Shown: positions 1 through 64,000 of the stretch, piece by piece
Layout: every line of letters begins with the position of its first letter
Position numbering within the stretch: the stretch's first letter is position 1
Source of the DNA: Ascidiella aspersa
Lineage: Eukaryota
Reading direction: 5' to 3'
Assembly: GCA_963924565.1 (NCBI GenBank)
Contig: OZ004608.1
Location: 25,358,001 to 25,422,000, forward strand
Length of the DNA: 64,000 nucleotides
The notes under the pieces: generated by a model
Told to the model about the DNA's origin: nothing
The model's input: only the letters and a program-made list of their open reading frames with translations
Databases searched by the model: none
Translations under genes and position numbers: made by a program

Positions 1-3000
1 CTAAAAGGTATTGCGGTCAATTTTAAGTGCGCTGTTGTTTTAATTCTACAAAAGTTACACTATTGGTGTTGTAAAGATTTTTTTCGTGGTCGAATATGCA
101 ACTAATGTTTTCGAACAGGATACAAAAGGAAAAGGATTCAATGACAATTCGACATTTTGAACAAGTCGACAATCCTACATAGAAAATTAGGCTTTTTTCA
201 GCCTATACATAAATAAGAATATTTGATTTTCTGGGGCACGTGATGGTGCAAACCTGTATCGCAGTTCGAAGCTCATGAGTTCTCCTGCGATCTTGGTCGG
301 TTCTTCCCAAGTAACGACCACTCGGCCGTTAGATAAACCGAGGATGAGAGTGGGTGGTCCAGGTACTTTAAAACCAAAACAAGGTCTGTGTTTAAAAATC
401 GAATGGAAACTATTTAACAGCTGTTAAAAAATTGGAAATTGAATTATTTCGTTAGTTACGTTAAAAGCAACTTTTCAAACGTTAAAACATTCGTGACATC
501 AACACTTACTCTCTCCTCTTGTTGACTCCGATACGACGGCACTGAAGGGGCCTGAACTTTTACTCGTAAATCCTGCTACTCGCACGGAGTACTCGGTCTT
601 TGGTCGTAGACCGGTAAGAGTATAATCCTGGAAAAAAATAATTTACAAGTGTAAAAAATAAAGTACACATCGCTTAGTATATAATACACAAAAAAAGTAT
701 ATATCTATTTTTTTTTTCAAAAATTAATGGTTATACCAGTTCTTGATAAATTTAATTGAAACAATGTAAATGCGATTCATTTAATTTCATATCTTAAACA
801 TGAATTTGCCACAAAACAATGCAATTTTTCGTAGCACAGAATGCTGCAGTGTGAAGGGAAAACCAATTAGTCGGAAACAAAATTGCACCATCATCAATAT
901 AGCAAGGGGTCAGTAAAGGGAAGGGGTTAAGGTCATATAAGGGTAAACAGAAACCGGTGGATTCAATGACGGTCCACAGCAGAACGATTACACCAAAAAA
1001 TCATGCTGTTAATTAAGGAAATATCAGCGAAAAAACAATACTCGACAGCCGATGCCGGCGTCGGCAACATGGACGATTAGGTTAAAGCTTGATCACATTA
1101 GTTTTGTATCATGGCCAGTAGTGTAATGCATATTGCTGCCTGCAACTGGGATGCGTCTCACCATTCGCTCAATGCAGAGCTCGTAGCGCTTTCGCGATTG
1201 TCTATTGCCCCGGCACTGAAGACACAAAGTGCACTTAAGAAAAATCGCTGCAATACGCTATACCTTGCTATTGTCACTGTCCGTATTATTGTCACAATAC
1301 GTTTTTCTTATATAAAAATCAATAATCAAATTAGGGGCAGCAGAATACTCTAGCAAAGCTGCTAGCAATTCAGGCCAGACACTATTCAAAGATCTTAAAA
1401 GATATTTATACGCCAGCAAAGGCATTGTCAGAAAATCTTATTAAAATTGAGTTATTTCAACAAGATATACTGACAATGCCTTTGCTGGCGAAAGAAATCT
1501 TTTAAGAACTTTTGATAGTTTTTGACCTAAATTGCTAGCTTTGCATTCTGCTGTTATTGATCAGGAATTAAGATCGACATTTAACCTGTACGGGGAAAGG
1601 TGATTTCCATTATCAAATATTTAGTGCAACATTAATACTATATTTCTCCAGAAAAACGGTATACGCGTTCCTTGGTTTATTTATGAAACGCTAATGGACT
1701 CTTGCAGCAAACGTCGAACAAAATACAAAACAAATACAAAGTAGCTTAACTTTCACAGAAAAAAACTTAATAAGCCAAAAGTGAGCAACATCGCCCAGAC
1801 AAGAGGTAAATCACCCACCAGTCCGCGATTTGGATCCTGGCCAACGAAGTCCTCCATGTAGGTGTTGACGATGCGAGATCTGCTATGCGGTGAGGCCGCG
1901 TACGAGATCTGGTATCCCCGTATCTGGCCGTTGGCCGCCTCAGGCGACACCGCCAGCCAGCGGATACGAATCGCCGAACTGTTTACCGCTTGGAGGTTGA
2001 CGTTGCGCGGAGCAGCTTCGGGGACTGTACGAAAAATTAATAAGAACATTTTGGGTTGCATGCAAAAATCACATACATTTTTCTGTAAAGTCTGTAAAAT
2101 GTTCAAAGTATATGCTGGGAATTAATGTCCTGTTAGAAATTCGGATGTTTTACGACGATAGAATAAACCCGCACTTCCTGTTTACATGCACGTAAATGCT
2201 TTTTGGACAGCGTGCAAAAGGTTTAACGTATAAAAAATTATAAACGGTTCAATAACAAATCAAGGCATAATATATAATTATATCCTTGCTCTTTACAACA
2301 AATATGGGTCAAAATGCAATTATTCATATCTCTCTTTGTTCAACATGAAAACAAACATACTTGACTCGGCTGTGCTTATTTTCACTATTTTGCTGTCGGG
2401 GCCTTCCCCTTCTTCAGTAGAGGCGCACACCCACACCACGTAGTTGGTGTAGGGGCGTAGGCCGGAAATGACGGAACGAGTCTCTTCGGCCCCGACCCGT
2501 TTGCTCATGACGTCATTACGTCGCTCGATTTTGTAGTAGACAGTGAAGGCGGTGAGTTCGCCGTTCTGTTGCTCTTCGGGAGGCGGAGACCATCGAACCG
2601 CAAAGGAGTTGGCGGTCACTTCGCCGGCAACGACATCTAGTGGCGCCGCGGACGGAGCTGTTGCGGTCACGAGGTGGCGCGCCAAACGAAACATGCAATA
2701 TGCGTTGCATTCAGATAAGCATGCGCGAGATACAACATTTACGAGCGTTCGGAAGCAGGTTCGAGTTCGGTGAGGGATCGCGGGTTGTACGTTCACGACG
2801 GACACAACGAAGAAGATGCAAAAGAAAAAAAAGAAAAAAGAACATCAGATAGGAGGTTAAGGGGTTAAACCTTACTGTTACATTACTTTGATTTCTTACG
2901 CAAGTTTAAAACTACATGAATGTTTTTCCAATGCTAAGTCATGATACAAAACGTAGTGATAGTAAATAGCCTCTTGGCCTGGTTATTTATTTTTGTTAAA

Positions 3001-6000
3001 TAGTCTCACTCAGGGTCCGCGTAACGCTTGGGACCGAATAGCACTTTACTTGGGGGGGGGTTATATTATCAGCACGTACAACTGCAAATATCACATAGAT
3101 TTCGTCTTACCGTCGGGGCGCGTTGTCAAAGAAATTAAGGGCGTGAAGGCGCCAATGCCGGTCTCAGTCCTGGCCGCCAGCTTAATCTTGTACTCGGTGT
3201 TCGGGGTTAAGTTGTTCAACACGAAGTTCTTTGCGTTACGGTACATCGTCAACTTGCGCGGCTGCGTAAAAATAAATGAATAAAGGTTTCGGCAACAGCA
3301 GATGAGTTGGTATAAAACTGGTTTTCAGACAGGTGCTTTGCTTAGGGATATTTTTATCGTTTTTGTTGCAAACAGAAACCTGCTCAGCATCGAAATGTAC
3401 TCATAGTTATTTTGTTATATGCCAGTTTTTATTTATCGTTGAGAGGCTACTGAATAAGACTAGAAGCTGGAATCTTGTTAATGTGGCTTTGTACTTATGA
3501 TGCAACGCCCTTGTTGTATTTAAATATAAAAAAGGAAATTTACTTATGTATATGAACATTGCAGGGGGTTGACGTGTCGGCAAGTTAACACGAAACTGTA
3601 CACGGTCGAGAAGCGGGCGTCTGCCTGTGTTAACATCAAGTACGACAGCAGTAGTAAATGACCTATAAGTATGTTGGAGTGATGTCTCCGGTGATAAGCT
3701 TTGCTGTGCGACGCAATGGCTACACGAACATTGAATTTGCAGACGAAAACATGCCCATCAATTTGAACACAGCTAAGAAGGATTGAGGAAGGTTAATCTT
3801 AGGTTCCAATTATGATACAGGAAAAGCGCGTTATGGCTACGACAACAAAAAAATCTTACAAACATACAGCTTCATTATGGCTAGGCGTATACTGTGAGGT
3901 ATCTTTTGAAACTTAACCAGACGAAAGCGAGTTTGTATTGCGAAATAATATTGCGTCACTTTTGCTACCTCTGGACAGGACGAGCCATTGCAGCTGGTGT
4001 AGGAGAGTATGTAGTTGTTGATACTGGGCTTGGGACCGTCCTCGGTGGCTGGCCCGACATAACAAGGCGTGCTCCACTGCAGGCGAATCCGCTTCGACGA
4101 GAGAGCTACTCCGCGGAAATCCTGTGGCTGCGACGGCACTGTAGGCCGAAAATATTGAGTGAGTTTTTTTAGAAAAGAACAAAACTTCCTGTCACAGGTC
4201 AACAGGAAATAATTCATTTTTAAGTTTGGATATTAGGAAGTGGATTGATTTTGCCGAACATCTGGCCTGGCATTACCAGTTTGTACATCTAACTTAAATT
4301 TTACAGTTTTCTGGTAAAACTAACTGGCTGCCTTAAAAATATTGTAATCTGTTTAGGTATTAAAAGCACCACTGGGTCTTGTTATCTTGTGGCATGTCTC
4401 GAAAAATAACACGACTTCGTAATGCTTGTACATTACGAACAAGTTAGGCCTTTAGCGAATAAGCATATACACAATGTTCAAACCTCCTTGGTCGGTCTTC
4501 ACCATCACCATTTCAGACATGGGACCGATGCCGACGGAAGTTGCAGCAGCCAATCGGATCGCGTAAGTTGCGTGTGGCGTCAGGTCCTTCAGTGACGTCA
4601 GGCGCTTTTCGCTCACCAGCGAGTTCCACTCTGAAACGTTTTTATGTTTTTTTTTTTGCATTACGTGCGTATTTGGACTATTGAAGTGGTTACGTAGCAG
4701 TGTTGTTGTCTAACACCGAAAAATTGCTTGACGGTTTCTAGTGAGTCGCAGACGATTTAATGAATTTGTTTTATTTTAAAAACAGCTTTGATGAATCAGA
4801 ACATGAAAAAATAGATCGATTTTATCGATAACGTTTGGATGGAATCAAAAAATTGATTTATTCTCTATCCAGGATAAACAATGCGCCACGAAAGCATAAA
4901 ATATCTATATTTTTAAAGATTTATAGAAAGCTGTAATTTTTTTCCGGACCGAACAACTCGTAGGTTGATTTCTATTCTTTCGCCAACGTAGGTATATTTA
5001 TCCTTCAAATTTTGACAAGCTTTATTATTAGGGGTGCGCCATTAGCGTGCAATCGACTGACAGGCGCAAGAGAAGGAATTTGCGTTACCTTGGAAATTCA
5101 CGGGAAGAAAACTGACATCAGGCGGTTCGCGACGACCGCGCGTTAAAATCACACCGGCAGAAATATCGACAGGGCGCGCATTAAGCGTCTCAATGCATTA
5201 CAGATTTGACGAGGCGCCAAAGCACCGCAGACCACAGTCGAGTCAATATCCTGTCTAATGAGTTCCGGGTGCCGCTTTTCATCTTCCGTGACAATTGATT
5301 TGCCTCGCAGGGGACAGGGGTGGACGCGTGCGCTCATGAATATTTACGAACACGAAAGCGCCGGGGTTCGAAATATGGGGGGGGGGGGGCATAAATAATT
5401 GAAGTCCGACTAGAATGCGATTTCAAGTCCGAGCGCAAACAGCGAAAAATACACGAGTCGGATAAACAAAGCAAAACTATGGCGCGTGTGCGACAGTTAC
5501 AAAGACAATTTCGACCCTTTACATTTCGAATTCGGCAGCACGCTCATCAATATTAATCAGTCGCTCTCACTCAGCATTTCGTAATACGCGAGATGCTTTT
5601 TCAGACGCTGGGCGGCTGAAAGTCGCGTCGGATTTGGACGGTATTAACAAAAACAAAACAAAGAAAAAAACGAAATGTTTCACCGCAAGATAAAACAGGA
5701 TTGGGACTTTAGGTTTCAATGAGCTGCATTATTATAATATGTCTAGGTTTGACAAAAATGTTTTACTTATCGCGCGTTTTTTTAACATAAACGAAGCAGT
5801 GGCGGGATTTTTTCTTTTGTATAGGCTTGCATTCCAAAGATACAACCGTGGGAAAATAAACAATAAAATTTGTCAGACACAAAACGGAAAGTTTCTAGTT
5901 TAAAGGTGGTTGGAGCCACCCAATCTTCTTATTCGACACGCCGAAGGTTTGTCTTAAATAAAAAAAGGTCGAATCATGTGCGTATTTTAATTATCTGTTA

Positions 6001-9000
6001 ATCGTACAGGTGGGAAAAGCGAAAATTTTACATACCGGATATTGGCAGGGCTGGCAGGCTTGTGTAGTAGACACTGTAGCTGGTAACGTTTCCGTTCTTG
6101 CGCAGGGGCTCACCCCAACGAACCATGACGGTGTTGGTGCCGTATGGGTAGGCCTTCACATCAACAGGGGGACTTCCCGGAGCTGAAAATAAACAATCAA
6201 GTTAACTGTAGCTCCATGGGACAACGTTTTTTTTGCGCAATCGCCGCGGTATGAGAAGCAAACTGAACAATACCAGGCCAACGGACGTTAAATGATCGCA
6301 ATTGTTTTTTAGGCAAATAGCCCGGCTGCGTAAACATTCGAAAGGCCAATACTGCCTTTCTAAAGACCGATGCAAAGAAAAGCAAACTTAAACGGGCGAG
6401 AGATGTAAACAGAACTAAAGCGCACCGTTTCGACGAACGCGATCCAAACGGCAGCGAGTATTGCACCTAGTCCGTCAGTGCAATCGCTTCTCGCTGTTTA
6501 TTTACCCTACATGCTCATCCTATGTGTGTCCACAACAGCGAACGACAATCGGTGGGAGTTGCACTGCCGTGTGTGAGAACCGATTAGCCGCGTGCGAACG
6601 CAAAAGATATGTTTAGTTTATCTCAGTTGGGCGAGGAAAGCTAGTGTTGCTCCGTACGTTTAAATGTTGGCAAAGGATAGAAATATACGGAATTTGTTAG
6701 AAATGAGTTCTGTGAATATAACACTAAAATAGATTTTCTTTTTCTTTATGTCCTACACAAAATGCTGGATAGCTAAAAAATACATCAAATTATCATATAC
6801 ATTAAATTAATAAATCGAGGCAGGTAGGTTTTATCTAGCATTTTATCGCAAACATAAGCCCCAGGCAGGACAAAACACAAAGCCTTTTAAATCGGTGCGA
6901 CCTTTTCCATAAAATCGATAGCAATTACCTACTTCCTTTTAAGAGGTCAAGCGCAAAGCATTTAGAGAAAACGAGAACAGCACACGACCATAATTAAAAC
7001 CTTACAGTAAGAAATATTACTTCTGTTTTGTTGTCGTTGATTTTATGTCACAATCTCAATTATATTTAAAATAGAAAGCGCTTAGACCAACCGGACCGCT
7101 GTGCTGTGCGCAATTTCGGTGATAACGAGTTGAGAAAAGGCAGCACAGTACAGCGAGCAAAAAGGAACATCTGGCTGATGTCGCACGCCAAATAAAACCA
7201 GCACGCTTCGGGTCGACCGAATCTAACCGACGGTTTTACGGGTGCACCTGCGCATCAAAAGGCTAAGTCGTGTTTGGGCCACTAGCCAGCATCACGAGTA
7301 TAAGCAAATAACGGGAGCCCGCGCATTTCGGGCTACTGTCCTCTGTGTTTATAAATGTGTTTATAAAAGGGTGAGTGCCTATGGCGTGTCGCCCTCGTCA
7401 CAAAACAAACCACAGGCCAGGTGAAGCGGTAACCTTGCAGGTTCGGTATCAAGAATCTCTAATCTGAATTTTGTTAAAACATTTCATATCCAACAGGGCG
7501 TAAGTAAGCAAAAGGGGGGAAAGTGCTCCAATATATTTTGTCTCGGATAACTGGAATTCATTTTGGTGTGTTCATGTGACTGAAAAAAACCTCAACATTG
7601 ACACATTCGGAACACTTAATAATAAATGACTGTGGTTAAGTGTAAGAAGCCAAAAAGGGGGCGTTCTGTTTTAGAAAAAGAACCTTATAGTTGTGGCCCT
7701 ACCTGCTTCTCCGGTTCTGAGGTACACCGGGGTGCTTTTCGCTCCTTCCCCTTGCTCGTTGACTGCAGCCACACGAATCTCGTACATCGAATAAGGCTCA
7801 AGTCCTGACACTGTGAAGCTGTAAGGAAAATAAAGGGAAATTCAACCTAGGGTTACAACTGTCGAATTGCATTAGGTGTCATAACTACACAGCTTATTAA
7901 GATGATATAGGACAGGTCTACGCGACCTTTTAGGCTTTGCCATTCATTATTAAGCTACACAGCTTATTTTATCGACACCTAGTTTCGTTAAGTTTATCTA
8001 ATTTTGCAATGGGAACGTTGTCCAATCTTTGAAAAGTCTATATTTGTAAAATGTTGTTGTATTTAATTGAATATATGTATCGTAATCCGTAAGCGGAGTC
8101 AAAAAAACAAAAAAATACATTTTTTATTAGGCGATCCGTTGGGCATGAGCCTTTTAAGCGTTATTTGACGTGTATCCGCTTAGTTATTAATGCGATTCTT
8201 AAAAGCTAGATTGGCCGATCCCCAAACGTCAACATGGCCTCGTCGAGATTAAACAGACAATTCTACATTTTTCAAGTTCTTATTTACGTCGTTTTGCAAC
8301 AGAGCTTCACAAATATGAAGATGGTTTTGGAAAAAGAATTAACTTAATGAATTATTGCAAAAGTCGAAACCAAGTGAAGCCATATAACGTTTTAAGGTGG
8401 CTGTTTGTACTGGCCTTAAACCGTCGGGAATATTCTGAAACCTTTAAGGTCCTATTTGCGCAACACGTGACGCAACGTAAGCAAATAACGTCAGAAGAAC
8501 CGCAGCGTATCCGGCATACAGCTAGCGCAGTGAAAATAAAAGACGTATTAAATGGTGAAACGTTGGATAGAAAAAGCGTACAGACTTGCCGTCTAATGGA
8601 GGCCATTGTCAGGAAGAGAATCAAATAAAAAATACGTTTCTTTGATCTGAAACCGCTCGAAGACTATGAAGATCAAACAGTTTCCGAATCTTGGAAACTA
8701 TTTTAGGCCTTACCTTGTGGACGAAACCTGGTACAGGGTTTGGTAAGGCGGCGTACTAAGCATCGGCTTGTAGTAGATGGTGTAGCTGCTAACCGGCTCC
8801 GCGTTGCCCGACCTCCACGTCACAGAGAGCGATTGTGACGAAATCCCTGCGTCACCCAAGCGCCGAAGATCAACAGGAGGCTGCGTCAATACAAGCAGTT
8901 TAAGTAAGTTAGATTTTAACAGGATTTAATACTAGATTGTAAATTTGTAACCATGCTTGCTGATTCTGTCGATTTCTTTGAAGTACTGAAATTGGTTATA

Positions 9001-12000
9001 TGGTTTATTTATTATTCAGAATTTGGAATAAATATTGTTTTTAATTAAAAAATATGCGACCTATCTCGAATTGAATACGTTATGCACCTTGTCTATAGAC
9101 AGAAGACAACCTACATGAAAATAGTACAACTCTATAACACCTGCGCCCTTACCCAGGGGTAATAGCTTGAAACTAAGTGTATTCAACACATATTGAAGAA
9201 ATTAACACGCCTCAGCTTAAAATGAGACATACACAATCAGCCGAAAAGCACCACTTTCAATAAAATACGACATTAACTGACCTTGGGAATGGCCTTGACC
9301 CGCACGTGGGTGGTGACGTTGATTCCATTAATAAAGGAGCTCGCCTCGCATGTGTAGTTGGCCGATTCTTGCACATTCTTAAGCGGAAGCACCAGCCGTC
9401 CGATTACCACCGCCGACTTCTCAGGCAGGACGTCCACGAAACCGTATGGCGTTTCTGTTTTCAGAATAGAAGACAAAAATTGGTAACCGTTTTACAGGAC
9501 AAGTAAAGTGACTCTTTTAGTTTCCTTGTTTGATTTGAAAAGGTTGGACCTACACAACATTCCGAGATTTTATGTGAGCGTTTGGGCCCGGGATAGGTTC
9601 TTACGCATTCATACGCCACAGTGTGACATCCACTAAAGAGCCACGTATATGCCGGTACTTACGTTTGCGCCACTTAACCCTGGGCATGGGAGCTCCTACA
9701 GCCACGCAAGTGATGTTGATGTCGCCGTTCTGCGCCACTTCGTAGCTCGCATGCGGCTTAATTGAAAAGCGCACGGGAACGCGACGCACTGTGGATGACA
9801 AATTCACACTTGTAAGTACAATGTACACTAACAAGAAAGAGCTTGTATAAGTATAGTGCTCATTTAAACTCTTCAGTCAACGGCCCGCCATATTACATCA
9901 AAACTTTCCGAAAATCTTTCCGATAGATGTAACACTTGAATTGATGTTACTATTTTTGTAATCCATATTGTTCGTTGCGTAACCCTTGCACAATCGCGAC
10001 CCTATAGTTTGCGAAGCTCAGCTTATAATTTGAACAGCTTGAAATGGGTACGTTTGCTGCCTAACGTTTATTGCCAATCAGTATAAAAACACCACTACGG
10101 CATTGTAAGATATCTGATTTCGAAGACCCAGTCGTCTGCTTAGATAAACTTTATTTAAGGTAGCAGATTGTCACATTTCTCACGGTGGGCCCGCTGATAC
10201 GTCCAAGTCGACAGAAATATCTTACAGGTAAGGATATACCTCCAGCGGACTACGCAGTTTAAAAATAACAAACTTGCTGCAGTGCTTTGCAAGGCGTACG
10301 CAAACACTACTTTACAACAACAACAGAGACAACATGTTGTGTATGGTTTCTTTTATAAAAAATAATTCTGAAAAGTGTCCTAATGATTTCTAATATTCTT
10401 TGCAAATAGTTGCATATGGATATAATAATTCTGTAACGATATAATTCAATAAACAGCAATTCAGAAAAGAATCATTGCATTAAACAATTGATTCTCGAAT
10501 ACACATCGTCACATATAAATAGCAAAAATATTCCTAAATATGCAAACAATGAAACGAGAATGTTCGCAAAACACGAATATTCCCAAAAACAAAATGAAAA
10601 GTTCATTATTTTGGAAGTGTCAAATAATGAACGCTGTAGTCGTTTTTGTAACATCATGAACGTTTAACTTTACTAATATATACTTACGATCGCGCACTAT
10701 GGTACGATCCAGAAGTAAGATTTCAAGGAAAGAACGAAAGAAAATTAAAATCGATAAGTGTAACACGGATCCATAAAAGAACACCGACATCGGGTTTTAA
10801 GGGTATAATTTTGATATGTTTCGCAAAGGCAAGCGTATGTCTTAGTTATCGATTTTAGATACACGTCCAGACAAAAGGCTGAAAGAAAAACGTTTGAAAC
10901 AAATATAAAAAACATGTAACGCCCGAACTTAACAAAAATGTCAACTTTATTAGAGCCTCGAAATTTGTAAAACTTACATTTTCAAGAGGGATTTTTTCAA
11001 AATGCAGTCAAACCAAATTTTGCTTTTTTACTTTTTCTGTATCTTAATCTACTTGCTTCAAACTTAGCTAATTTTATTGAGATAAAACTATTATTTTTCT
11101 ATAGTATATAAACACAAGAGAGACCGCATAAGCATACGTTAGCTGTAAGGGGGTCGTTAGTTTCCTAAAATATTTGATCAGATAGTACCTTTAACGTAGA
11201 GACGGGCATCGTCAGAAAAGATTGTCCCGAAAGAGTTGCTGGCTGAGCAGTAGTACCTCCCATCGTCGCTGTAGTTGCTTTTGTGAATAGTAAGCGAACC
11301 TGGGAGAAAGAAGCAAGTATATAAACCATCCACCTTCTTAGAGCGATGTCCAAAATATTTTTAGAGAAGGATACACGGATAATCACTTGTAAATACGAAG
11401 AACGAAATTTGTTAAAAATTAATAAACAGACGTCGTTTTCGCTAGGTCGTGTGGAAATTCTTGCACATAAGAAATGCAATCCAAATTAAGAAACACCATT
11501 ACTACCTGAATTAAGCAATCATTAATAGGAGATCAAAACCGATGGGAAATTCGTGTGCGCATGAACCATGTATATTTGATGAGAAACAGTTTATAATATA
11601 AACGGCCCTAATTTTCTTCAATTGTGTCAATCTACGACACCAGATAAAACTCTATTACAAAACGGCGTGCCTTAAATAGGAGCTAGATTTCGAAATAACA
11701 AATCAAATGTACGACTTACAAATTTTGTCAGCGATGCTGCAAACAAACGTTAGCCGGACTAATTTCGAGTTTGGGGCATAAATAATGCAACAACTCCATT
11801 TCATTTGTTGTGCGCATATGTAACGTGACAAGGTCAAACTTGGCGGGTTAAAGGTCACGTTCGTCGAGTAGCTTTAAAATCGAAACTTGCAGCTCGTTGA
11901 TTTTGAGTTCATATTTTCGCTCGTTAAGTTAGCGGTCTTGCCTCATGGGTAAACATCATTATTTTTTTATAACGCTTTCTAGCAAGCATTACGTCACGCA

Positions 12001-15000
12001 ATGTACATCTAACCGGCATACTTTTATACAGTAAAAAAATTATTTGTATTTTACAGATGAAACCAGGTATAGTTGGATTTTCACATTAAGCATCAAACCG
12101 TTTGTTAAACTTTGGTTTTATTTGAAAATGATTATAAATCCTTTTTGAAAGGACTGTTCGATTTCTATATCGATCAAGGTACGTAATGTACTAATACGGC
12201 AAAACAATTAAGCAAAATAAAAGAAACGACTTTCATGGTATGACAATATACAATAGTATAGAAGCCTACGTGCTACATCGCACACACAATGTTACTAATA
12301 GGGAGTACAGACCGCACATACAACAAGGCCGATAAAACCCACGATACGAGTGTTTGTTTAACTATTGCGAACCTATTACGTAAGTGGAAATTTGGTGCCG
12401 CTCTTTTGGTGCCGAAATCACACCGCAACTAAGAATTAGACCTTGTGTATTGGGTACATGTCACCACGCCATGTTAACTACCACTTTGACCACGGTATGG
12501 CTTGGGGAAGTAGGAAAGGTTTTCGAGTTTTTTCTGGGTATACGCCCCCGGCATAACCGTGAAGAGGCACTTTGGTTGCTCCTTTCTCTTTTTTAAGTGT
12601 CGGCAGCTGGAACTGTCTCGACAGCGACGTCGGCGAAAAACAAAAAGGCACGGACGTCAAGGTAATTGCAAGGCGCTCGCAATAAACCTGACACTTGCCG
12701 TGGCCAGACTTTTCCGTTGTTTTTAGGTCGACAACTACGCAGGCTTATCGGAGTCACGATCGGAAGGTTCTTGGTAAAATGTGTGCACAGCTTCCAAACA
12801 GCCACCTAAGCGGCAAGGCACGTTCTCTTATCTTACTGTTTGATTGTCGTTCAGGCAACAGTTTGCATCTTTCTTCTTGAATATGGAAGAAGATTTTTTC
12901 ATTTGCACAATTCTTATAAACATATTAAAAAGCCAAGAAACAATATCGAAATGCCCGTTGGAAAAATTTAGCAAATTTTACCGAATTTACAACGAGAAAG
13001 ACTTGTGTTTAAATAAGGTCGTAAAGCGCGACTTTAAACAACAAATGATACTATATTATTATCGTATCATTGCTTAAACTAACTGACGCAAGACCCAAGC
13101 TAACTATATGTACCCCGGTATATATGTATTTAGTACGTCAAAGTCACCGGCGCCAAGCGAAAGTGATGGCTTAATAAAAAGACAAAGTGATAACTGAAAC
13201 GAAATACGTCAATGTCAACGGTTAGGTGTAGTGTGGGGCAACCATGCAGACAGACGGTTTTATTAAATGATCACGACATTGACGCTGCAAGTTTGTGAGC
13301 GCGTATAAGTAGCAACATCATCTGCAAACCGTACTTTGAGCCTTAACGCCAAACAAAAGTAGGACCTTCACCCCATACAGCTCTGCACAACACGGTAAGC
13401 GATAAGCTAACGCCAGCTTCGGGACTGAAGTGAGCCGTCGCGATCGCTCAGTCACGTACGACTGCAAGCTTGTTTGGATACGACACACAAGGAAGCACAT
13501 CGGGAAGCATAAGGCGGGGTCATGGGTGCAAAAGCTTAAGCAAAGTCGCTGGGGACCAGCTCGCTCGGGCATCGATCTGCTCGCTAAATGGCTGCGCTCG
13601 GGTCGCGGGAGAACAGATCGAAGAAACCCTGCGCCCGCGGCCCGGCGTGTCATTTGCCGAGAGCCGATTTGTCAGAAAATCGCATTAGTTCGACCGTCCG
13701 TTCAATCGAACCTAGTTGGTTGGTTGGCTGGCTGCTGGCAGACGGACTTTACACAGAAGAAGATTTATAACGAAAATATAACACAATGAAGCCGGTTTAA
13801 ACGTTTATAATAGAAACTTCAACAACGTTTGGCAACCATGAAATCACAGTTTTCTACAAAGTATTTAAACTCGTCAGAATATACTTGGCTTTTACGCTTA
13901 AAGTTGCGTTCCTAACTGTGTTGTCTTTATTATAGTTTTATAGTAAGTGTCGTCCAAAAACATACGTGGTCAACTTACTGTAGTAATGCGCACAATACAA
14001 CAGCTAAATATAAACAATTATACCACGTAAGAGCCGTGTGAGTAATGTACCAACTTGCAAATTTATCATTTGGTATGCGAAGTAAGTTATTTCAACAGTC
14101 AGAACCATACCATGCATCCTCCGGGCGTATTTAGCGTTCCCAAGATAAGAGCGATGTGGTGCGGCGGTAATGCACCGTAGATGGTAGGGCTGCGGGCAAA
14201 AGTCAAATCCCAGGGCTTACCGCCGCACCGCGAAATGGGTTTGGCTGGGCCGGTAATGAACGTCGCCCAACAGAGGTGGGGCAAATCGCGTGCAACCCCC
14301 TTTTGCCCGTTTGGTTGCGTTGGGCTGGTTTGGCAGTTGGAGCGCAATTTGTCGTTGGGCCATTATAATTATTTTTGATCACGGTTTAGCTTTGAAGAAA
14401 ACTTTTAAGAAGACATTGCTGTGTGTATGTTGTATTAAGTTTAATGAAATTTTTAAATTAGGGCGCAACTAGTAAGGTTGGTGTTGTTACACTGTTATAA
14501 GGTTTTCATAAATAAATAAAAAATTGTTCACAAATATATGATAGTAATAGTTTTAATTTTGTGAACATTTGAATACTATGGCGTGCCATATTATACCACA
14601 TCATTTGTTAAAAAAAGTAAATATTTAATTACGTGCAAGAACGTAGGCTACTGCCATTTGTTTAGGGGGCTATCTAACTGACAGATTGTAACGTTGAAAA
14701 TACTCAGCCGCTTCGAAAACTTGCGTTAATTACACCCAACACACGGCGCATCTAAAGTGAAGGCTAAATTATGGTGGGTACCCAATTAGGGGCGAACACA
14801 AAACATTGGGTTACTCCCGTCAGGTGCCCATATATAGCCCCACCTTCGTGCATTGCTTCAACCCGGGGGGATTGACCCGCGCGTTTACAGTCAACAGTCG
14901 GCCTATGGCGCATGTGGTAAATATGGGGAAAAGATACTTATGTTAAGCTAAGAAGGATTGATTTTTTTTTCAGTCGGCCTGAACTGAAAAGCGCGATACT

Positions 15001-18000
15001 TGCGTTGCACTAGCATTTAAAATTTACAGTTGAATGTGATCTTTCGTTAAAATAATTATGAATATCGCAAGAAAAGATCTTGATATGCTGGTTTCAGCTG
15101 AATTTATCTTGCAAAAGGCAGAACAACTAAACCCTCAAAATCAACTGCACTCCATTATGGAACTGAAGACGTGGTTTTAAGCGATATACATTTTCCTTTT
15201 TAACCAAAAAGCAGATTCTACCCTGGTCTCATTTTACAATGTGCAAATCTCTCGGCTTTTAGTAGAAAAATAGGAGATCCTATATGTTTTCTTTGTTTTT
15301 TAACTGGTCTGTTTATCTAATTGGTAATAACATGTCTGTTTTTATTTAAGTAATTAACATATTGGGATCGACGTATAAAGGAAAAAGTGCGATGCCAGCA
15401 TAGTAAGCAAATTTTTTTTGCACAGTGGTTTATTGTTAGCCATAAGTATCGCAGTTACTAATACGCACACCATCGGAACAAAATGTCAAAGTCAAACTGG
15501 AAGTGGTTTACATAGGCGCTCTACATGCCTAATTAAAAGCTCAAAGTACAAATTCGATCTTAAGAAAATGCCTTCCGCCTTGTGGGGTGCCGCAGACGCC
15601 GAGACTATGTTTGTGTGCAAAGCGGCTGCTGGCCGTTGCTATGCACGCGAGAAACTGGGGAGGGGACCACCATGTGGGCACGAAACGCGACCAGCAAGGG
15701 GGCAACACAAGGTCCGAGTAGTAATTGGCTTGTAACGAACGGAGACGGTTTCCTTTCGTGCTAAAAGCAGCATCAGTTTTAAATCGGCAGAGAGAACGCG
15801 GCTGATCGCATAGCAGGAGATAGCTGAAACTGGTTATCGCGGTGTCGTACTCGGGTGGATTTCGTGTCTAGTTTGTCGACATGCTTTGCGCAAATAACGA
15901 AAAGGCGTTGTCCCAACCGTTGCTAAAAATTAGCGAGGGAATTCATTTTTTTCGTTAACCACGAACACCGTAATAACGTTTTATAATAGATTTCGGGCGC
16001 ATATATACATATTTGTTATATAACAGTGTTTCATTGCGCACTAGTGTGCTATTTACAAGTCAACATGACTATGCCCATAGCGAGCAATTATGAGTATATA
16101 ACAGCTGGAAAATTTTAGAAAAACGTAATCGTAGGGAGCGGAAAATCTTAGCTGGGTCGCTGAGTCAACCATTAACGGCGTATATGACAGATGGGACTTC
16201 CAAAAACTGCCGTGTCTACCACAGCGTCTCCCTGAACGAGGCAAACTTTTGACCTGGCGCAGCACCGACCGTTGGATCTTCATGCAGCACTAAACACGGC
16301 GGGAATGGCAGCTGACGAAAGCGGTTCACGACCCCGTCGGTGGTCGGAGAGGATTAATTGCGAGACGCATCAACGCCGCTCGTGTGCAAACCTTAGGGGA
16401 TATCAAGGCGGTAAATCTTGCCAGGAATCGCCGGGCGCCGAATGACGAATGCTATAGAGTGCAACAAACGCCCGAATTCATCCTCAGCGTTGTAAGACTG
16501 CGGACCACCCATTGGACTGGTGTTTTGTTGGCGAAGTTAATGCGTCTCATAAGTTAGTCGTTCCGTGATTGAGATTATCACCGGGGCCGATGCGTGGGAA
16601 CAGGATGCGGCGTGATGCGGGAAGATTTAAGGGGGCAAACGGGGGTCGGTGGCAAAATCGTTTGGGTGAAATGTTATGACAAGCTCTTAAAACAATCCGT
16701 GATGGGATGGTTTGAAATGCTCGAAGGCAATGCGCATTACGTCAACGCGTCGATAACATTGCTTAACGAATCAACTGACCATTAAAACTTTGATGATCAT
16801 GCCGGCTGATTTAATTAGTTAAGCTCCAAATTACAGAGCACAATTTACATTTTGATTTTTTATAAAGTGTTTCCGCATCAAACAGAACTTTAAATTTCGT
16901 TTGACAACCCAAAAAAGCGGCTGTACTGAAATGCAAGTCATTTTGAGTCAGCTAGTCAATATGCAATAACGAAAAGTTAAAATTTGCCAAAAATAACCAA
17001 TCCGTCTTCCTATCTGTCGGCGACGCCATAAGTTAAAAGACGACAGCTGCATAAACACGTGTCCAGGCGATCGTCCGGTGCACGTTTGGCTCGCCGCACC
17101 AATCCCAAAAGAATTGAATCTAGTGAACTCGATTAAAATTTGACAATTAAAGGGGAGTTGATGGGTCGCGAGGTCAGAAACCCGACACTGATTTGGCAAA
17201 ATAGAAGAGAAGCGAATGATGAAAAAGGAGAACTTTTAAAGTGAAGATATGTGTTCCGCCCCTCGACTTTTGATTCAATATTGGATTATAAAACGGCACA
17301 CAAATGCAATGAAACGCGCTGGTTCAAAAAGTTCATCCAAGCCTAGTTTACCTGACTATAAACCTAAGGTATTCGTATATTGTTAATTAGAAATTGTGCT
17401 CTAAATATAAGGTCACGGCGACCAATAGCTTTTAACGTGTAGTTGACACACAGCGCGGTGTGAAATTCGCCAGCGGAAACCGCTGTGTTGTTGCCGCGAG
17501 ACCGATGCGCATCGCGCGGGGGAGGGTTACAAATAGTGACGTAAATTCCGGGTAGAGACGAAAAGCGCCGCGGGACCAGCTCGTTCTCGCCTTTCGTAGA
17601 AAACGCGATTTCGCGCAAGATCGCCCGACCGAGCACTTGACCCTAGGTAAACCCGCGCGGCTTCTCACGACACGCCGTATCTTGCTGGAGGTTACTTGGT
17701 GTCATTGCTGTTTTTTATACAGGGAAATCTAGCTCACGAGAGACACTTTTTTCGGCAATTTGCTAGTAATTTATCTTATAGCCAAACCATGACAATTATG
17801 CACTTTTTTATCGCGCTCTTACTAATCTATTTTTCGTCATGTGCCCTTAAATTTTATAATTTCATTTTTTAACAATGTATTTTTAAAACAATCTTCCCGC
17901 TTGAAAGATCAATAATTTAAAAACTAACACTTCAAATTGCTACATTTTTGAATAATTATTTTGGACCTATAGATGTATAACTGCATACTAAACTGTTGGA

Positions 18001-21000
18001 TTCCGGCGCAGTTGTTTGACAAACTAAAATCACACATTATTTAAACCTACATGTGCGCCTCGCCCATTTGTTAGGTAGCTTTCCTATTCACACTAAAAAA
18101 AGGTTAGAACTCTAATTTGTACTACCGTCATGCTGGAGGGCTGTGTGGCCTCCCTTCGTGTATATGGGAAGATGGTCCTTATACCAGGTGATAGTGGCCG
18201 GTGGATTTGCCTCCACGCCGCACTGAAGGGTGATGTCGCGAGTCAGTTCCACTGTGTCCACGGTCGGGTTGATCGCAATATGGGGAAATCCACGCGGCTT
18301 TGAATTTTCTGCAAGAAAAAAAAAATATAAACAAGACGCAATTTCGCACATGCACAGCCAATCGGGTAAATGCTTGCTAACAAATACTTTCGGGTTTATG
18401 CTTTTTCCTATCAACGTTGCTTGGAGTTTGGTTTCTCATCGAGGGATGTCAATCCCGGGTAAATGTGCGGCCATCTTAAAAGTGTATAACTAACATAGAG
18501 CGATATTACTCTGCCCGGTGCTACGACACGATTATCTGTTTACATAGGTCAGAGGCTTAGAGCGAAACCCGACGATAACAAGCAGCGTGTCAACGGATCG
18601 CGGCCCAGTTTTAGAGACTTAAAAAAATAACTTCGCAGGCTGTACGACGACGGACGAGCAAACTAAATCCCGCGGGGGGTGGTGGAATACTGACAAATCC
18701 CATTTGCGCAGCGTTCTGTCCGCGCCAGGAACCGGTTCCCCTGGGCGCGATAATTTGAAGAAGTTTTACGCTGCGCACGAGCCAAATTGATTAAGGGACA
18801 TTTTGCAGGCAGTTAATGCGAACGACCTGCGACTTGGATGCGCTTGGCCATTGGCTAGTGACAGATATGAGTGCTGGGTGTATTTTGAGATCTGCAAATG
18901 GTTGTTATGACGTTTTGGGAGACATAGGCGTGCATTATTTATGAATTTGTTAGTTATAGTACATTTTCAATAATTATAACACGACACCGTATTTGAATCT
19001 TTGTTATTCACGCAATTACTCAGCATTCAATGTTCAGCGTTGAAACTCCATATTGCAGCACATGCGTTCTACAACGCTCAACGTTAAACATTAAACAAGA
19101 AACGCAAAGCAGTCGCGTAAATCCACTACGGTTGTATTTCACAGTAAGTTAAAACAGATTTCCTATAATTCCATGCGAAACCCGACACCAGAACCAACCA
19201 AATCCTTTTTGCAAACAACGTTTAGAAGGCCGATTGAAGAAGTCGACCGGTCAGCTATTGTTTGGCGCGTCTAGCCATAAATCCTATGGCAAGATAGAGG
19301 CGGTGGGGAGGCGTACTGCAATACGATACAGGGACAAACTTTAGTTGGATGCTTTTGGTGCGAAGCGATTCAATTGCGGTCAAAGGTGGGTAAAGCGGGA
19401 TTACGAGATCAGCAAACCGATTGTTCACATTTATACTTTCGGGATAACGCATAACGTGAAGTAAATTGGATTTCGATCTGTTTTTTTATTAGTTTATTTA
19501 CTCAACTTTAAATACTTTGTCATCGTGACTCAACGGACACGGCGTGATTTTGTTTTCGTTAGCTTTGTGCGCCGAGAAACGCATGGGGCGGCGTCCGACA
19601 TGGGAGAGTGGCAGTTGCGTATAGCGAGCACGGAGCGAGCAAGTCGAACGTCGGGTCGCGGATGCCAGTCAGAACGCAAAGAGCATGACACGCGGCAGCG
19701 GCCCGAAAAATCGCGAGCGCCTTTGACACACGGCAAGGTTCAGCTGGCGGACTTGACACAGGGGTCGTTTGATGTGCTACTGCCGACCATCTTTGGAGAT
19801 ATTTTCCCAGGGTTTGCAACTGCAAGCATATATTAACGGCGTCCGGGGTCGGATACCTTGGCCGCCGTAAGGTGACACCTTCTCGGCCTGTCAGCCGGTA
19901 ATTATTGCAATTGCGAACGAGGGAAAATCGCGGTGTTGCCACCCACGCGTTACTACTGGGTACTGGGCAGCAGCTTTCCGGTAGGATGTTAAGGAAGTAA
20001 CTGCTTCTGCATGCAAGAATCGGTTTCCGATAGACACAACGGGGCAACAACCTGTGGCAATGGCCACCCACGAGCGTCACATATTTTTAATGAGCTTGCC
20101 ATTTTTTTGAAGAGTAATAGGAAGTAAAGCCCTCGAAACCAGGGGGTTGACTAAACGCAAAGTCAATTTCGCTAGAGGCGGAAGACGCCAGATCTACTTC
20201 CAACGGACGGTCGAGTTGGCTGTTGTAAGTCGGTACGATCACTTGCATGTAATTTGTGCAATACGTGACAGATATACACTTGAACATGCGGTTCCAGCCG
20301 TAAAAAACGCGACAACGAGATGTCAGACGTTGCAACATAAAAAATGTCCCTTTTATTGTCAACGTTTGTCAAGTCTTGAGGTGGTTCATTGACGATTACA
20401 TCTCGAATTTAGAAAAACGCGATTGATGGTCAACTTCAGAAGCCATATAAAGCGTAGGCGTACCTCGAACTGTAATCCAGCAACCTATATCGAGAGCTGT
20501 CAATCCCGCATGAAATGCTATGAAAATCGCACCGATTTTGGCACCAAAAATAGCCATAGTCGTCAAAAGGGATAAAGATCACGCCAAATCCATATTTTCA
20601 TTGAAATTACCCTGTCAAGCAATAAAGGCCACGCAAGACCGACAGTATATCGCGAAAATTCGAAAAGTCGCTGACACACGCAGCATTGGGCGTCACGTGA
20701 CAAGGGGATGGCCAATCGGCAGCGTTGGACGATTTGGCGAAAGACGACAGTTCAACTGATCGACACATGGAAGCGAGGTGGTCGTGTCGCGGAGTAAGGT
20801 GGGTGGTAACAGTTGGGGCTACGAAAATAGCGCCTGCGGTGAAAGGGGGTGTTGACGGTTGGCGTTGGCATGGCGACGTGACAAAACGCGGACCCAAATA
20901 TTTGCCAAGTTCAAAGTTCCCTTCCTGTGTTGCCGCCTGAGGTTATTATTAAACGGTTCGACAGACGTAGAACACAGTGCTCAAATCTTTTGGGGAGAAA

Positions 21001-24000
21001 TGTGGCATTTTAAAAGAGTTATTTTCAAACAAAAGTGATTTATGCGTGTTTTACGAGTTGCCAAAAGATTTTGCACGGAACGGGTGTGGCTCATTTCGTC
21101 ACGGGTATCGATAACGTTGCAGCTGTGTGTAAAAAAATGTTATAGAACAGTGGTTCTTAACCTTTTTAGCTTACGGACCGGTGAAATTTCAAAACAAATT
21201 TTGCGGACCGGTGGACCTTTAAAAATCAAAATCAACCCAAAATGTAATTACGACAAAAGTATGCACCTTAAAAGCAAAGACTGGAAACTTCAATTAAATT
21301 AGCAAATCTGCTGTCTTTCTTATATCATACGTGGTATACGAAAGTTTTTCACACACAACTATAAGACTTCAACGACGTGTAGCCTACTTATATACAGTTG
21401 GGCACAACACTGGGCATTGTAACCTAAAGTTCAGCCCAAAGTAGACAATTAACTTTATGTTACGCCACAATACTGCAAATTACGGAACTGGCGAAGTTCT
21501 TAATTTGGTGAACAAGCTTTTAACATCTTGCATTTTGCAATTGAGATATAAAATTGTAATATATTTGGCGGACCGGCACCGGTCCGCGGACCGGCGGTTG
21601 AGAACCACTGTTATAGAAGACCCACAGAGTTTTGGCATCTCGGGCAAGATTAGGTACATTTCAAAATGCTTCATTGTAGAGCAAAGTTTGCATTTGAGTA
21701 ATATCTATGACATTATCCGGTTCATCACTTTGTTATCAATGTAAAACAACATTGTTTTTCGGCGAACATTTGCAGTACGAAATGACACGAAGATAATTCC
21801 GACCAACAATGTTAATGTGGAATATCTCAAACCAAACAGGTTCACTAAAAAAAAAAAATGCGAATCGTACTTGGCTTCATTCTGTCGGCTTCATATTGGC
21901 TGCCAGCGTGGCAATAGGCAGAACCTGCCATTTTCTCCACGTTTAAACCGCATTGGCTGCTTGTTGTCTTGTTTGCAATCGCTTTGACTACCGACAGACC
22001 ACAAAGCCGTGTTTTTGGCCAACAGCTTATCTCAGGAATTACACGGGATTTATCCACGACGCCATAATGCATTACAACATCGGCGCACACAGGCCAGATG
22101 ACTTTCCGCGCATCGAGACCACGAAATAACGACGTCATCGAAAAACGTTATTTTTGCGACAAAAGGCCGCGGCATCTGCGGTGCTAATCAAAACAGGATC
22201 TTCGCTTTTGGTCCCTTTCAAATTCGAGATCAGTTTGTTTTCTCGTGCTGCCTTGCTCTCTGAAGTCCAACGCTGGAAGAATACCAAAGTCGTGATTGTT
22301 GACGCGGGTTTACGTTGTCAGTTGCCCCGCCAACGATGGTTTTGCGGCTCGTATTTTTAGGACTAAGTGACGTGGATCAAAGCGTACACCGCGCGATTAT
22401 GCTGGATATTCTTTGGAGGAATCTTAGTTTTATGATTAATCGTCATATTTGTTTGCCGGGTTCAAGATTTCTATTTAAAAAAAAACTCGCTATAACGGGT
22501 TTAAAAGCTCAGCTCAGCATAGCGCTTCAACCGGATTTGAACAAGCACACACAATTGGCTATATTTGCGGAATGGATAAAAAGAGCAATTTCTTTTTCGG
22601 CGGTGAATAGTTCTATTTAATCGAATTGAAAATTCGCCATGTCATCTCAGCCAATGTGGGAAAGTATGTTAAAAAATCTAGCCTTCCGCTATTCATGTGT
22701 CTATACCCCAGCGTCGTGTGATTCAGATCGAATTAAATTTAAAACAAAGGCAAGCGGCGAGCGAAATTGGCAAATACGTCCGCTCCCAGGCATATAGCCT
22801 TTCAACTTTTCCAAAACAACACGTACAGCGACGAGCACACGGGACCAACGCTTTAATACACAAAAGGCAAGTTCCGAGGGTCGAAAAGTTGCACAACAGA
22901 AGGGTTGGGAAAATAGGAAGATTGTTTTTTTCACGCGCAACAAAATTAGCCGTAAAATGCTCTGTGAATAAATGAACAGCTATTTCTGCATTGATGTCAT
23001 ATATAGCCAGTACAAATTACTACAGTCACACAGCGGATTTAATTAATAGGTATAAGTCATTTTTCAGACTTGCTCGCGCGAAGTGCTTGGCCGAAAGAGA
23101 CTGGCCGATGGGCATTGCGTAACACCAAACTGTGGCACTAGAATATATTACTGAATTTAATTGTGACCGTCGTCGAGGTAATTTAAGTCTCAGACCATTA
23201 TAGCATTCGACTGTGAGCGACTGTCAGGAATTGTCACATGATTCCGATTTAACACCAAAACGTGAAATTATGCAAAACGAATTTCAGAAATTTGCCCAAA
23301 ATCTGGGTGGGGAGGAGAAGAAGACATCAATGGTATTTTAGAATATAAATGGCTTAAAGGCACATTTAGCATTGCTTGGTACATTGGGTAGCTTGAAGAA
23401 CAATGCTACAATTCCTGGATTATCGGGTTGTGTCTGAGAAAATTTCCACCGAGGTAAGACAAAAGAGTTCGCACAGAGCATTTTAGCCGACTGCCTTCCA
23501 GACAAATGTAACACGGCACTGGCCAAATTTGGTAAAGGATCAAGGCGCCTTTCTGCAGGCGGAATACCTGGCTTATCGGTGACCAGATCGGGGCGCGACT
23601 TGGCGGGCTTAAAGATCAGTATCTTGACTAGTCGAGCCAGGCAGTGGCATCGCGACAGGTAGCTCGCCTTAAACGTATAAGTCCCGTAGATCAATCTGGG
23701 CGGGTGTGGGTCAAACGTGCAACGCCGACTCTGGATACACAATGAGTGGGGCAAGCATTTGCGCAAACACACCCAGCCACGTCATCAGCTTTTAATAGAA
23801 AACTAAAGAAGGTGACAGGGAATCTAGGTTGGGCAAGACAGAAAACGAAAGTAGAAGATTATGCTTCTAATGTTAGGCACAATGATGAAATATTTAGGTG
23901 AATCATTTGTGGTATTAAAATGGCTGCATTTCAGCAGTATATATTATGTAATAGAGCTGCCATAATCATTCCTTAATTCCGCGAATTTGCTTAGCGGCCG

Positions 24001-27000
24001 ATGGCCTGAATTCGAGTGCGTGTTGCTGCGAAGATGAGAGGGGTCTGGGTGACTGGATAACGCCTAACGCTCGGCCATTGTCGACTGTCACGCGAGCCTC
24101 CAGCATCGTCGGCTTCTTGAATGGGTGCGGGCGCGAGACGACCGGCGTTGAGTCAACAGTCCCCGCAGTCTGACCGCGATTTGGCGACAACACACTACAT
24201 CGCGCCCTGTTCGATCAAAACCGGCGACCGACCCGTGGCCCAACGATGACTTTGTCAAGTGCTGGCGGAGTTAAATGGCGTGCTGTGTCCCGCAGTGGTG
24301 TTTAACGACGGTGATGGGTGGGATTGGGCCGTGCTTGCTCTCGAACTCAAACTGGGCGTTTTTATCGGCTTCTTTGCTAACTTTTTGTGGCATGTTTAAA
24401 TCCGACATACCGATGTCTTGATTAATTGGGTATGCCTACACTTATCAAAGCACAGCATATTGTAGCTTGGCCATCAAAGAAAAAAAACGCCCGATATTAA
24501 ATCAGGTCATACACAAGTATGTATTTTAAAATGAGCAAATCACAGTTAAAAAATTGTTCATTTTTTTTGCATCATACGGAATCGAAGTACAAAAAAGGCA
24601 ATGCGTCTGGGTTTTATCCAATTACAGGTCACTTAGTCAGACAGTTTACAATGATTTATTTATTGCGGATCGGGTGTATTTAGGCGTTCGAAAAAGGGAC
24701 GGAGCGGTAGCAAAATGGGTCAAACCGTATTGAATCAACGGCAATAAATCGCTTAAGATTTCAATCAGAAAACATCGAAATAACCGTTTCTCCCTCCTAA
24801 ACGACCTTCGGTGCCACGACATTCAAAACGGCCATCTCTAAATGGATAAATAATGCTTTGGAAAGAGTAACTTCGAAAAACTAATACAGATTTATGTCAA
24901 TCCAATCACAGGGTACTTTAATCTGTTTTCCGAAGTAATCCCATCCACAACATCCCTTTAAAATTCAGATTTGAAGTTAAATTCAGATTTGAAGTGGAGT
25001 TTAAACAGCGTGAGCGCAACGTTTTGATATGCAAGGCTAAGGGGCAGCACTGACACTTGGCATGAATCACAGCAGTTACACAGCTCACGGGGTTATTGCG
25101 ATCACTGTCCTGAGCGGGCACTTAGCGCACTTACATCCGTATACCGAGGGCGCGGCTATATCGGGAAGCGATTAGAGGAAAGCGGGAAGCAATTGGGCGC
25201 GCACATTGAGCACCAAATGGTGCGTAAACCGCTCCCGCTTGCAATGCTGTATGATAAGTTGATCTCTACTGATGTCGCTAGCCCTTTGTTTCTTGGTTCG
25301 CTTCGGCCAAGGTAAGCGATGATGACCGTAATAACGTTGATATTGTCTTGGGCCGGCCTAAATGGCACCGAAACTTGGGTTAAGATGAAAGGGGCCCAAC
25401 GCACAATGAGTCATTTCTCGGCTCGATTCGCAACGTGTAAACCAACACATACCAGCGGAGATGGTTATAGTAATGACGGCAACTTGACGCAGCAAAACGG
25501 TCTTCGTATGGACTGCGACGCGCCTTGAATGCAGGTTTAGACGAAACTTGAGACGAACATCGATACAGCCTAAACGAACTACGCGGAATCATTTAAAGGG
25601 TTGTTGGATGTGCGTAAGGACTCGTGTCTCCACGAAACTCAAGTCGTTTTCGTCTTTGGGTCGCATCACGCCGACACAGGTTTTCAGGAGCTACAACAGG
25701 CGGTGTCATGTGTTTAGGAACCGCCTTTAAAAAATCCAATTGTAAGGCGTCCGTTTCAAAATCGAGAGTTCCAAATAAAACAGACCGGGCGTTCGCCTTC
25801 CAATATGAAGCAATTAATTGCGCTTTTCAAAAGGCTTTCGGTCTAACGCTATCGTACGCTTTGCTCAGGCCTTCGCCAGCAAAGTCGCGCTCGTGTCTTT
25901 TCACTTGTAGCGTGACCGGTGCAGGCACAAAGGCAAGAGATATTGGACACGCCCGGTCCGAGCGTCAAACGGTGACAAAAGGAGCGGCGCGGGATTGTGT
26001 TGACGCGTCGTGTCGGTCAATCAATATTAAACGGCTCTATGGCCCATCTGAGACAGAGTGCAGCGTGACGGCTTTAGAAATCGGCACCAATGATTGCAAC
26101 GGACTAGTCGTGGAAATGTTTACGGGCGACTGGTGATTGGGCGTTCGCGATGGAAGCTGGCGTCAGTCGAACTCGCTTGGCGCAGCAAAACAAGGCAATA
26201 AAAGCTCGACAATAAGCGCAAGGTCGCGCTTCGGCTAACTGATGCACTTTTTACAAGCGCAAAACAAAAACACATTGACAACAGCTGAGCGTGCGCTTTT
26301 CCAAATCGGGCAACGTATCTTCCGCAGCGGGTGGCTTTGGCGTCCCGCAGGCGCGCAAATGGATTTGACGCGATTTTACAAGCGGCCTGTTCCCGTCGCC
26401 ATTAAGAGAACTCGGTCGTAAAAAGATCGGCTGTTAACCCTGGTGCAGACACGGGGCTTTGTATCCGAAACTGCAAATCCAATAACTCCAGTTGGGGCTC
26501 AAAAAGAGATAAAGGAGAATCGTGAGAGTTGTATACATAAGGAGAGAGTGAGATAAGGCATTCCGACATGATTTAGCAACTGATGTAACGGCAGATTCTC
26601 TCGATTCGCATTTACCATCCCAGCCGGCCTGTCGAACCCTGACAAATGGCCCGTAAACGACGAACGGGCGCGATTTCAATCTCTATTTGGCTCGGTGTAC
26701 AGTCAACAGTCGTATTTGTCGTCGAGCGCGGTTAAGACCGTGTAAAACCGACGAGTGGCGAAACTCGGGTAGTTATACCGCCACTACTGCGTTCCAAACG
26801 TTGCTTTGGTTTCCTTCCCTTGGTAGGCCGCTAAGTGTTCGTCCGAAGAGATTTCTACACTGGCGTAGAGAGAGAAAAGACCTAGGGGCGGTTGCTGGGG
26901 TGTCGACTGTAGCCTGCAGGACCTAAGCTTTGTACAAGTGTCCCTATCGCGTAGTAATAACAACACGTCGCCGGCGTGAAGGATCACAGTTGTGCGCAAG

Positions 27001-30000
27001 GAAAAATGCGCTTCGGTGCAGCAAAGAGAGCTCGTCAAAGATGAAGAGACGACGACGATCCCCTACTGTTTATAAACAACGCCCAGCGACGAAAGGGCCG
27101 GAATAGAGTTGTAGAAGGGTCAAGGTTAATAGCGTTTAACAAGATTAGGGAGTAATTTGATGCGCGGCTGACTGCCTACTCCGTCGGGAGTGGTCAATTT
27201 TGAAAGGGGCGACCGAGCTTCGTAACAGCTCAGAGATCACAATTTTAAGGTACCTCACAACAAATGCGTGGAACTAATAGGCGGGAAATTTTCCATACCG
27301 GCTATATTCAAATTTACCGTTTCGACGCACGTATCATCACTTATTCCTCAATCGGATCAAAACGATGGAGCACAATGGTTGAAAGCTGTAGTAAAACCAA
27401 TATCAAAGCCCATATAGAAGGAGGTGTCATTTCGTACATTTTAAATATCTCTTATTAATTTTAGTCCGGGAGTGGTTAAGTTATTATGTTGACTGTGGTG
27501 AAAATGAATAAAGAGATTTTCGAAACGTTCATAATGATATTTACTATCTATGGGCTTGGATCTAAACAAATTCCGTAAAGCCACATCCGAAAGTGAGCGA
27601 TTGACCTAAAACCTTGAAGCCGTTCCAACGCAGATTTCAGGTCGCTTTGGTTGGCAAATCGATGGAACCGTTTGGCATCACAATCGATCGGGAAAACAAG
27701 GCTGACGCACGGCGGCCGCAATCAAATTAGCCGCCGAGCTGAAATCGCCGCCGATCAATTTGTTTTCCGGCGCCGCTGGGAATTTTTTGAAAGTCGGCGA
27801 AGTTGGCCGGGCCGAGCCCCATATGTCTCGCGCACGAAACTGGGCCGAATCCACGACTGGGAAAAGCAAACACGGTTAACGGCGTGAGGCCACGGAGTCA
27901 CGCAGCACCCAGACTTGCAGCCAGGTCCAATGGCAACACAAACAGACGACGGGCGGCGTGATTGACTTTTCTCGCGATGTATGCCATTGCACAAGTGCAA
28001 ATTCACAAGGCGGTTTTGGAACAAGGTATGGTTTAACTGGCAATTTTCGATATTTTTCTTGCACTTTAAAGCAGCTCCAAACTGGTAACAATGCGTCGTA
28101 AACCAATAGGTAATAAACCGCGTGAATTTAGAAAAAAATATCGAAACTTGATAATGAATTGCAAGGCCAAAAAGGCCGAGTAGATTGGAATCAACTTGTT
28201 ATTAAGACGTTACGATACTAGCTTGTATCATCGTCAGTTATTGTGACTGAGAAGTAATTCAAAATATCGAATCTAATGTTAATGTTCGGACAGTATATTA
28301 TGCTAATCAACAGCACACCACTAAAACGAGAAGGTGCTGCAATATTTACAGAAGTTGCAGCAATATCACAGTCAAAAAGATTGACACGGGCCGTGTCGCA
28401 TTTTCCGCCTTGCCATTTGCATTTAGCCAAACTTGAGCAGGTGTACCATCTGCCCTTAATCGCATTTCGCCCGGGACCAAGACTCATCATTTAACGTCGC
28501 GCGTCCCGCCGCGGTCTTGCAGCTTTGGCGACACCCGCGCCTCCCAGCGACCCGAGTGAAGATGGCAGGAGGCCGTTCTGTTCGGCAACATGAAAGGCCG
28601 ACGGGCGGTGCTCGATATATATTTATGTAGCCGAAGCTAATTCGCGTCCCCGGGAGACGAATAATCCCAGGAGAACTATGATTTTAACGCGAGCAGCGAC
28701 GCGACGGCGGAACCACCACTTGGCCCTTTTTCTCACTCACTTGCTTGCTTGATTGCTAAAATCGGCCATGCCGCGGCAATCCTGCAAAGATCGGAGACGC
28801 GGGCGCCCAATTAATTTGGTGTTCGTATCGGTTGCATATATAACATACATTAAAAGGATACGTCACAACGTTGATATTGGAGAACCATTAATTTGCGTTG
28901 ATTCTGATACAAATGATTTCTTCCAAACACAGTGCACAGGGTTTCACATCTATTATACGAACTTACGCTTCGATATGCGACATGCAGGTTATGTTGACCG
29001 GCCAAGTGGGCAACAGAATAATGTAAGTTTCGTCCGAGCTTTGTTCAACTTAAAGCTGCTTTGGCATATTTCACCAATAAGCACCAGGCTTACCCGACGC
29101 TAAGTAGTAACTTTATCGCGTAGGCGTTTAATCCGGCTCGCCAACGTTATGGCGGTGCGCAGGGCTCGGGGGCGACAACCGTACAGCATAGAGTGGATTT
29201 TTCGACACCTATCCGAAACCTTGGCGCCAACCCTGGAGACCTGGCAATTGTTAAACAAGGGTCTGTGGGATAGGCGGTCAACCGCATACTACGACTGGGC
29301 TAGGGGTTAAACGCAAAGAGACGGTTTTTATTTAAGCCCGCTACGCTACGAGGCACGCAAGGTCGCTCGCCAATTGCGGGCCATTAGTAGGGCTTAGCCC
29401 AAACAATCAACAGAGCCCCTTGGATTAAGTAACCACAAGCGGAAAGCAGCACGCCGGCAATTAGACGTGTTTCGATATCCAAGAATGGGCAATCTTTCTA
29501 GCGGTTGAAAACCGAGACTTTCTTTGTGAAACGGAAAACAGTACCTTATTTCAAGCAGTTTTGCACACACGCTGTCTTATTTTGTCTCTGTAACCAGACA
29601 CTTTTTAGAGTCGGGGTAATACAGGCGAAACAGATGGTCTGCAGGAATTTTTTTAGGCAGGCATTTGTAAAGTTTTAGTGTCTGGTTAGCCATTACCAGT
29701 TAGCAGAAAATAAGACAGGCTAACAAAGGGTATGACCAGACACAGAGGTGAAGTGATACCTGAAACGCAAATCTGCATAAATAGTAACGCAAACACCTTA
29801 AACCCTCCGACGGTAGTTTACACTAAAGCAGTCGAAAGGAGGGCCGTCACCAGTTTAAGGGACGCTACGATAAGCAAACACAAAAGGCGAAGGCTCAGCC
29901 GCGAGTTTTGATCGAAAAAAAGAAACAGGAAAAAGAGAGAGGGCGAGAGAGACTGGCCAGCCCGAAGTCCTATGTGCCGCGGTGACAACTGGAGACTAGT

Positions 30001-33000
30001 CACGCACCGAGTCAAACAATGTGTGTAAATAGGCCAACTGAAATTGGGCACGGCAAAGTGGGATCGGCGACAGAAGGCAAGATTCGGTGACTATCTGACA
30101 TCGATAGGAATAGTTTGTTCAGTTTACCGCCTTATGCCTACTCGTGACGAAATGTACAATGCTATGGTTCGCAAAGAGTATCCCACTATTATAATTTTGT
30201 TGGCAACATATTCCTTAGTTATTTTAATTTAAAACAATGTCTTAATTTAAACAAGGAAAATATTCTAACTATATTAACATAACCTAGAGCAAAACACATT
30301 CTCTAAGTCTAGACTGTTCCAATATTATTATAAAATAATTTAAATTGATTAAAAGATTCGACAAAACATCATAAACGTTGAATTGGAAAGGGCAATCCTT
30401 CACTTGATCGCTGTCATTTGTAACAATTATAATTGGTGATTGCCCATCCCCACCAGGTAAAATTGGTTGACAATGACAGCAATAATTATTGTTCACGTCC
30501 TTGGGCAAAAAACATCCGAGTGTATTTTTACCAACGACGTAACCATTGTTACACCGGATGAAGCTCTAGAGAGGGCGACAGGCAAGTTTGATTAAGTCAC
30601 CGCAGACCCAAACAGACGGGTCACGATTCGCAAAAGGCAGCAATTTGGAGCGATGGGATTTTCGGATCAGTGATCAGCCAACAAGAGGCCTGTTACTAGC
30701 GCCATTGCTTGCAGACACACAAGACATAAACGACCCCCCTTGATAGACAAAGCGACCCCATCTGGTTTGGACGGCAAATTACACGGTTCCGGGTCAGCTG
30801 GCGTTCCCACGGCCAAAGCGGCAGTAGGTTCCGATTAGGGTTGGGGCTTTCGTTGGAGACAATGGAAACCCTGATTTGCGCAGGAAGGGTAACAATCAAA
30901 TAAGGCGGTCGTGATCGCAGAGTAGCTGTTTTCGTTTTTAGTTCAATGGCGGCCAACGATTTTAAGCCACCTTTTCAACTGAAAGGTGGTTAAGCGAAAG
31001 CAATCGCAAGCAATTTTACTCTGTACGTCAGTATCTTAGATGCGATTGGACCACGGAGTGAAATGTGAACACTGTACGACGAAACGCGGTCGATGTGAAT
31101 TCCTTCGGACAAACAGATTACCCATTTAAATCGGAAATTACGCAACAAGGAGCTTGGCCGATCAAATACCAAGTGACTCACTCGGGTGGGCGACTGGTTG
31201 GTATAAACGCGCCCCCCCTATACTGGCTTAGATGGACGATCCGCGAGCTAAGGACGATAAAAGAACGGGGGCGTTCCTCATCGCTAACGGATAATGACTG
31301 GATTCCTCGGCAAAAAACGATAATCATACAAGAATTCCAGCGATAAACCGGGCTGACAGCGGTGACTCGTGGTGGTGTCGGGTGGTGAGTGGGTTGTAGC
31401 GACACAAAAGCGCACCAAGAATTTTTTGCTTCGCTAGCAATTAACCGTTTCGTTAGCGATTATTAACAGCTCGGTTTCGACAAAAACGGTCAACTGTTGT
31501 GAGCCTGTTATCTGTCGGTGCGCAACTATAATGAGCTGTGTTTTACCACAGCCCCGTTGTTTATCCGTACCCCTGCCACGCGGTGTGCAAGCTGACACCA
31601 TTTGAAATTAAAAGAAAGATTTCAAAAGGCGTCTTACAACTGTACCGTTAGCATTCCAAGTAAAACTTTCAATGGACGGTTTATGTATCTTCGAGAGTAA
31701 CAAAGCGCAACAATCGCATTCTCCGGGAAGTTGTTCGAAAGCGAAAGGCCTCACTCAATCGAAGAGCCACTCAACAAAACGTAAATCGGCACGTCGGAGG
31801 CCAATTTCCGGCCCGACAGTATACAAGTCTAGCCCGAACAAGCAGCACCTGAATTCACGTGGCGGTAACCCCAGCACGCAGCCTTTGTGAATCGCCTGGC
31901 GGAATGCAGGCAAAACAATGCGTGCCAGCAGTACACAACCACTGGTTGTTGTTTTTTCGTTTTGTGCGCCGTCCCTAATCCGATCGACAAAGAGGCTGTT
32001 CGACCGCCCGCCTTCCACTGGGCCACCGCCTCAGCGGGAAGTGTACCGGTTGGCAACCGTCCGTCATATAGTTGCGTATATGCGAGGGTGTGTGGCGTTC
32101 CAGATCGCCACTTGACGTGTACACGAAAAACATCCGCAAAAACACGAGGGCGACTCTTCCCAACCGATCCGTCATAACACAGCTGCGCACATCTTCGCCG
32201 GGGTCGGTTTCTGTTACAACACGCCGGGCAAAAGGCCATGGGAAAATTGCCCCGGTAGAATCCTGATTACATTAAATGTGGAAAATGCCGGCGCTTGACA
32301 GGTGATGTCGCTTCAAATTAACCTGATTCACAAAACAAAAGTAGATGCGATTGCGACGCGTGTGACAAATATGATCGTTTTTCTTAGGTTTACAAACATG
32401 TTCCCATGTGTCCGATATGCGGCCTAGTACTTGTCTTACGTACCACCGTCAAGAAGGGCCAGCAGTATTTTATCATTGTTTAGACGGCGTCTTTAAAGAG
32501 ACTTTGATACGGTTTTATACACTACTTTGACATTCGTTTTAATCAGCTTGCAAATCGAGAGGTACTTTTGTTTGTACGAAATGACTAAGCTAGGATGACT
32601 GCACGTTTGAGTTCCGCGACGATGGCCGTGCATAGTAATTGGCGGCTTGTCTTTATACACGGTGTTAGCGCCGCGCCATGTACCAAATTGGGAGAGGGTT
32701 CGCATTACGTAATGCCAGCACAAACGATCATAAACTGCAATTACATTTTCCAGTGGGCCGACGCGCCATTCATCCGGCCTTGGCCGGCGGTCAGTCGGCC
32801 GCGGACAATGGCCGTATGGAAGTTAATGAGTCGTAATTGCGGCGGCAAACGACACGCCTCGACGACGCAAGGCAACCGCACAATGCCAGGAGATTTACGG
32901 CGGCGACGATTGGGCCGCTCCTTGCCTTCAAGGATGTCAAAGTCCGCGCGCCGAGTACTCGCGCCACATAATAGTAAACGAGCGAGGCGCCAACGCCGCC

Positions 33001-35993
33001 TAGTCCAGCAGGTGACTGTCACACTTGCAGGCAATTAAACTGTGCAAGCGCAGACAAATACCAGACCTAGTCGCTGCTAAAGTAGCTTCTGTTCCGATTT
33101 TTAAACGCTGTGACAAGGTACAAAAAACAAGACCAACAATTGGGTTTTCTATTTTTACTGGACTGGGAAATATTCAGTATAGGAAAGAATGAAGTAGAAA
33201 CGTGAACTCTGCACCAAACAGGTGCTGGCTCCTGCCAACAGGTGCTAGCTGGCACACATACAAGTCATAAAGCAAATATATGACCGAAAATTGGTTATCG
33301 CTAACAGGTGTCCCGATCAAGCAAACACAGCATATATACGTTACGGAACTACGACGAGATTTACTATTTAATCGACGTCGAAATGGACCAGTAGGCGTCT
33401 ACCTCGAATTATGTGTTTAACTAGAAGAGCGACCTTCGCACAGGCAACATTACGTCATATATTTATGTAGCGGGCCAATTGAGGCCGGTCGATTTTTGTT
33501 TTAATGTTATGACGACCACCCGGCTGCGTGTTACCAACTTCGCGACCACATGTTGATATAGATGGAAACTTGGTCTTATATAGATGGAAACTTGGAGCCT
33601 ACTCCAGGCTGGATAAAGAATTAGAATTTGCCAACTCCCAGTCAGCCATTTTCAATCACAATTCGCCTTATAGTGCCGCATGGGTGGCGCGGTATCTGGC
33701 GAAGTTTTCGTCTTGGCTTACTTAATTTTTGACGCACTGTACACGGCCGGCTTTTCCCGCGGGAGCCAGTAGTGAGGCCACGGTCACTTGCCGATATTAG
33801 GGCATTAGGAACGCGGGGAATATCGTGGAGGAGCCAGATTTCGTTTTAACGGCTCATGCGGATCTGTCAGCCCATTAGCGTCGCCGGGTTAATCCGGCAA
33901 GCGTCGCACGGCGAACGGTCATTGGTCGAAACTGCAACGACCCCGAAAAATGCCACTGGAACAGGGCGGCGCACTAAAGCAGGAGTTTCCCAGCAATCAA
34001 TAACATGTAAACTGCATTCAGGTACCCTAACTGATTATCTCGTGGCGAACATGCGGAGTGAAAAGCCTCTCTTGTAAATTATTATCGAAGAGGTCGTTTG
34101 GTTTATTTTATTACAACACCAAACAAACAAGAAATGCCTGTCAGGCCAGGTACCATATTATTGAGAAAAAGCGGAAAACGAACTTACTGGAAAGCAAAGC
34201 GCCTCACTCTAAACAGTCAACCTGAAGTATTTAGCGGCACTCCGAAATTACACAGATTTTTTGTACAAGACTTACCTTCGATGAGGGTCACTTGCACGTA
34301 GGCGTCTGCAGTCCCAACATTGCTGGTCGCCACGCAAAAGAACTTGGCGTTGTCGCGCTTGGGTCGTGTGCCTTCAATCCACAGCACGCTTCCAGAGCCG
34401 CCCTTGTACTCGTATGTGTAAGACTTGTAGCGTTCAGGCAGCTGCGAAAGCAATCGTTTTTTAACGAACAGTCCTGAAAACTAACCCAATTTGTATCGCC
34501 AAAAGTTACTGGCCAAAATTCGATTGATATGTTTGGAAATTAACATTTTAGGTTTGCATTGCAAAAAAAGCTGAATTTAACCAACATAATCTTAATACTT
34601 CGACACTACATTTTACGGTTGCATAATATTCGAAACACGAGATATAATTACGCAGAGACCGTTTTACAATGAAACACTACTGTGGTTTTAAAACAGGTTA
34701 TATTTGCTGTAAGAATGTATCCCCTTTTCCATTTCCATTTCCATTCTAATTCTGATTCTCATTTTCAAACAAATAGAGAAGGAGTGGCTAAACCCATTTA
34801 CCTTAACAATATTCCCCAGCCCGTTCAAAAAAAAAGCTTATCAGGTCGTGCGCTCATTGCACTTTGCAACGTATTATTAGCTCTAAGGGGCAAAGGCTTC
34901 CGCCCATGTGTACGTTGTGGTTCTTTTCGGTTAAACAAGTAGAAAATGTGGCTCTTGGTCCCTCACTGGTTTGCAATCCAAGCAATAGAAAAACGACAGG
35001 GCGTACCGTTTGCTTATTTTTCATCCATTCGATTTTCGGTCGTGGATTGCCGGTAGCGTTGCAAACCAACGCGATCTGCTTCCGCGCTAAAGCAGTTTGT
35101 GGTCCAGTGATGAAAGTGATGGCTGGTGGAACTGACGATAAATAGAGTTGTCGTTATTTATTTTGATTAAATTCGAACACAAACTAGACAAAAGTGAGTT
35201 GGAAACTGTAAAATAAGTTGATATGCTCCTTTTAACAAAAGTTCAACCAGATGAGATATACCCTTTGTAAAATATTTGTACTTTTACAGGTATTTGTTAA
35301 TGAAAAACGCTTTAAAAGTAATGTAAATATTTCTTTAGAGGATAAAGCAACATTTTCGTGATATCAATACAAAACATTCTAACTCTTTAACATATAAACA
35401 CATGCAATTAGAGAAAAATGTGCAGAGCAGAGCTCCCCGGTCATGCCTTCGCAACGATAATGACAAATGCTAACACAAACATTCAGAAGTTTCAAGGTTT
35501 TGTTCATTACCAGCGTCATAAAGTTTGCTCATATTGCGAAACATGCGTTAAATAAAAGCCTTTAGACGTAATACCTTGGAATCTGAGTGAATTTACTCAA
35601 AGGAAATACGCGTAACGTGCTTTACAGGCTAGAAATAAATGCTACATAAAATATACAGACATGTAATTACCGGAATCTGTCAGCCCTTGTGGATTTGCTG
35701 CTATGAAAAAAGCATTAAGTTTTAGATTTAACCCACACAAGGAGCCAATATATTGCAATGGCCTTTGAGATTTAACGTTACACAAAAAAAGCGAAAGCGC
35801 AGTGGATTGCCCGGCGTCTTTTCTTTAATAGTTTTAAATGTATATTAGGCAAGACAACAAAGTAGAACCAACCTTCCCGAGACTGTCTCTGTCTTCTACC
35901 TTTGTTTCTGTGATGTCTTGACCTTGGACGGCATTCTGCTAAATCTACAATAATCATCAGCGCAATGGCAAAGCTTAAAAGTACCAAGCGCAT
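1..35993 (-). CDS. PTPRD/F/S (Lar): LAR-family (type IIa) receptor protein tyrosine phosphatase, 5' portion (signal peptide, Ig1-3, FN3 1-6); spliced, continues beyond base 1
   Basis: Phase-consistent exons: 35873-35993, 35671-35700, 35007-35131, 34276-34441, 18126-18308, 11189-11299, 9663-9788, 9282-9454, 8714-8880, 7703-7818, 6036-6182, 4484-4630, 3969-4138, 3111-3261, 2361-2657, 1819-2024, 510-627, 254-365 (35671-35700 is a small, possibly optional exon). LAR-diagnostic motifs: [93 protein letters not shown]. Transmembrane and phosphatase domains are outside the window. Confidence 0.93.
254..365 (-). CDS. FN3-6 N-terminal exon
   Basis: [37 protein letters not shown]; tttaaag| ... AG|gtttgc. 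Confidence 0.85.
510..2024 (-). CDS. FN3-5 (exons 1819-2024 and 510-627)
   Basis: [23 protein letters not shown]...[11 protein letters not shown]...PNRGL | [29 protein letters not shown]; phase-0 junction. Confidence 0.9.
1162..1215 (-). CDS. Candidate 54-nt cassette exon at the meC-equivalent position in FN3-5 ([18 protein letters not shown])
   Basis: tttgtgtcttcag| 54 nt |gtgaga; phase 0-0, stop-free, matches flanking phases. Confidence 0.6.
1337..1555. mobile_element. Fold-back (palindromic) MITE-like element
   Basis: Inverted arms, e.g. cgccagcaaaggcattgtcag / ctgacaatgcctttgctggcg, gctagcaatt / aattgctagc, cagcagaat / attctgctg. Confidence 0.75.
2361..2657 (-). CDS. FN3-4 (single 297-nt phase 1-1 exon)
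   Basis: APSAAPLDV...[18 protein letters not shown]...[26 protein letters not shown]...STAES; caacag| ... A|gtatgt. Confidence 0.9.
3111..4138 (-). CDS. FN3-3 (exons 3969-4138 and 3111-3261)
   Basis: [22 protein letters not shown]...[28 protein letters not shown]...TRPD. Confidence 0.9.
4484..6182 (-). CDS. FN3-2 (exons 6036-6182 and 4484-4630)
   Basis: [11 protein letters not shown]...[23 protein letters not shown]...[29 protein letters not shown]...KTDQG. Confidence 0.9.
7703..8880 (-). CDS. FN3-1 (exons 8714-8880 and 7703-7818)
   Basis: PPVDLRRLG...[20 protein letters not shown]...[26 protein letters not shown]...RTGEA. Confidence 0.9.
9282..9454 (-). CDS. Ig3 C-terminal half
   Basis: [58 protein letters not shown]; donor gtcagt. 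Confidence 0.92.
9663..9788 (-). CDS. Ig3 N-terminal half
   Basis: [42 protein letters not shown]; donor gtaagt. Confidence 0.93.
10688..10696 (-). CDS. Candidate 9-nt microexon at the meB-equivalent Ig2-Ig3 linker
   Basis: pyrimidine tract ...gtaccatag|TGCGCGATC|gtaagta; phase 1-1; gives YVK-VRD-LRRVP. Confidence 0.55.
11189..11299 (-). CDS. Ig2 C-terminal half
   Basis: [37 protein letters not shown] (D-x-G-x-Y-x-C Ig motif); frame is not in the ORF track; ctcccag| ... G|gtacta. Confidence 0.92.
18126..18308 (-). CDS. Ig2 N-terminal half
   Basis: [61 protein letters not shown]; tttcttgcag| ... G|gtagta. Confidence 0.92.
21148..21610. mobile_element. Non-autonomous hAT (Charlie-like) MITE
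   Basis: TIRs CAGTGGTTCTTAACC / GGTTGAGAACCACTG; perfect 8-bp TSD ttatagaa; subterminal gcggaccgg motifs. Confidence 0.9.
34276..34441 (-). CDS. Ig1 C-terminal half
   Basis: [55 protein letters not shown]; ttcgcag| ... G|gtaagt. Confidence 0.92.
35007..35131 (-). CDS. Ig1 N-terminal half
   Basis: [42 protein letters not shown]; cgtcag| ... |gtacgc. Confidence 0.9.
35671..35700 (-). CDS. 30-nt linker exon ([10 protein letters not shown]) between signal exon and Ig1
   Basis: T-rich acceptor ...tttcatag|cagcaa...ttccg|gtaatt; phase 1-1, no stop; NAGNAG acceptor. Confidence 0.7.
35873..35993 (-). CDS. LAR-RPTP first coding exon: signal peptide plus basic extension
   Basis: [40 protein letters not shown]; phase-1 donor G|gttggt; upstream acceptor ttgttag at 36036-36037 adds 5' UTR to 36035. 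Confidence 0.85.
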
Positions 35994-37475
35994 CGTGAAG
36001 TTGTGCAAACCTTTCCAGAAGCACAAGTCAAATGCCTAACAAGGTTAAGCAAGCAAATGCCCTTCGGGCTAATCCAGTGAAGCAAGGTCTCAAAGCGTAT
36101 CCACCTGATAGCGATGCAGTTGCGCTTGTGTTGTACTAACAGGGCGATAACAGCATTTTCAGTGAATTCCTATAGTTATATTTCGTTGCTTCTGCTCAAC
36201 ACAAGAAAACGAAGCTTTTGTTATTCGGCTGTCACTTTCACGTCTACTTACACGACCCTGCTACAACTGGCAAATGATCGCCACCCAGCCTCGAGCGTCA
36301 ATGGAGAATGACCAGAAAGAAAAAAAGGGAATCGCGTCGCCTTTTCTTTTTTACTATAGCGTTCCGCTGTGAGCCGGATAATCCGTTAGATAAATGGACG
36401 TGGCGCTGGGGGCCCTCCATTAATAAATTAAACAATAGATGGGTCTAATAAAAATATACGGCCAAGTATATTGTCTATTTCATCAAAACAACGAACAACT
36501 TACTATGGTTAAATGGACGTCCAGCATTTCAAATGTCCACACTGAAGAAGGTAGTTTACATGAACATTTGTGTTTTGACTCTGATATACACCCTCTACGT
36601 GCGTTGGTTTTATCGAAAACTAATACCAGTTCACTATATAAGAGAAACTAATACCAGTTCACTATATAATAATGGGTATTGATAGCAATGTGCAAGGATC
36701 TTCAATCGGAGACAAAGCCAGCTGTTAATATCAGCCTTCACAGGCAGTCGAACTCAAACGTCAAGTGTCAAAACGCGATTTGATTTGACTAATTTAGAAC
36801 CAACGTAGTAGGTCGCATTTGCGCAACCTTAATCTACAGTTACATACTAAGTTAAACACGCTAATTACAACAAGATAAATCACATGACTTTGGGTTTAAA
36901 GAGAATCGAACTTCCTAAAGATTAAAAATTAGTTTTTCACAGTGGCAAATTTACTTTGTGACATAAGCGCAACAACAATTAGTTTTAGAAAAAAAATCAT
37001 GTACAATAATAAGACATTGACCTGATATGAATTACCTATAGGTTGTAACATACAACAGTCGGCAATTCGTGTGGATTAGGCTTTAATAAGCTTTAAAAAG
37101 CTATAAACACCTATGATAGAAGTGAGCTAACGTAAAACACAAAGAATCCAATATCTAAAGTGACAACATTATAGGCTGTGTGGAACACACACGCACGCTA
37201 AGGATGGCGAGGACTTCAAAAGTACTCGAAATTTGCACTAAAGTGCTTGGCGCCGCGGCAGACGTCACGGGGAAACTGGAACACGCAGTTGGGGACCGTC
37301 GAGGGTCCACTCGTGACCAACGACTGGAAAAGGTCCTGGGCCGGCCGACAGGAACAAAGAAAACAAGGTTAAAACTAGCTTTGGCGAATTTTTTAGTCGT
37401 TTTCGGGCCTTTTTTGTCGGGGAGGTTCGCTTTGGCCGACGGGGTGCATCATCCATCATTCTACGACCAACTTAC

Positions 37476-37700
37476 CGGACACTGGAATTAGCGTTGCGGG
37501 CCAGTTAGTTCCACGGAGGTGACGGCAGTAAAACAGAGGGGATCAAGAGACATTTTGTGTTGGCACGCGGGACAAGCGAAAATATGTCAAGTGTTGTTGT
37601 GCCACATTCCGTTAACGCCGCGCTGGACCGTTCTTCAAGCTAAATTTAGGAAAACAATGCGGTGCTTGACATTTTGACGTTTGAAGGATTTTCCAACTGC
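37476..37700 (-). other. Probable upstream 5' UTR exon / promoter region of the LAR-RPTP gene (5' boundary approximate)
   Basis: Strong donor ccg|gtaagt at 37474-37475 in a GC-enriched region; matching acceptor at 36036-36037. Confidence 0.4.
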
Positions 37701-39639
37701 CGAAGGAATACGCACGAAACCCAGGGTTGTGCTGCGCAAATGCTTTAAACTTTAATAACACATTCGCAGCCTTAAGGGTTAAGATAACTCGAGTAGCATA
37801 CAGAACACTTGGGCATCCTCGTAATACATTCACGAACTCTTGAAAACGTGGAATATGGAAATATGGCCAACTGTCACATTGTTCCTCAATATTCCCAAAG
37901 CATACATAATATAAAATTAGAAAAATCGTGTCAAACGTAAAACACTAGATTAATATGTTTGTTATATATAATGCTAAAAAAACTATATTTAAACTTCAAC
38001 ATATAAAAATTGAAATACATACATATTGTTATACAAGAGAACACCGAGTTTAACTTCGCCTAAGGTACTCATTCAACATAACACTTAAAAGCTCGACAGG
38101 CTGTCTGAAGACACCAGCTGCCTAAATACACAATAAACAGTTCTAAAAGCTTAATGCATGAAAACATTCCAATATACACTGTCCTGTCATTTGTTTCACA
38201 TTATTTTACCAAGGTTTCCTTTAATGTAAATTTAAGCTGAAAGTTTTACAAGGTAGAAAATTTTTCCATTAGAAACAGAACACTATCTAAATACGAAGGT
38301 AAGTCAGCGACACACGCTGTGAACCACTTTCATTCACACTCTGGCTCTAACGATGTCACGCTTAAATGGCGACAGCTCTCTCAGCTTGCGTTGTGGTGAC
38401 TCGATAAACAAAGAATTTAACGAGCGAGACAAACCTCTTTACAAAGCGTGCTATACTGCACTCTTGTGGCACTATGTAGTACTGGAACATTACTTGATTG
38501 TGAATTACTAAATTTTTCTGTATAGTAGTTCGCATATTTAGTCAGAAATCAGAATTACTCTTAGCGCCTGGTTCAATAAAACTGCGCTTTTCCAACCGAG
38601 TTTGTTTGGGATTTTTGTCCCCGATCACCATTTCGGTTAATGGGTGAAAAATATTTTACTTTCTTTACGTATAGCAATGAGGCAAATTGATCTGTTGTGA
38701 CTTTATTTGATATTACAAGTTTAGTAGCCAGAACAGGTGCAAACAGAGAGGTCTACACAGTGTACCACCAGAAAGTGTACCATTTCTGCCACAAGGTGGT
38801 GCAATGTGTTTTATATCATTTTTGACTTCCTAAAAACGATCGGGCTGACATAATCCATATCGGAATTGTACCATAATTGTCTTTAAATCTGCTCGCTCAA
38901 ACTAATGCAGTATGTTGTCTTTCACCACAAGCGCAGCAAACGGCTTAAAAAGTTAAGAGCTCCAAACGGGAACACAAAATAAGACCAACAAAGCTACAGT
39001 ATATAATGAGAAATAATGTATAATACCAATGACTATTAAAGCGAAAAATGCATAATACCAATGATTTTTAAAGCGAAATACGCAGTAATATCCACGACAG
39101 AATGTGACTTAAACTCGCCTGAATAAGACCTACACCTGTCGAAATAAGTCCAAAATTCATCGCAAAAAAGGCCTATGGGCAACATAACAGCTTAAACTGT
39201 AGGGAGATGGTATGTGGCGATTGGGGACACCATGCCTGGCAGAGGTTTTGGTGTCGATGTATGGGCGCCCTGGTATTTTGGCACCGGAATTTTTGTTCAT
39301 GTTTAGGGTTAGGCATAAGGTTGTATGCCTTATTCTGGTCATTTAGTTTTTATTCTGACAACTTTTAGATTTATTACGATTTAAACATTTTTGAACTGTT
39401 ATGTACTAGTCCAACTTTGGTCTTATCCCAAACTTTTTTATTGAGACGTTGATGTTGTTCTAAATTTGGTATTATGGCTGGAATCTATAATAAAAACAGC
39501 TCCTCTGCTAATTGTAATTCTTAACCAACGTTTTGGCAACCTATGCAAAATCTCCTTCGTCAAGGTGAATGACACCAAACGCTCGTACAATATATGAAAA
39601 CGCACAAAGGAAAAAAGAAAAAAAACTCATGCCAGTTGT

Positions 39640-40395
39640 TGCTAAAACTTCATTCGTTTCAAAGGGCTGCGCCACAGGGAGTTTTAAAAGTTACTGCTTC
39701 GCGGAAAAATGATCAAACAAGTTTTGAACTCAAGAATGAAATACAGAGATTTATGGAAAGCAAAGGAAATAGTGTTGATGAATTCATGAACGAGGAATGG
39801 ATACCATGTTTTGCATTTCTGGCGGATATAACTACAAATCTAAACGATTCAAATTCTCGTCTACTGAGATAAAGCCAACTCTTACACTACGTGTTTGATC
39901 ATGTCAATGCATTTGCTGTGAAATTAACAAGTTCGAAAACGCAGAAAAACAAAAAAAATCGTTCTTTTTCCTACTCTTGAGAGTCTTCAAGTTCAAAACT
40001 CCTAAAAATATGCACAGAACTAAGAGTTTACCAGCCACAGGCTGACTTTAAAAAGTCTGCTATGCATGGCAATGTGTTTCCCTGCCCCTTTTCTGTTAAG
40101 ATAGAAAATGTACCTGAAAACATACAAAAGGAGTGTTTTTTTCAGTGTTCATCTGACCTAACGAAGAATTTAAGTTTCCATTGCTAGAATTTTACGAAAA
40201 CCATTAAGAGGATTCCCAGATTGGCAGTTTTTGTTACCTCGTTATTCGGCAGCACTAAGTTGTGTTCTCGCGAATAAACCACTGATTTCTGCAGCCATAT
40301 GAAAAATTCGCTTCGCATTGCTAGGCTATACATCGTCCATCTCACCTATATTGCCAAACTTGTTGTAGACAAACAGTGCCCAATTCCACATTGAA
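39640..40395 (+). pseudogene. Decayed hAT transposase C-terminal fragment (SPIN/Charlie/GTF2IRD2-like)
   Basis: FELKNEIQRFMESKG...WIPCFAFLADITTNLN...FDHVNAFAVKL, then VPENIQKE, LLEFY, SLFGST, SLRIA with stops and frameshifts. Confidence 0.8.
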
Positions 40396-40764
40396 ATGTT
40401 GTAGTGTAGTAATAACTTTGTTGACTTAAATATATCTTGGTAAGTTTATTGTTCTTAAAATTGCAAACTTGTACTAACATAATGTAGCAAGCATTGGTGT
40501 ATGGTTGTTTCTCGAGTCCATCCTCTCTGAACCCGTGTAGCTCACTTGGTAGAGCGACGTTCAGCCCTGACTCTACAGCCTCCATTTTGCCAATTTAGGT
40601 TACTAAAATAACGTGGATATTCAGCAATCCACCTAGAGGGGTGTCGTATATTTCATTCATTCACAATACATGGTTGGAAAATATTTCACCATATGCTGTT
40701 CCACCTTTACAATTCCAGTTGGCAGCCACATCAGTTTTAAAATTTTGTGCTGCGTACGCGCATG

Positions 40765-40852
40765 TCGGACTCGGGACTCGGGACTCGGGACTCGGAACTC
40801 GCGTAGTTTTACGTGGTCTTACTCCAGTCCCAAGTCCGACTCCGCAGCCCTG
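40765..40852. repeat. GGACTCG 7-bp tandem repeat plus GACTCCGCAGCCCTG MITE-type terminus (fragment)
   Basis: About 4.5 copies of ggactcg; ends gtccgactccgcagccctg; no partner end found. Confidence 0.5.
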
Positions 40853-41590
40853 CTGTAGGCTAGTTATTTTGCTAGCCTGCCTTGTTTGCATTATTATTGA
40901 TCGACAGATTCGGTAAGTCTGCCATGGCTTTCGGTAGTCTAATACACCTTTCTAATATTATAATTTTGGTGTGCTGGTTTAATCCGGAATAGTAAAACAT
41001 ACATTTCTGAGAATACAAATTAGCAGTAAACACTCAAGTGCACGATTTGGACTGTTCAAAGTTAAAAACACGAAGCATTAAATTTACTACTTACCACTTA
41101 TATATACCACTTTCCACTCTTCACTTATATCAAGACGTACAATTACTGCTTACCACAAATTGAAAGGGAGAACCGACCCACATTGTGGCTAAAGAAAAAC
41201 CGTAATGGTGACATACACATACTTAAACTTTTGTTATCCTCATTTACCCAATATTGTCTTTCTTTTTACGTAATATTCGCCGCGGCCCTTTACCAGCCGG
41301 TTTTTTCGCCTTTTATTTGTTTTCTTCGCTTATTCACACATATTCCCCCGCTTTTCTTTGTGCTCCGTGTTTATTAATTATTGTCATTTGTTCTTTCGCC
41401 TCGTGTAATATTCGTCCCGCCCGATTTTTCGCCATTCCCTTTCTCTACTAATTTGTTTTTTTAAGTGATGCGAATAAACAAACTCAATAACGTATAAGAC
41501 AATCACGACGGAATCCAACGATAAGACTACAATAAAAACGACATCAACGTTAAAAAAAACACAGTTCGGTATAATATCAAAATAGGACTA

Positions 41591-42855
41591 GGGGAAGGTT
41601 GCCCTAGATGGGACGTTGCCTGAGTCGGGACTTGGGGATTACATCAACGTGTCATTAGGTAGCGCCAATTCTTAATTATTGTTTAAAGCACCCAATGGTA
41701 GCCATCACTTTAGCACAAAACAATTTCAGTAGGCTGACGGCGTTTTTACAACATATCAATTGAAAGAAAATAGGGGGGTTTTCTTGCTGGTTTTATTATT
41801 TTTTTATCGGAGTTATTTCATATTTGTTGAAGTTAAATTTTTGACTAATATATGGGTAATTTACCAGGCTTACTTATACAGGTAAGTTTTTCATATTATC
41901 TTGTACCTATAAGCAGCCAGTATACCTTCTGTATATGGTGATGTGGGGTGCGTAAGATGCGACAGGCCGTTCCCAAGTGAGGAACTATTTGTTGCAACCT
42001 ACATCATGGGTTATTGTGACAAATAATGGACTTGCCATTACCTCTGTTTAACAAGCTAACATTTGTTATAGTTCAAAAGTTTTCAACTAACAAATTTTAA
42101 TATGATTAGTTTTAAATTTTTGATGTATGACGTAAAACATTTTATACGGTTTCCCTATCCATAAAATACGTTAGGAAATGCACCTGGTTTAAATGGATCA
42201 CCGTATTAACATGTTTGTAAGAAATATTATAAATGCAGGTAAAAATTCACTTAACAAAAACCATACCTATTCGAATTAAAACAAAATTATTGTTTAGAAG
42301 TCCACTAAAAAACAAACGAGCAAACAGACAAGTTTTGGCCTAGGTCGTGTGTGTTGAGAGCTATAAACACAGGCAGAATATTTGTGTAATGTATTCAATG
42401 TAAAAATATAGACACAACAAAACTAAAGTTTCAAGACAGTCACTCTTTGCCACGCACTTGTCCTGTTAATTTAAAAATAGTAATTTTCGCTCACCACAGC
42501 AAATTCGTTCTAACATTCTGTGAAATTGTTCTAAACAGGCTAGTTTTAAACTTATGTAAGTCTAACAGGTTTAGTTGAAGTTGTTTTTAATGCTTGTGGT
42601 ACAAATTGATCAATTTAAAAGAACGGATTCGTCCTGTCCCATCATATGAAACTCTGGTTTCTAAAGACGGGACACAACAACGTTTTTTCTAAGACGATTT
42701 TATAAAAAAAGTTAGAACGCAAGACGCAAAGTTATAAGTTTATTTTAAGCGTAAAGGGCAGGTATCAAGTAGGCATGATATTATTCAAAATTATTGTTAT
42801 AACTTAGAACTACAATAATTTGAAAAAACGTGTCCTATCATGGGCAACCTTCCCC
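41591..42855. mobile_element. Non-autonomous TIR DNA transposon flanked by TA (Tc1/mariner-pogo-like)
   Basis: TIRs GGGGAAGGTTGCCC / GGGCAACCTTCCCC, TA on both sides, subterminal gatgggac-like repeats, no transposase ORF. Confidence 0.8.
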
Positions 42856-43629
42856 TACTTCCTAATAGTCGTATAATGTATAAAGCAGAAGTCCTAAATC
42901 CGTCGCAATAGGACCTAAAAGGCCAGGATCAGGCCTATACTGTACAACCATTTACCTAATCTCAAACCCCACCCCTAAGTAGCCTACATCACTAACCTAA
43001 TAATTTTAATCCTAACCTAATATCTAACCCCTACCATTACCCACCACTAACCCCAAAAAGGGGCAAAAATCCGGTTAACTTAAGGGACCATATATAAAAA
43101 CGACACACGCAAGAGAATTGATTCTCCCCATTCCTGACATTGCGACCTTACGTGGATTAGTTTTAGATGGTCATAAGGCATAATTGAAATCTTTGTGTAT
43201 AGATTGGAACATGAGAAGGACTTTTTAAATGAAAGTAATTTCATTGGAAAAAAAACGCTTTGTTGTTACTTTAAAGTTTCACATTTGTTGGATTGAAAAT
43301 AGTAGGTTTCTGGAGTCTACTTGTTTTTATGATGACACCTCTTAAAAATTTCAGGCTGACCCTGGACCACGCTAACCAAAAAAAACTGTTAAAGGGGTCT
43401 GCGTTAAAAAAAATTAAGAAAGCCTGTCTCAGTACTCAAAATGGGCAAAATAATTTAAAAAACAGACCACAACATATTTATTACTTCTTATACCTCACAA
43501 ATGGCAACTAACAAGAAGTAAAATGAAACTAATAATTAGTTGTTTTTTAAATTGATTAGGCCTACATAAGCCTTATATCCGGCCACAAAAATAAAGTGAT
43601 TGCAGATAGTTTTTCCTCTCAGCTTATTC

Positions 43630-43952
43630 CAGTGGTTCTCAACCTTTTTTCTTCCGTGGCCCATTTACGTTGCAAAAAAATTCTGTGGGCTAATAGAATT
43701 TTTATCAAAGAAAAAACTTTAAAATAGGTTTAGAACAAAACACAGCAGAACATATTTCAAAACAGATTATTTATTCAACCGTGCATTAGTGAGATACTTG
43801 CGGCTGAACAATAAATTTACATTCCTTTCAATTTCTACCCAAGCCATTATTACTGTAAAATATAATGACACAAATAAAACTAAATCTAGCTTTTTAATTT
43901 GGTCTGTGGCCCACCTCAAATGTTCTTATGGCCCACTGGTTGAGAATCGCTG
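43630..43952. mobile_element. hAT MITE
   Basis: TIRs CAGTGGTTCTCAACC / GGTTGAGAATCGCTG; TSD gcttattc / gcttatcc (1 mismatch). Confidence 0.85.
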
Positions 43953-44814
43953 GCTTATCCAAAATTTTGTCTAGCTAAACCTATCAAACAAAAAATAAAT
44001 TACAATCTAATTTAAGGTAAATCAGATTCAACCTTGAAAATATTGTATGTTTCGTGCTTTCTGCGAATCTAAATAGTTATTATTGCCAATGTATCGATCG
44101 TAAGTCTTTCAAATTAGGTTTCAGTGTGGCCATCCGAATGTGGGGTGAATGGGCCCTCTGATCTCGAAGCAAAATCATCTATATGAAAGAGATTGACATG
44201 TGCAAACGTTTAGCCCTATGAAGAACATTCCCCTATTTTTTCAAGTTGCACAAGTTTGACCGTGCGACGTAGGCACAATGTAGATGAAAAAACAACAGAA
44301 TGGCGTAATAAAAAGGCCCACGGGTTCAGTAACTAATTTGTCGATTGGGACAACGCTAAGTGGTATTGCCGAACCAACCAACGCAACACCAAAATAATTG
44401 TAGCCTACGTTTTAGCTACAAATTAAAATTTGTGGATTTTCACCTAGGCTAGTCCTGTTTGTAAAACAGCAACCAATTGTCAAGTTGGAAAAGGACATAA
44501 TGGCCACATAGCTAAATTCAATTGTTACGTCCATGAATAAACAATGACTTGATTTTCCGGGTCACTATGCCCTCTAAATCTGGGGTGAAGCCGGTGGGAG
44601 TACCTAGACTACGTTGAGGGGGTTCATAAAGGCCTAATTAAAATATTGGTGTTTAATTTGAAAAGTACATTACATTTTCAAAACAAGTGTTAATTGAAAA
44701 ATCCTTAATGCATTCAGACTTTTTTTTAGACTTCAGTAAATAAACGTAAACCAAACGAACTAGATTTAGTAACTATATGGCGATATCAAACGAAGGATTC
44801 CAATTTGGGTAAAC

Positions 44815-44820
44815 TTTATT
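44815..44820 (-). terminator. Possible polyadenylation signal (AATAAA) of the GPBP1-like gene
   Basis: AATAAA on minus strand about 1.6 kb after the stop; other candidates exist. Confidence 0.3.
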
Positions 44821-46396
44821 CGTCGATAAATCTGTTCTTGAGTATGCAGTCCGACACGCGAAAATTTTTCTAGAAATCTAAAATTAAGAAAAAGAAGAGA
44901 AGAGGTGATGCGACCAAACAATCAAACAAGCGTCGCCGGTGTATCGCCAAGGAAAAGCTAAAACGCGAACTTTAGTAAAATCACTTCAGCGCCGTCACGC
45001 ACGCGCACACACACATATCGAAATAACGCGAAAGGCGTGGCTGGAGAAATTCAACAAACAAGAACAAACGAAAAAATAACAACAGCAGATGCCACTCTAA
45101 GCCGAATTTTGCCTTAGACATGAAGGGCGGAGATGACGAGTGAAAGATAGGAAGAGTCGATTTTCCTGCCGAAAGCGCACCAGATCACAGCCTACACTGA
45201 AGGGCCGACGTGAACATAAAATTTACATAAACCCCCGATAGAGAGAAGTACCGCAGTCAGTCACAGCTTTCGTTAATTTGTGTCGAGAGAGAGATCCCGA
45301 TATACGCAACAGGTGTCAATGCATTTTGGTATTTTCTTAAAATTTTGTGATTTTCGCGGACGATCGCAATAACGTAGCTATAGAAAGCATTTAAATTAAA
45401 GGGGGCTGCGAATTTACGATCGCAATAACATGGCTGCGAATTTATTAGCAAACATTTCGCGTTTACCAAAATAGCGTAATTTCACACAGGTGCCGATCTA
45501 CAGTGAAGCAAAGCATAAGAACTGCTACAAAACGTGTGTGAAAGCTCGCTGAAAATAAAGGGAGCGATAGTAGAGGAAGTGTTACATTTCTTTTACATGG
45601 TAATGCACGTGTTCGCAACTCTAACAGAAGCGGTGAGATAGTATAATGGCAAATCAGTATGTTGTACTCGCAATTGGCTTTTTTCATAAAGCCAAATAAG
45701 TTTTTCGCCTGAGACAGTAGTTAAGTATGTTGAACTCGACAAAAACGCGCGTTTTTAAACGTAAAGTGAATGTTAAGGCCTCGTATGCCAACTATAGTCT
45801 AATTAGCTGGGGACACAAAGCTATACGTCTTCCCGTGCTCCACGAAAAACAACCGCGTCCCATTATCTTGCCGTTGATATTATCACACAATAAACAATCG
45901 AATCTATCGAAATCCGCTGTGTAACATGCCCAATCTTTATTCACGAAAACAGAATATTCCTTTGCTGTACAGGCATTTTAAACATATGATACGCGCAAGG
46001 ATAAGATATCGACATGTTACGACGAACATTCGTAGCGGGCAGAGCTCAATAAAGTGCGTTGAAATTTTATGGGCAGGAGATTCGAAATCGGCCGTGCGCT
46101 TCGAGGTTTGTAAGTGTATCGTCGCTCAGTGAGATGAATGGCGGTTCGGTGGCAGTAGAGCAAGTGGACGGGTGGTTTAAACGAAATATCGCAGTCAGAA
46201 GAGGTCCGACATAACTCGTGTCTTGACGCTTACAAAATTCTAAAATTTTTCAACACCGGCTAAGTTTAATGGGGAAACAAATTCAAGCTGACAGCAATTT
46301 AAGTCAGGCAAACAGCGACACAAAATCATTACCGAAAAGTGTAATTATTACTTTCTGCACTCTGGACAAAAAATTACAATTTGGGAAACGAGAGCG

Positions 46397-49300
46397 CTAA
46401 TCGGAGTCGGAAAACGACAGCTGGCTTTCGGGAGACGATCGCCCGTCCTGGAGGCTCTCCGTCGCCACCTCGCGGTAACTCGAAAACCTAACAGCGCCCT
46501 CGCCGGCCCCCACGCGACCAACGCTCCAGGTGTTAAGCGCGTTGCGAAATGCTGAGGATCGATGGGAGACGGAGGGCACAGACAGGAGACCCTTGCACTT
46601 GTTTCGGGTGAAAAACTCGCGAATTTCGTCGTCGGTAAGCGGCTGATCGACGCCGTCTTCATCGGTCTCGTCGACCTCATCAACGCCGCCGGCCGCGGCG
46701 GCCGAGTCGCGCGCCAAGCTTCGACGGTCTTCTGTCCAGCCCATCTCGCGCAGCAGTCTGGGGCGAAGAAAGGAAGTTAAACGTTAGTTTTTTATGTATT
46801 TTAACAGCATAAATGCATTTGTTTTTTATCGCTTTGCGCGGATCATGTTTATGCATCCAGAACCGTTTTGAAGTTTTTTTCTCATCCCCAATGCGCCATT
46901 ATTACCCTGAAACTATAACCTTTCGCCAACTTCGTATACTCGGTAAATTTACCCGCCTTCTTCTAAGATCAATTTTCAATTGTAAACCAAAAAATTGTCA
47001 GTTCAAACTTAATAACGGGCCCGCCGAGACATTTTAAGCTTGGCTGTGACACGAGTCTGAAAAAAGGTTCCCGAACCCTAATTTAGGTCAAGCATATAAG
47101 CTGATTTAAATTTCTGTCGGGGTAACACCTCTTCGGGCAAAATCTGCATCAACCCGTTAAATGAGCCTGAAATAGACAGAACTGCCAACCTGTTTTTACC
47201 TTTAATATGGGGTTTTACACACTGCTTCGTATGCAACAAATCCTAAATTTCAAAACCCGCTTTGGCGTTTGGTCTCTCAATACAATAAGAAAACGTTAAA
47301 TCTAAAGCAAAAGCTTCCAATCGCTACCAACATAAAATACACTTATCGTTCAATATCATTACTTTAATGATACCACAACGGTGAAGCCTATGTTTGCGTT
47401 CGCTTTGCTCGCCAGATTTTCGGGTATGTGCGACTTTGTCAGAAAGTATAAGTTAAACGCTTTAGCATTAAGTATGGTGAATAACAAACGTGTATCGTGA
47501 AAGTATTATATTGTTCACTAACAGACAGCACTTTAATAATTTATTTGTTGTAATCAGAGTAGTTCGCCACTGTACGTTGTCCTCCAATGTTTTAGAGCGC
47601 GCATTTGCAATTTGTCACGACGAAATTACGCGTAACACAACGCATTGTTTCAATGATAAAATACGGAAGCGCTAATCGTTTTCCCAAGTACTATTACGTT
47701 TTGTTGGTGATATTACTAAACTAAGCATTTTGTACAGATTTAAAAAACGCCCTGGAATTTCGAAGGTTCGGCACCTATGTCCACAAGCAAATAATCCTCC
47801 TATTCATACATGTGATGATGTGGTTTTTAAGTGTAATTCATACGACAATAATACATTTTATTTGTTAAATTAATGCAAATATATCCAAATATATAATATA
47901 TTAAACTAGCTACAGAGATTAAGGTCTCATATGCCACTAAACCACCGACAAGATTTTAATCGAAAAGGGCGAAGAAACAGAATATAACCTTCTATGGCGC
48001 CGATGTTTGTTCATTATAGAGACACAGACTAACAGGCGACGAAGCGTTTCCGCATTCGGATGCTGTTTGCCAGGTTCAAATCTAATAAGTTCGAATGAGA
48101 CATCGTCGCATCGTCGCTTGTGTCAAACTGAGCGATCGAGTTCTCACGGGAAAAACTACATCAAGCTATCCGCTTAGCCGACAAAAGCGCTCAGTCGATC
48201 GCCTTAATTGTTTCAGACAGGCGATGAATTCGATTTCGGCATGTCGCTTCGTTGTCAAACTTGCGTAAGTAAGAAACTTTTGTGAGGAATGAAAGCGTGC
48301 GGTTCTCGCTATATATATACGTGAAGCGAGGCATATCAAGTAAATTATGACGATCGCACTACGACATACAAGTGCTCATTTGCGAAATCATGTAGCTATG
48401 GTAATTAGGAATAGGGCTTAAGCGTAATCATTTTGCAAACTTTTTTAGAATACGATCAAGACTTAATGGCGAAAAAAAAAATCATTTAATGCTCAAAAAA
48501 ATACTACAAAAATTTACACATAAATTTTGGACATAAACTTGATGTGCAATTATACACAGCGAAAACCTATTCCTATGACATGTAGTATTCCTAGTGGGAG
48601 ATGGCTTTTTTTAGTACGAGTGGGGCCTTTGTTCATAGTTTTAAACGTTCAAACAAAGATAATAACACTAACAGATTTGTCTTTTGATTGCCTTCTTGTC
48701 AGAAACAACAAGATGTATGTTTTAAAAACAACAGCAACAACAAACCTGTATTCTGCCTCGAGCGAACTAGAAAGTGGGGGAAGCACCGCAGAAGTGGCAT
48801 AGTCGTTGTTTTCGCGCTTGGTGCAGATCGGAAAGCGCCGGTCAGCTGAAAACAAACAAACAAAAAAAAAACAGCGAGTGTGAGATATTCGAACTGACGA
48901 GCCTTGGTAAAGCGGGCTTTTCTTTCATTTTTACACACAAACCAAAAATCTGAGAAGTTGTTTTATGCATGTTTTTTTTTACTACACGGTAACGACCAAC
49001 TTCAATTGACTGTCTAAAAACAATCTTTTTGAAACAGGCGCAACCCGAAAATCTAGGGTGGTATGAAAGCTATGTCAGGAAATAATAAAAAAAAAATTAT
49101 GAAGAGTGTTCTCAACATAAATGAAGGCCATACGACAATCGGTAAAATCAGTCAACTATTTAGACTTGTTTTCAGGGAAAGATTTTTCTAATGCCAAGTT
49201 ACTTTGTTGACTTTTTCTCGGCATTTATTGTTTCTCGGCATTATTGTGGTGTAAATGGGAAAGTTTGGCTTTATAATAATACAACAAATAGAAAAAGGTA

Positions 49301-52300
49301 AGAACCACTGCATTTACCTTGAGTGGTAGACACCTCATCCCAATAGTCAATCGGTTGTTCTTTATCTTTCGGATAAGATTCGTCTGAACGATCAGCGATT
49401 ACTGGAATCAAGCAAATATATACATTAAAATGCAACAGAAAACAAGTCAAGAGTACAAAGCATGCCAGCTGGAAGCAACCCAAAAGGTCATCTAGCTAAA
49501 ATGACTTGTCGTTATGTGAAGACATGGCAGTATTTCTGTAATTTCTTTCTTTTAACTAGCAATACGATCCCAAATATTTTTTAGACAAACGACTTAAAAC
49601 ATTGTCAAATGGTGTGCACAACACTCTATTTTTTTAACGAAACATAATATTCAATTAGCGACATCCAGACGAAACTTACGCGCAGGCTGAAACAGTTTCA
49701 CGTCTTCGTGTAAGTTTTTAGGCTTCGGTGTATTTTCGACAGGCTGCTGCTGAATGTCTTCGTCGGTCAAACAAGCTTCGTCGCCTTTTGTTTCGCTCAG
49801 AAATGGATTCTTTCCTTTAACAGAAACGACATAGGCATTTTATAGTTTTCTTAACTGAGTCATTATTTTAAGTAGTAAAAGCGCTGTCAAAATTACAGTG
49901 CGATCACAGAACGCGTAAAGCTGCGCATAAGCATAAGTCTGACATATGCAGAAAAGGCATTTAGGCTTGTTATTGTTTGCATTGAAAGTTTGGCGACAAA
50001 GTAATTAGGTTTTTAAATTTAAACTACTGCCACGTTGAAAATACTTTAACTGCAAGTCGAGGTGGCGTTTTGGGGGTAAGCTAGCAGGTAGCCGTATTTA
50101 TAATTCACATTATTGATGCGTTGGTATAGAACGTCGTGTTTTTCCCTGGCTGCGGCATATGAACAATATGAGTCATACCGCGAACCGTGCTAGCCGTTAC
50201 ATCAAAAGCACAGTAAAACATTGGAGGAATGTACTTCAAAACATTTTTACGAAGTCGAATAGCTACAAGAGCGAAAAACCAATCGTTTGCGGTAATACTC
50301 AATACTCTTGTAACCTATAGTTTAATCTCTTAAATGAATAAACCAGACCCAGTGGCGCGCTTAATCATTCAATTAAAACCAACAATAGTGGCAATGTATA
50401 GTTCTATGTAATTTTAACACGACAAATTGTAAGAAAAAATATTCAATACAAAAGTACAACTATTTTTCATAACATGGCTTATTGACAGTTCTTGGTACAC
50501 CTAGGTTAAGGTTGATTGTTTTTAAATCTGCTAAAAAACAAGCTATTATCGTACACTATGTTTTACGCATTGTATGTTTTCTAAAAATAATACAAATATA
50601 TCGCAAACAGGATCAATTAAGCGTTGCAGTTTCTTTGACAACAGCACTGCAAACAAAACGCGAAAGATCACAGATGAGCGTGTGATGTACATTCGAACAT
50701 TTCAAGTCGATCGTGCCAGCAACTTGACCCACCTCTGCGGTTGTGCTTGACAGTTAGGGCGAGCATGGCTGGCCTTTGCGAAACGGCGACGGCTGCAGAT
50801 TGAGGTATGATTTTCCTTCCCTGAGAATGCGGCGATCGCTTTCCAGCCGGGCTGGCGATCTTTTTCGAAAAGGCCTGCAGAAAAAGCGTAATGAAAATGA
50901 GGCAATACGTTCGGCGGTTTTTACAACATTTTTGATTTGTATTTTAGATTGGCTACAACACTACAATAGTACAGCTGTATTGTGTAAAATCGAGTTTACT
51001 TTAGCTTGACCAAATAACTATAACTAAACGCTTGACTTTACATGCACTGCACATACCAATTACAGAAAGCTAAGATATATTTTCGGGATTTTTTTGCCTC
51101 TAATAATATTTCTTAGGGGTTTGGTGAAATGACAGGTTATCAAAAGTAAATTACAAAACCAAAGTAAGGTACAATTCTTTTGACAGCATAACGTGTCAAG
51201 TGCTATCATTAAAATTCACTTTACTAATCTACTGAATTGAACAAAAACAACTACATAAGTTGGCCATGTTTTATTTAAAAAATAAAAAAACCTACTGTTG
51301 TGTGCTTTGATGTTGCATTTAAATCTTTGGTGCCAGCATGCCTGTTATCCTCACGCTGTAGACTTGAAGGGACACTGACTGTTCTACGGTATGATGGCTG
51401 ATCAAATAAATACAAAAATTTGGCATCATCTTAAAATATACATATTGATAATTGAAAAACATTTTTTTAGGACTTCAATAAAAATTAATTGTCATAGGTT
51501 TACCACCCTAATATTTATGTTACCCAACAATATTTAGGTATTTTTTATATTTTTTTTTATGTTACCCAACAATATTTAGGCATACATTTTTTAAAACAAC
51601 TAAAATCAAATTTTACGCAGTAATTGGTAAATGTATAAGAACTATTTTAGTTATTTCACTTTGTCATCATCCTGTTGAGTAAGTTTGACAAAAATATTGA
51701 CCAACCTTATTATTGGGAATATTAGCCTTTGGTACGAGACTTTTGTAAATGCTGGTAGTTTGATCGAAACGACGTTCAGCTTCTTCTAATTCTTGTTCAG
51801 ATGCACTATTTGAATCTTGCACTTTAACAACCAGAGGCTTGCCTGCAAATAACAAATATAATTATTAAATAATTAGGACTAGATTATAATTATATCCCAA
51901 AAGTAATGATTAATATCTAGACAGGCCCCACAATTTTTTAGTCAGATTTTATTTGATTATAGATTAAAAACTAAACTTTGGTGAAAACTGATATATATTC
52001 CAAAAAGATAAATTACTGTATGGTTGTTGTGATCGCTGAAATAGTTTTTACCAAACTCTTAAACACACAATAATATAAAACAAAATCTATTTTAAAAAGA
52101 AAACGATTCAGGCAGGGAAATGGGGTACTGCTGCAGGTACTTACTCCACATGCTTTTGGACTGAATAACAGGAGAACTTGAGGTAGTGCTACCAACATTC
52201 GTGCCGAGACTTGGAAAGTCTAAATCCAACTTTCGGATACTTGCATCAACTTTTCTTTCGGCTCTTGCATAATACAGAGGACTCCATTGTGAATTTGATT

Positions 52301-55300
52301 CTGTTAACAATTGACCACTAATTTATCAATTTTTCAGACCGATAACGATATCCAATTTTGTTTTTTTGCCAACCAAACCCGATACCTATAACTATTTTAT
52401 ATATATACCCCAGGGTTTAAAGTCAAAATTTTAACTAATGAAAAAAAATTATGAAGTTCAGTTTATCTACCTATAATTAAATATTATTTTGTTTATTAAG
52501 TTGGCATGATGCTAAACAAAAAAAATTGTCAAAAATGATAAAAAAAATTTCTAGATTTTGAGGAAAAACTACATCACATTGTTGAAGTAAAATATTGATT
52601 TAGCGATATTAATATATTGGTAAAAGAAAAATATTGTTTGATATTATCAGAAAACGATATATATTGGTCTATTTTCAATATATTCAAAGGCCAGAGATCA
52701 TAAACCCTGGAATGCATACTTGAGTGGGAAGGTATCAAAGCAGCTGAATGATGATATGAAACAATTTATAAATAATTTGAGTACTAAACAGTTAATATTA
52801 AAAGAGGTTGTTGCAAGTTTGGTGTAAATAAAAAATTAAACTTACTGATAATGTCTGGTTTTGTCTTGGAAAAACGTTACCATAAGTTAAATGATAGAGA
52901 GTATGATGTCTGTACAATATAATATAATGTTGGAGCACTCACAAGTAACATTTTACACATAACTGCTGTGATGACAAAGTAATAGTTTGGCATCTTAAAG
53001 AATAGCAGGTTACATCAGGAAAATTATATAAAATTGGCAGTAAATGATTTTAACAATAATTTCCCTTAAATCACAAAAACCAAAAGATTTCTGGCACCCT
53101 AACCTCTTCTTAATTTAGGTTTATTAATATTTTTGAATGCAGGACAAAAAACATTAGAAAAAATTATTGTTGTTTAAATTTTTTTAGTTTAGATTTACTT
53201 GTCCTATATTTATATATTGGTTTATGGTGTGGTATTACTCAATGCAAACATTTTCGACAATTTAAACATAAACACAATAGGCTGCTTTTATGCATTTCGT
53301 TAGATAAAAAAATATTTAAAAACAACAATATGACAGAACATAATATTTAGCATAAAATTATATAACCTACCGGTCTGTACATTCAGACCATTTTGCGCTG
53401 GCCAGTGACCACAGTCGGCAGCATTGCTGTAAGTTGCTGCCGCTTTTTGGTCGGACCCACTCCACAAAAACTGGTTCGGACGATTCTGGGACGTTTTACC
53501 AAGGTAGCTGGACACAGTGTGGTGATCCGCTGATTTATTTTGCTTCTATAAATTTAAAAACAGTATGGCATGAAGTTTCTAGTTACCCAGATACAGAACA
53601 ACTTTTGTTATCTGAACATATATTTAATAAAATTTTGTTTTTAGCACAACAGAAAGGTAGAAAAGAGTGTTTTTTAAACTAATTGTAACTTATTGAGGTT
53701 GAGATTTTGAACTCCTCCCCTCTAGCCCAGCGTTTCCCAAACTGGGGTCTGCGGACCACATGGGGTCTGCACAACAGCTTCAGAGGGTCCGCGAAGAGAA
53801 TTAGTCTTTAAGTTTTTCTACAGCAATTTTTTTTAAATATTAGTCTATGTTTTATCTGCCATAATTAGTCTTTCATTATGCTTTAATATTTGATAATATA
53901 TCATCTCTTGTGTCTTCATAAAGCATCTATTTATTATGCTGTAATTGCACTATCAGCGAGAAAACATTGGTCAACTGCCGCTTTAATTTTTATAGGATCC
54001 CAAAATAATAAAATAATTGCAATGGGTCCACCAGGCATTTTTAGAAAAGTTTAGGGGTTTGGACCCCCCTCCTTTTCGGAAGTGACATTAACGTTTTTTG
54101 TTCGTTTTTGTCAGGGTTTACCTCACCGTCCGAGGCTGCATGTTTTTTTCAGTGTAATTGGGTCAAACGTCTTGCTAATGCGAAACCAAACTCGCAAAAC
54201 GCCTTTTTTGTTTCTTTTCTCTTTTGCCTTTAGTTATTCGTTCGGGTTGGCTGATCAGCAAGTGTGTGTTCGACAATTAATAAAAATAAATAATAGTCAA
54301 TTAAGCGGTCTCTGTAATTCATCGGGCCCGCTGCCTCTTCGACAAACTATACACAAGTCCATTTTAAATAATTTTTGAATATTTTAACTACAAATTTTCT
54401 TTTTACGTTTTGATGCTGTCTAACTAGATTAGCGCTTCTCTATCGTTGCGCCGTGGAAGGCTGCAAAGTCCGTCACGGACAAACGGAAAACGTATTCAAA
54501 AATATTGGACACATATTTTCTAACATTTATTTTATTTTCATTTTCGGCAATGTAATAAAAACTTACGAGAAATTTTTAAAAATTCTGTTTTGAAAAAAAG
54601 CTCGCCAGGTGTACACTCAGTTAAAAAGGTTAAAAAACTTAACTATATTAACTATTGAAGTGGCGTTTTTGTAGATGTTGCGCTAATCAAATAACACCGG
54701 GGAAAAGCGATCTTCGTTTAGTATTGCAGGTGGCGAAAGACGTGCTTTTAATTTAGCGTAGTCCCGTAAATGGATTTACCAAAATCGATCACATATATTT
54801 CTCCTGAAGTTAACGATTACACACTAAGCGGATACGCAGCTGGCAGGATTGTCGGCGACGCACGTGTGTGCTTTGCGTCTAAAAGTTTGCTTTTGCTGGA
54901 CGTTAATTAGCTGTTTCTGATGATATTTTTTATTATTTATGACGTCATTACAATCGCTGTTTTATGACGTCATATCTGTCACTATTTTATGCGTCATTAA
55001 CGTCAGACGGAAAAACAGCGAATTCCCAAAATTGAAAATTCGGGACCCCCATATCCCCCCCCCCCCTTTTAGAATTCCTGCATACGCCCTTGTACGCATT
55101 CAATGGCCCGGTTAAACATCTAAGGCGGCTATACTAAAATTATTTAAAAAGCACAGGGAGTTTATATTAATACTCAGTAAAACAATTATAAGGATGGAAA
55201 TTTGCAGACAGCATTTCTATATAGTTGGGTAAGTGTCATTTAGTCTGGACTAGTGCAAATTTTAGCTCTATATTGCTCATGTCAGACATGATTGGTAACT

Positions 55301-55452
55301 ATGCATACAACATAAACATAAGGTATAACAATGAACTAGAAGACAAAAGTTTTTTCAAGTATTTGCATTCAACCTACCGTTACTTTGGAATTGGTATTGA
55401 AGTTCAACCAAGCTGGTGCAAAGTCGATTGTGGCGGGAGGGGTCTTGGCCAT
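46397..55452 (-). CDS. GPBP1: Vasculin / GC-rich promoter binding protein 1 family (GPBP1/GPBP1L1-like), 10 coding exons, about 488 aa
   Basis: Exons 55378-55452, 53371-53545, 52145-52300, 51706-51842, 51296-51397, 50733-50874, 49680-49814, 49318-49401, 48746-48845, 46397-46757 (1467 nt, in phase). Motifs: MAKTPPATIDFAPAWLNF, DFPSL, SIYKSLVPK, LSSSLEAEYRLLREMGW, PLTDDEIREF, Ser/Asp-rich C-terminus. Confidence 0.9.
53728..55092. mobile_element. Nested or truncated MITE debris in a GPBP1 intron
   Basis: hAT-like left end cagcgtttcccaaactgggg at about 53728; poly-C plus gaattcctgcatacgcccttg end at about 55092. Confidence 0.45.
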
Positions 55453-56171
55453 GCTTAAGCACGGGGCATGGTAACCCCACTGCCCAGCAACCAACACTCT
55501 CTGGTTGTCCTTCGTAGGTTACAAGTTGGCTTGGTATCCAATGATAGAAAGAAGAAAACAAATGCTGGAAACTGAATGTTCTTTCTTTGTAGTGCCAGTG
55601 ACAAATCAAACTTGGCTTGTTACTTGTTAGGTAATATTTGCAGAGTATGTGTTAGGTAAGTTGATGTGGTACAGTTAAAGAAAAATTGGTTTTCTTGAAA
55701 TTTTCTGCAAAAAATCCTCACTTCAATAGTAGGTCAATAAGCAAGTTGAAGTCAGATGTAACTTGGTTCAGCTTTGCTGGACTTTATATTGTAAATGACT
55801 TTGGCAGTGTGACTCTTCAACTGTTTCAACTTCTTCTTTATTTACAAAGCTTAATAAAAGTAGTCCTTATATATTTAATAAAACTTATGTGTTTAGCAAC
55901 AGTTTTATGCAGTTAACACTTTGAAGGACAAGCCTGCCTTAACCTTACACTTGCTGAAAAACATTTAGTATAATAAGGCATAAAACCTGGAATCTAGCAA
56001 CAACACATTTACAACCACATAAAATTACAGTTACTGATTAACTTGGAAATGTATTGCACATTCCAACGAATCTAAAAAGCATAACATTTGTTTGACTAAT
56101 TTAAAAGCCTTTAAACATACAGCGCACAAAAACAAAAAAAATTGTATAACTAGAAATAAATAAATATATAC

Positions 56172-56926
56172 CAGGGTTGGACTTAAGCACTCGCCCGCTC
56201 GCCAATGCAAGTGCTGATTTAAACCCACTCGCCCGACTGGCGAGTGGATTCGGCGAAAAATTTAAGGACAACTTGTGTTAAGCACAACTACTAAGTGAAA
56301 TGTTACTTAGCGCCGGTTATTTGGTTAAACACTCAGGCGCAAAAACCATAATAAGGTTAATCGAAGTCACGTTCGAAGCTCGTAATAACGATTCTTTGTC
56401 CCGTTAAAAAATCACTTATCAGCAAACAATCAAAAGACGTGCAGTGTTAAAGAGTTATGACTTATGAGGTTGATTGTTTACCTTAAACGTTGTAAGTTTT
56501 TATTTTATTTAGTCATTAGCTGCTCAACCAGTAACTATATAGCGTTAGGCGAAATGTGTCGCTTTGTTTGTGGCGCAAAGCAACCTGTGTTAAAACTTCC
56601 TTTAAGCACAGAAAAAAACAGAATACGAAAAAAAGGGAGCGCGAGGATTTTTAGAAAAATGCAAAACAGGGTGGCTGTAGCTACTAAGTTATTAGTGTTT
56701 TATTTGCACTAACAATTGTAAAAAATATTCTGGCTAAAAAACACGTTTTTAGAACGACTTGAATTTTATAAAAAACTAATGTTTATATACGTACAGAAAC
56801 TTTAAGACAGCTTAACTATAACCCAAGAAATGACAGCGCTAGGACGAAAATTTGAACACTGCATGCCAACAAATTTGGCGAGTGTTATTTGGTCCGGGTG
56901 CAAATTTTTGCTTCGGAACAACCCTG
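56172..56926. mobile_element. MITE with CAGGGTTG termini
   Basis: CAGGGTTG / CAACCCTG; tatac on both flanks; internal actcgcc/ggcgagt palindromic motifs. Confidence 0.6.
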
Positions 56927-57530
56927 TATACAATATTTATCTATAATAAAGGCTGTAACTGAATTCAAATACTATATTAAAATCAAATATTTGAAGGCTA
57001 TTTATAAGGCTAGCTTGTTCGAAATTTTTTTAAACCTTTTAAAAATGCACCCCGAAAAACCTGAACTCCACCCCAAATATGTAAAAAGCTTGTGCGGCAA
57101 CGTTTACAGTACAATGTATGCAATAGAGAGTTCCTCCGAAAATCATAAAGTGCACCGAGATGCACTTTTTTTACCTTTGTTGCACCTGGTCACCCCAATT
57201 ATTTCGGCACTGCACCTGTGGGATATCGTCGAAATCTGCCATACTTTCCCGACTGGGTGATGGGCAACTAAAGAAAGTTTGGCAAGTGTATCAGCAGTTC
57301 TTTAACTTGCACCCTCAACAAATGACATGCACCTGGATTATCTGAATGTTATAGATAGCAGGGTGCACTTTTAAACCTTAGTTGCAATCGGCAAAACTCA
57401 TTTTTTATCGGCTGTGCACCCACAAGATATTGTTGAAATCTGGCATACTTTCCAGAAGGGGTGATTGTTAGCCACAAGTGCAAGTTTTATTTTAACTTAA
57501 CCGTGCAAAAGCTTTTAGCCCTGGCCAAAA

Positions 57531-57726
57531 ATCCTACCACAGCGTTCCAACAATTGTTAAATCAACGCACAATTTTTGTGTTAGGGTGTGGATAAGGTTT
57601 TGGTATGGTTAGGTCAAGTATTATGATATTCAGTTATATTACTTGAACCACCCAATAACAACTCTCACCCGCAACATAACACAAATATTATGCGTTGATT
57701 TACCAATTGTTGGAACAATGTAGGAC
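57531..57726. mobile_element. Small inverted-repeat MITE, followed by a hAT-like left end at about 57726
   Basis: gttccaacaattgttaaatcaacgca / tgcgttgatttaccaattgttggaac. Confidence 0.65.
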
Positions 57727-58393
57727 AGGGGTGGGCAACCTTTTTAACACGAGGGGCAGTTAGGAAATGTAATGCTTACAGAAGGGCCGCACATCAAATA
57801 AACACTAATTCATATTTTCAGTTTTTACTAGAAAAACTAATGAGCTACTATAGGCTGAAACTACGGCAGTTTTTCCAGAGCTGTCCATTGTGGATTCGGA
57901 AATAACTTTTCTATACAATTCCAATGACGCCTGTCTTGTACGAATCGGCTCAGTATAATTTAATTAACAGCCTTAATTTAAAACCATCTGTTAAATATAA
58001 CATTTCAGTCAATATGTGTGGCAAAAGTGTGTTACACCTTGACTGTACTAGACAAGTGTAATTATTGCAAAACAATTCTTTATCATAACAATGTGACACA
58101 AGTAAAACCTTATAAATGAAGATTGTTTTGTAATAGATGCTTCCCATTCGAGTTCAATTGCATTAGTATAGCGGTGCACTGTGATACTCATAGCCTTATT
58201 TCTAGGGAAAAGTAGCTGGAAGAAAGTTTTTGTCCAGGGTTTATCTTGCTAACATTACTTGGGTTATGGTGGGAGTTAGCGTTTAAGTTTGGGAGGGTCA
58301 AGTATTATTATTATACTATTTCTAACATATTGCCTTTCATTGCAACTGTAACTTTGATAACTCGTTTCGAAACTGTTAAAGTAAACGTGTTAG

Positions 58394-58487
58394 GATTCTA
58401 GACCAGCGCCGAAAATCGTGTTCATCAATGCTGTTTAGTCAAAAAGTATCTTAAATTTTTTTTTAAATGTGGCGCTGATCTAGGATC
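58394..58487. mobile_element. Tiny inverted-repeat element
   Basis: ctagaccagcgcc / ggcgctgatctag. Confidence 0.45.
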
Positions 58488-59399
58488 ATAGTACACCGTT
58501 CAAACAATTAATTGATAACTTTGGGATATAACGAACCTTAGCAAACTGCCAGTTGCAAAATAAACTTGCCAACTTAAAGGTATAATACAATACGCCGTAA
58601 ATTATTTAAAACAACACAGATAACAACGGTCATCAATCGATCAATAGCTATGCAAAAATTACTAAGATAATAAGGAGACCTAAGCTAGAAAAACTCAAGA
58701 CAGCTTCAATTTCACTAATCGGATCACCAGCTTTTCATTTCCACCATAGAATGCTTAAAAAACTTCGTTGATTCGGCAAGTTATTTTTTAGTTCATTTTT
58801 TAATTTAATTTCGAACCGTTTACCATTAAGTAACAATACCGTGATTAATGAATAAAATTAAATATCCTTAGTACAAAATAAAGTATAATTAATACGTTAG
58901 GGAAACTTGGCGCGCTAAACTATGGAAAGCCAAAGCCGCAAAAATACCACTTTATGGATTTCAATAAGAAGTATTTATTAGGCCAAGGCGCATTCTACGG
59001 TATAGCGTTGATTCACATATCAAAATTTTAAATCAAATAGCAACATTGCATTTCATTTAGCAACTTGGATTCAAACGCTTGGCGATTTACTTGTCTACTT
59101 TTTATTTTACACAGCTATTTGGTGATTGTAACGACTACTATGCAATCCATTTGTCCACTTTGTAATTCACATATCTTACTTGTGATTACCTAGACAAATT
59201 TTATTTACAACTTTCAGACATGTAATAGCAAAATAGCTTTTGAAACCACATAATAAGACCGCAACTTTAACTTTACAACGTACAAGACCTGATTTTAACG
59301 TGACAATGACACAATTGTTTTAAATTTGCGGATACGGCGCGTACAAATCAAACGACATAACGTCGAATGACATCTCTGCGTTTTTCATAACATGTTAAA

Positions 59400-60155
59400 T
59401 TGAAGAGCAACTTGGCGAATGGCATGAGAAAAGGCTAATGACTTAACAACTTGACGCTTTGCTTAGCATTTTTAGGATTTTAACACGTCAAATGAAACAA
59501 CTAATTGACGAATGGAATGGCTACTTAGCGAATCAAACAGCAACATTGCAAATGGCATAGCATGTTTACAATTTTAACAACATGTCGAATGAAACGTCTA
59601 GTTAACGATTGTAATGGCAATACTTATAATTAAATGGCTACTTCGCAATTCAAACAGCAATATTGCAAATGGCGTAGCATGTTTAGGATTTTAGCAACAT
59701 GTTAAATGAAACGTCTAGTTAACGATTGTAAGGGCAATACTTACAATTAAATGGCTACTTTGCAATTCAAGCAGCAACATGGCAAATGGCATAGCATGTT
59801 TAGGATTTTAGCAACATGTTAAATGAAACGTCTAGTTAACGATTGTAAGGGCAACTTTTCAAATGGTATGGCTGCTATGCGAATTAAACAAGTTACAACA
59901 ATATGGCAAATAGCATAGCATGTTTAGAATATTAACAACATGCCGAATGAAACGACTAGTCAACGATTGCAATGGTAATACTTGGAATGGAAGGACTGAT
60001 TTGCAAATTAAACAGCATTTTATAGACTTTAGCAACATTTCGAATGTATGCCCAACTGACCATTTTAATTGCAATATTTGCAATGGAATGGATACTTTTC
60101 GAATCAAACAGAAACATGGCAAATGGCATAGCATGTTTAGGATTTTAGCAACTAT
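59400..60155. repeat. 117-bp tandem repeat array (about 6 diverged units)
   Basis: atggctact anchor at 59517, 59634, 59751, 59868 (atggctgct); degenerate flanking units. Confidence 0.85.
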
Positions 60156-61699
60156 TATGTCGTTGGTCTTAATAGATATTTTTGTCGGTTCCCCCTTATT
60201 CTTGCTATATTACTAGTTGCCGCCTTAGGAGAAATATTCGAAGGAGAAATATTCGAATAGCTTCTGTAAATCTTTGCAGTTGCATAGTAGAGGTTAAATA
60301 TATTTACAAAGCGTTTATATTTATAAGCGTTATTGAGATTTTCAACGTTAATTCTATATCCGCCGGAATATATGTTGGAATATACATCATTGCGCCAGAA
60401 TGCATTGGCTTTAATTTGAAAGGGAACTGTACAATTATGGATCACATGTCACATCTGCCAAAATTACCACTTTCCACAAAAAGCTTATCCTGTGGCTCAG
60501 TAATGAGAAGCAAAAAACGCGTTTCCCTTAAGGTCTAACTACCAATTACTCTATAGAGGGGCATATTCAGCGCAATGAATATGTGTAAAACGAAGCATAT
60601 GCGCCAACAGTTCTTCGGAATTGTGTATAATTAATGCTGATTTTATTTTAGTTAAATTGGGTCGGTCAAAGATTGGAGGCCACTGATTAACAGAAAACCC
60701 CTGTTTAAAATCGTTCTTCCATATTTCCTTTTCTCCAACATGCGTCCTTTGCTGACTGCTGCTATATCAGCGTTAGAGCCAGCTAATCCCCAATAAAGAC
60801 GCTTACGCGCTACTTTATTGGCGAAATACCCAGCGTTGTTCATGTTAAATATGGTAGCCTATTTAAAACTTTTAGTCTTATTGGCAAAAAAGGACTACTG
60901 GAGTTATAACGGCGATGTAAATCAATTACAACTGCAGTAAGCACGATAATTGGAAAAATCTACATGAATTTGCATTGTTTAACTAAATGAACAATCCAGC
61001 ACGCTGTGGGCTCTTAAGCACTATTATGCATTCGTCGCAATAACTTGCAATATTCCTGCTGTTGAAGTACACTTTATGTGTGCTTAAACAGATTTCAACC
61101 AGTGCCATTTCGTTCGCTTTGTAACGACGTCATACCAAAACAGGCAAAAGAGTACGTAAAAGATACAATCTTATTTTGTACAAAAAATACCTATAACTGT
61201 CAATCGTTGTTAAATCAGCAGACGTGATATTTCATCAAAATGATTGTTTCTATGATTTTTCGCGGCGAATGTCGCGCTTTCATAAATTGTTTCATTGCGA
61301 CTTTCATTCAAAGCGTTACAACTAGAGCTAGTTATTTTCAAAATCTCAAGCTTAGTTACTAAGCTTGCGTCCCCCCAAATTCAAATGCGGCACTGGAATT
61401 CGTTCTTAATTTGTATTGAAATTCTCTGCGTAACAGTAAAAACAGAACAAATTAAATTCTTCGTCTTCGTAATATAAATTTCTTATAAAATTTTGCGTTT
61501 TGCTTAAACAATGCGAAATTATTATATAGAATAAAAAGTAATAATGTTTTGTGTTGTGTCTTAAGTAATTCGACTAAATCTCTCCATATTTTTCCTTAGA
61601 CCGACAACATACTAGTATAGCTTATCTCACTTCCCTATCCTTGTCTTGGTTAGTCCTCATTTACTTTAGTATGGTCATTGGAACACGAACGCCTAATTA

Positions 61700-63180
61700 T
61701 AATTAGAAGGCGGTTAGCTTTTCGCATGCACTTCGAGACGAATTCACTTCTTAAGTCGCTTAACATTCGTCAGGAGTTCTTAATCCATTGCCCCTGCCAC
61801 GGTTTCGGCCGTCGCGCATGCCAGACCAAAATATTTTTTTGACATCCTGTCCGGTGTCTTTTTGATAGCCATATGCCCGGATATTATGGAAGCATGGGCA
61901 GCCTGAATGACGCTATTTTTTAGCTAACTTGTCTCATCCTTTCTCTCGTTTTGTGATTCGGTTGCTGCAACTTTCGGTTTAGCAGTCCGCCTTTCCACAA
62001 ATTCGGTTACTTGTTCCCCTTTAACCGCTCCGCCCGTTGCGTCCCTTAACTTAATGATTGTCGTGTCTTCTCTCTGTGCCTTTTCGAACTGGTCCTTATC
62101 TTCAAAAGGCCAATCGTTAGGCTACCTGTGGTTTTACTTATCCTTCTTATGTCTCTATGAAAACGAGTTGGGCAGCATTTGGCCTGTGCTACATTTCCGG
62201 TTAAACATGCGGTCGAGCTAAAGATTCTCACCGGCCTTGTTGGCACTGCCGTGAATTGCAATTGTTGGCTAGATCAGGGGTCGGCAACCTTTTTTACACT
62301 GCGGACCGGTTAAAAACTTGAAATTTTGTCGCGGACCGGCCTTAAAAATAACAAATATCCAGTAAAGGAAATTTACAACAATTTTTTTCAATGACCTAAT
62401 TAAAATGCATGCGGTTTTCGAAAATTGTTTATAAGCATTGTTTGCATGATTTGATTCTATTGCACTTTGGGGTGGGCATGCTTGAACATCAATAACAAAT
62501 TATATATGATCCGTTTTCGATATATTGTGTGTACGAGGAGTTAAATTTTACAATAAAAATGCATTTTTGGATGTTGTAAACGTGGTATGTAGGCTAACTC
62601 ATATGGTCACCTCACGAGTGCTTGATACTTGGGATTTTTTTTATAATACCTAATCAACCAGAAAGTATATTTCAACGAAAGTTGATGTGTTTTGAATATA
62701 AAAATACATTTAATAGATTTTTAGTGTTTTTTGTTTTTTTTACGGCTTTGTATGTACGGTTTGAGTTTTGATCAAAATTTTAATCTCGCAACCCTGCTAC
62801 GGACCGGTAACGAACTCCTCGCGGACCGGCGGTTGCCGACCAGTGGGCTAGATGTCCTACCTTGTTGCGATATAAAGCACCTTCTCTCCAGCCTGTTGTC
62901 AGCCTTATACCCCAATTCTTTGAGTTATGTCCGACTTCCTGACAGCCAGAACAGAATTCGCGCAAATCACCTTGCCGAATGTCCTGGGCCAACTCACGGT
63001 TTTCCGCCGCCGGAAACTGCTAATCAACACTCGTTATAGAATCCAACGACTTCGGTGCCTGTTTCTTCAGGTAAGTCGACAACTGTTTGGGAAACGACTT
63101 TATAAAATGCTATTTGACGAATAGCTCTTTCACATCGCCCCCAGTCATAAGTCCGATAATCCAATGATGTAACTTTATGA
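61700..63180 (-). mobile_element. Decayed Ty3/gypsy LTR retrotransposon fragment (SCAN-like gag, zinc knuckle, integrase zinc-binding region); boundaries approximate
   Basis: HFIKSFPKQLSTYLKKQAPKSL; CSGCQEVGHNSKNW; FEKAQREDTTIIKLR; VIQAAHASIISGHMAIKKTPDRMSKKYF/WSGMRD (frameshifted). Confidence 0.7.
62275..62845. mobile_element. hAT MITE inserted into the gypsy remnant
   Basis: TIRs CAGGGGTCGGCAACC / GGTTGCCGACCAGTG; perfect TSD ggctagat; gcggaccgg subterminal motifs. Confidence 0.9.
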
Positions 63181-64000
63181 ACTATTCTTTATAGTTAAAA
63201 AATTCCTAAAACCTATGTTATGTTCAATGGCCGGAAGGCAAATTTCAAAAACGCTTTTTTAACTAACTTAACTAACAAGAGTATAAATATAGAGCAAACG
63301 TATAAATATATTGTTATCGAACATTACCGTACACAAAGTGAAAAAGGTAGACTAGAAAGTGGAAAGGGAGATATATCAACGCGCGAAACTATAATAAAAT
63401 ATCCATGTAAATGTATTTTGCATTTTGTGGTTGTTTGAATTTAAATTAATCTTGACTGCTGTCCTGAAAAAAAAATAGACAAAATGTAGAAAGTACAACT
63501 GTCGGGTCATTTTTACAAATATTCTATAAAAAGCCCTCAATGTTGTCTGACTTGAGTTTTAATTAGGTCCTAATCCGTCGTATATATTACAGTTTATGTC
63601 TGTCACAAGTTTAATTATCACAGCCCATTTTTGACGAACTATTGAGCGTTTCGTTTGACACTGGAAACCGTCGTTTCGGCTCGACTACCCGCCGACTTGG
63701 TTTTCCTGGGAGAATAAGGTTTTGTGTGACTTTTGCAACCTCCGTTTTCTCAGCCGTGCGTGATTTGTTTGTGCGCGATTTTTTGGGTGTTTTGTTTATA
63801 ACGAAAGCGCGGGCATTCCTACAGTTGGGAGCGAGAGTATCGAGCGCATTTTAAGGACAGTTTGCAATCTCGTGGTTAGAGACAAGCTGTACCCTAATGC
63901 GAGCACTTGGTGTGCATGTGTGTTTGCCTTATACTGATTGTCGGACTGTCTTGCTCAAGAACTTTAAGTCATTCCATATCCGTATAGCAGCTACTTCGGG

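Follow-up and report, generated by a model that had tools for sequence, protein, structure and literature searches.

A basic, two-cysteine optional exon at the meC position of an ascidian LAR-type phosphatase: a candidate ligand-binding switch

The mini-exon meC is the least understood of the LAR mini-exons, and one review describes its function as undescribed in the part of the text available (PMC8711739). In the ascidian Ascidiella aspersa, the intron that splits the fifth fibronectin repeat (FN5) of a LAR-type gene contains a stretch of 54 nucleotides, which the original prediction read as an optional exon at the meC position, encoding a polybasic loop with two cysteines. The question is whether this is a genuine exon, whether it corresponds to meC, and what its inclusion would do to FN5. 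We found no description of a tunicate LAR meC exon in the titles and abstract openings of the papers that our literature searches listed. We propose that the exon may act as a ligand-binding switch, a reading argued by analogy that we rate as evenly poised between right and wrong.

The host gene and its optional exon

The window, which is the whole stretch analysed (64,000 nucleotides of contig OZ004608.1), carries the extracellular part of the gene. Its proposed identity as a LAR-type phosphatase was borne out, as Ig domains, FN3 repeats, a transmembrane helix and the D1/D2 domains were all located. Specifically, tblastn with fish PTPRF placed Ig1-3 and the FN blocks in the window; D1/D2 fell in L009 and L010, the stretches next to it. 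A hydrophobic transmembrane helix could be read in L009, which also retains the membrane-proximal poly-Arg processing site as a run of seven Arg at an exon end. Among 11 query proteins, the highest summed tblastn scores were those of the two Ciona proteins, 1872 for Ciona and 1781 for Ciona savignyi, followed by 1439 for fish PTPRD and with 1298 for amphioxus, as would be expected of a tunicate gene. Between 8880 and 254, eleven exons join into a single open frame from FN1 to the start of FN6 after one donor is shifted by one base (Table 1). The interrupted domain is FN5, as predicted, judged by tblastn, domain match and reading frame; the best match of exon 2024-1819 is FN5 in 6X3A, a structure of PTPRD FN4-FN6 that includes meC.

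Table 1. Features of the LAR-type gene around the optional exon (positions in the window)
Feature	Position	Strand	Basis or remark
Exon starting FN6	254..365	-	The rest, with poly-Arg site, transmembrane helix and D1/D2, follows in L009/L010, to the left of the window
Constitutive exon, FN5 C-terminal part	510..627	-	Begins at the strand preceding the L-x-P-x-T-x-Y motif
Variant-free stretch around the exon, 472 nt	858..1329	.	DNA runs X1, X2; borderline, p about 0.056
5' splice site of the cassette exon, GTGAGA	1156..1161	-	Partial RNA read-through, in two reads of X4 and in X3 contig 851-1190 (depth 3.6)
Cassette exon, 54 nt, phase 0-0; 18 aa, Cys1 and Cys14, net charge +4	1162..1215	-	Sequence and RNA junctions
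3' splice site of the cassette exon, pyrimidine tract and CAG, UGC at -18	1216..1235	-	Junction used in RNA
Palindromic MITE-like repeat, upstream intron	1338..1640	.	Ends approximate; no overlap with exon
Constitutive exon, FN5 N-terminal part	1819..2024	-	Spliced contigs, tblastn, reading frame
FN4 exon	2361..2657	-	
Six exons coding FN1-FN3 (8714-8880, 7703-7818, 6036-6182, 4484-4630, 3969-4138, 3111-3261)	3111..8880	-	
Ig1-Ig3 exons	9282..35117	-	Approximate tblastn blocks

The cassette itself is free of stops throughout its 54 nucleotides and codes for 18 residues, with the two Cys 13 residues apart as had been claimed. Re-reading of the sequence returned the acceptor, ...tttgtgtcttcag, and the donor, gtgaga, as given, and the flanks 2024-1819 and 627-510 join in phase 0, so that the exon preserves the frame whether included or skipped. 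The host intron of 1191 nucleotides offers only two in-frame, stop-free candidates of up to 150 nucleotides bounded by yAG and GTRAG, which share a donor; the pyrimidine tract scores 9/12 at the 54-nucleotide cassette acceptor and 3/12 at the other. A longer form of 96 nucleotides through the acceptor at 1257 was rejected, on its weak tract and the absence of RNA support. UGC upstream of an acceptor is a microexon signal; besides its place in the cassette acceptor, it occurs at one of ten constitutive acceptors.

Several further observations concern the gene at large. FN3 has three Cys (exon 3969-4138) and FN4 one, which is unusual for LAR FN repeats, and these could serve as other disulfide partners. 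The downstream FN5 exon reads KSS at the position of the KGD motif, where Ciona has RGT or RGA; that motif is reported to be conserved in LAR FN5 in the accessible text of PMC9140312. From the sequence alone, the meB intron yielded 0 candidate exons and the Ig2 intron at the meA position 1, a frame-preserving 18 nucleotides on the minus strand (14734-14751). Downstream of the LAR gene, in L010 and L011, lie two genes that look like sugar transporters, the family being guessed from sequence, and the second resembles a frameshifted copy.

Transcripts, codon usage and the surroundings of the exon

Spliced RNA had been set as the test of the exon, and both inclusion junctions, 1819 to 1215 and 1162 to 627, are present in contigs of run X3; that these contigs are spliced is our ground for taking X3 to be RNA. 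The junction from 1162 to 627, with a GT-AG intron between the two, is found in a contig of depth 9.8, and another contig, of 85 nucleotides (depth 13.1), contains the complete cassette followed by letters of the upstream exon. X4 comes from a second study, and about 6% of it was read; there, a model of two reads spliced from 1819 to 1215 reproduces 9/9 of the depth bins tested. The two reads are probably one fragment, which extends into the downstream intron.

For skipping, the junction itself appears in none of the tables. In X3 the long upstream contig (depth 35.3) stops exactly at 1819, and the downstream contig (41.5) starts two letters before 627, at 628, as would be seen at the points where transcripts with and without the exon diverge and rejoin. 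The listed contigs leave a depth of 25-29 unexplained on either flank, against about zero in a control bin. From these contig breaks and the residual depth we infer that a skipped form exists, and contig depth would place inclusion at about 25-34% in this single run. The predicted alternatively spliced, frame-preserving exon is therefore observed in RNA in its included form, its skipping being deduced from contig ends and depth. Enrichment in neural tissue, one of the marks of vertebrate meC, would be a guess for the ascidian exon.

It is possible that an intron segment with good splice sites has recently been exonised and is tolerated, nearly neutrally, in a permissive loop, its Arg and Cys being simply what random codons provide. 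We consider this distinctly unlikely. To judge it we used as a null 2103 overlapping stop-free intron windows, with a GC-rich subset of 508; the patterns of Arg, Lys and Cys counted in them were chosen after the peptide had been seen. At least two Cys occur in 21% of the intron windows, as exonisation would allow, and donor read-through is present in the RNA; zero variants in 54 nucleotides would be expected 59-72% of the time. A homologue of the peptide was also not found: orthologue searches (protein and representatives) returned Ciona as the only named tunicate, a metagenome scan for the cassette peptide was empty, an Atlas search gave generic FN3 matches only, and the exon matches the genome only at its own locus. 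Against this stand the inclusion of about 30%, the preserved frame, the position identical to that of meC and the codon usage, which looks coding-like: the synonymous codon score of the cassette lies above 98.5% of the 2103 intron windows and at the 43rd percentile of coding windows (p=0.047, 24/508, against the GC-rich windows), and GC3 is 0.67 compared with 0.69 in the constitutive exons. The variant-free flanks, although borderline, and the lack of overlap with a detected repeat also count against fresh exonisation. A transposon origin was rejected, as within query 900-1500 only 1338-1493 matched repeats; this neighbouring repeat has very high depth in the DNA runs, and a query over its first part gave 74 other genome matches among 40 scored candidates. 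Taken together, codon usage, composition, variant-free flanks, uniqueness and freedom from repeats favour an established coding exon.

The insertion point and the possible action of the loop

The claimed meC position was examined in 225 LAR-like proteins, of which 212 FN5 loops could be parsed and 13 were missed. In isoform pairs with and without the insert, the insertion point lies six residues ahead of the Leu of L-x-P-x-T-x-Y in mammal PTPRF, fish PTPRD, PTPRS, sea urchin and crinoid, and it is the same in Ascidiella aspersa, a match at the protein level. Inserts measure 9 residues in PTPRF, PTPRD and PTPRS, 6 in Lytechinus (P0318-P0321) and 6 or 23 in Antedon (P0154-P0161), the isoforms of these two echinoderms carrying 0, 6 or 23 residues at the site; in the crinoid, the pattern looks like that of two elements stacked together. 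Since vertebrates, sea urchins and a crinoid also have optional inserts there, optional splicing at this FN5 site, the exon 13 site of human LAR, is on sequence grounds old. No insert was seen at the site in annotated proteins of Ciona intestinalis (0/7), amphioxus (0/15) or tick (0/13 parsed), which may reflect annotation; given the Ciona intestinalis and amphioxus proteins as they stand, continuity with vertebrate meC is a possibility only.

The peptide has no similarity to five known inserts (local scores 6-12, shuffle p 0.24-1.0), which are all free of Cys and have net charges of -4 to +1. An origin as a duplicate of strand E was tried and rejected: under BLOSUM the tail of the peptide was similar to vertebrate sequence (four hand-picked templates, shuffle p 0.0006-0.02), but the similarity failed with profiles (p 0.05-0.22).

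In the ligand-binding switch that we propose, inclusion would add a basic piece of 18 residues to FN5, predicted to form a surface loop by analogy with human LAR exon 13, which its authors placed in a surface-exposed loop; in the same work, as far as its accessible text goes, the nine residues of human meC abolished binding of laminin-nidogen to FN5, and this is the only functional test of vertebrate meC that we found (PMC2133008). Nidogen-2, in the available part of another report, bound LAR FN5 both with and without meC (PMC11329502). The ascidian loop would be closed by a disulfide between Cys1 and Cys14, because extracellular FN5 without the insert has no Cys and the two new ones most simply pair with each other, although the four Cys of FN3 and FN4 may allow alternative pairings. 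So closed, it could mask or alter the binding face of FN5, as human meC excludes laminin-nidogen. As the site keeps receiving inserts whose sequences are unrelated, masking of a binding face would be the simplest function for them to share; it is carried over by position only, as the ascidian peptide has no sequence similarity to known inserts. A single-sequence fold of the meC-bearing homologue P0068 gave a pLDDT of 46, with FN5 below 50.

The basic residues between the two Cys raise the possibility of a cleavage switch, in which a proprotein convertase would cut the disulfide-closed loop after RQSR or RQSRKR, leaving a nicked FN5 held by its disulfide and fold and releasable by reduction. 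The convertase site suggested in the original prediction was upheld in part: R-x-x-R occurs twice and K-R has an Arg at P6, but the prototypical furin motif R-X-K/R-R is absent. A review, in its available text, gives that motif together with the general convertase motif (K/R)-Xn-(K/R), and cites furin cuts at an RQSR site and at a site with Arg at P1 and P6 (PMC8310232); the peptide fits the general motif, with n = 0, 2, 4 or 6 (RGNR, RQSR, KR). Basic sites between two Cys occur in 0.9% of intron windows and 1.6% of the GC-rich ones, yet this pattern was selected after the peptide was viewed, and some convertase-like site is present in 30% of null windows. A tight ring of 14 residues may also resist cutting, and with the canonical membrane-proximal site retained, processing does not need a site in the insert. 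We regard cleavage as rather unlikely; if the loop is cut, the LAR receptor would have a second processing site under the control of splicing.

LAR-family receptors have a glycan-binding site in Ig1, and the loop might instead add a second site for sulfated glycans beside it. The net charge of +4 with its RKR run, opposite to the -3 to -4 of the vertebrate inserts, is what such a patch would call for, and six or more Arg or Lys occur in 1.3% of intron windows (0.3% when two Cys are also required). The heparin-binding consensus patterns XBBXBX and XBBBXXBX, however, both lack a match in the peptide, which has the one RKR run only, and two Glu follow the basic residues; we hold a glycan patch to be quite improbable.

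A lead from a second tunicate genus deserves separate mention. The automated Ciona savignyi model H2YZU6 (P0303) has, at about residues 728-751, a 24-residue block with two Cys at the meC position, directly before the same downstream exon and replacing part of the upstream one. The block is not an alternative frame of known exons, and two Cys placed as in it occur in 3% of 9045 null windows; its alignment with the Ascidiella peptide is not significant (intron-null p 0.08-0.31), and elsewhere the model contains intron-like blocks. From the sequence it is possibly an orthologous exon, or junk. One could go further and imagine that in ascidians the ancestral meC slot houses a loop that is closed by a disulfide and cut by a convertase, with splicing deciding on the FN5 nick and on redox-controlled shedding of Ig1-FN4, and with the Ciona savignyi block as the orthologous, unannotated exon; we think of this as a long shot.

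Comparison with known optional inserts

Returning to the ligand-binding switch, the occurrence of optional inserts at one site in sea urchins, a crinoid and a tunicate suggests that deuterostomes have either kept this splice slot or reused it, and that the peptide filling it turns over completely, in the ascidian case with its charge reversed and two Cys. Such turnover within one slot is an argument for meC working through the surface it occupies and not through a conserved motif. The ascidian exon is a variant supplied by nature on which this could be tested, in a single-copy gene of an invertebrate chordate. The echinoderm inserts are likewise optional and lie at the identical point, and the crinoid indicates that long inserts are tolerated; they differ in being acidic or near neutral and free of Cys, and are known from RefSeq isoform models alone.

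Outside the LAR family, the Z exons of Ciona Agrin are likewise divergent tunicate cassettes at a vertebrate neural splice position that earlier searches had overlooked, as described in the accessible text of PMC12445529. The same text gives them a common motif and 18 YCAY sites, whereas the ascidian LAR cassette lacks a common motif and has 3 YCAY in the 202 nucleotides downstream.

The closest comparison is with meC of vertebrate LAR, PTPRD and PTPRS (also LASE-c, or exon 13 of human LAR), with which the ascidian exon shares the gene family, FN5, the insertion point and optional, in-frame use (PMC2133008, PMC8711739 and PMC2120354, each in the part available). Vertebrate meC is recognised as an acidic peptide of nine residues that starts with Trp, has a charge of -3 to -4 and lacks Cys, whereas the ascidian insert is basic, twice as long and contains two Cys, with no detectable similarity. 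On its sequence, the ascidian exon resembles meC by position and splicing and departs from it in the peptide that it encodes.

Follow-up and report, generated by a model that had tools for sequence, protein, structure and literature searches.

The locus described here raises the question of whether the LAR-family receptor gene of Ascidiella aspersa uses small alternative exons at the sites where vertebrate PTPRD, PTPRS and PTPRF carry the mini-exons meA, meB and meC. Which postsynaptic partners the vertebrate LAR-family receptors bind is determined by the meA and meB inserts. Both mini-exons are documented in vertebrate LAR-RPTPs (PMC4423211, PMC8711739), and these papers together with PMC12598525 place meA inside Ig2, immediately ahead of the Gly-x-Leu with which the next strand begins, meB in the Ig2–Ig3 linker before Val-Arg-Arg-Val, and meC in FN5. 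Among the literature matches listed, no paper on LAR mini-exons of tunicates or amphioxus was found, and supplementary exon tables of papers on microexon evolution (e.g., PMC8797185) may list chordate LAR exons. The "invertebrate" passages seen in PMC8711739, PMC12598525, and PMC6994669 concern axon guidance or liprins and not splicing, and PMC10883964 contains no mention of "invertebrate," "Drosophila," "elegans," or "zebrafish." A preliminary description of the window (the whole stretch of 64,000 nucleotides that was analysed) had proposed that a single gene may run a positionally conserved splice code with different insert sequences at the three sites.

Identity and exon structure of the gene

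The minus strand of the window contains 13 exons, all of them open and with consistent phases, which lead from Ig2 to FN5 and are followed by the start of a 14th exon corresponding to FN6:

18126–18308, minus strand: Ig2a, first half of Ig2; phase 1 at both ends; PDB and tblastn (amphioxus LAR residues 133–183)
11189–11299, minus strand: Ig2b, second half of Ig2; phase 1 at both ends
9663–9788, minus strand: Ig3a, first half of Ig3; PDB and genome search
9282–9454, minus strand: Ig3b; gene model and tblastn
8714–8880, minus strand: FN1a; gene model
7703–7818, minus strand: FN1b; gene model and tblastn
6036–6182, minus strand: FN2a; gene model and tblastn
4484–4630, minus strand: FN2b; gene model and tblastn
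3969–4138, minus strand: FN3a; gene model
3111–3261, minus strand: FN3b; gene model and tblastn
2361–2657, minus strand: FN4, a one-exon domain; gene model and tblastn; AG-free zone of the acceptor 211 nt
1819–2024, minus strand: FN5a, ending in phase 0 (CTG/GTGGGT); PDB and tblastn
510–627, minus strand: FN5b; gene model, PDB, and amphioxus alignment

Sequence comparisons identify the gene as a receptor tyrosine phosphatase of the LAR type (type IIa). The 13 exons are collinear with amphioxus LAR (tblastn, 13 HSPs), with Ig2, Ig3, and FN1 to FN5 in the order of the LAR ectodomain, and protein searches, which were run exon by exon and not with a joined protein, gave PTPdelta, PTPsigma, and LAR as the best PDB matches of the exons tested. 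Ig2a matched Ig2 of these three receptors (phmmer, E about 1e-10), Ig3a matched PTPdelta with an E-value of 3.6e-15 compared with 2.8e-9 for the best non-LAR chain, and the best matches of FN5a were the second FN domains of 6x3a_A (PTPdelta) and 6x39_A (LAR). When Ig3a was compared with the organism's own genome (308.6 Mb), 1 match was obtained at E<=0.001, and this one Ig3a-like locus indicates that the gene is the sole LAR-type gene of the genome. Ig1 was not found in the window by tblastn with amphioxus LAR at E<1e-3. The part of the gene within the window is ectodomain, and the transmembrane segment and the two phosphatase domains would be located beyond the window's first base. Introns are found at every domain border of the gene and also within Ig2, Ig3, FN1, FN2, FN3, and FN5, that is, in six of the seven complete domains in the window.

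A search of Ig2a against proteins of 33–105 residues found no homologue, and Ig3a had 743 matches among protein representatives, the best 150 of which were dominated by proteins with many Ig domains. The short LAR-like matches among these best 150 of 743 are single genomic exons with read-through of the upstream intron and therefore carry no information on junctions; the closest such single-exon relatives over Ig3a, among the matches listed, were P0087 (73% identity) and P0108 (66%). Region 147–345 of P0151 matched at least 120 proteins, two from amphioxus and the other 118 from vertebrates as far as their names show, and no tunicate LAR was among these at least 120 matches listed.

Host introns at the meA, meB, and meC positions

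Three introns of the gene correspond to the mini-exon sites:

11300–18125, minus strand: meA-position intron between Ig2a and Ig2b; 6,826 nt, phase 1
9789–11188, minus strand: meB-position intron between Ig2b and Ig3a; 1,400 nt, phase 1, within the Val codon of ..LYVK-V-RRVP..
628–1818, minus strand: meC-position intron between FN5a and FN5b; 1,191 nt, phase 0

The junctions 18126>11299, 11189>9788, and 1819>627 of the preliminary description are exact in the gene model, and its assignment of the three introns to the meA, meB, and meC places was borne out by the residue offsets of PDB isoforms and by the amphioxus alignment. The Ig2a match stops at residue 152 in all PTPdelta chains (5xnp_D, 7ceg_A, 4yfg_B, and 4rca_A), whereas the residue aligned to residue 2 of Ig2b is 163 in 5xnp_D, 166 in 7ceg_A and 4yfg_B, and 172 in 4rca_A. 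The constant end of Ig2a and the shifting start of Ig2b thus locate the meA difference of 0, 3, or 9 residues within the stretch that holds the Ig2a/Ig2b junction. Between Ig2b and Ig3a, the gap amounts to 1 residue in 7ceg_A and 4yfg_B (200 to 202) and 5 residues in 5xnp_D (197 to 203) and 4rca_A (206 to 212); since it is 1 residue (the split Val codon) in A. aspersa and 1 or 5 in PTPdelta, corresponding to an insert of 0 or 4 residues, meB falls exactly on the Ig2b/Ig3a junction. Ig2b aligns over its full length to the amphioxus isoforms, from 1 residue (the split-codon Gly) past the point where these diverge, and FN5b, in a gap-free alignment, begins directly after the 9 residues that one amphioxus model has inserted in FN5. 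All three sites have a homologous host intron and a frame compatible with a cassette exon. An intron at the right place is necessary for a mini-exon, yet it says little here, because most domains of this LAR gene have an intron in their interior; the three introns are to be expected in an orthologue whose domains are nearly all split.

The meA-position intron is the longest of the 13, the others measuring at most 1,520 nt. It contains no Pfam family in its six intronic ORFs, no Rfam family, and no internal repeats of at least 40 nt; one extra match in the own genome (92 nt, 77%) was obtained by a search that skips very common words, so that the intron may still contain repeats. According to a home-made matrix, the weakest splice sites of the gene include the Ig2a donor (3.1, ACG/GTAGTA), the Ig2b donor (4.9), and the Ig3a acceptor (0.7). 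Weak splice sites often flank regulated exons.

Among 15 amphioxus LAR sequences, four have no insert at the meA site, six carry an insert of 12–13 residues, and three a second, unrelated insert of 11–12 residues. At the meB site an insert occurs in 0/15, and at the FN5 site a 9-residue insert is present in 1/15, one old model. Judged from these isoforms, "same place, different insert" exists already in amphioxus, an invertebrate chordate, and the occurrence of unrelated inserts suggests that the meA site was probably spliced alternatively before the vertebrates. In A. aspersa, the single gene has retained each of the three host introns at precisely the corresponding codon; taken together with the amphioxus meA isoforms, this makes it plausible that the meA site, at least, arose before the vertebrates. 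That the introns hold amphioxus-like inserts was rejected: in comparisons of the amphioxus insert peptides with the introns, 24, 41, 54, and 32 of 60 shuffles scored as high.

Mini-exon candidates and RNA data

Candidates were defined by acceptor and donor scores from a crude home-made matrix without training on this species, and had to be in frame, free of stops, and 3–60 nt long. Small candidates with good splice signals, which the preliminary description had seen in each of the three introns, are indeed present in each, but their number is not above chance. The meA intron contains three (dinucleotide-shuffle mean 3.1; at least three in 60 of 100 shuffles), the meB intron three (shuffle mean 0.8; at least three in 8 of 100), and the meC intron one (shuffle mean 0.6; at least one in 46 of 100). 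With seven candidates in the 9,417 nt of these introns (0.74 per kb) versus three in the 6,414 nt of the other ten (0.47 per kb), the former are no denser in candidates than the latter. When no score threshold was applied, the meA, meB, and meC introns yielded 146, 30, and 22 in-frame AG..GT candidates of 3–30 nt, respectively. As a further measure, the AG-free zones of 14 real acceptors span 18–211 nt (median about 45), and a zone of at least 120 nt precedes 4 of 680 intronic AGs. Four small AG..GT segments deserve description:

10688–10696, minus strand: 9-nt meB-position candidate; donor GTAAGT, crude score 5.95, AG-free zone 142 nt
1162–1215, minus strand: 54-nt meC-position candidate; acceptor 2.5, donor 8.6, AG-free zone 16 nt
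11497–11505, minus strand: 9-nt meA-position candidate; acceptor 3.2, donor 4.4, AG-free zone 100 nt
838–843, minus strand: 6-nt AG..GT pair in the meC intron; poor donor GTGCTA, behind the longest AG-free zone inside the introns (160 nt)

The first two had been reported in companion notes to the preliminary description (as 10696–10688 and 1215–1162) and are present as described. The segment 10688–10696 is the best single candidate overall, albeit unproven; it would give K-V-R-D-L-R-R in place of K-V-R-R, is single copy in the genome, and has by eye no UGC in the last 23 nt before its acceptor. When the three introns were shuffled 500 times, 33 of the shuffles contained a candidate at least as good, with thresholds set post hoc. 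The candidate 1162–1215, also single copy, would encode 18 residues with two Cys and a basic run, and 11497–11505 would add G-S-N with the following Gly kept. None of the meA-intron candidates combines a good acceptor with a good donor.

The only run of the species on record as RNA, of which about 6/100 was read, was compared with positions 9655–15654, a stretch that takes in the meB intron and positions 11300–15654 of the meA intron. This stretch received 16 reads, with 0 on the exons Ig3a and Ig2b, 0 joints, and 0 loose ends. Ten of the 16 lie only partly inside the stretch, and the first mate is on the plus strand in all. No read fell into the bin of 10688–10696 and none on 11497–11505. As the flanking exons are without reads, the RNA gives evidence of neither direct joining nor mini-exon inclusion. 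The introns are also found in the contig sets of three more runs (shares 0.84, 0.66, and 0.36), whose kind is not recorded as RNA.

Explanations and comparison with known systems

The explanation that accounts best for these data, and that has about an even chance of being correct, is one of conserved host introns with no proven splice code, in which the listed candidates are chance products and direct joining is the main form. In this reading the three introns, with phases 1, 1, and 0, occupy ancestral chordate positions; vertebrates carry meA, meB, and meC at these positions, and amphioxus has alternative cassettes at the meA one. Most of the mRNA would in all likelihood be joined directly at the three junctions named above, and the small AG..GT candidates, including the 9-nt and the 54-nt one, would be the chance yield of intron size and composition and presumably stay unused. 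The window itself gives no support for mini-exon use, which is a hypothesis built on an ordinary, conserved gene structure.

Several observations count against this explanation. Direct joining is what we infer, with 0 junction reads among the 16. The meA site is alternatively spliced in both vertebrates and amphioxus, so a cassette there may well have survived in a chordate placed between the two. The meA intron is very long and the Ig2a, Ig2b, and Ig3a splice sites are weak, and 10688–10696 joins its long AG-free zone to a consensus donor.

An alternative, given somewhat less than an even chance, is that one or more mini-exons in the me introns are genuine and subject to alternative splicing, most likely in the meA intron (an inherited site with a new sequence) or, as 10688–10696, in the Ig2–Ig3 linker. 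The documented vertebrate meA and meB, the amphioxus meA isoforms, the long meA intron, and its weak flanking splice sites agree with this reading, as do the AG-free zone, GTAAGT donor, and single-copy flank of 10688–10696, a candidate matched by only 33 of the 500 shuffles, although the thresholds were set after it had been seen. The Gly found after the insert in vertebrate and amphioxus sequences is also retained with the candidate 11497–11505. On the other side, no meA-intron candidate is good at both ends and the introns lack similarity to the amphioxus inserts. The missing meB insert in amphioxus and the lack of RNA support also argue against it. If correct, an altered Ig2 loop or linker length would affect ligand choice, as with vertebrate meA and meB.

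It is unlikely that A. aspersa uses a mini-exon code of its own at no fewer than two ancestral LAR sites, for example 10688–10696 as a linker insert of three residues together with a meA-intron cassette; such a code would, with the amphioxus isoforms, trace the LAR splice-insert code back to the common ancestor of chordates and imply that the LAR sites are conserved with insert sequences free to change. A lineage-specific code working at all three sites, in which the 9-nt and 54-nt exons take part, is highly improbable: the exact host introns, the candidates in each of them, and the FN5-site insert of one old amphioxus model speak for it, but the candidates are at chance level, the AG-free zone of the 54-nt candidate is shorter than that of any of the 14 real acceptors, and, according to PMC8797185, the microexon programmes of fly and mammal have almost no exons in common and conservation drops even in amphioxus, a turnover that makes retention at three sites together unlikely.

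A. aspersa shares with vertebrate PTPRD, PTPRS, and PTPRF the gene family and the host positions, but has one LAR gene where vertebrates have three paralogues. The phase-1 frame would permit an insert starting with G-xx, like the published ESI, GGTPIR, and ELRE, whereas the candidate peptides (V-R-D-L, the 18-residue two-Cys basic loop, and G-S-N) are unrelated to the published vertebrate inserts. Another likeness is to Branchiostoma LAR (cluster of P0164, XP_066298195.1 among others), likewise a single invertebrate-chordate LAR gene, whose isoforms differ from one another right at the meA site by inserts unrelated to the vertebrate ones; these are annotated isoforms with accessions, in contrast to the A. 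aspersa window, where none is annotated or observed. Lineage-specific neural microexon programmes dependent on eMIC/Srrm provide a further parallel, since there, according to PMC8797185, the position or the target class may be retained even though the exons are replaced from phylum to phylum.

Gene model and the three introns

An exon series was seen as open blocks on the minus strand of 1-18414, and the exon ends were set from the sequence. The resulting model and the introns considered here are:

18308-510, minus strand: 13 exons, from Ig2a (18308..18126) to FN5b (627..510), with the FN6 start at 365; all open, phases agree
11300-18125, minus strand: meA intron (Ig2a to Ig2b), at the mid-Ig2 mini-exon site of vertebrate PTPRD/S/F
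9789-11188, minus strand: meB intron (Ig2b to Ig3a), at the Ig2-Ig3 linker site
628-1818, minus strand: meC intron (FN5a to FN5b), at the FN5 site

Exons searched singly against the PDB sequences each matched LAR-family receptors. Ig2a retrieved PTPdelta, PTPsigma and LAR at E ~1e-10, with one many-domain titin chain ranking above them, and Ig2b retrieved the same receptors at E 4e-7 to 1e-4 below contactins and titin; Ig3a matched PTPdelta at E 3.6e-15 (top non-LAR chain 2.8e-9), and FN5a matched the second FN domain of 6x3a_A (PTPdelta) and 6x39_A (LAR). A tblastn search of the 64-kb window, including 18415-64000, with the amphioxus (Branchiostoma) LAR protein P0286 gave 13 collinear HSPs from Ig2 to FN5, and none at E<1e-3 for its first 132 residues, so that neither Ig1 nor the 5' exons were located. 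As the Ig3a exon had one match across the whole 308.6-Mb genome, Ascidiella aspersa has a single LAR gene at the sensitivity of this search. The gene is an ordinary LAR orthologue, with the ancestral intron positions retained in its exon structure, and both the gene and these positions are of an already known kind.

The preliminary description had placed introns at the three vertebrate mini-exon sites. They are real, its junctions (18126>11299, 11189>9788 and 1819>627) are exact, and the match to the vertebrate positions was confirmed by PDB chain offsets and amphioxus alignments. For meA, placement relied on PTPdelta chains, which represent several splice forms: in each, the Ig2a match stops at chain residue 152, and Ig2b residue 2 aligns to residue 163 (5xnp_D), 166 (7ceg_A, 4yfg_B) or 172 (4rca_A and others), offsets that correspond to 0, 3 or 9 additional meA residues. 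Yamagata et al. (PMC4423211) locate meA9 between two strands, at residues 188-196. Aligned with the amphioxus isoforms, the Ig2b exon matches over its full length and starts one residue past the point where these diverge, this residue being the Gly of the split codon in the A. aspersa gene. At meB, the Ig2b and Ig3a matches are separated by 1 residue in 7ceg_A and 4yfg_B (200->202) and by 5 residues in 5xnp_D (197->203) and 4rca_A (206->212); since in the window gene the split Val codon supplies a single residue between them, meB with its four residues falls exactly at the 11189>9788 junction. The reviews PMC8711739 and PMC12598525 locate meC simply as "in FN5". Here the FN5b exon aligns without gaps, beginning directly after the 9-residue insert of P0165, an old Branchiostoma floridae model, and the spacing of the FN5a and FN5b anchors in 6x3a_A differs by 9 residues from that in 6x39_A. 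The positional match is less remarkable than it sounds, because mid-domain introns split six domains (Ig2, Ig3, FN1, FN2, FN3 and FN5) and an intron lies at every domain border.

Mini-exon candidates and transcript reads

The three introns were scanned for in-frame, stop-free candidates of 3-60 nt with one crude acceptor/donor score. The meA intron contained 3 candidates (shuffle mean 3.1; at least 3 in 60/100 shuffles), the meB intron 3 (mean 0.8; at least 3 in 8/100) and the meC intron 1 (mean 0.6; at least 1 in 46/100), compared with 1, 0 and 0 on the respective antisense strands. Together the three introns held 7 candidates in 9417 nt, against 3 in 6414 nt for the other ten introns, and without score thresholds they offered 146, 30 and 22 in-frame AG..GT pairs of 3-30 nt. 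The "small exon candidates with good splice signals" credited to these introns are therefore what any such intron would be expected to provide. Two had been singled out:

10688-10696, minus strand: 9-nt candidate in the meB intron
1162-1215, minus strand: 54-nt candidate in the meC intron

The 9-nt candidate stands out a little. Its acceptor lies behind a 142-nt AG-free stretch, its donor is GTAAGT and its flanks are single copy; AG-free zones of at least 120 nt precede 4/680 intronic AGs (median of all 14 nt; range for the 14 real acceptors 18-211 nt). It was equalled or bettered in 33/500 shuffles of the three introns, by thresholds picked after the candidate had been seen, and under the same post-hoc thresholds it had no equal on the antisense strands or in the other ten introns. 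The 54-nt candidate combines a strong donor with an AG-free zone of just 16 nt.

Two splice sites of the exons themselves were also recorded. The FN4 acceptor (2658-2870) has the 211-nt AG-free stretch, the longest of the 14, in agreement with a separate entry of the preliminary description. The Ig2a donor (18119-18126, minus strand; ACG|GTAGTA) is followed 3 nt on by a second GT, a putative tandem donor adding one in-frame residue.

About 6/100 of X4, the only RNA run for the species, was mapped as raw reads onto 9655-15654, which takes in Ig3a, the complete meB intron, Ig2b and 4.3 kb of the meA intron. The gene was not covered at this depth: 16 reads were placed, 10 of them partial, with 0 on Ig3a or Ig2b, 0 joints and 0 loose ends, a result that bears on neither side. 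The reads form 8 pairs within 10855-15654, with the first mate on the plus strand in all, and may derive from sparse pre-mRNA of this minus-strand gene or from diverged repeats.

Inserts in amphioxus LAR isoforms

With the Ig2a exon as query, a homologous-protein search yielded no hit of comparable length. The Ig3a search of protein representatives was dominated by many-Ig proteins and brought in P0097 from Branchiostoma belcheri, in which the meA site carries an 11-residue insert; when a region of P0151, a longer protein of the same cluster, served as query, 2 of the 120 matches listed were from amphioxus and the rest had vertebrate names. From the 28-member cluster of P0164, 13 of the 15 listed members were aligned together with P0165 and P0151. 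These isoforms are annotation models (P0296, P0286, P0293 and P0291 also among them), and they diverge at the meA site exactly between '..RIRLIDS' and 'GALQIE..'.

States of the meA site in aligned amphioxus LAR models (n=15)
No insert: 4/15
13-residue insert or its 12-residue form: 6/15, one a partial model
Second, unrelated insert of 11-12 residues: 3/15
Odd sequence: 2/15

None of the 15 aligned sequences has an insert at the meB site, and at the FN5 (meC) site 9 extra residues occur in 1/15, an old model. Further variation among the isoforms comprises a 4-residue insert in phosphatase domain D1 and, after FN7, a cassette of 17 residues. At meA, these models show that "same position, different insert" is already on public record for an invertebrate chordate; no paper on amphioxus meA-site inserts appeared among those listed in the literature searches.

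Prospects of regulated splicing

In the main mRNA the flanking exons would be joined directly. A real exon at the meA site is a tentative, though serious, possibility by bracketing, because vertebrates and amphioxus both use this site. The 9-nt meB candidate is unlikely to be real, the 54-nt meC candidate still less so, and mini-exons at all three sites together are very improbable.

The 6.8-kb meA intron leans towards regulation: the others measure at most 1.5 kb, and it exceeds every other one in the gene 4.5-fold. A genome search gave a single further match to it, a weak one (92 nt, 77%), and it showed no Pfam family in 6 intronic ORFs, no Rfam family and no internal repeat of 40 nt or more. 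Weakness of the donors of Ig2a and Ig2b and of the Ig3a acceptor leans towards regulation as well. Against regulation lean the chance-level candidates and the apparent lack of similarity to known inserts: no counterpart of the amphioxus insert peptides was found in the window introns, the best scores being met by 24, 41, 54 and 32 of 60 shuffles. The rapid turnover that PMC8797185 reports for non-vertebrate microexon programmes also leans against regulation here.

The proposed lineage-specific LAR splice code at the three sites is a reasonable, testable hypothesis to which the window itself adds no evidence. A functioning mini-exon here would be a fresh addition to the LAR mini-exon kind.

Follow-up and report, generated by a model that had tools for sequence, protein, structure and literature searches.

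The locus described here raises the question of whether a splice switch known from vertebrate receptor tyrosine phosphatases has a counterpart in a tunicate and whether the two share an origin. In the LAR-RPTPs of vertebrates (receptor tyrosine phosphatases of the LAR type), the microexon meB comprises 12 nt between Ig2 and Ig3 (PMC10883964) and encodes ELRE in PTPRD and PTPRS and DQRE in PTPRF (PMC6078854). In the available text of the literature cited, meB is described in vertebrates only, and meB-type exons are treated as vertebrate-conserved (PMC12626420); neural microexons in general are largely shared among vertebrates, and their conservation drops off fast already in amphioxus (PMC8797185). 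Literature searches covering titles and the beginnings of abstracts returned no report of a tunicate or other non-vertebrate meB. The window, i.e., the whole 64,000-nt stretch of Ascidiella aspersa DNA that was analyzed, holds a 9-nt candidate in the corresponding intron of a LAR-type gene, and its splice signals and a counterpart in a second species make it very probable that this is a real microexon that is spliced in.

The host gene lies on the minus strand and comprises the following parts:

187..36035, minus strand: LAR-type (type IIa) receptor tyrosine phosphatase gene, whose limits are given by the outermost reading frames and not by mapped exon ends
18126..18308, minus strand: exon for the N-terminal half of Ig2, after which the intron occupies the meA position
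11189..11299, minus strand: upstream exon, for the C-terminal half of Ig2, ending in phase 1 after YVK
9664..9788, minus strand: downstream exon, encoding Ig3's N-terminal half (RRVP...), in phase 1

Within the window, exons for a signal peptide, Ig1–3 and FN3 domains are found, and the gene continues past the window start into the TM, D1 and D2 exons (L001, L002). The best PDB matches of the downstream exon are the Ig3 domains of PTPdelta and PTPsigma, identity to a shark PTPRD-like protein amounts to 56–80% in D1 and 84–95% in D2, and the Pfam domains agree with the LAR type; a query of the ESM Atlas with one FN3 exon returned generic FN3 clusters only. The PDB and Pfam matches and the exon phases bear out the initial annotation, which had placed the site in the meB intron of a LAR-type RPTP with the reading frame kept. 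Since the D2 exon has a single strong match in the 308.6-Mb genome, the host is probably the only LAR-type gene present.

The intron between the upstream and downstream exons is 1400 nt long and contains the following elements:

10688..10696, minus strand: candidate 9-nt microexon, phase 1-1, adding 3 residues to the Ig2–Ig3 linker (basis: sequence, shuffles and background, counterpart in locus L006)
10697..10699, minus strand: acceptor TAG (basis: sequence)
10681..10687, minus strand: consensus donor GTAAGTA (basis: sequence)
about 10711..10748, minus strand: displaced pyrimidine tract and branch-point-like TTAAT, inside a 142-nt AG-free zone

The minus strand from 10696 to 10688 reads TGCGCGATC, preceded by TAG and followed by GTAAGTA, and the initial annotation of 9 nt between these signals, with a pyrimidine tract displaced upstream, is exact. 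The tract (approximately 10744–10711) is separated from the TAG by an 11-nt spacer, TTAAT occurs at −52, and the AG-free zone of 142 nt compares with 18–62 nt at four constitutive acceptors of the same gene. The candidate keeps the frame in this phase-1 intron between the Ig2 and Ig3 exons, so that skipping gives YVK-V-RRVP and inclusion gives YVK-VRDL-RRVP; the change from YVK-VRRVP to YVK-VRD-LRRVP that had been claimed is thereby reproduced from the flanking phase-1 exons. Two DNA runs carrying the same species label leave the 9 nt and the splice sites unchanged and show a single change 16 nt into the downstream intron.

A scan of genome contigs yielded no locus and one of metagenomes 44; among these, L006, L008 and L009 share one identical 2149-nt intron and are counted once as L006, and L007 is too short upstream. 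L006 is probably derived from another, distant tunicate: it groups with the window gene at 100/99 on a long stem, where long branches can attract, in a tree built without rows P0058, P0109, P0080 and P0287, and the two proteins are 58% identical over 173 residues of the Ig2–Ig3 region. The L006 exon that matches 11299–11189 of the window is also 111 nt long. The window site had been picked in the initial annotation, and the second species therefore provides an independent test. Its intron contains exactly one YAG..GTRAGT candidate with a length divisible by three, which is 9 nt long (L006:8176–8184) with an AG-free zone of 46 nt; inclusion would give YVK-KRVV-RRVA, as opposed to YVK-I-RRVA upon skipping. 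A strict candidate was defined as an exon of 3–27 nt, divisible by three, within YAG..GTRAGT, with an AG-free zone of at least 40 nt and a pyrimidine fraction of at least 0.65, the latter two thresholds having been set after both candidates were known. On this definition, each of the two orthologous introns (1400 and 2149 nt) holds one candidate, and both are 9 nt long with CG at positions 3–4 and G at position 6. Codon 2 is Arg in both, the residues being V-R-D in the window and K-R-V in L006; a check of conservation in related species had been proposed, and in L006 both the length and the Arg codon recur. The two exons agree at 3/9 nt, and the flanking introns show only a weak local match (score 19); given this weak match and the 58% protein identity, the common 9-nt length is therefore not due to general sequence conservation. 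Hairpins over the acceptor were not above shuffles in either species (z −0.74 to +1.22), and at the meA position the five loose candidates of the window intron and the four of the L006 intron included none alike in both length and sequence.

The candidate resembles vertebrate meB in its gene family, in the phase-1 Ig2/Ig3 intron and in preserving the frame, and in both tunicates, as in meB, an Arg codon with a G-initial codon after it lies equally far from the Ig3 exon. The account of vertebrate meB as a 12-nt exon encoding ELRE agrees with PMC10883964 and PMC4437028 and with a fish locus (L020:426–437), where it measures 12 nt. While meB comprises 12 nt and four residues, the window and L006 exons comprise 9 nt and three residues, and are therefore called meB-like rather than meB. 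The donor is a consensus in the window, in contrast to GTTGGT in fish meB. Aligned with the final 9 nt of fish meB, the window exon agrees at 6/9 positions and the L006 exon at 4/9; CG at positions 3–4 and G at position 6 are common to all three. The resemblance of VRD to LRE had been taken as a sign of common ancestry; this argument is weakened by L006, since its K-R-V leaves Arg as the only residue common to all three, and the acidic residue that follows Arg in meB (Glu237) is Asp in the window and is replaced by Val in L006. This Arg, the third residue of meB, is conserved (PMC4437028; ELRE and DQRE in PMC6078854). The Ig2/Ig3 intron position itself, present in 13 other invertebrate loci and absent from three further ones, is ancient and says little taken alone. 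On balance, it is modestly favored that the microexon and meB go back to one ancestral exon and that the tunicate form has one codon less.

The case for common descent is nonetheless weaker than the initial annotation had it. Positions 10688–10696 match the first 12 nt of the downstream exon (9777–9788) at 8/9 positions once one Arg codon is removed, and L006 8176–8184 likewise matches its own downstream start (9999–10010), an Arg codon again being left out, at 8/9, a closer fit than either exon shows to meB or to the other tunicate exon. Against the template of the other species the score is only 4/9, and at the four positions where the two templates differ, each exon follows its own. Among random pairs with C/G/G fixed and the best of 34 templates taken, this score was reached in 16/200,000, although the pattern is post hoc and involves two species. 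The shared Arg is equally explained by the likeness of each exon to its own downstream neighbor; the argument from the shared Arg is therefore weakened, and the main rival becomes an origin in which the start of the exon was duplicated, in one event or in several. Thus, for the proposed homologous 3-aa microexon, the intron, the frame and the 9-nt counterpart in a second species stand, whereas Arg no longer speaks for homology in particular.

Under this rival, an optional microexon would have arisen within tunicates, once or more, when the acceptor and opening codons of the Ig3 exon were copied locally, and its spacer role would be convergent with meB. The match of each exon to its own downstream start favors such an origin, as does the gain of exons in the same intron elsewhere, namely a 5-residue GATDTL-type insert in 17/120 of the proteins listed (teleosts), and microexons at the same position in fly and mammal are mostly judged convergent (PMC8797185). 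However, the intronic sequence upstream of the microexon resembles the downstream acceptor in its final few bases only, and two origins would each need the loss of a codon and the gain of a consensus donor. In fish, meB agrees with the start of the exon downstream of it at 5/12, and both exons could thus go back to one ancient duplication. We regard convergence as unlikely, though it is the main competitor to common descent. A history that combines both is a long shot: meB would have been born in the tunicate–vertebrate ancestor as a duplicate of the Ig3-exon start, vertebrates keeping four codons and a ligand-read Arg and tunicates three as a pure spacer that still tracks the downstream start. 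If true, such continued tracking would point to an unrecognized homogenizing or selective link between a microexon and its neighbor.

The microexon, whatever its origin, is quite likely optional, and probably neural, judging from its size and its weak, displaced 3′ splice site. Regulated microexons combine a long AG-free zone, a displaced tract and a strong donor (10.1101/2024.09.17.613571; PMC8797185), and the candidate shows this eMIC/SRRM3/4-type layout together with the length of eMIC/SRRM3/4-dependent neural microexons, i.e., a multiple of three below 27 nt. UGC is absent between the branch point and AG in the window species, and L006 has TGC at −6 and −31; 21–26% of SRRM3/4 targets also have no UGC near the AG (10.1101/2024.09.17.613571), and UCUCU/UGC enhancers lie upstream of mouse meB (PMC13080001). 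The layout would fit low default recognition with neural enhancement. As regards Nova and Rbfox, neither tunicate intron has a dense YCAY cluster or TGCATG, the first 250 nt downstream containing four and five YCAY sites. A Srrm2-like gene is present in the genome. The Pfam domain SRRM_C (PF15230), which we take to cover the eMIC region, was found neither in the genome nor in eight reading frames at the two cwf21 loci, a weak null for an exon-split domain searched with no positive control. The tail of the Srrm2-like gene (L052 7042–9696, minus strand, G000:C2) presumably resembles no more of the eMIC domain than its first half; it is short, basic and Pro/Ser-rich, with no second eMIC half in the 1.4 kb downstream. 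Loss or divergence of eMIC in this lineage is possible.

Ciona Agrin offers a parallel, in which the Z microexons of 6 and 5 aa (Z6/Z5) lie at a vertebrate synaptic splice-switch position, were missed by annotation and keep a short key motif of the mammalian Z8 exon (PMC12445529); they serve as a precedent for the present candidate. However, Agrin is another gene, and its exons are cDNA-shown and Nova-dependent via 18 YCAY sites (PMC12445529), whereas YCAY is sparse downstream of the candidate.

RNA was available as run X5, added by species label and read to approximately 6%. It placed 24 reads on 9200–18500 and 160 mostly partial reads on 1–12000, and three reads joining 365 to 510 across a minus-strand GT-AG intron show that the host gene is transcribed and spliced; depth was zero over both flanking exons and the microexon, which makes the run uninformative on inclusion either way. 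Four protein searches (0, 150, 120 and 120 matches, three of them limited to 2000 residues) listed no tunicate protein spanning the linker, and the closest matches listed are gene calls of a single exon; this isoform may already be present in existing tunicate gene models. Among the matches listed, a one-residue linker, the length of the skipped form, occurs in 65/120 and 60/118 homologues, ELREV occurs in 10/120 and 14/118, and no insert is seen in invertebrate proteins with a readable linker (44/118 being unreadable in one set). The fish model P0236 (1/120 listed) has a 3-residue insert, GRT, whose Gly start resembles intron read-through, and it was not counted as support. Teleost PTPRS-like models (P0188, P0196, P0199, P0201, P0211 and others) carry the extra 5-residue GATDTL-type insert at the meB site, alone in 8/120 and after ELRE in 9/120 of the proteins listed, which suggests a second microexon in the meB intron of fish.

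If the tiny exon were instead constitutive, all transcripts would include it, and the tunicate linker would be three residues longer with no switch. The consensus donor and the very long AG-free zone would suit such an exon, mouse Ptprd is mostly meB-positive in brain (PMC10883964), and neither isoform appears in run X5; however, skipping restores the usual one-residue linker of the listed homologues, and the displaced 3′ splice site is unlike the other acceptors of the gene, which renders constitutive inclusion improbable.

With regard to chance, 2000 dinucleotide shuffles of the 1400-nt window intron gave a 9-nt YAG..GTRAGT in 35/2000, any exon of 3–27 nt divisible by three in 253/2000, a strict candidate in 3/2000 and a strict 9-nt candidate in 0/2000; shuffles of the L006 intron gave a 9-nt YAG..GTRAGT in 44/2000 and a strict one in 0/2000. 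In 251,486 bases of real background DNA (the window on both strands, L001–L005 and L006), 3/38 candidates were strict. In the complete introns of other invertebrate loci (13 introns with 21,496 nt in all; seven of at most 232 nt; several from the same species), strict candidates numbered 0/13, soft blanks because the strict scan would miss fish meB with its GTTGGT donor. The only other strict candidate in the window, 25135–25155 (minus strand, Ig1/Ig2 intron), comprises 21 nt flanked by TAG and GTAAGT, and its AG-free zone measures 74 nt; inclusion of these 21 nt would bring a stop codon at the next exon, which makes it a chance site or a poison exon. Although 253/2000 shuffles hold some candidate of suitable length, strict candidates can be spurious, as 25155–25135 illustrates, and run X5 lends no RNA support, a chance AG–9 nt–GTAAGT in intronic DNA is very improbable, given that a distant species repeats both the length and the Arg codon in its orthologous intron and that strict candidates number 0/13 in other invertebrate introns. 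Separately, an insect-like Lar locus has in the same intron a 3-nt candidate with a 102–114-nt AG-free zone and a weak donor (L038:3618–3620, L039:3648–3650).

Returning to an optional microexon, its probable effect can be set against what is known of meB. A changed binding to Slitrk, IL1RAPL1/IL-1RAcP, SALM, TrkC or NLGN3 characterizes meB. Slitrk2 directly binds Arg236 of meB together with Arg233, which lies three positions ahead of it, and the R236E mutation eliminates this binding (PMC4437028); for IL1RAPL1 and IL-1RAcP, meB acts as a spacer for which GSSG or QLEQ can substitute (PMC4423211). The view of meB as a linker-length switch thus stands as far as the spacer role is concerned and is incomplete with respect to Arg236. 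Whereas Arg236 follows Arg233 by three residues, Arg in the window and L006 follows the Arg233-equivalent lysine by two; it is in register when counted from Ig3 and two residues after the lysine when counted from Ig2, and the vertebrate Arg233/Arg236 spacing read by Slitrk is thus not kept in the predicted proteins. Because this two-residue distance from the lysine is just what the skipped form has, hinge length alone is the likely effect: the Ig2-proximal K-x-R would be identical with or without the exon in both species, and only the distance and angle to Ig3 would change upon inclusion, so that the exon would work by spacing and not by a code of side chains. We propose, with slightly more for than against it, that an optional microexon adds three residues, lengthens the Ig2–Ig3 hinge and likely changes the set of partners that the receptor can clamp, as meB does.

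If true, the LAR-RPTP hinge switch would predate the vertebrate genome duplications and would be present in an animal that probably has a single LAR gene and whose larva offers a small and tractable nervous system. None of the inserts listed in the available text of PMC4423211 is shorter than four residues, and a natural 3-residue insert, lying outside these lengths, would separate the spacer role of meB from the reading of its Arg. In addition, the likeness to the downstream exon start provides a testable idea of the origin of the microexon.

Further genes were observed in the genome. A 34-Mb contig contains a cellulose synthase gene with GT2 and GH6 domains (L056; G000:C5:19610001–19620000), and the combination of these domains in one gene marks tunicates among animals, which makes a tunicate the likely source of this genome. 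In the window, a minus-strand reading frame at 46400–46783 has a weak match to Vasculin below the Pfam cut-off. After the phosphatase gene, two tandem sugar-transporter-like genes, with the family judged by eye, follow on the minus strand (L002 and L003), and the reading frames of the L003 copy look fragmented.
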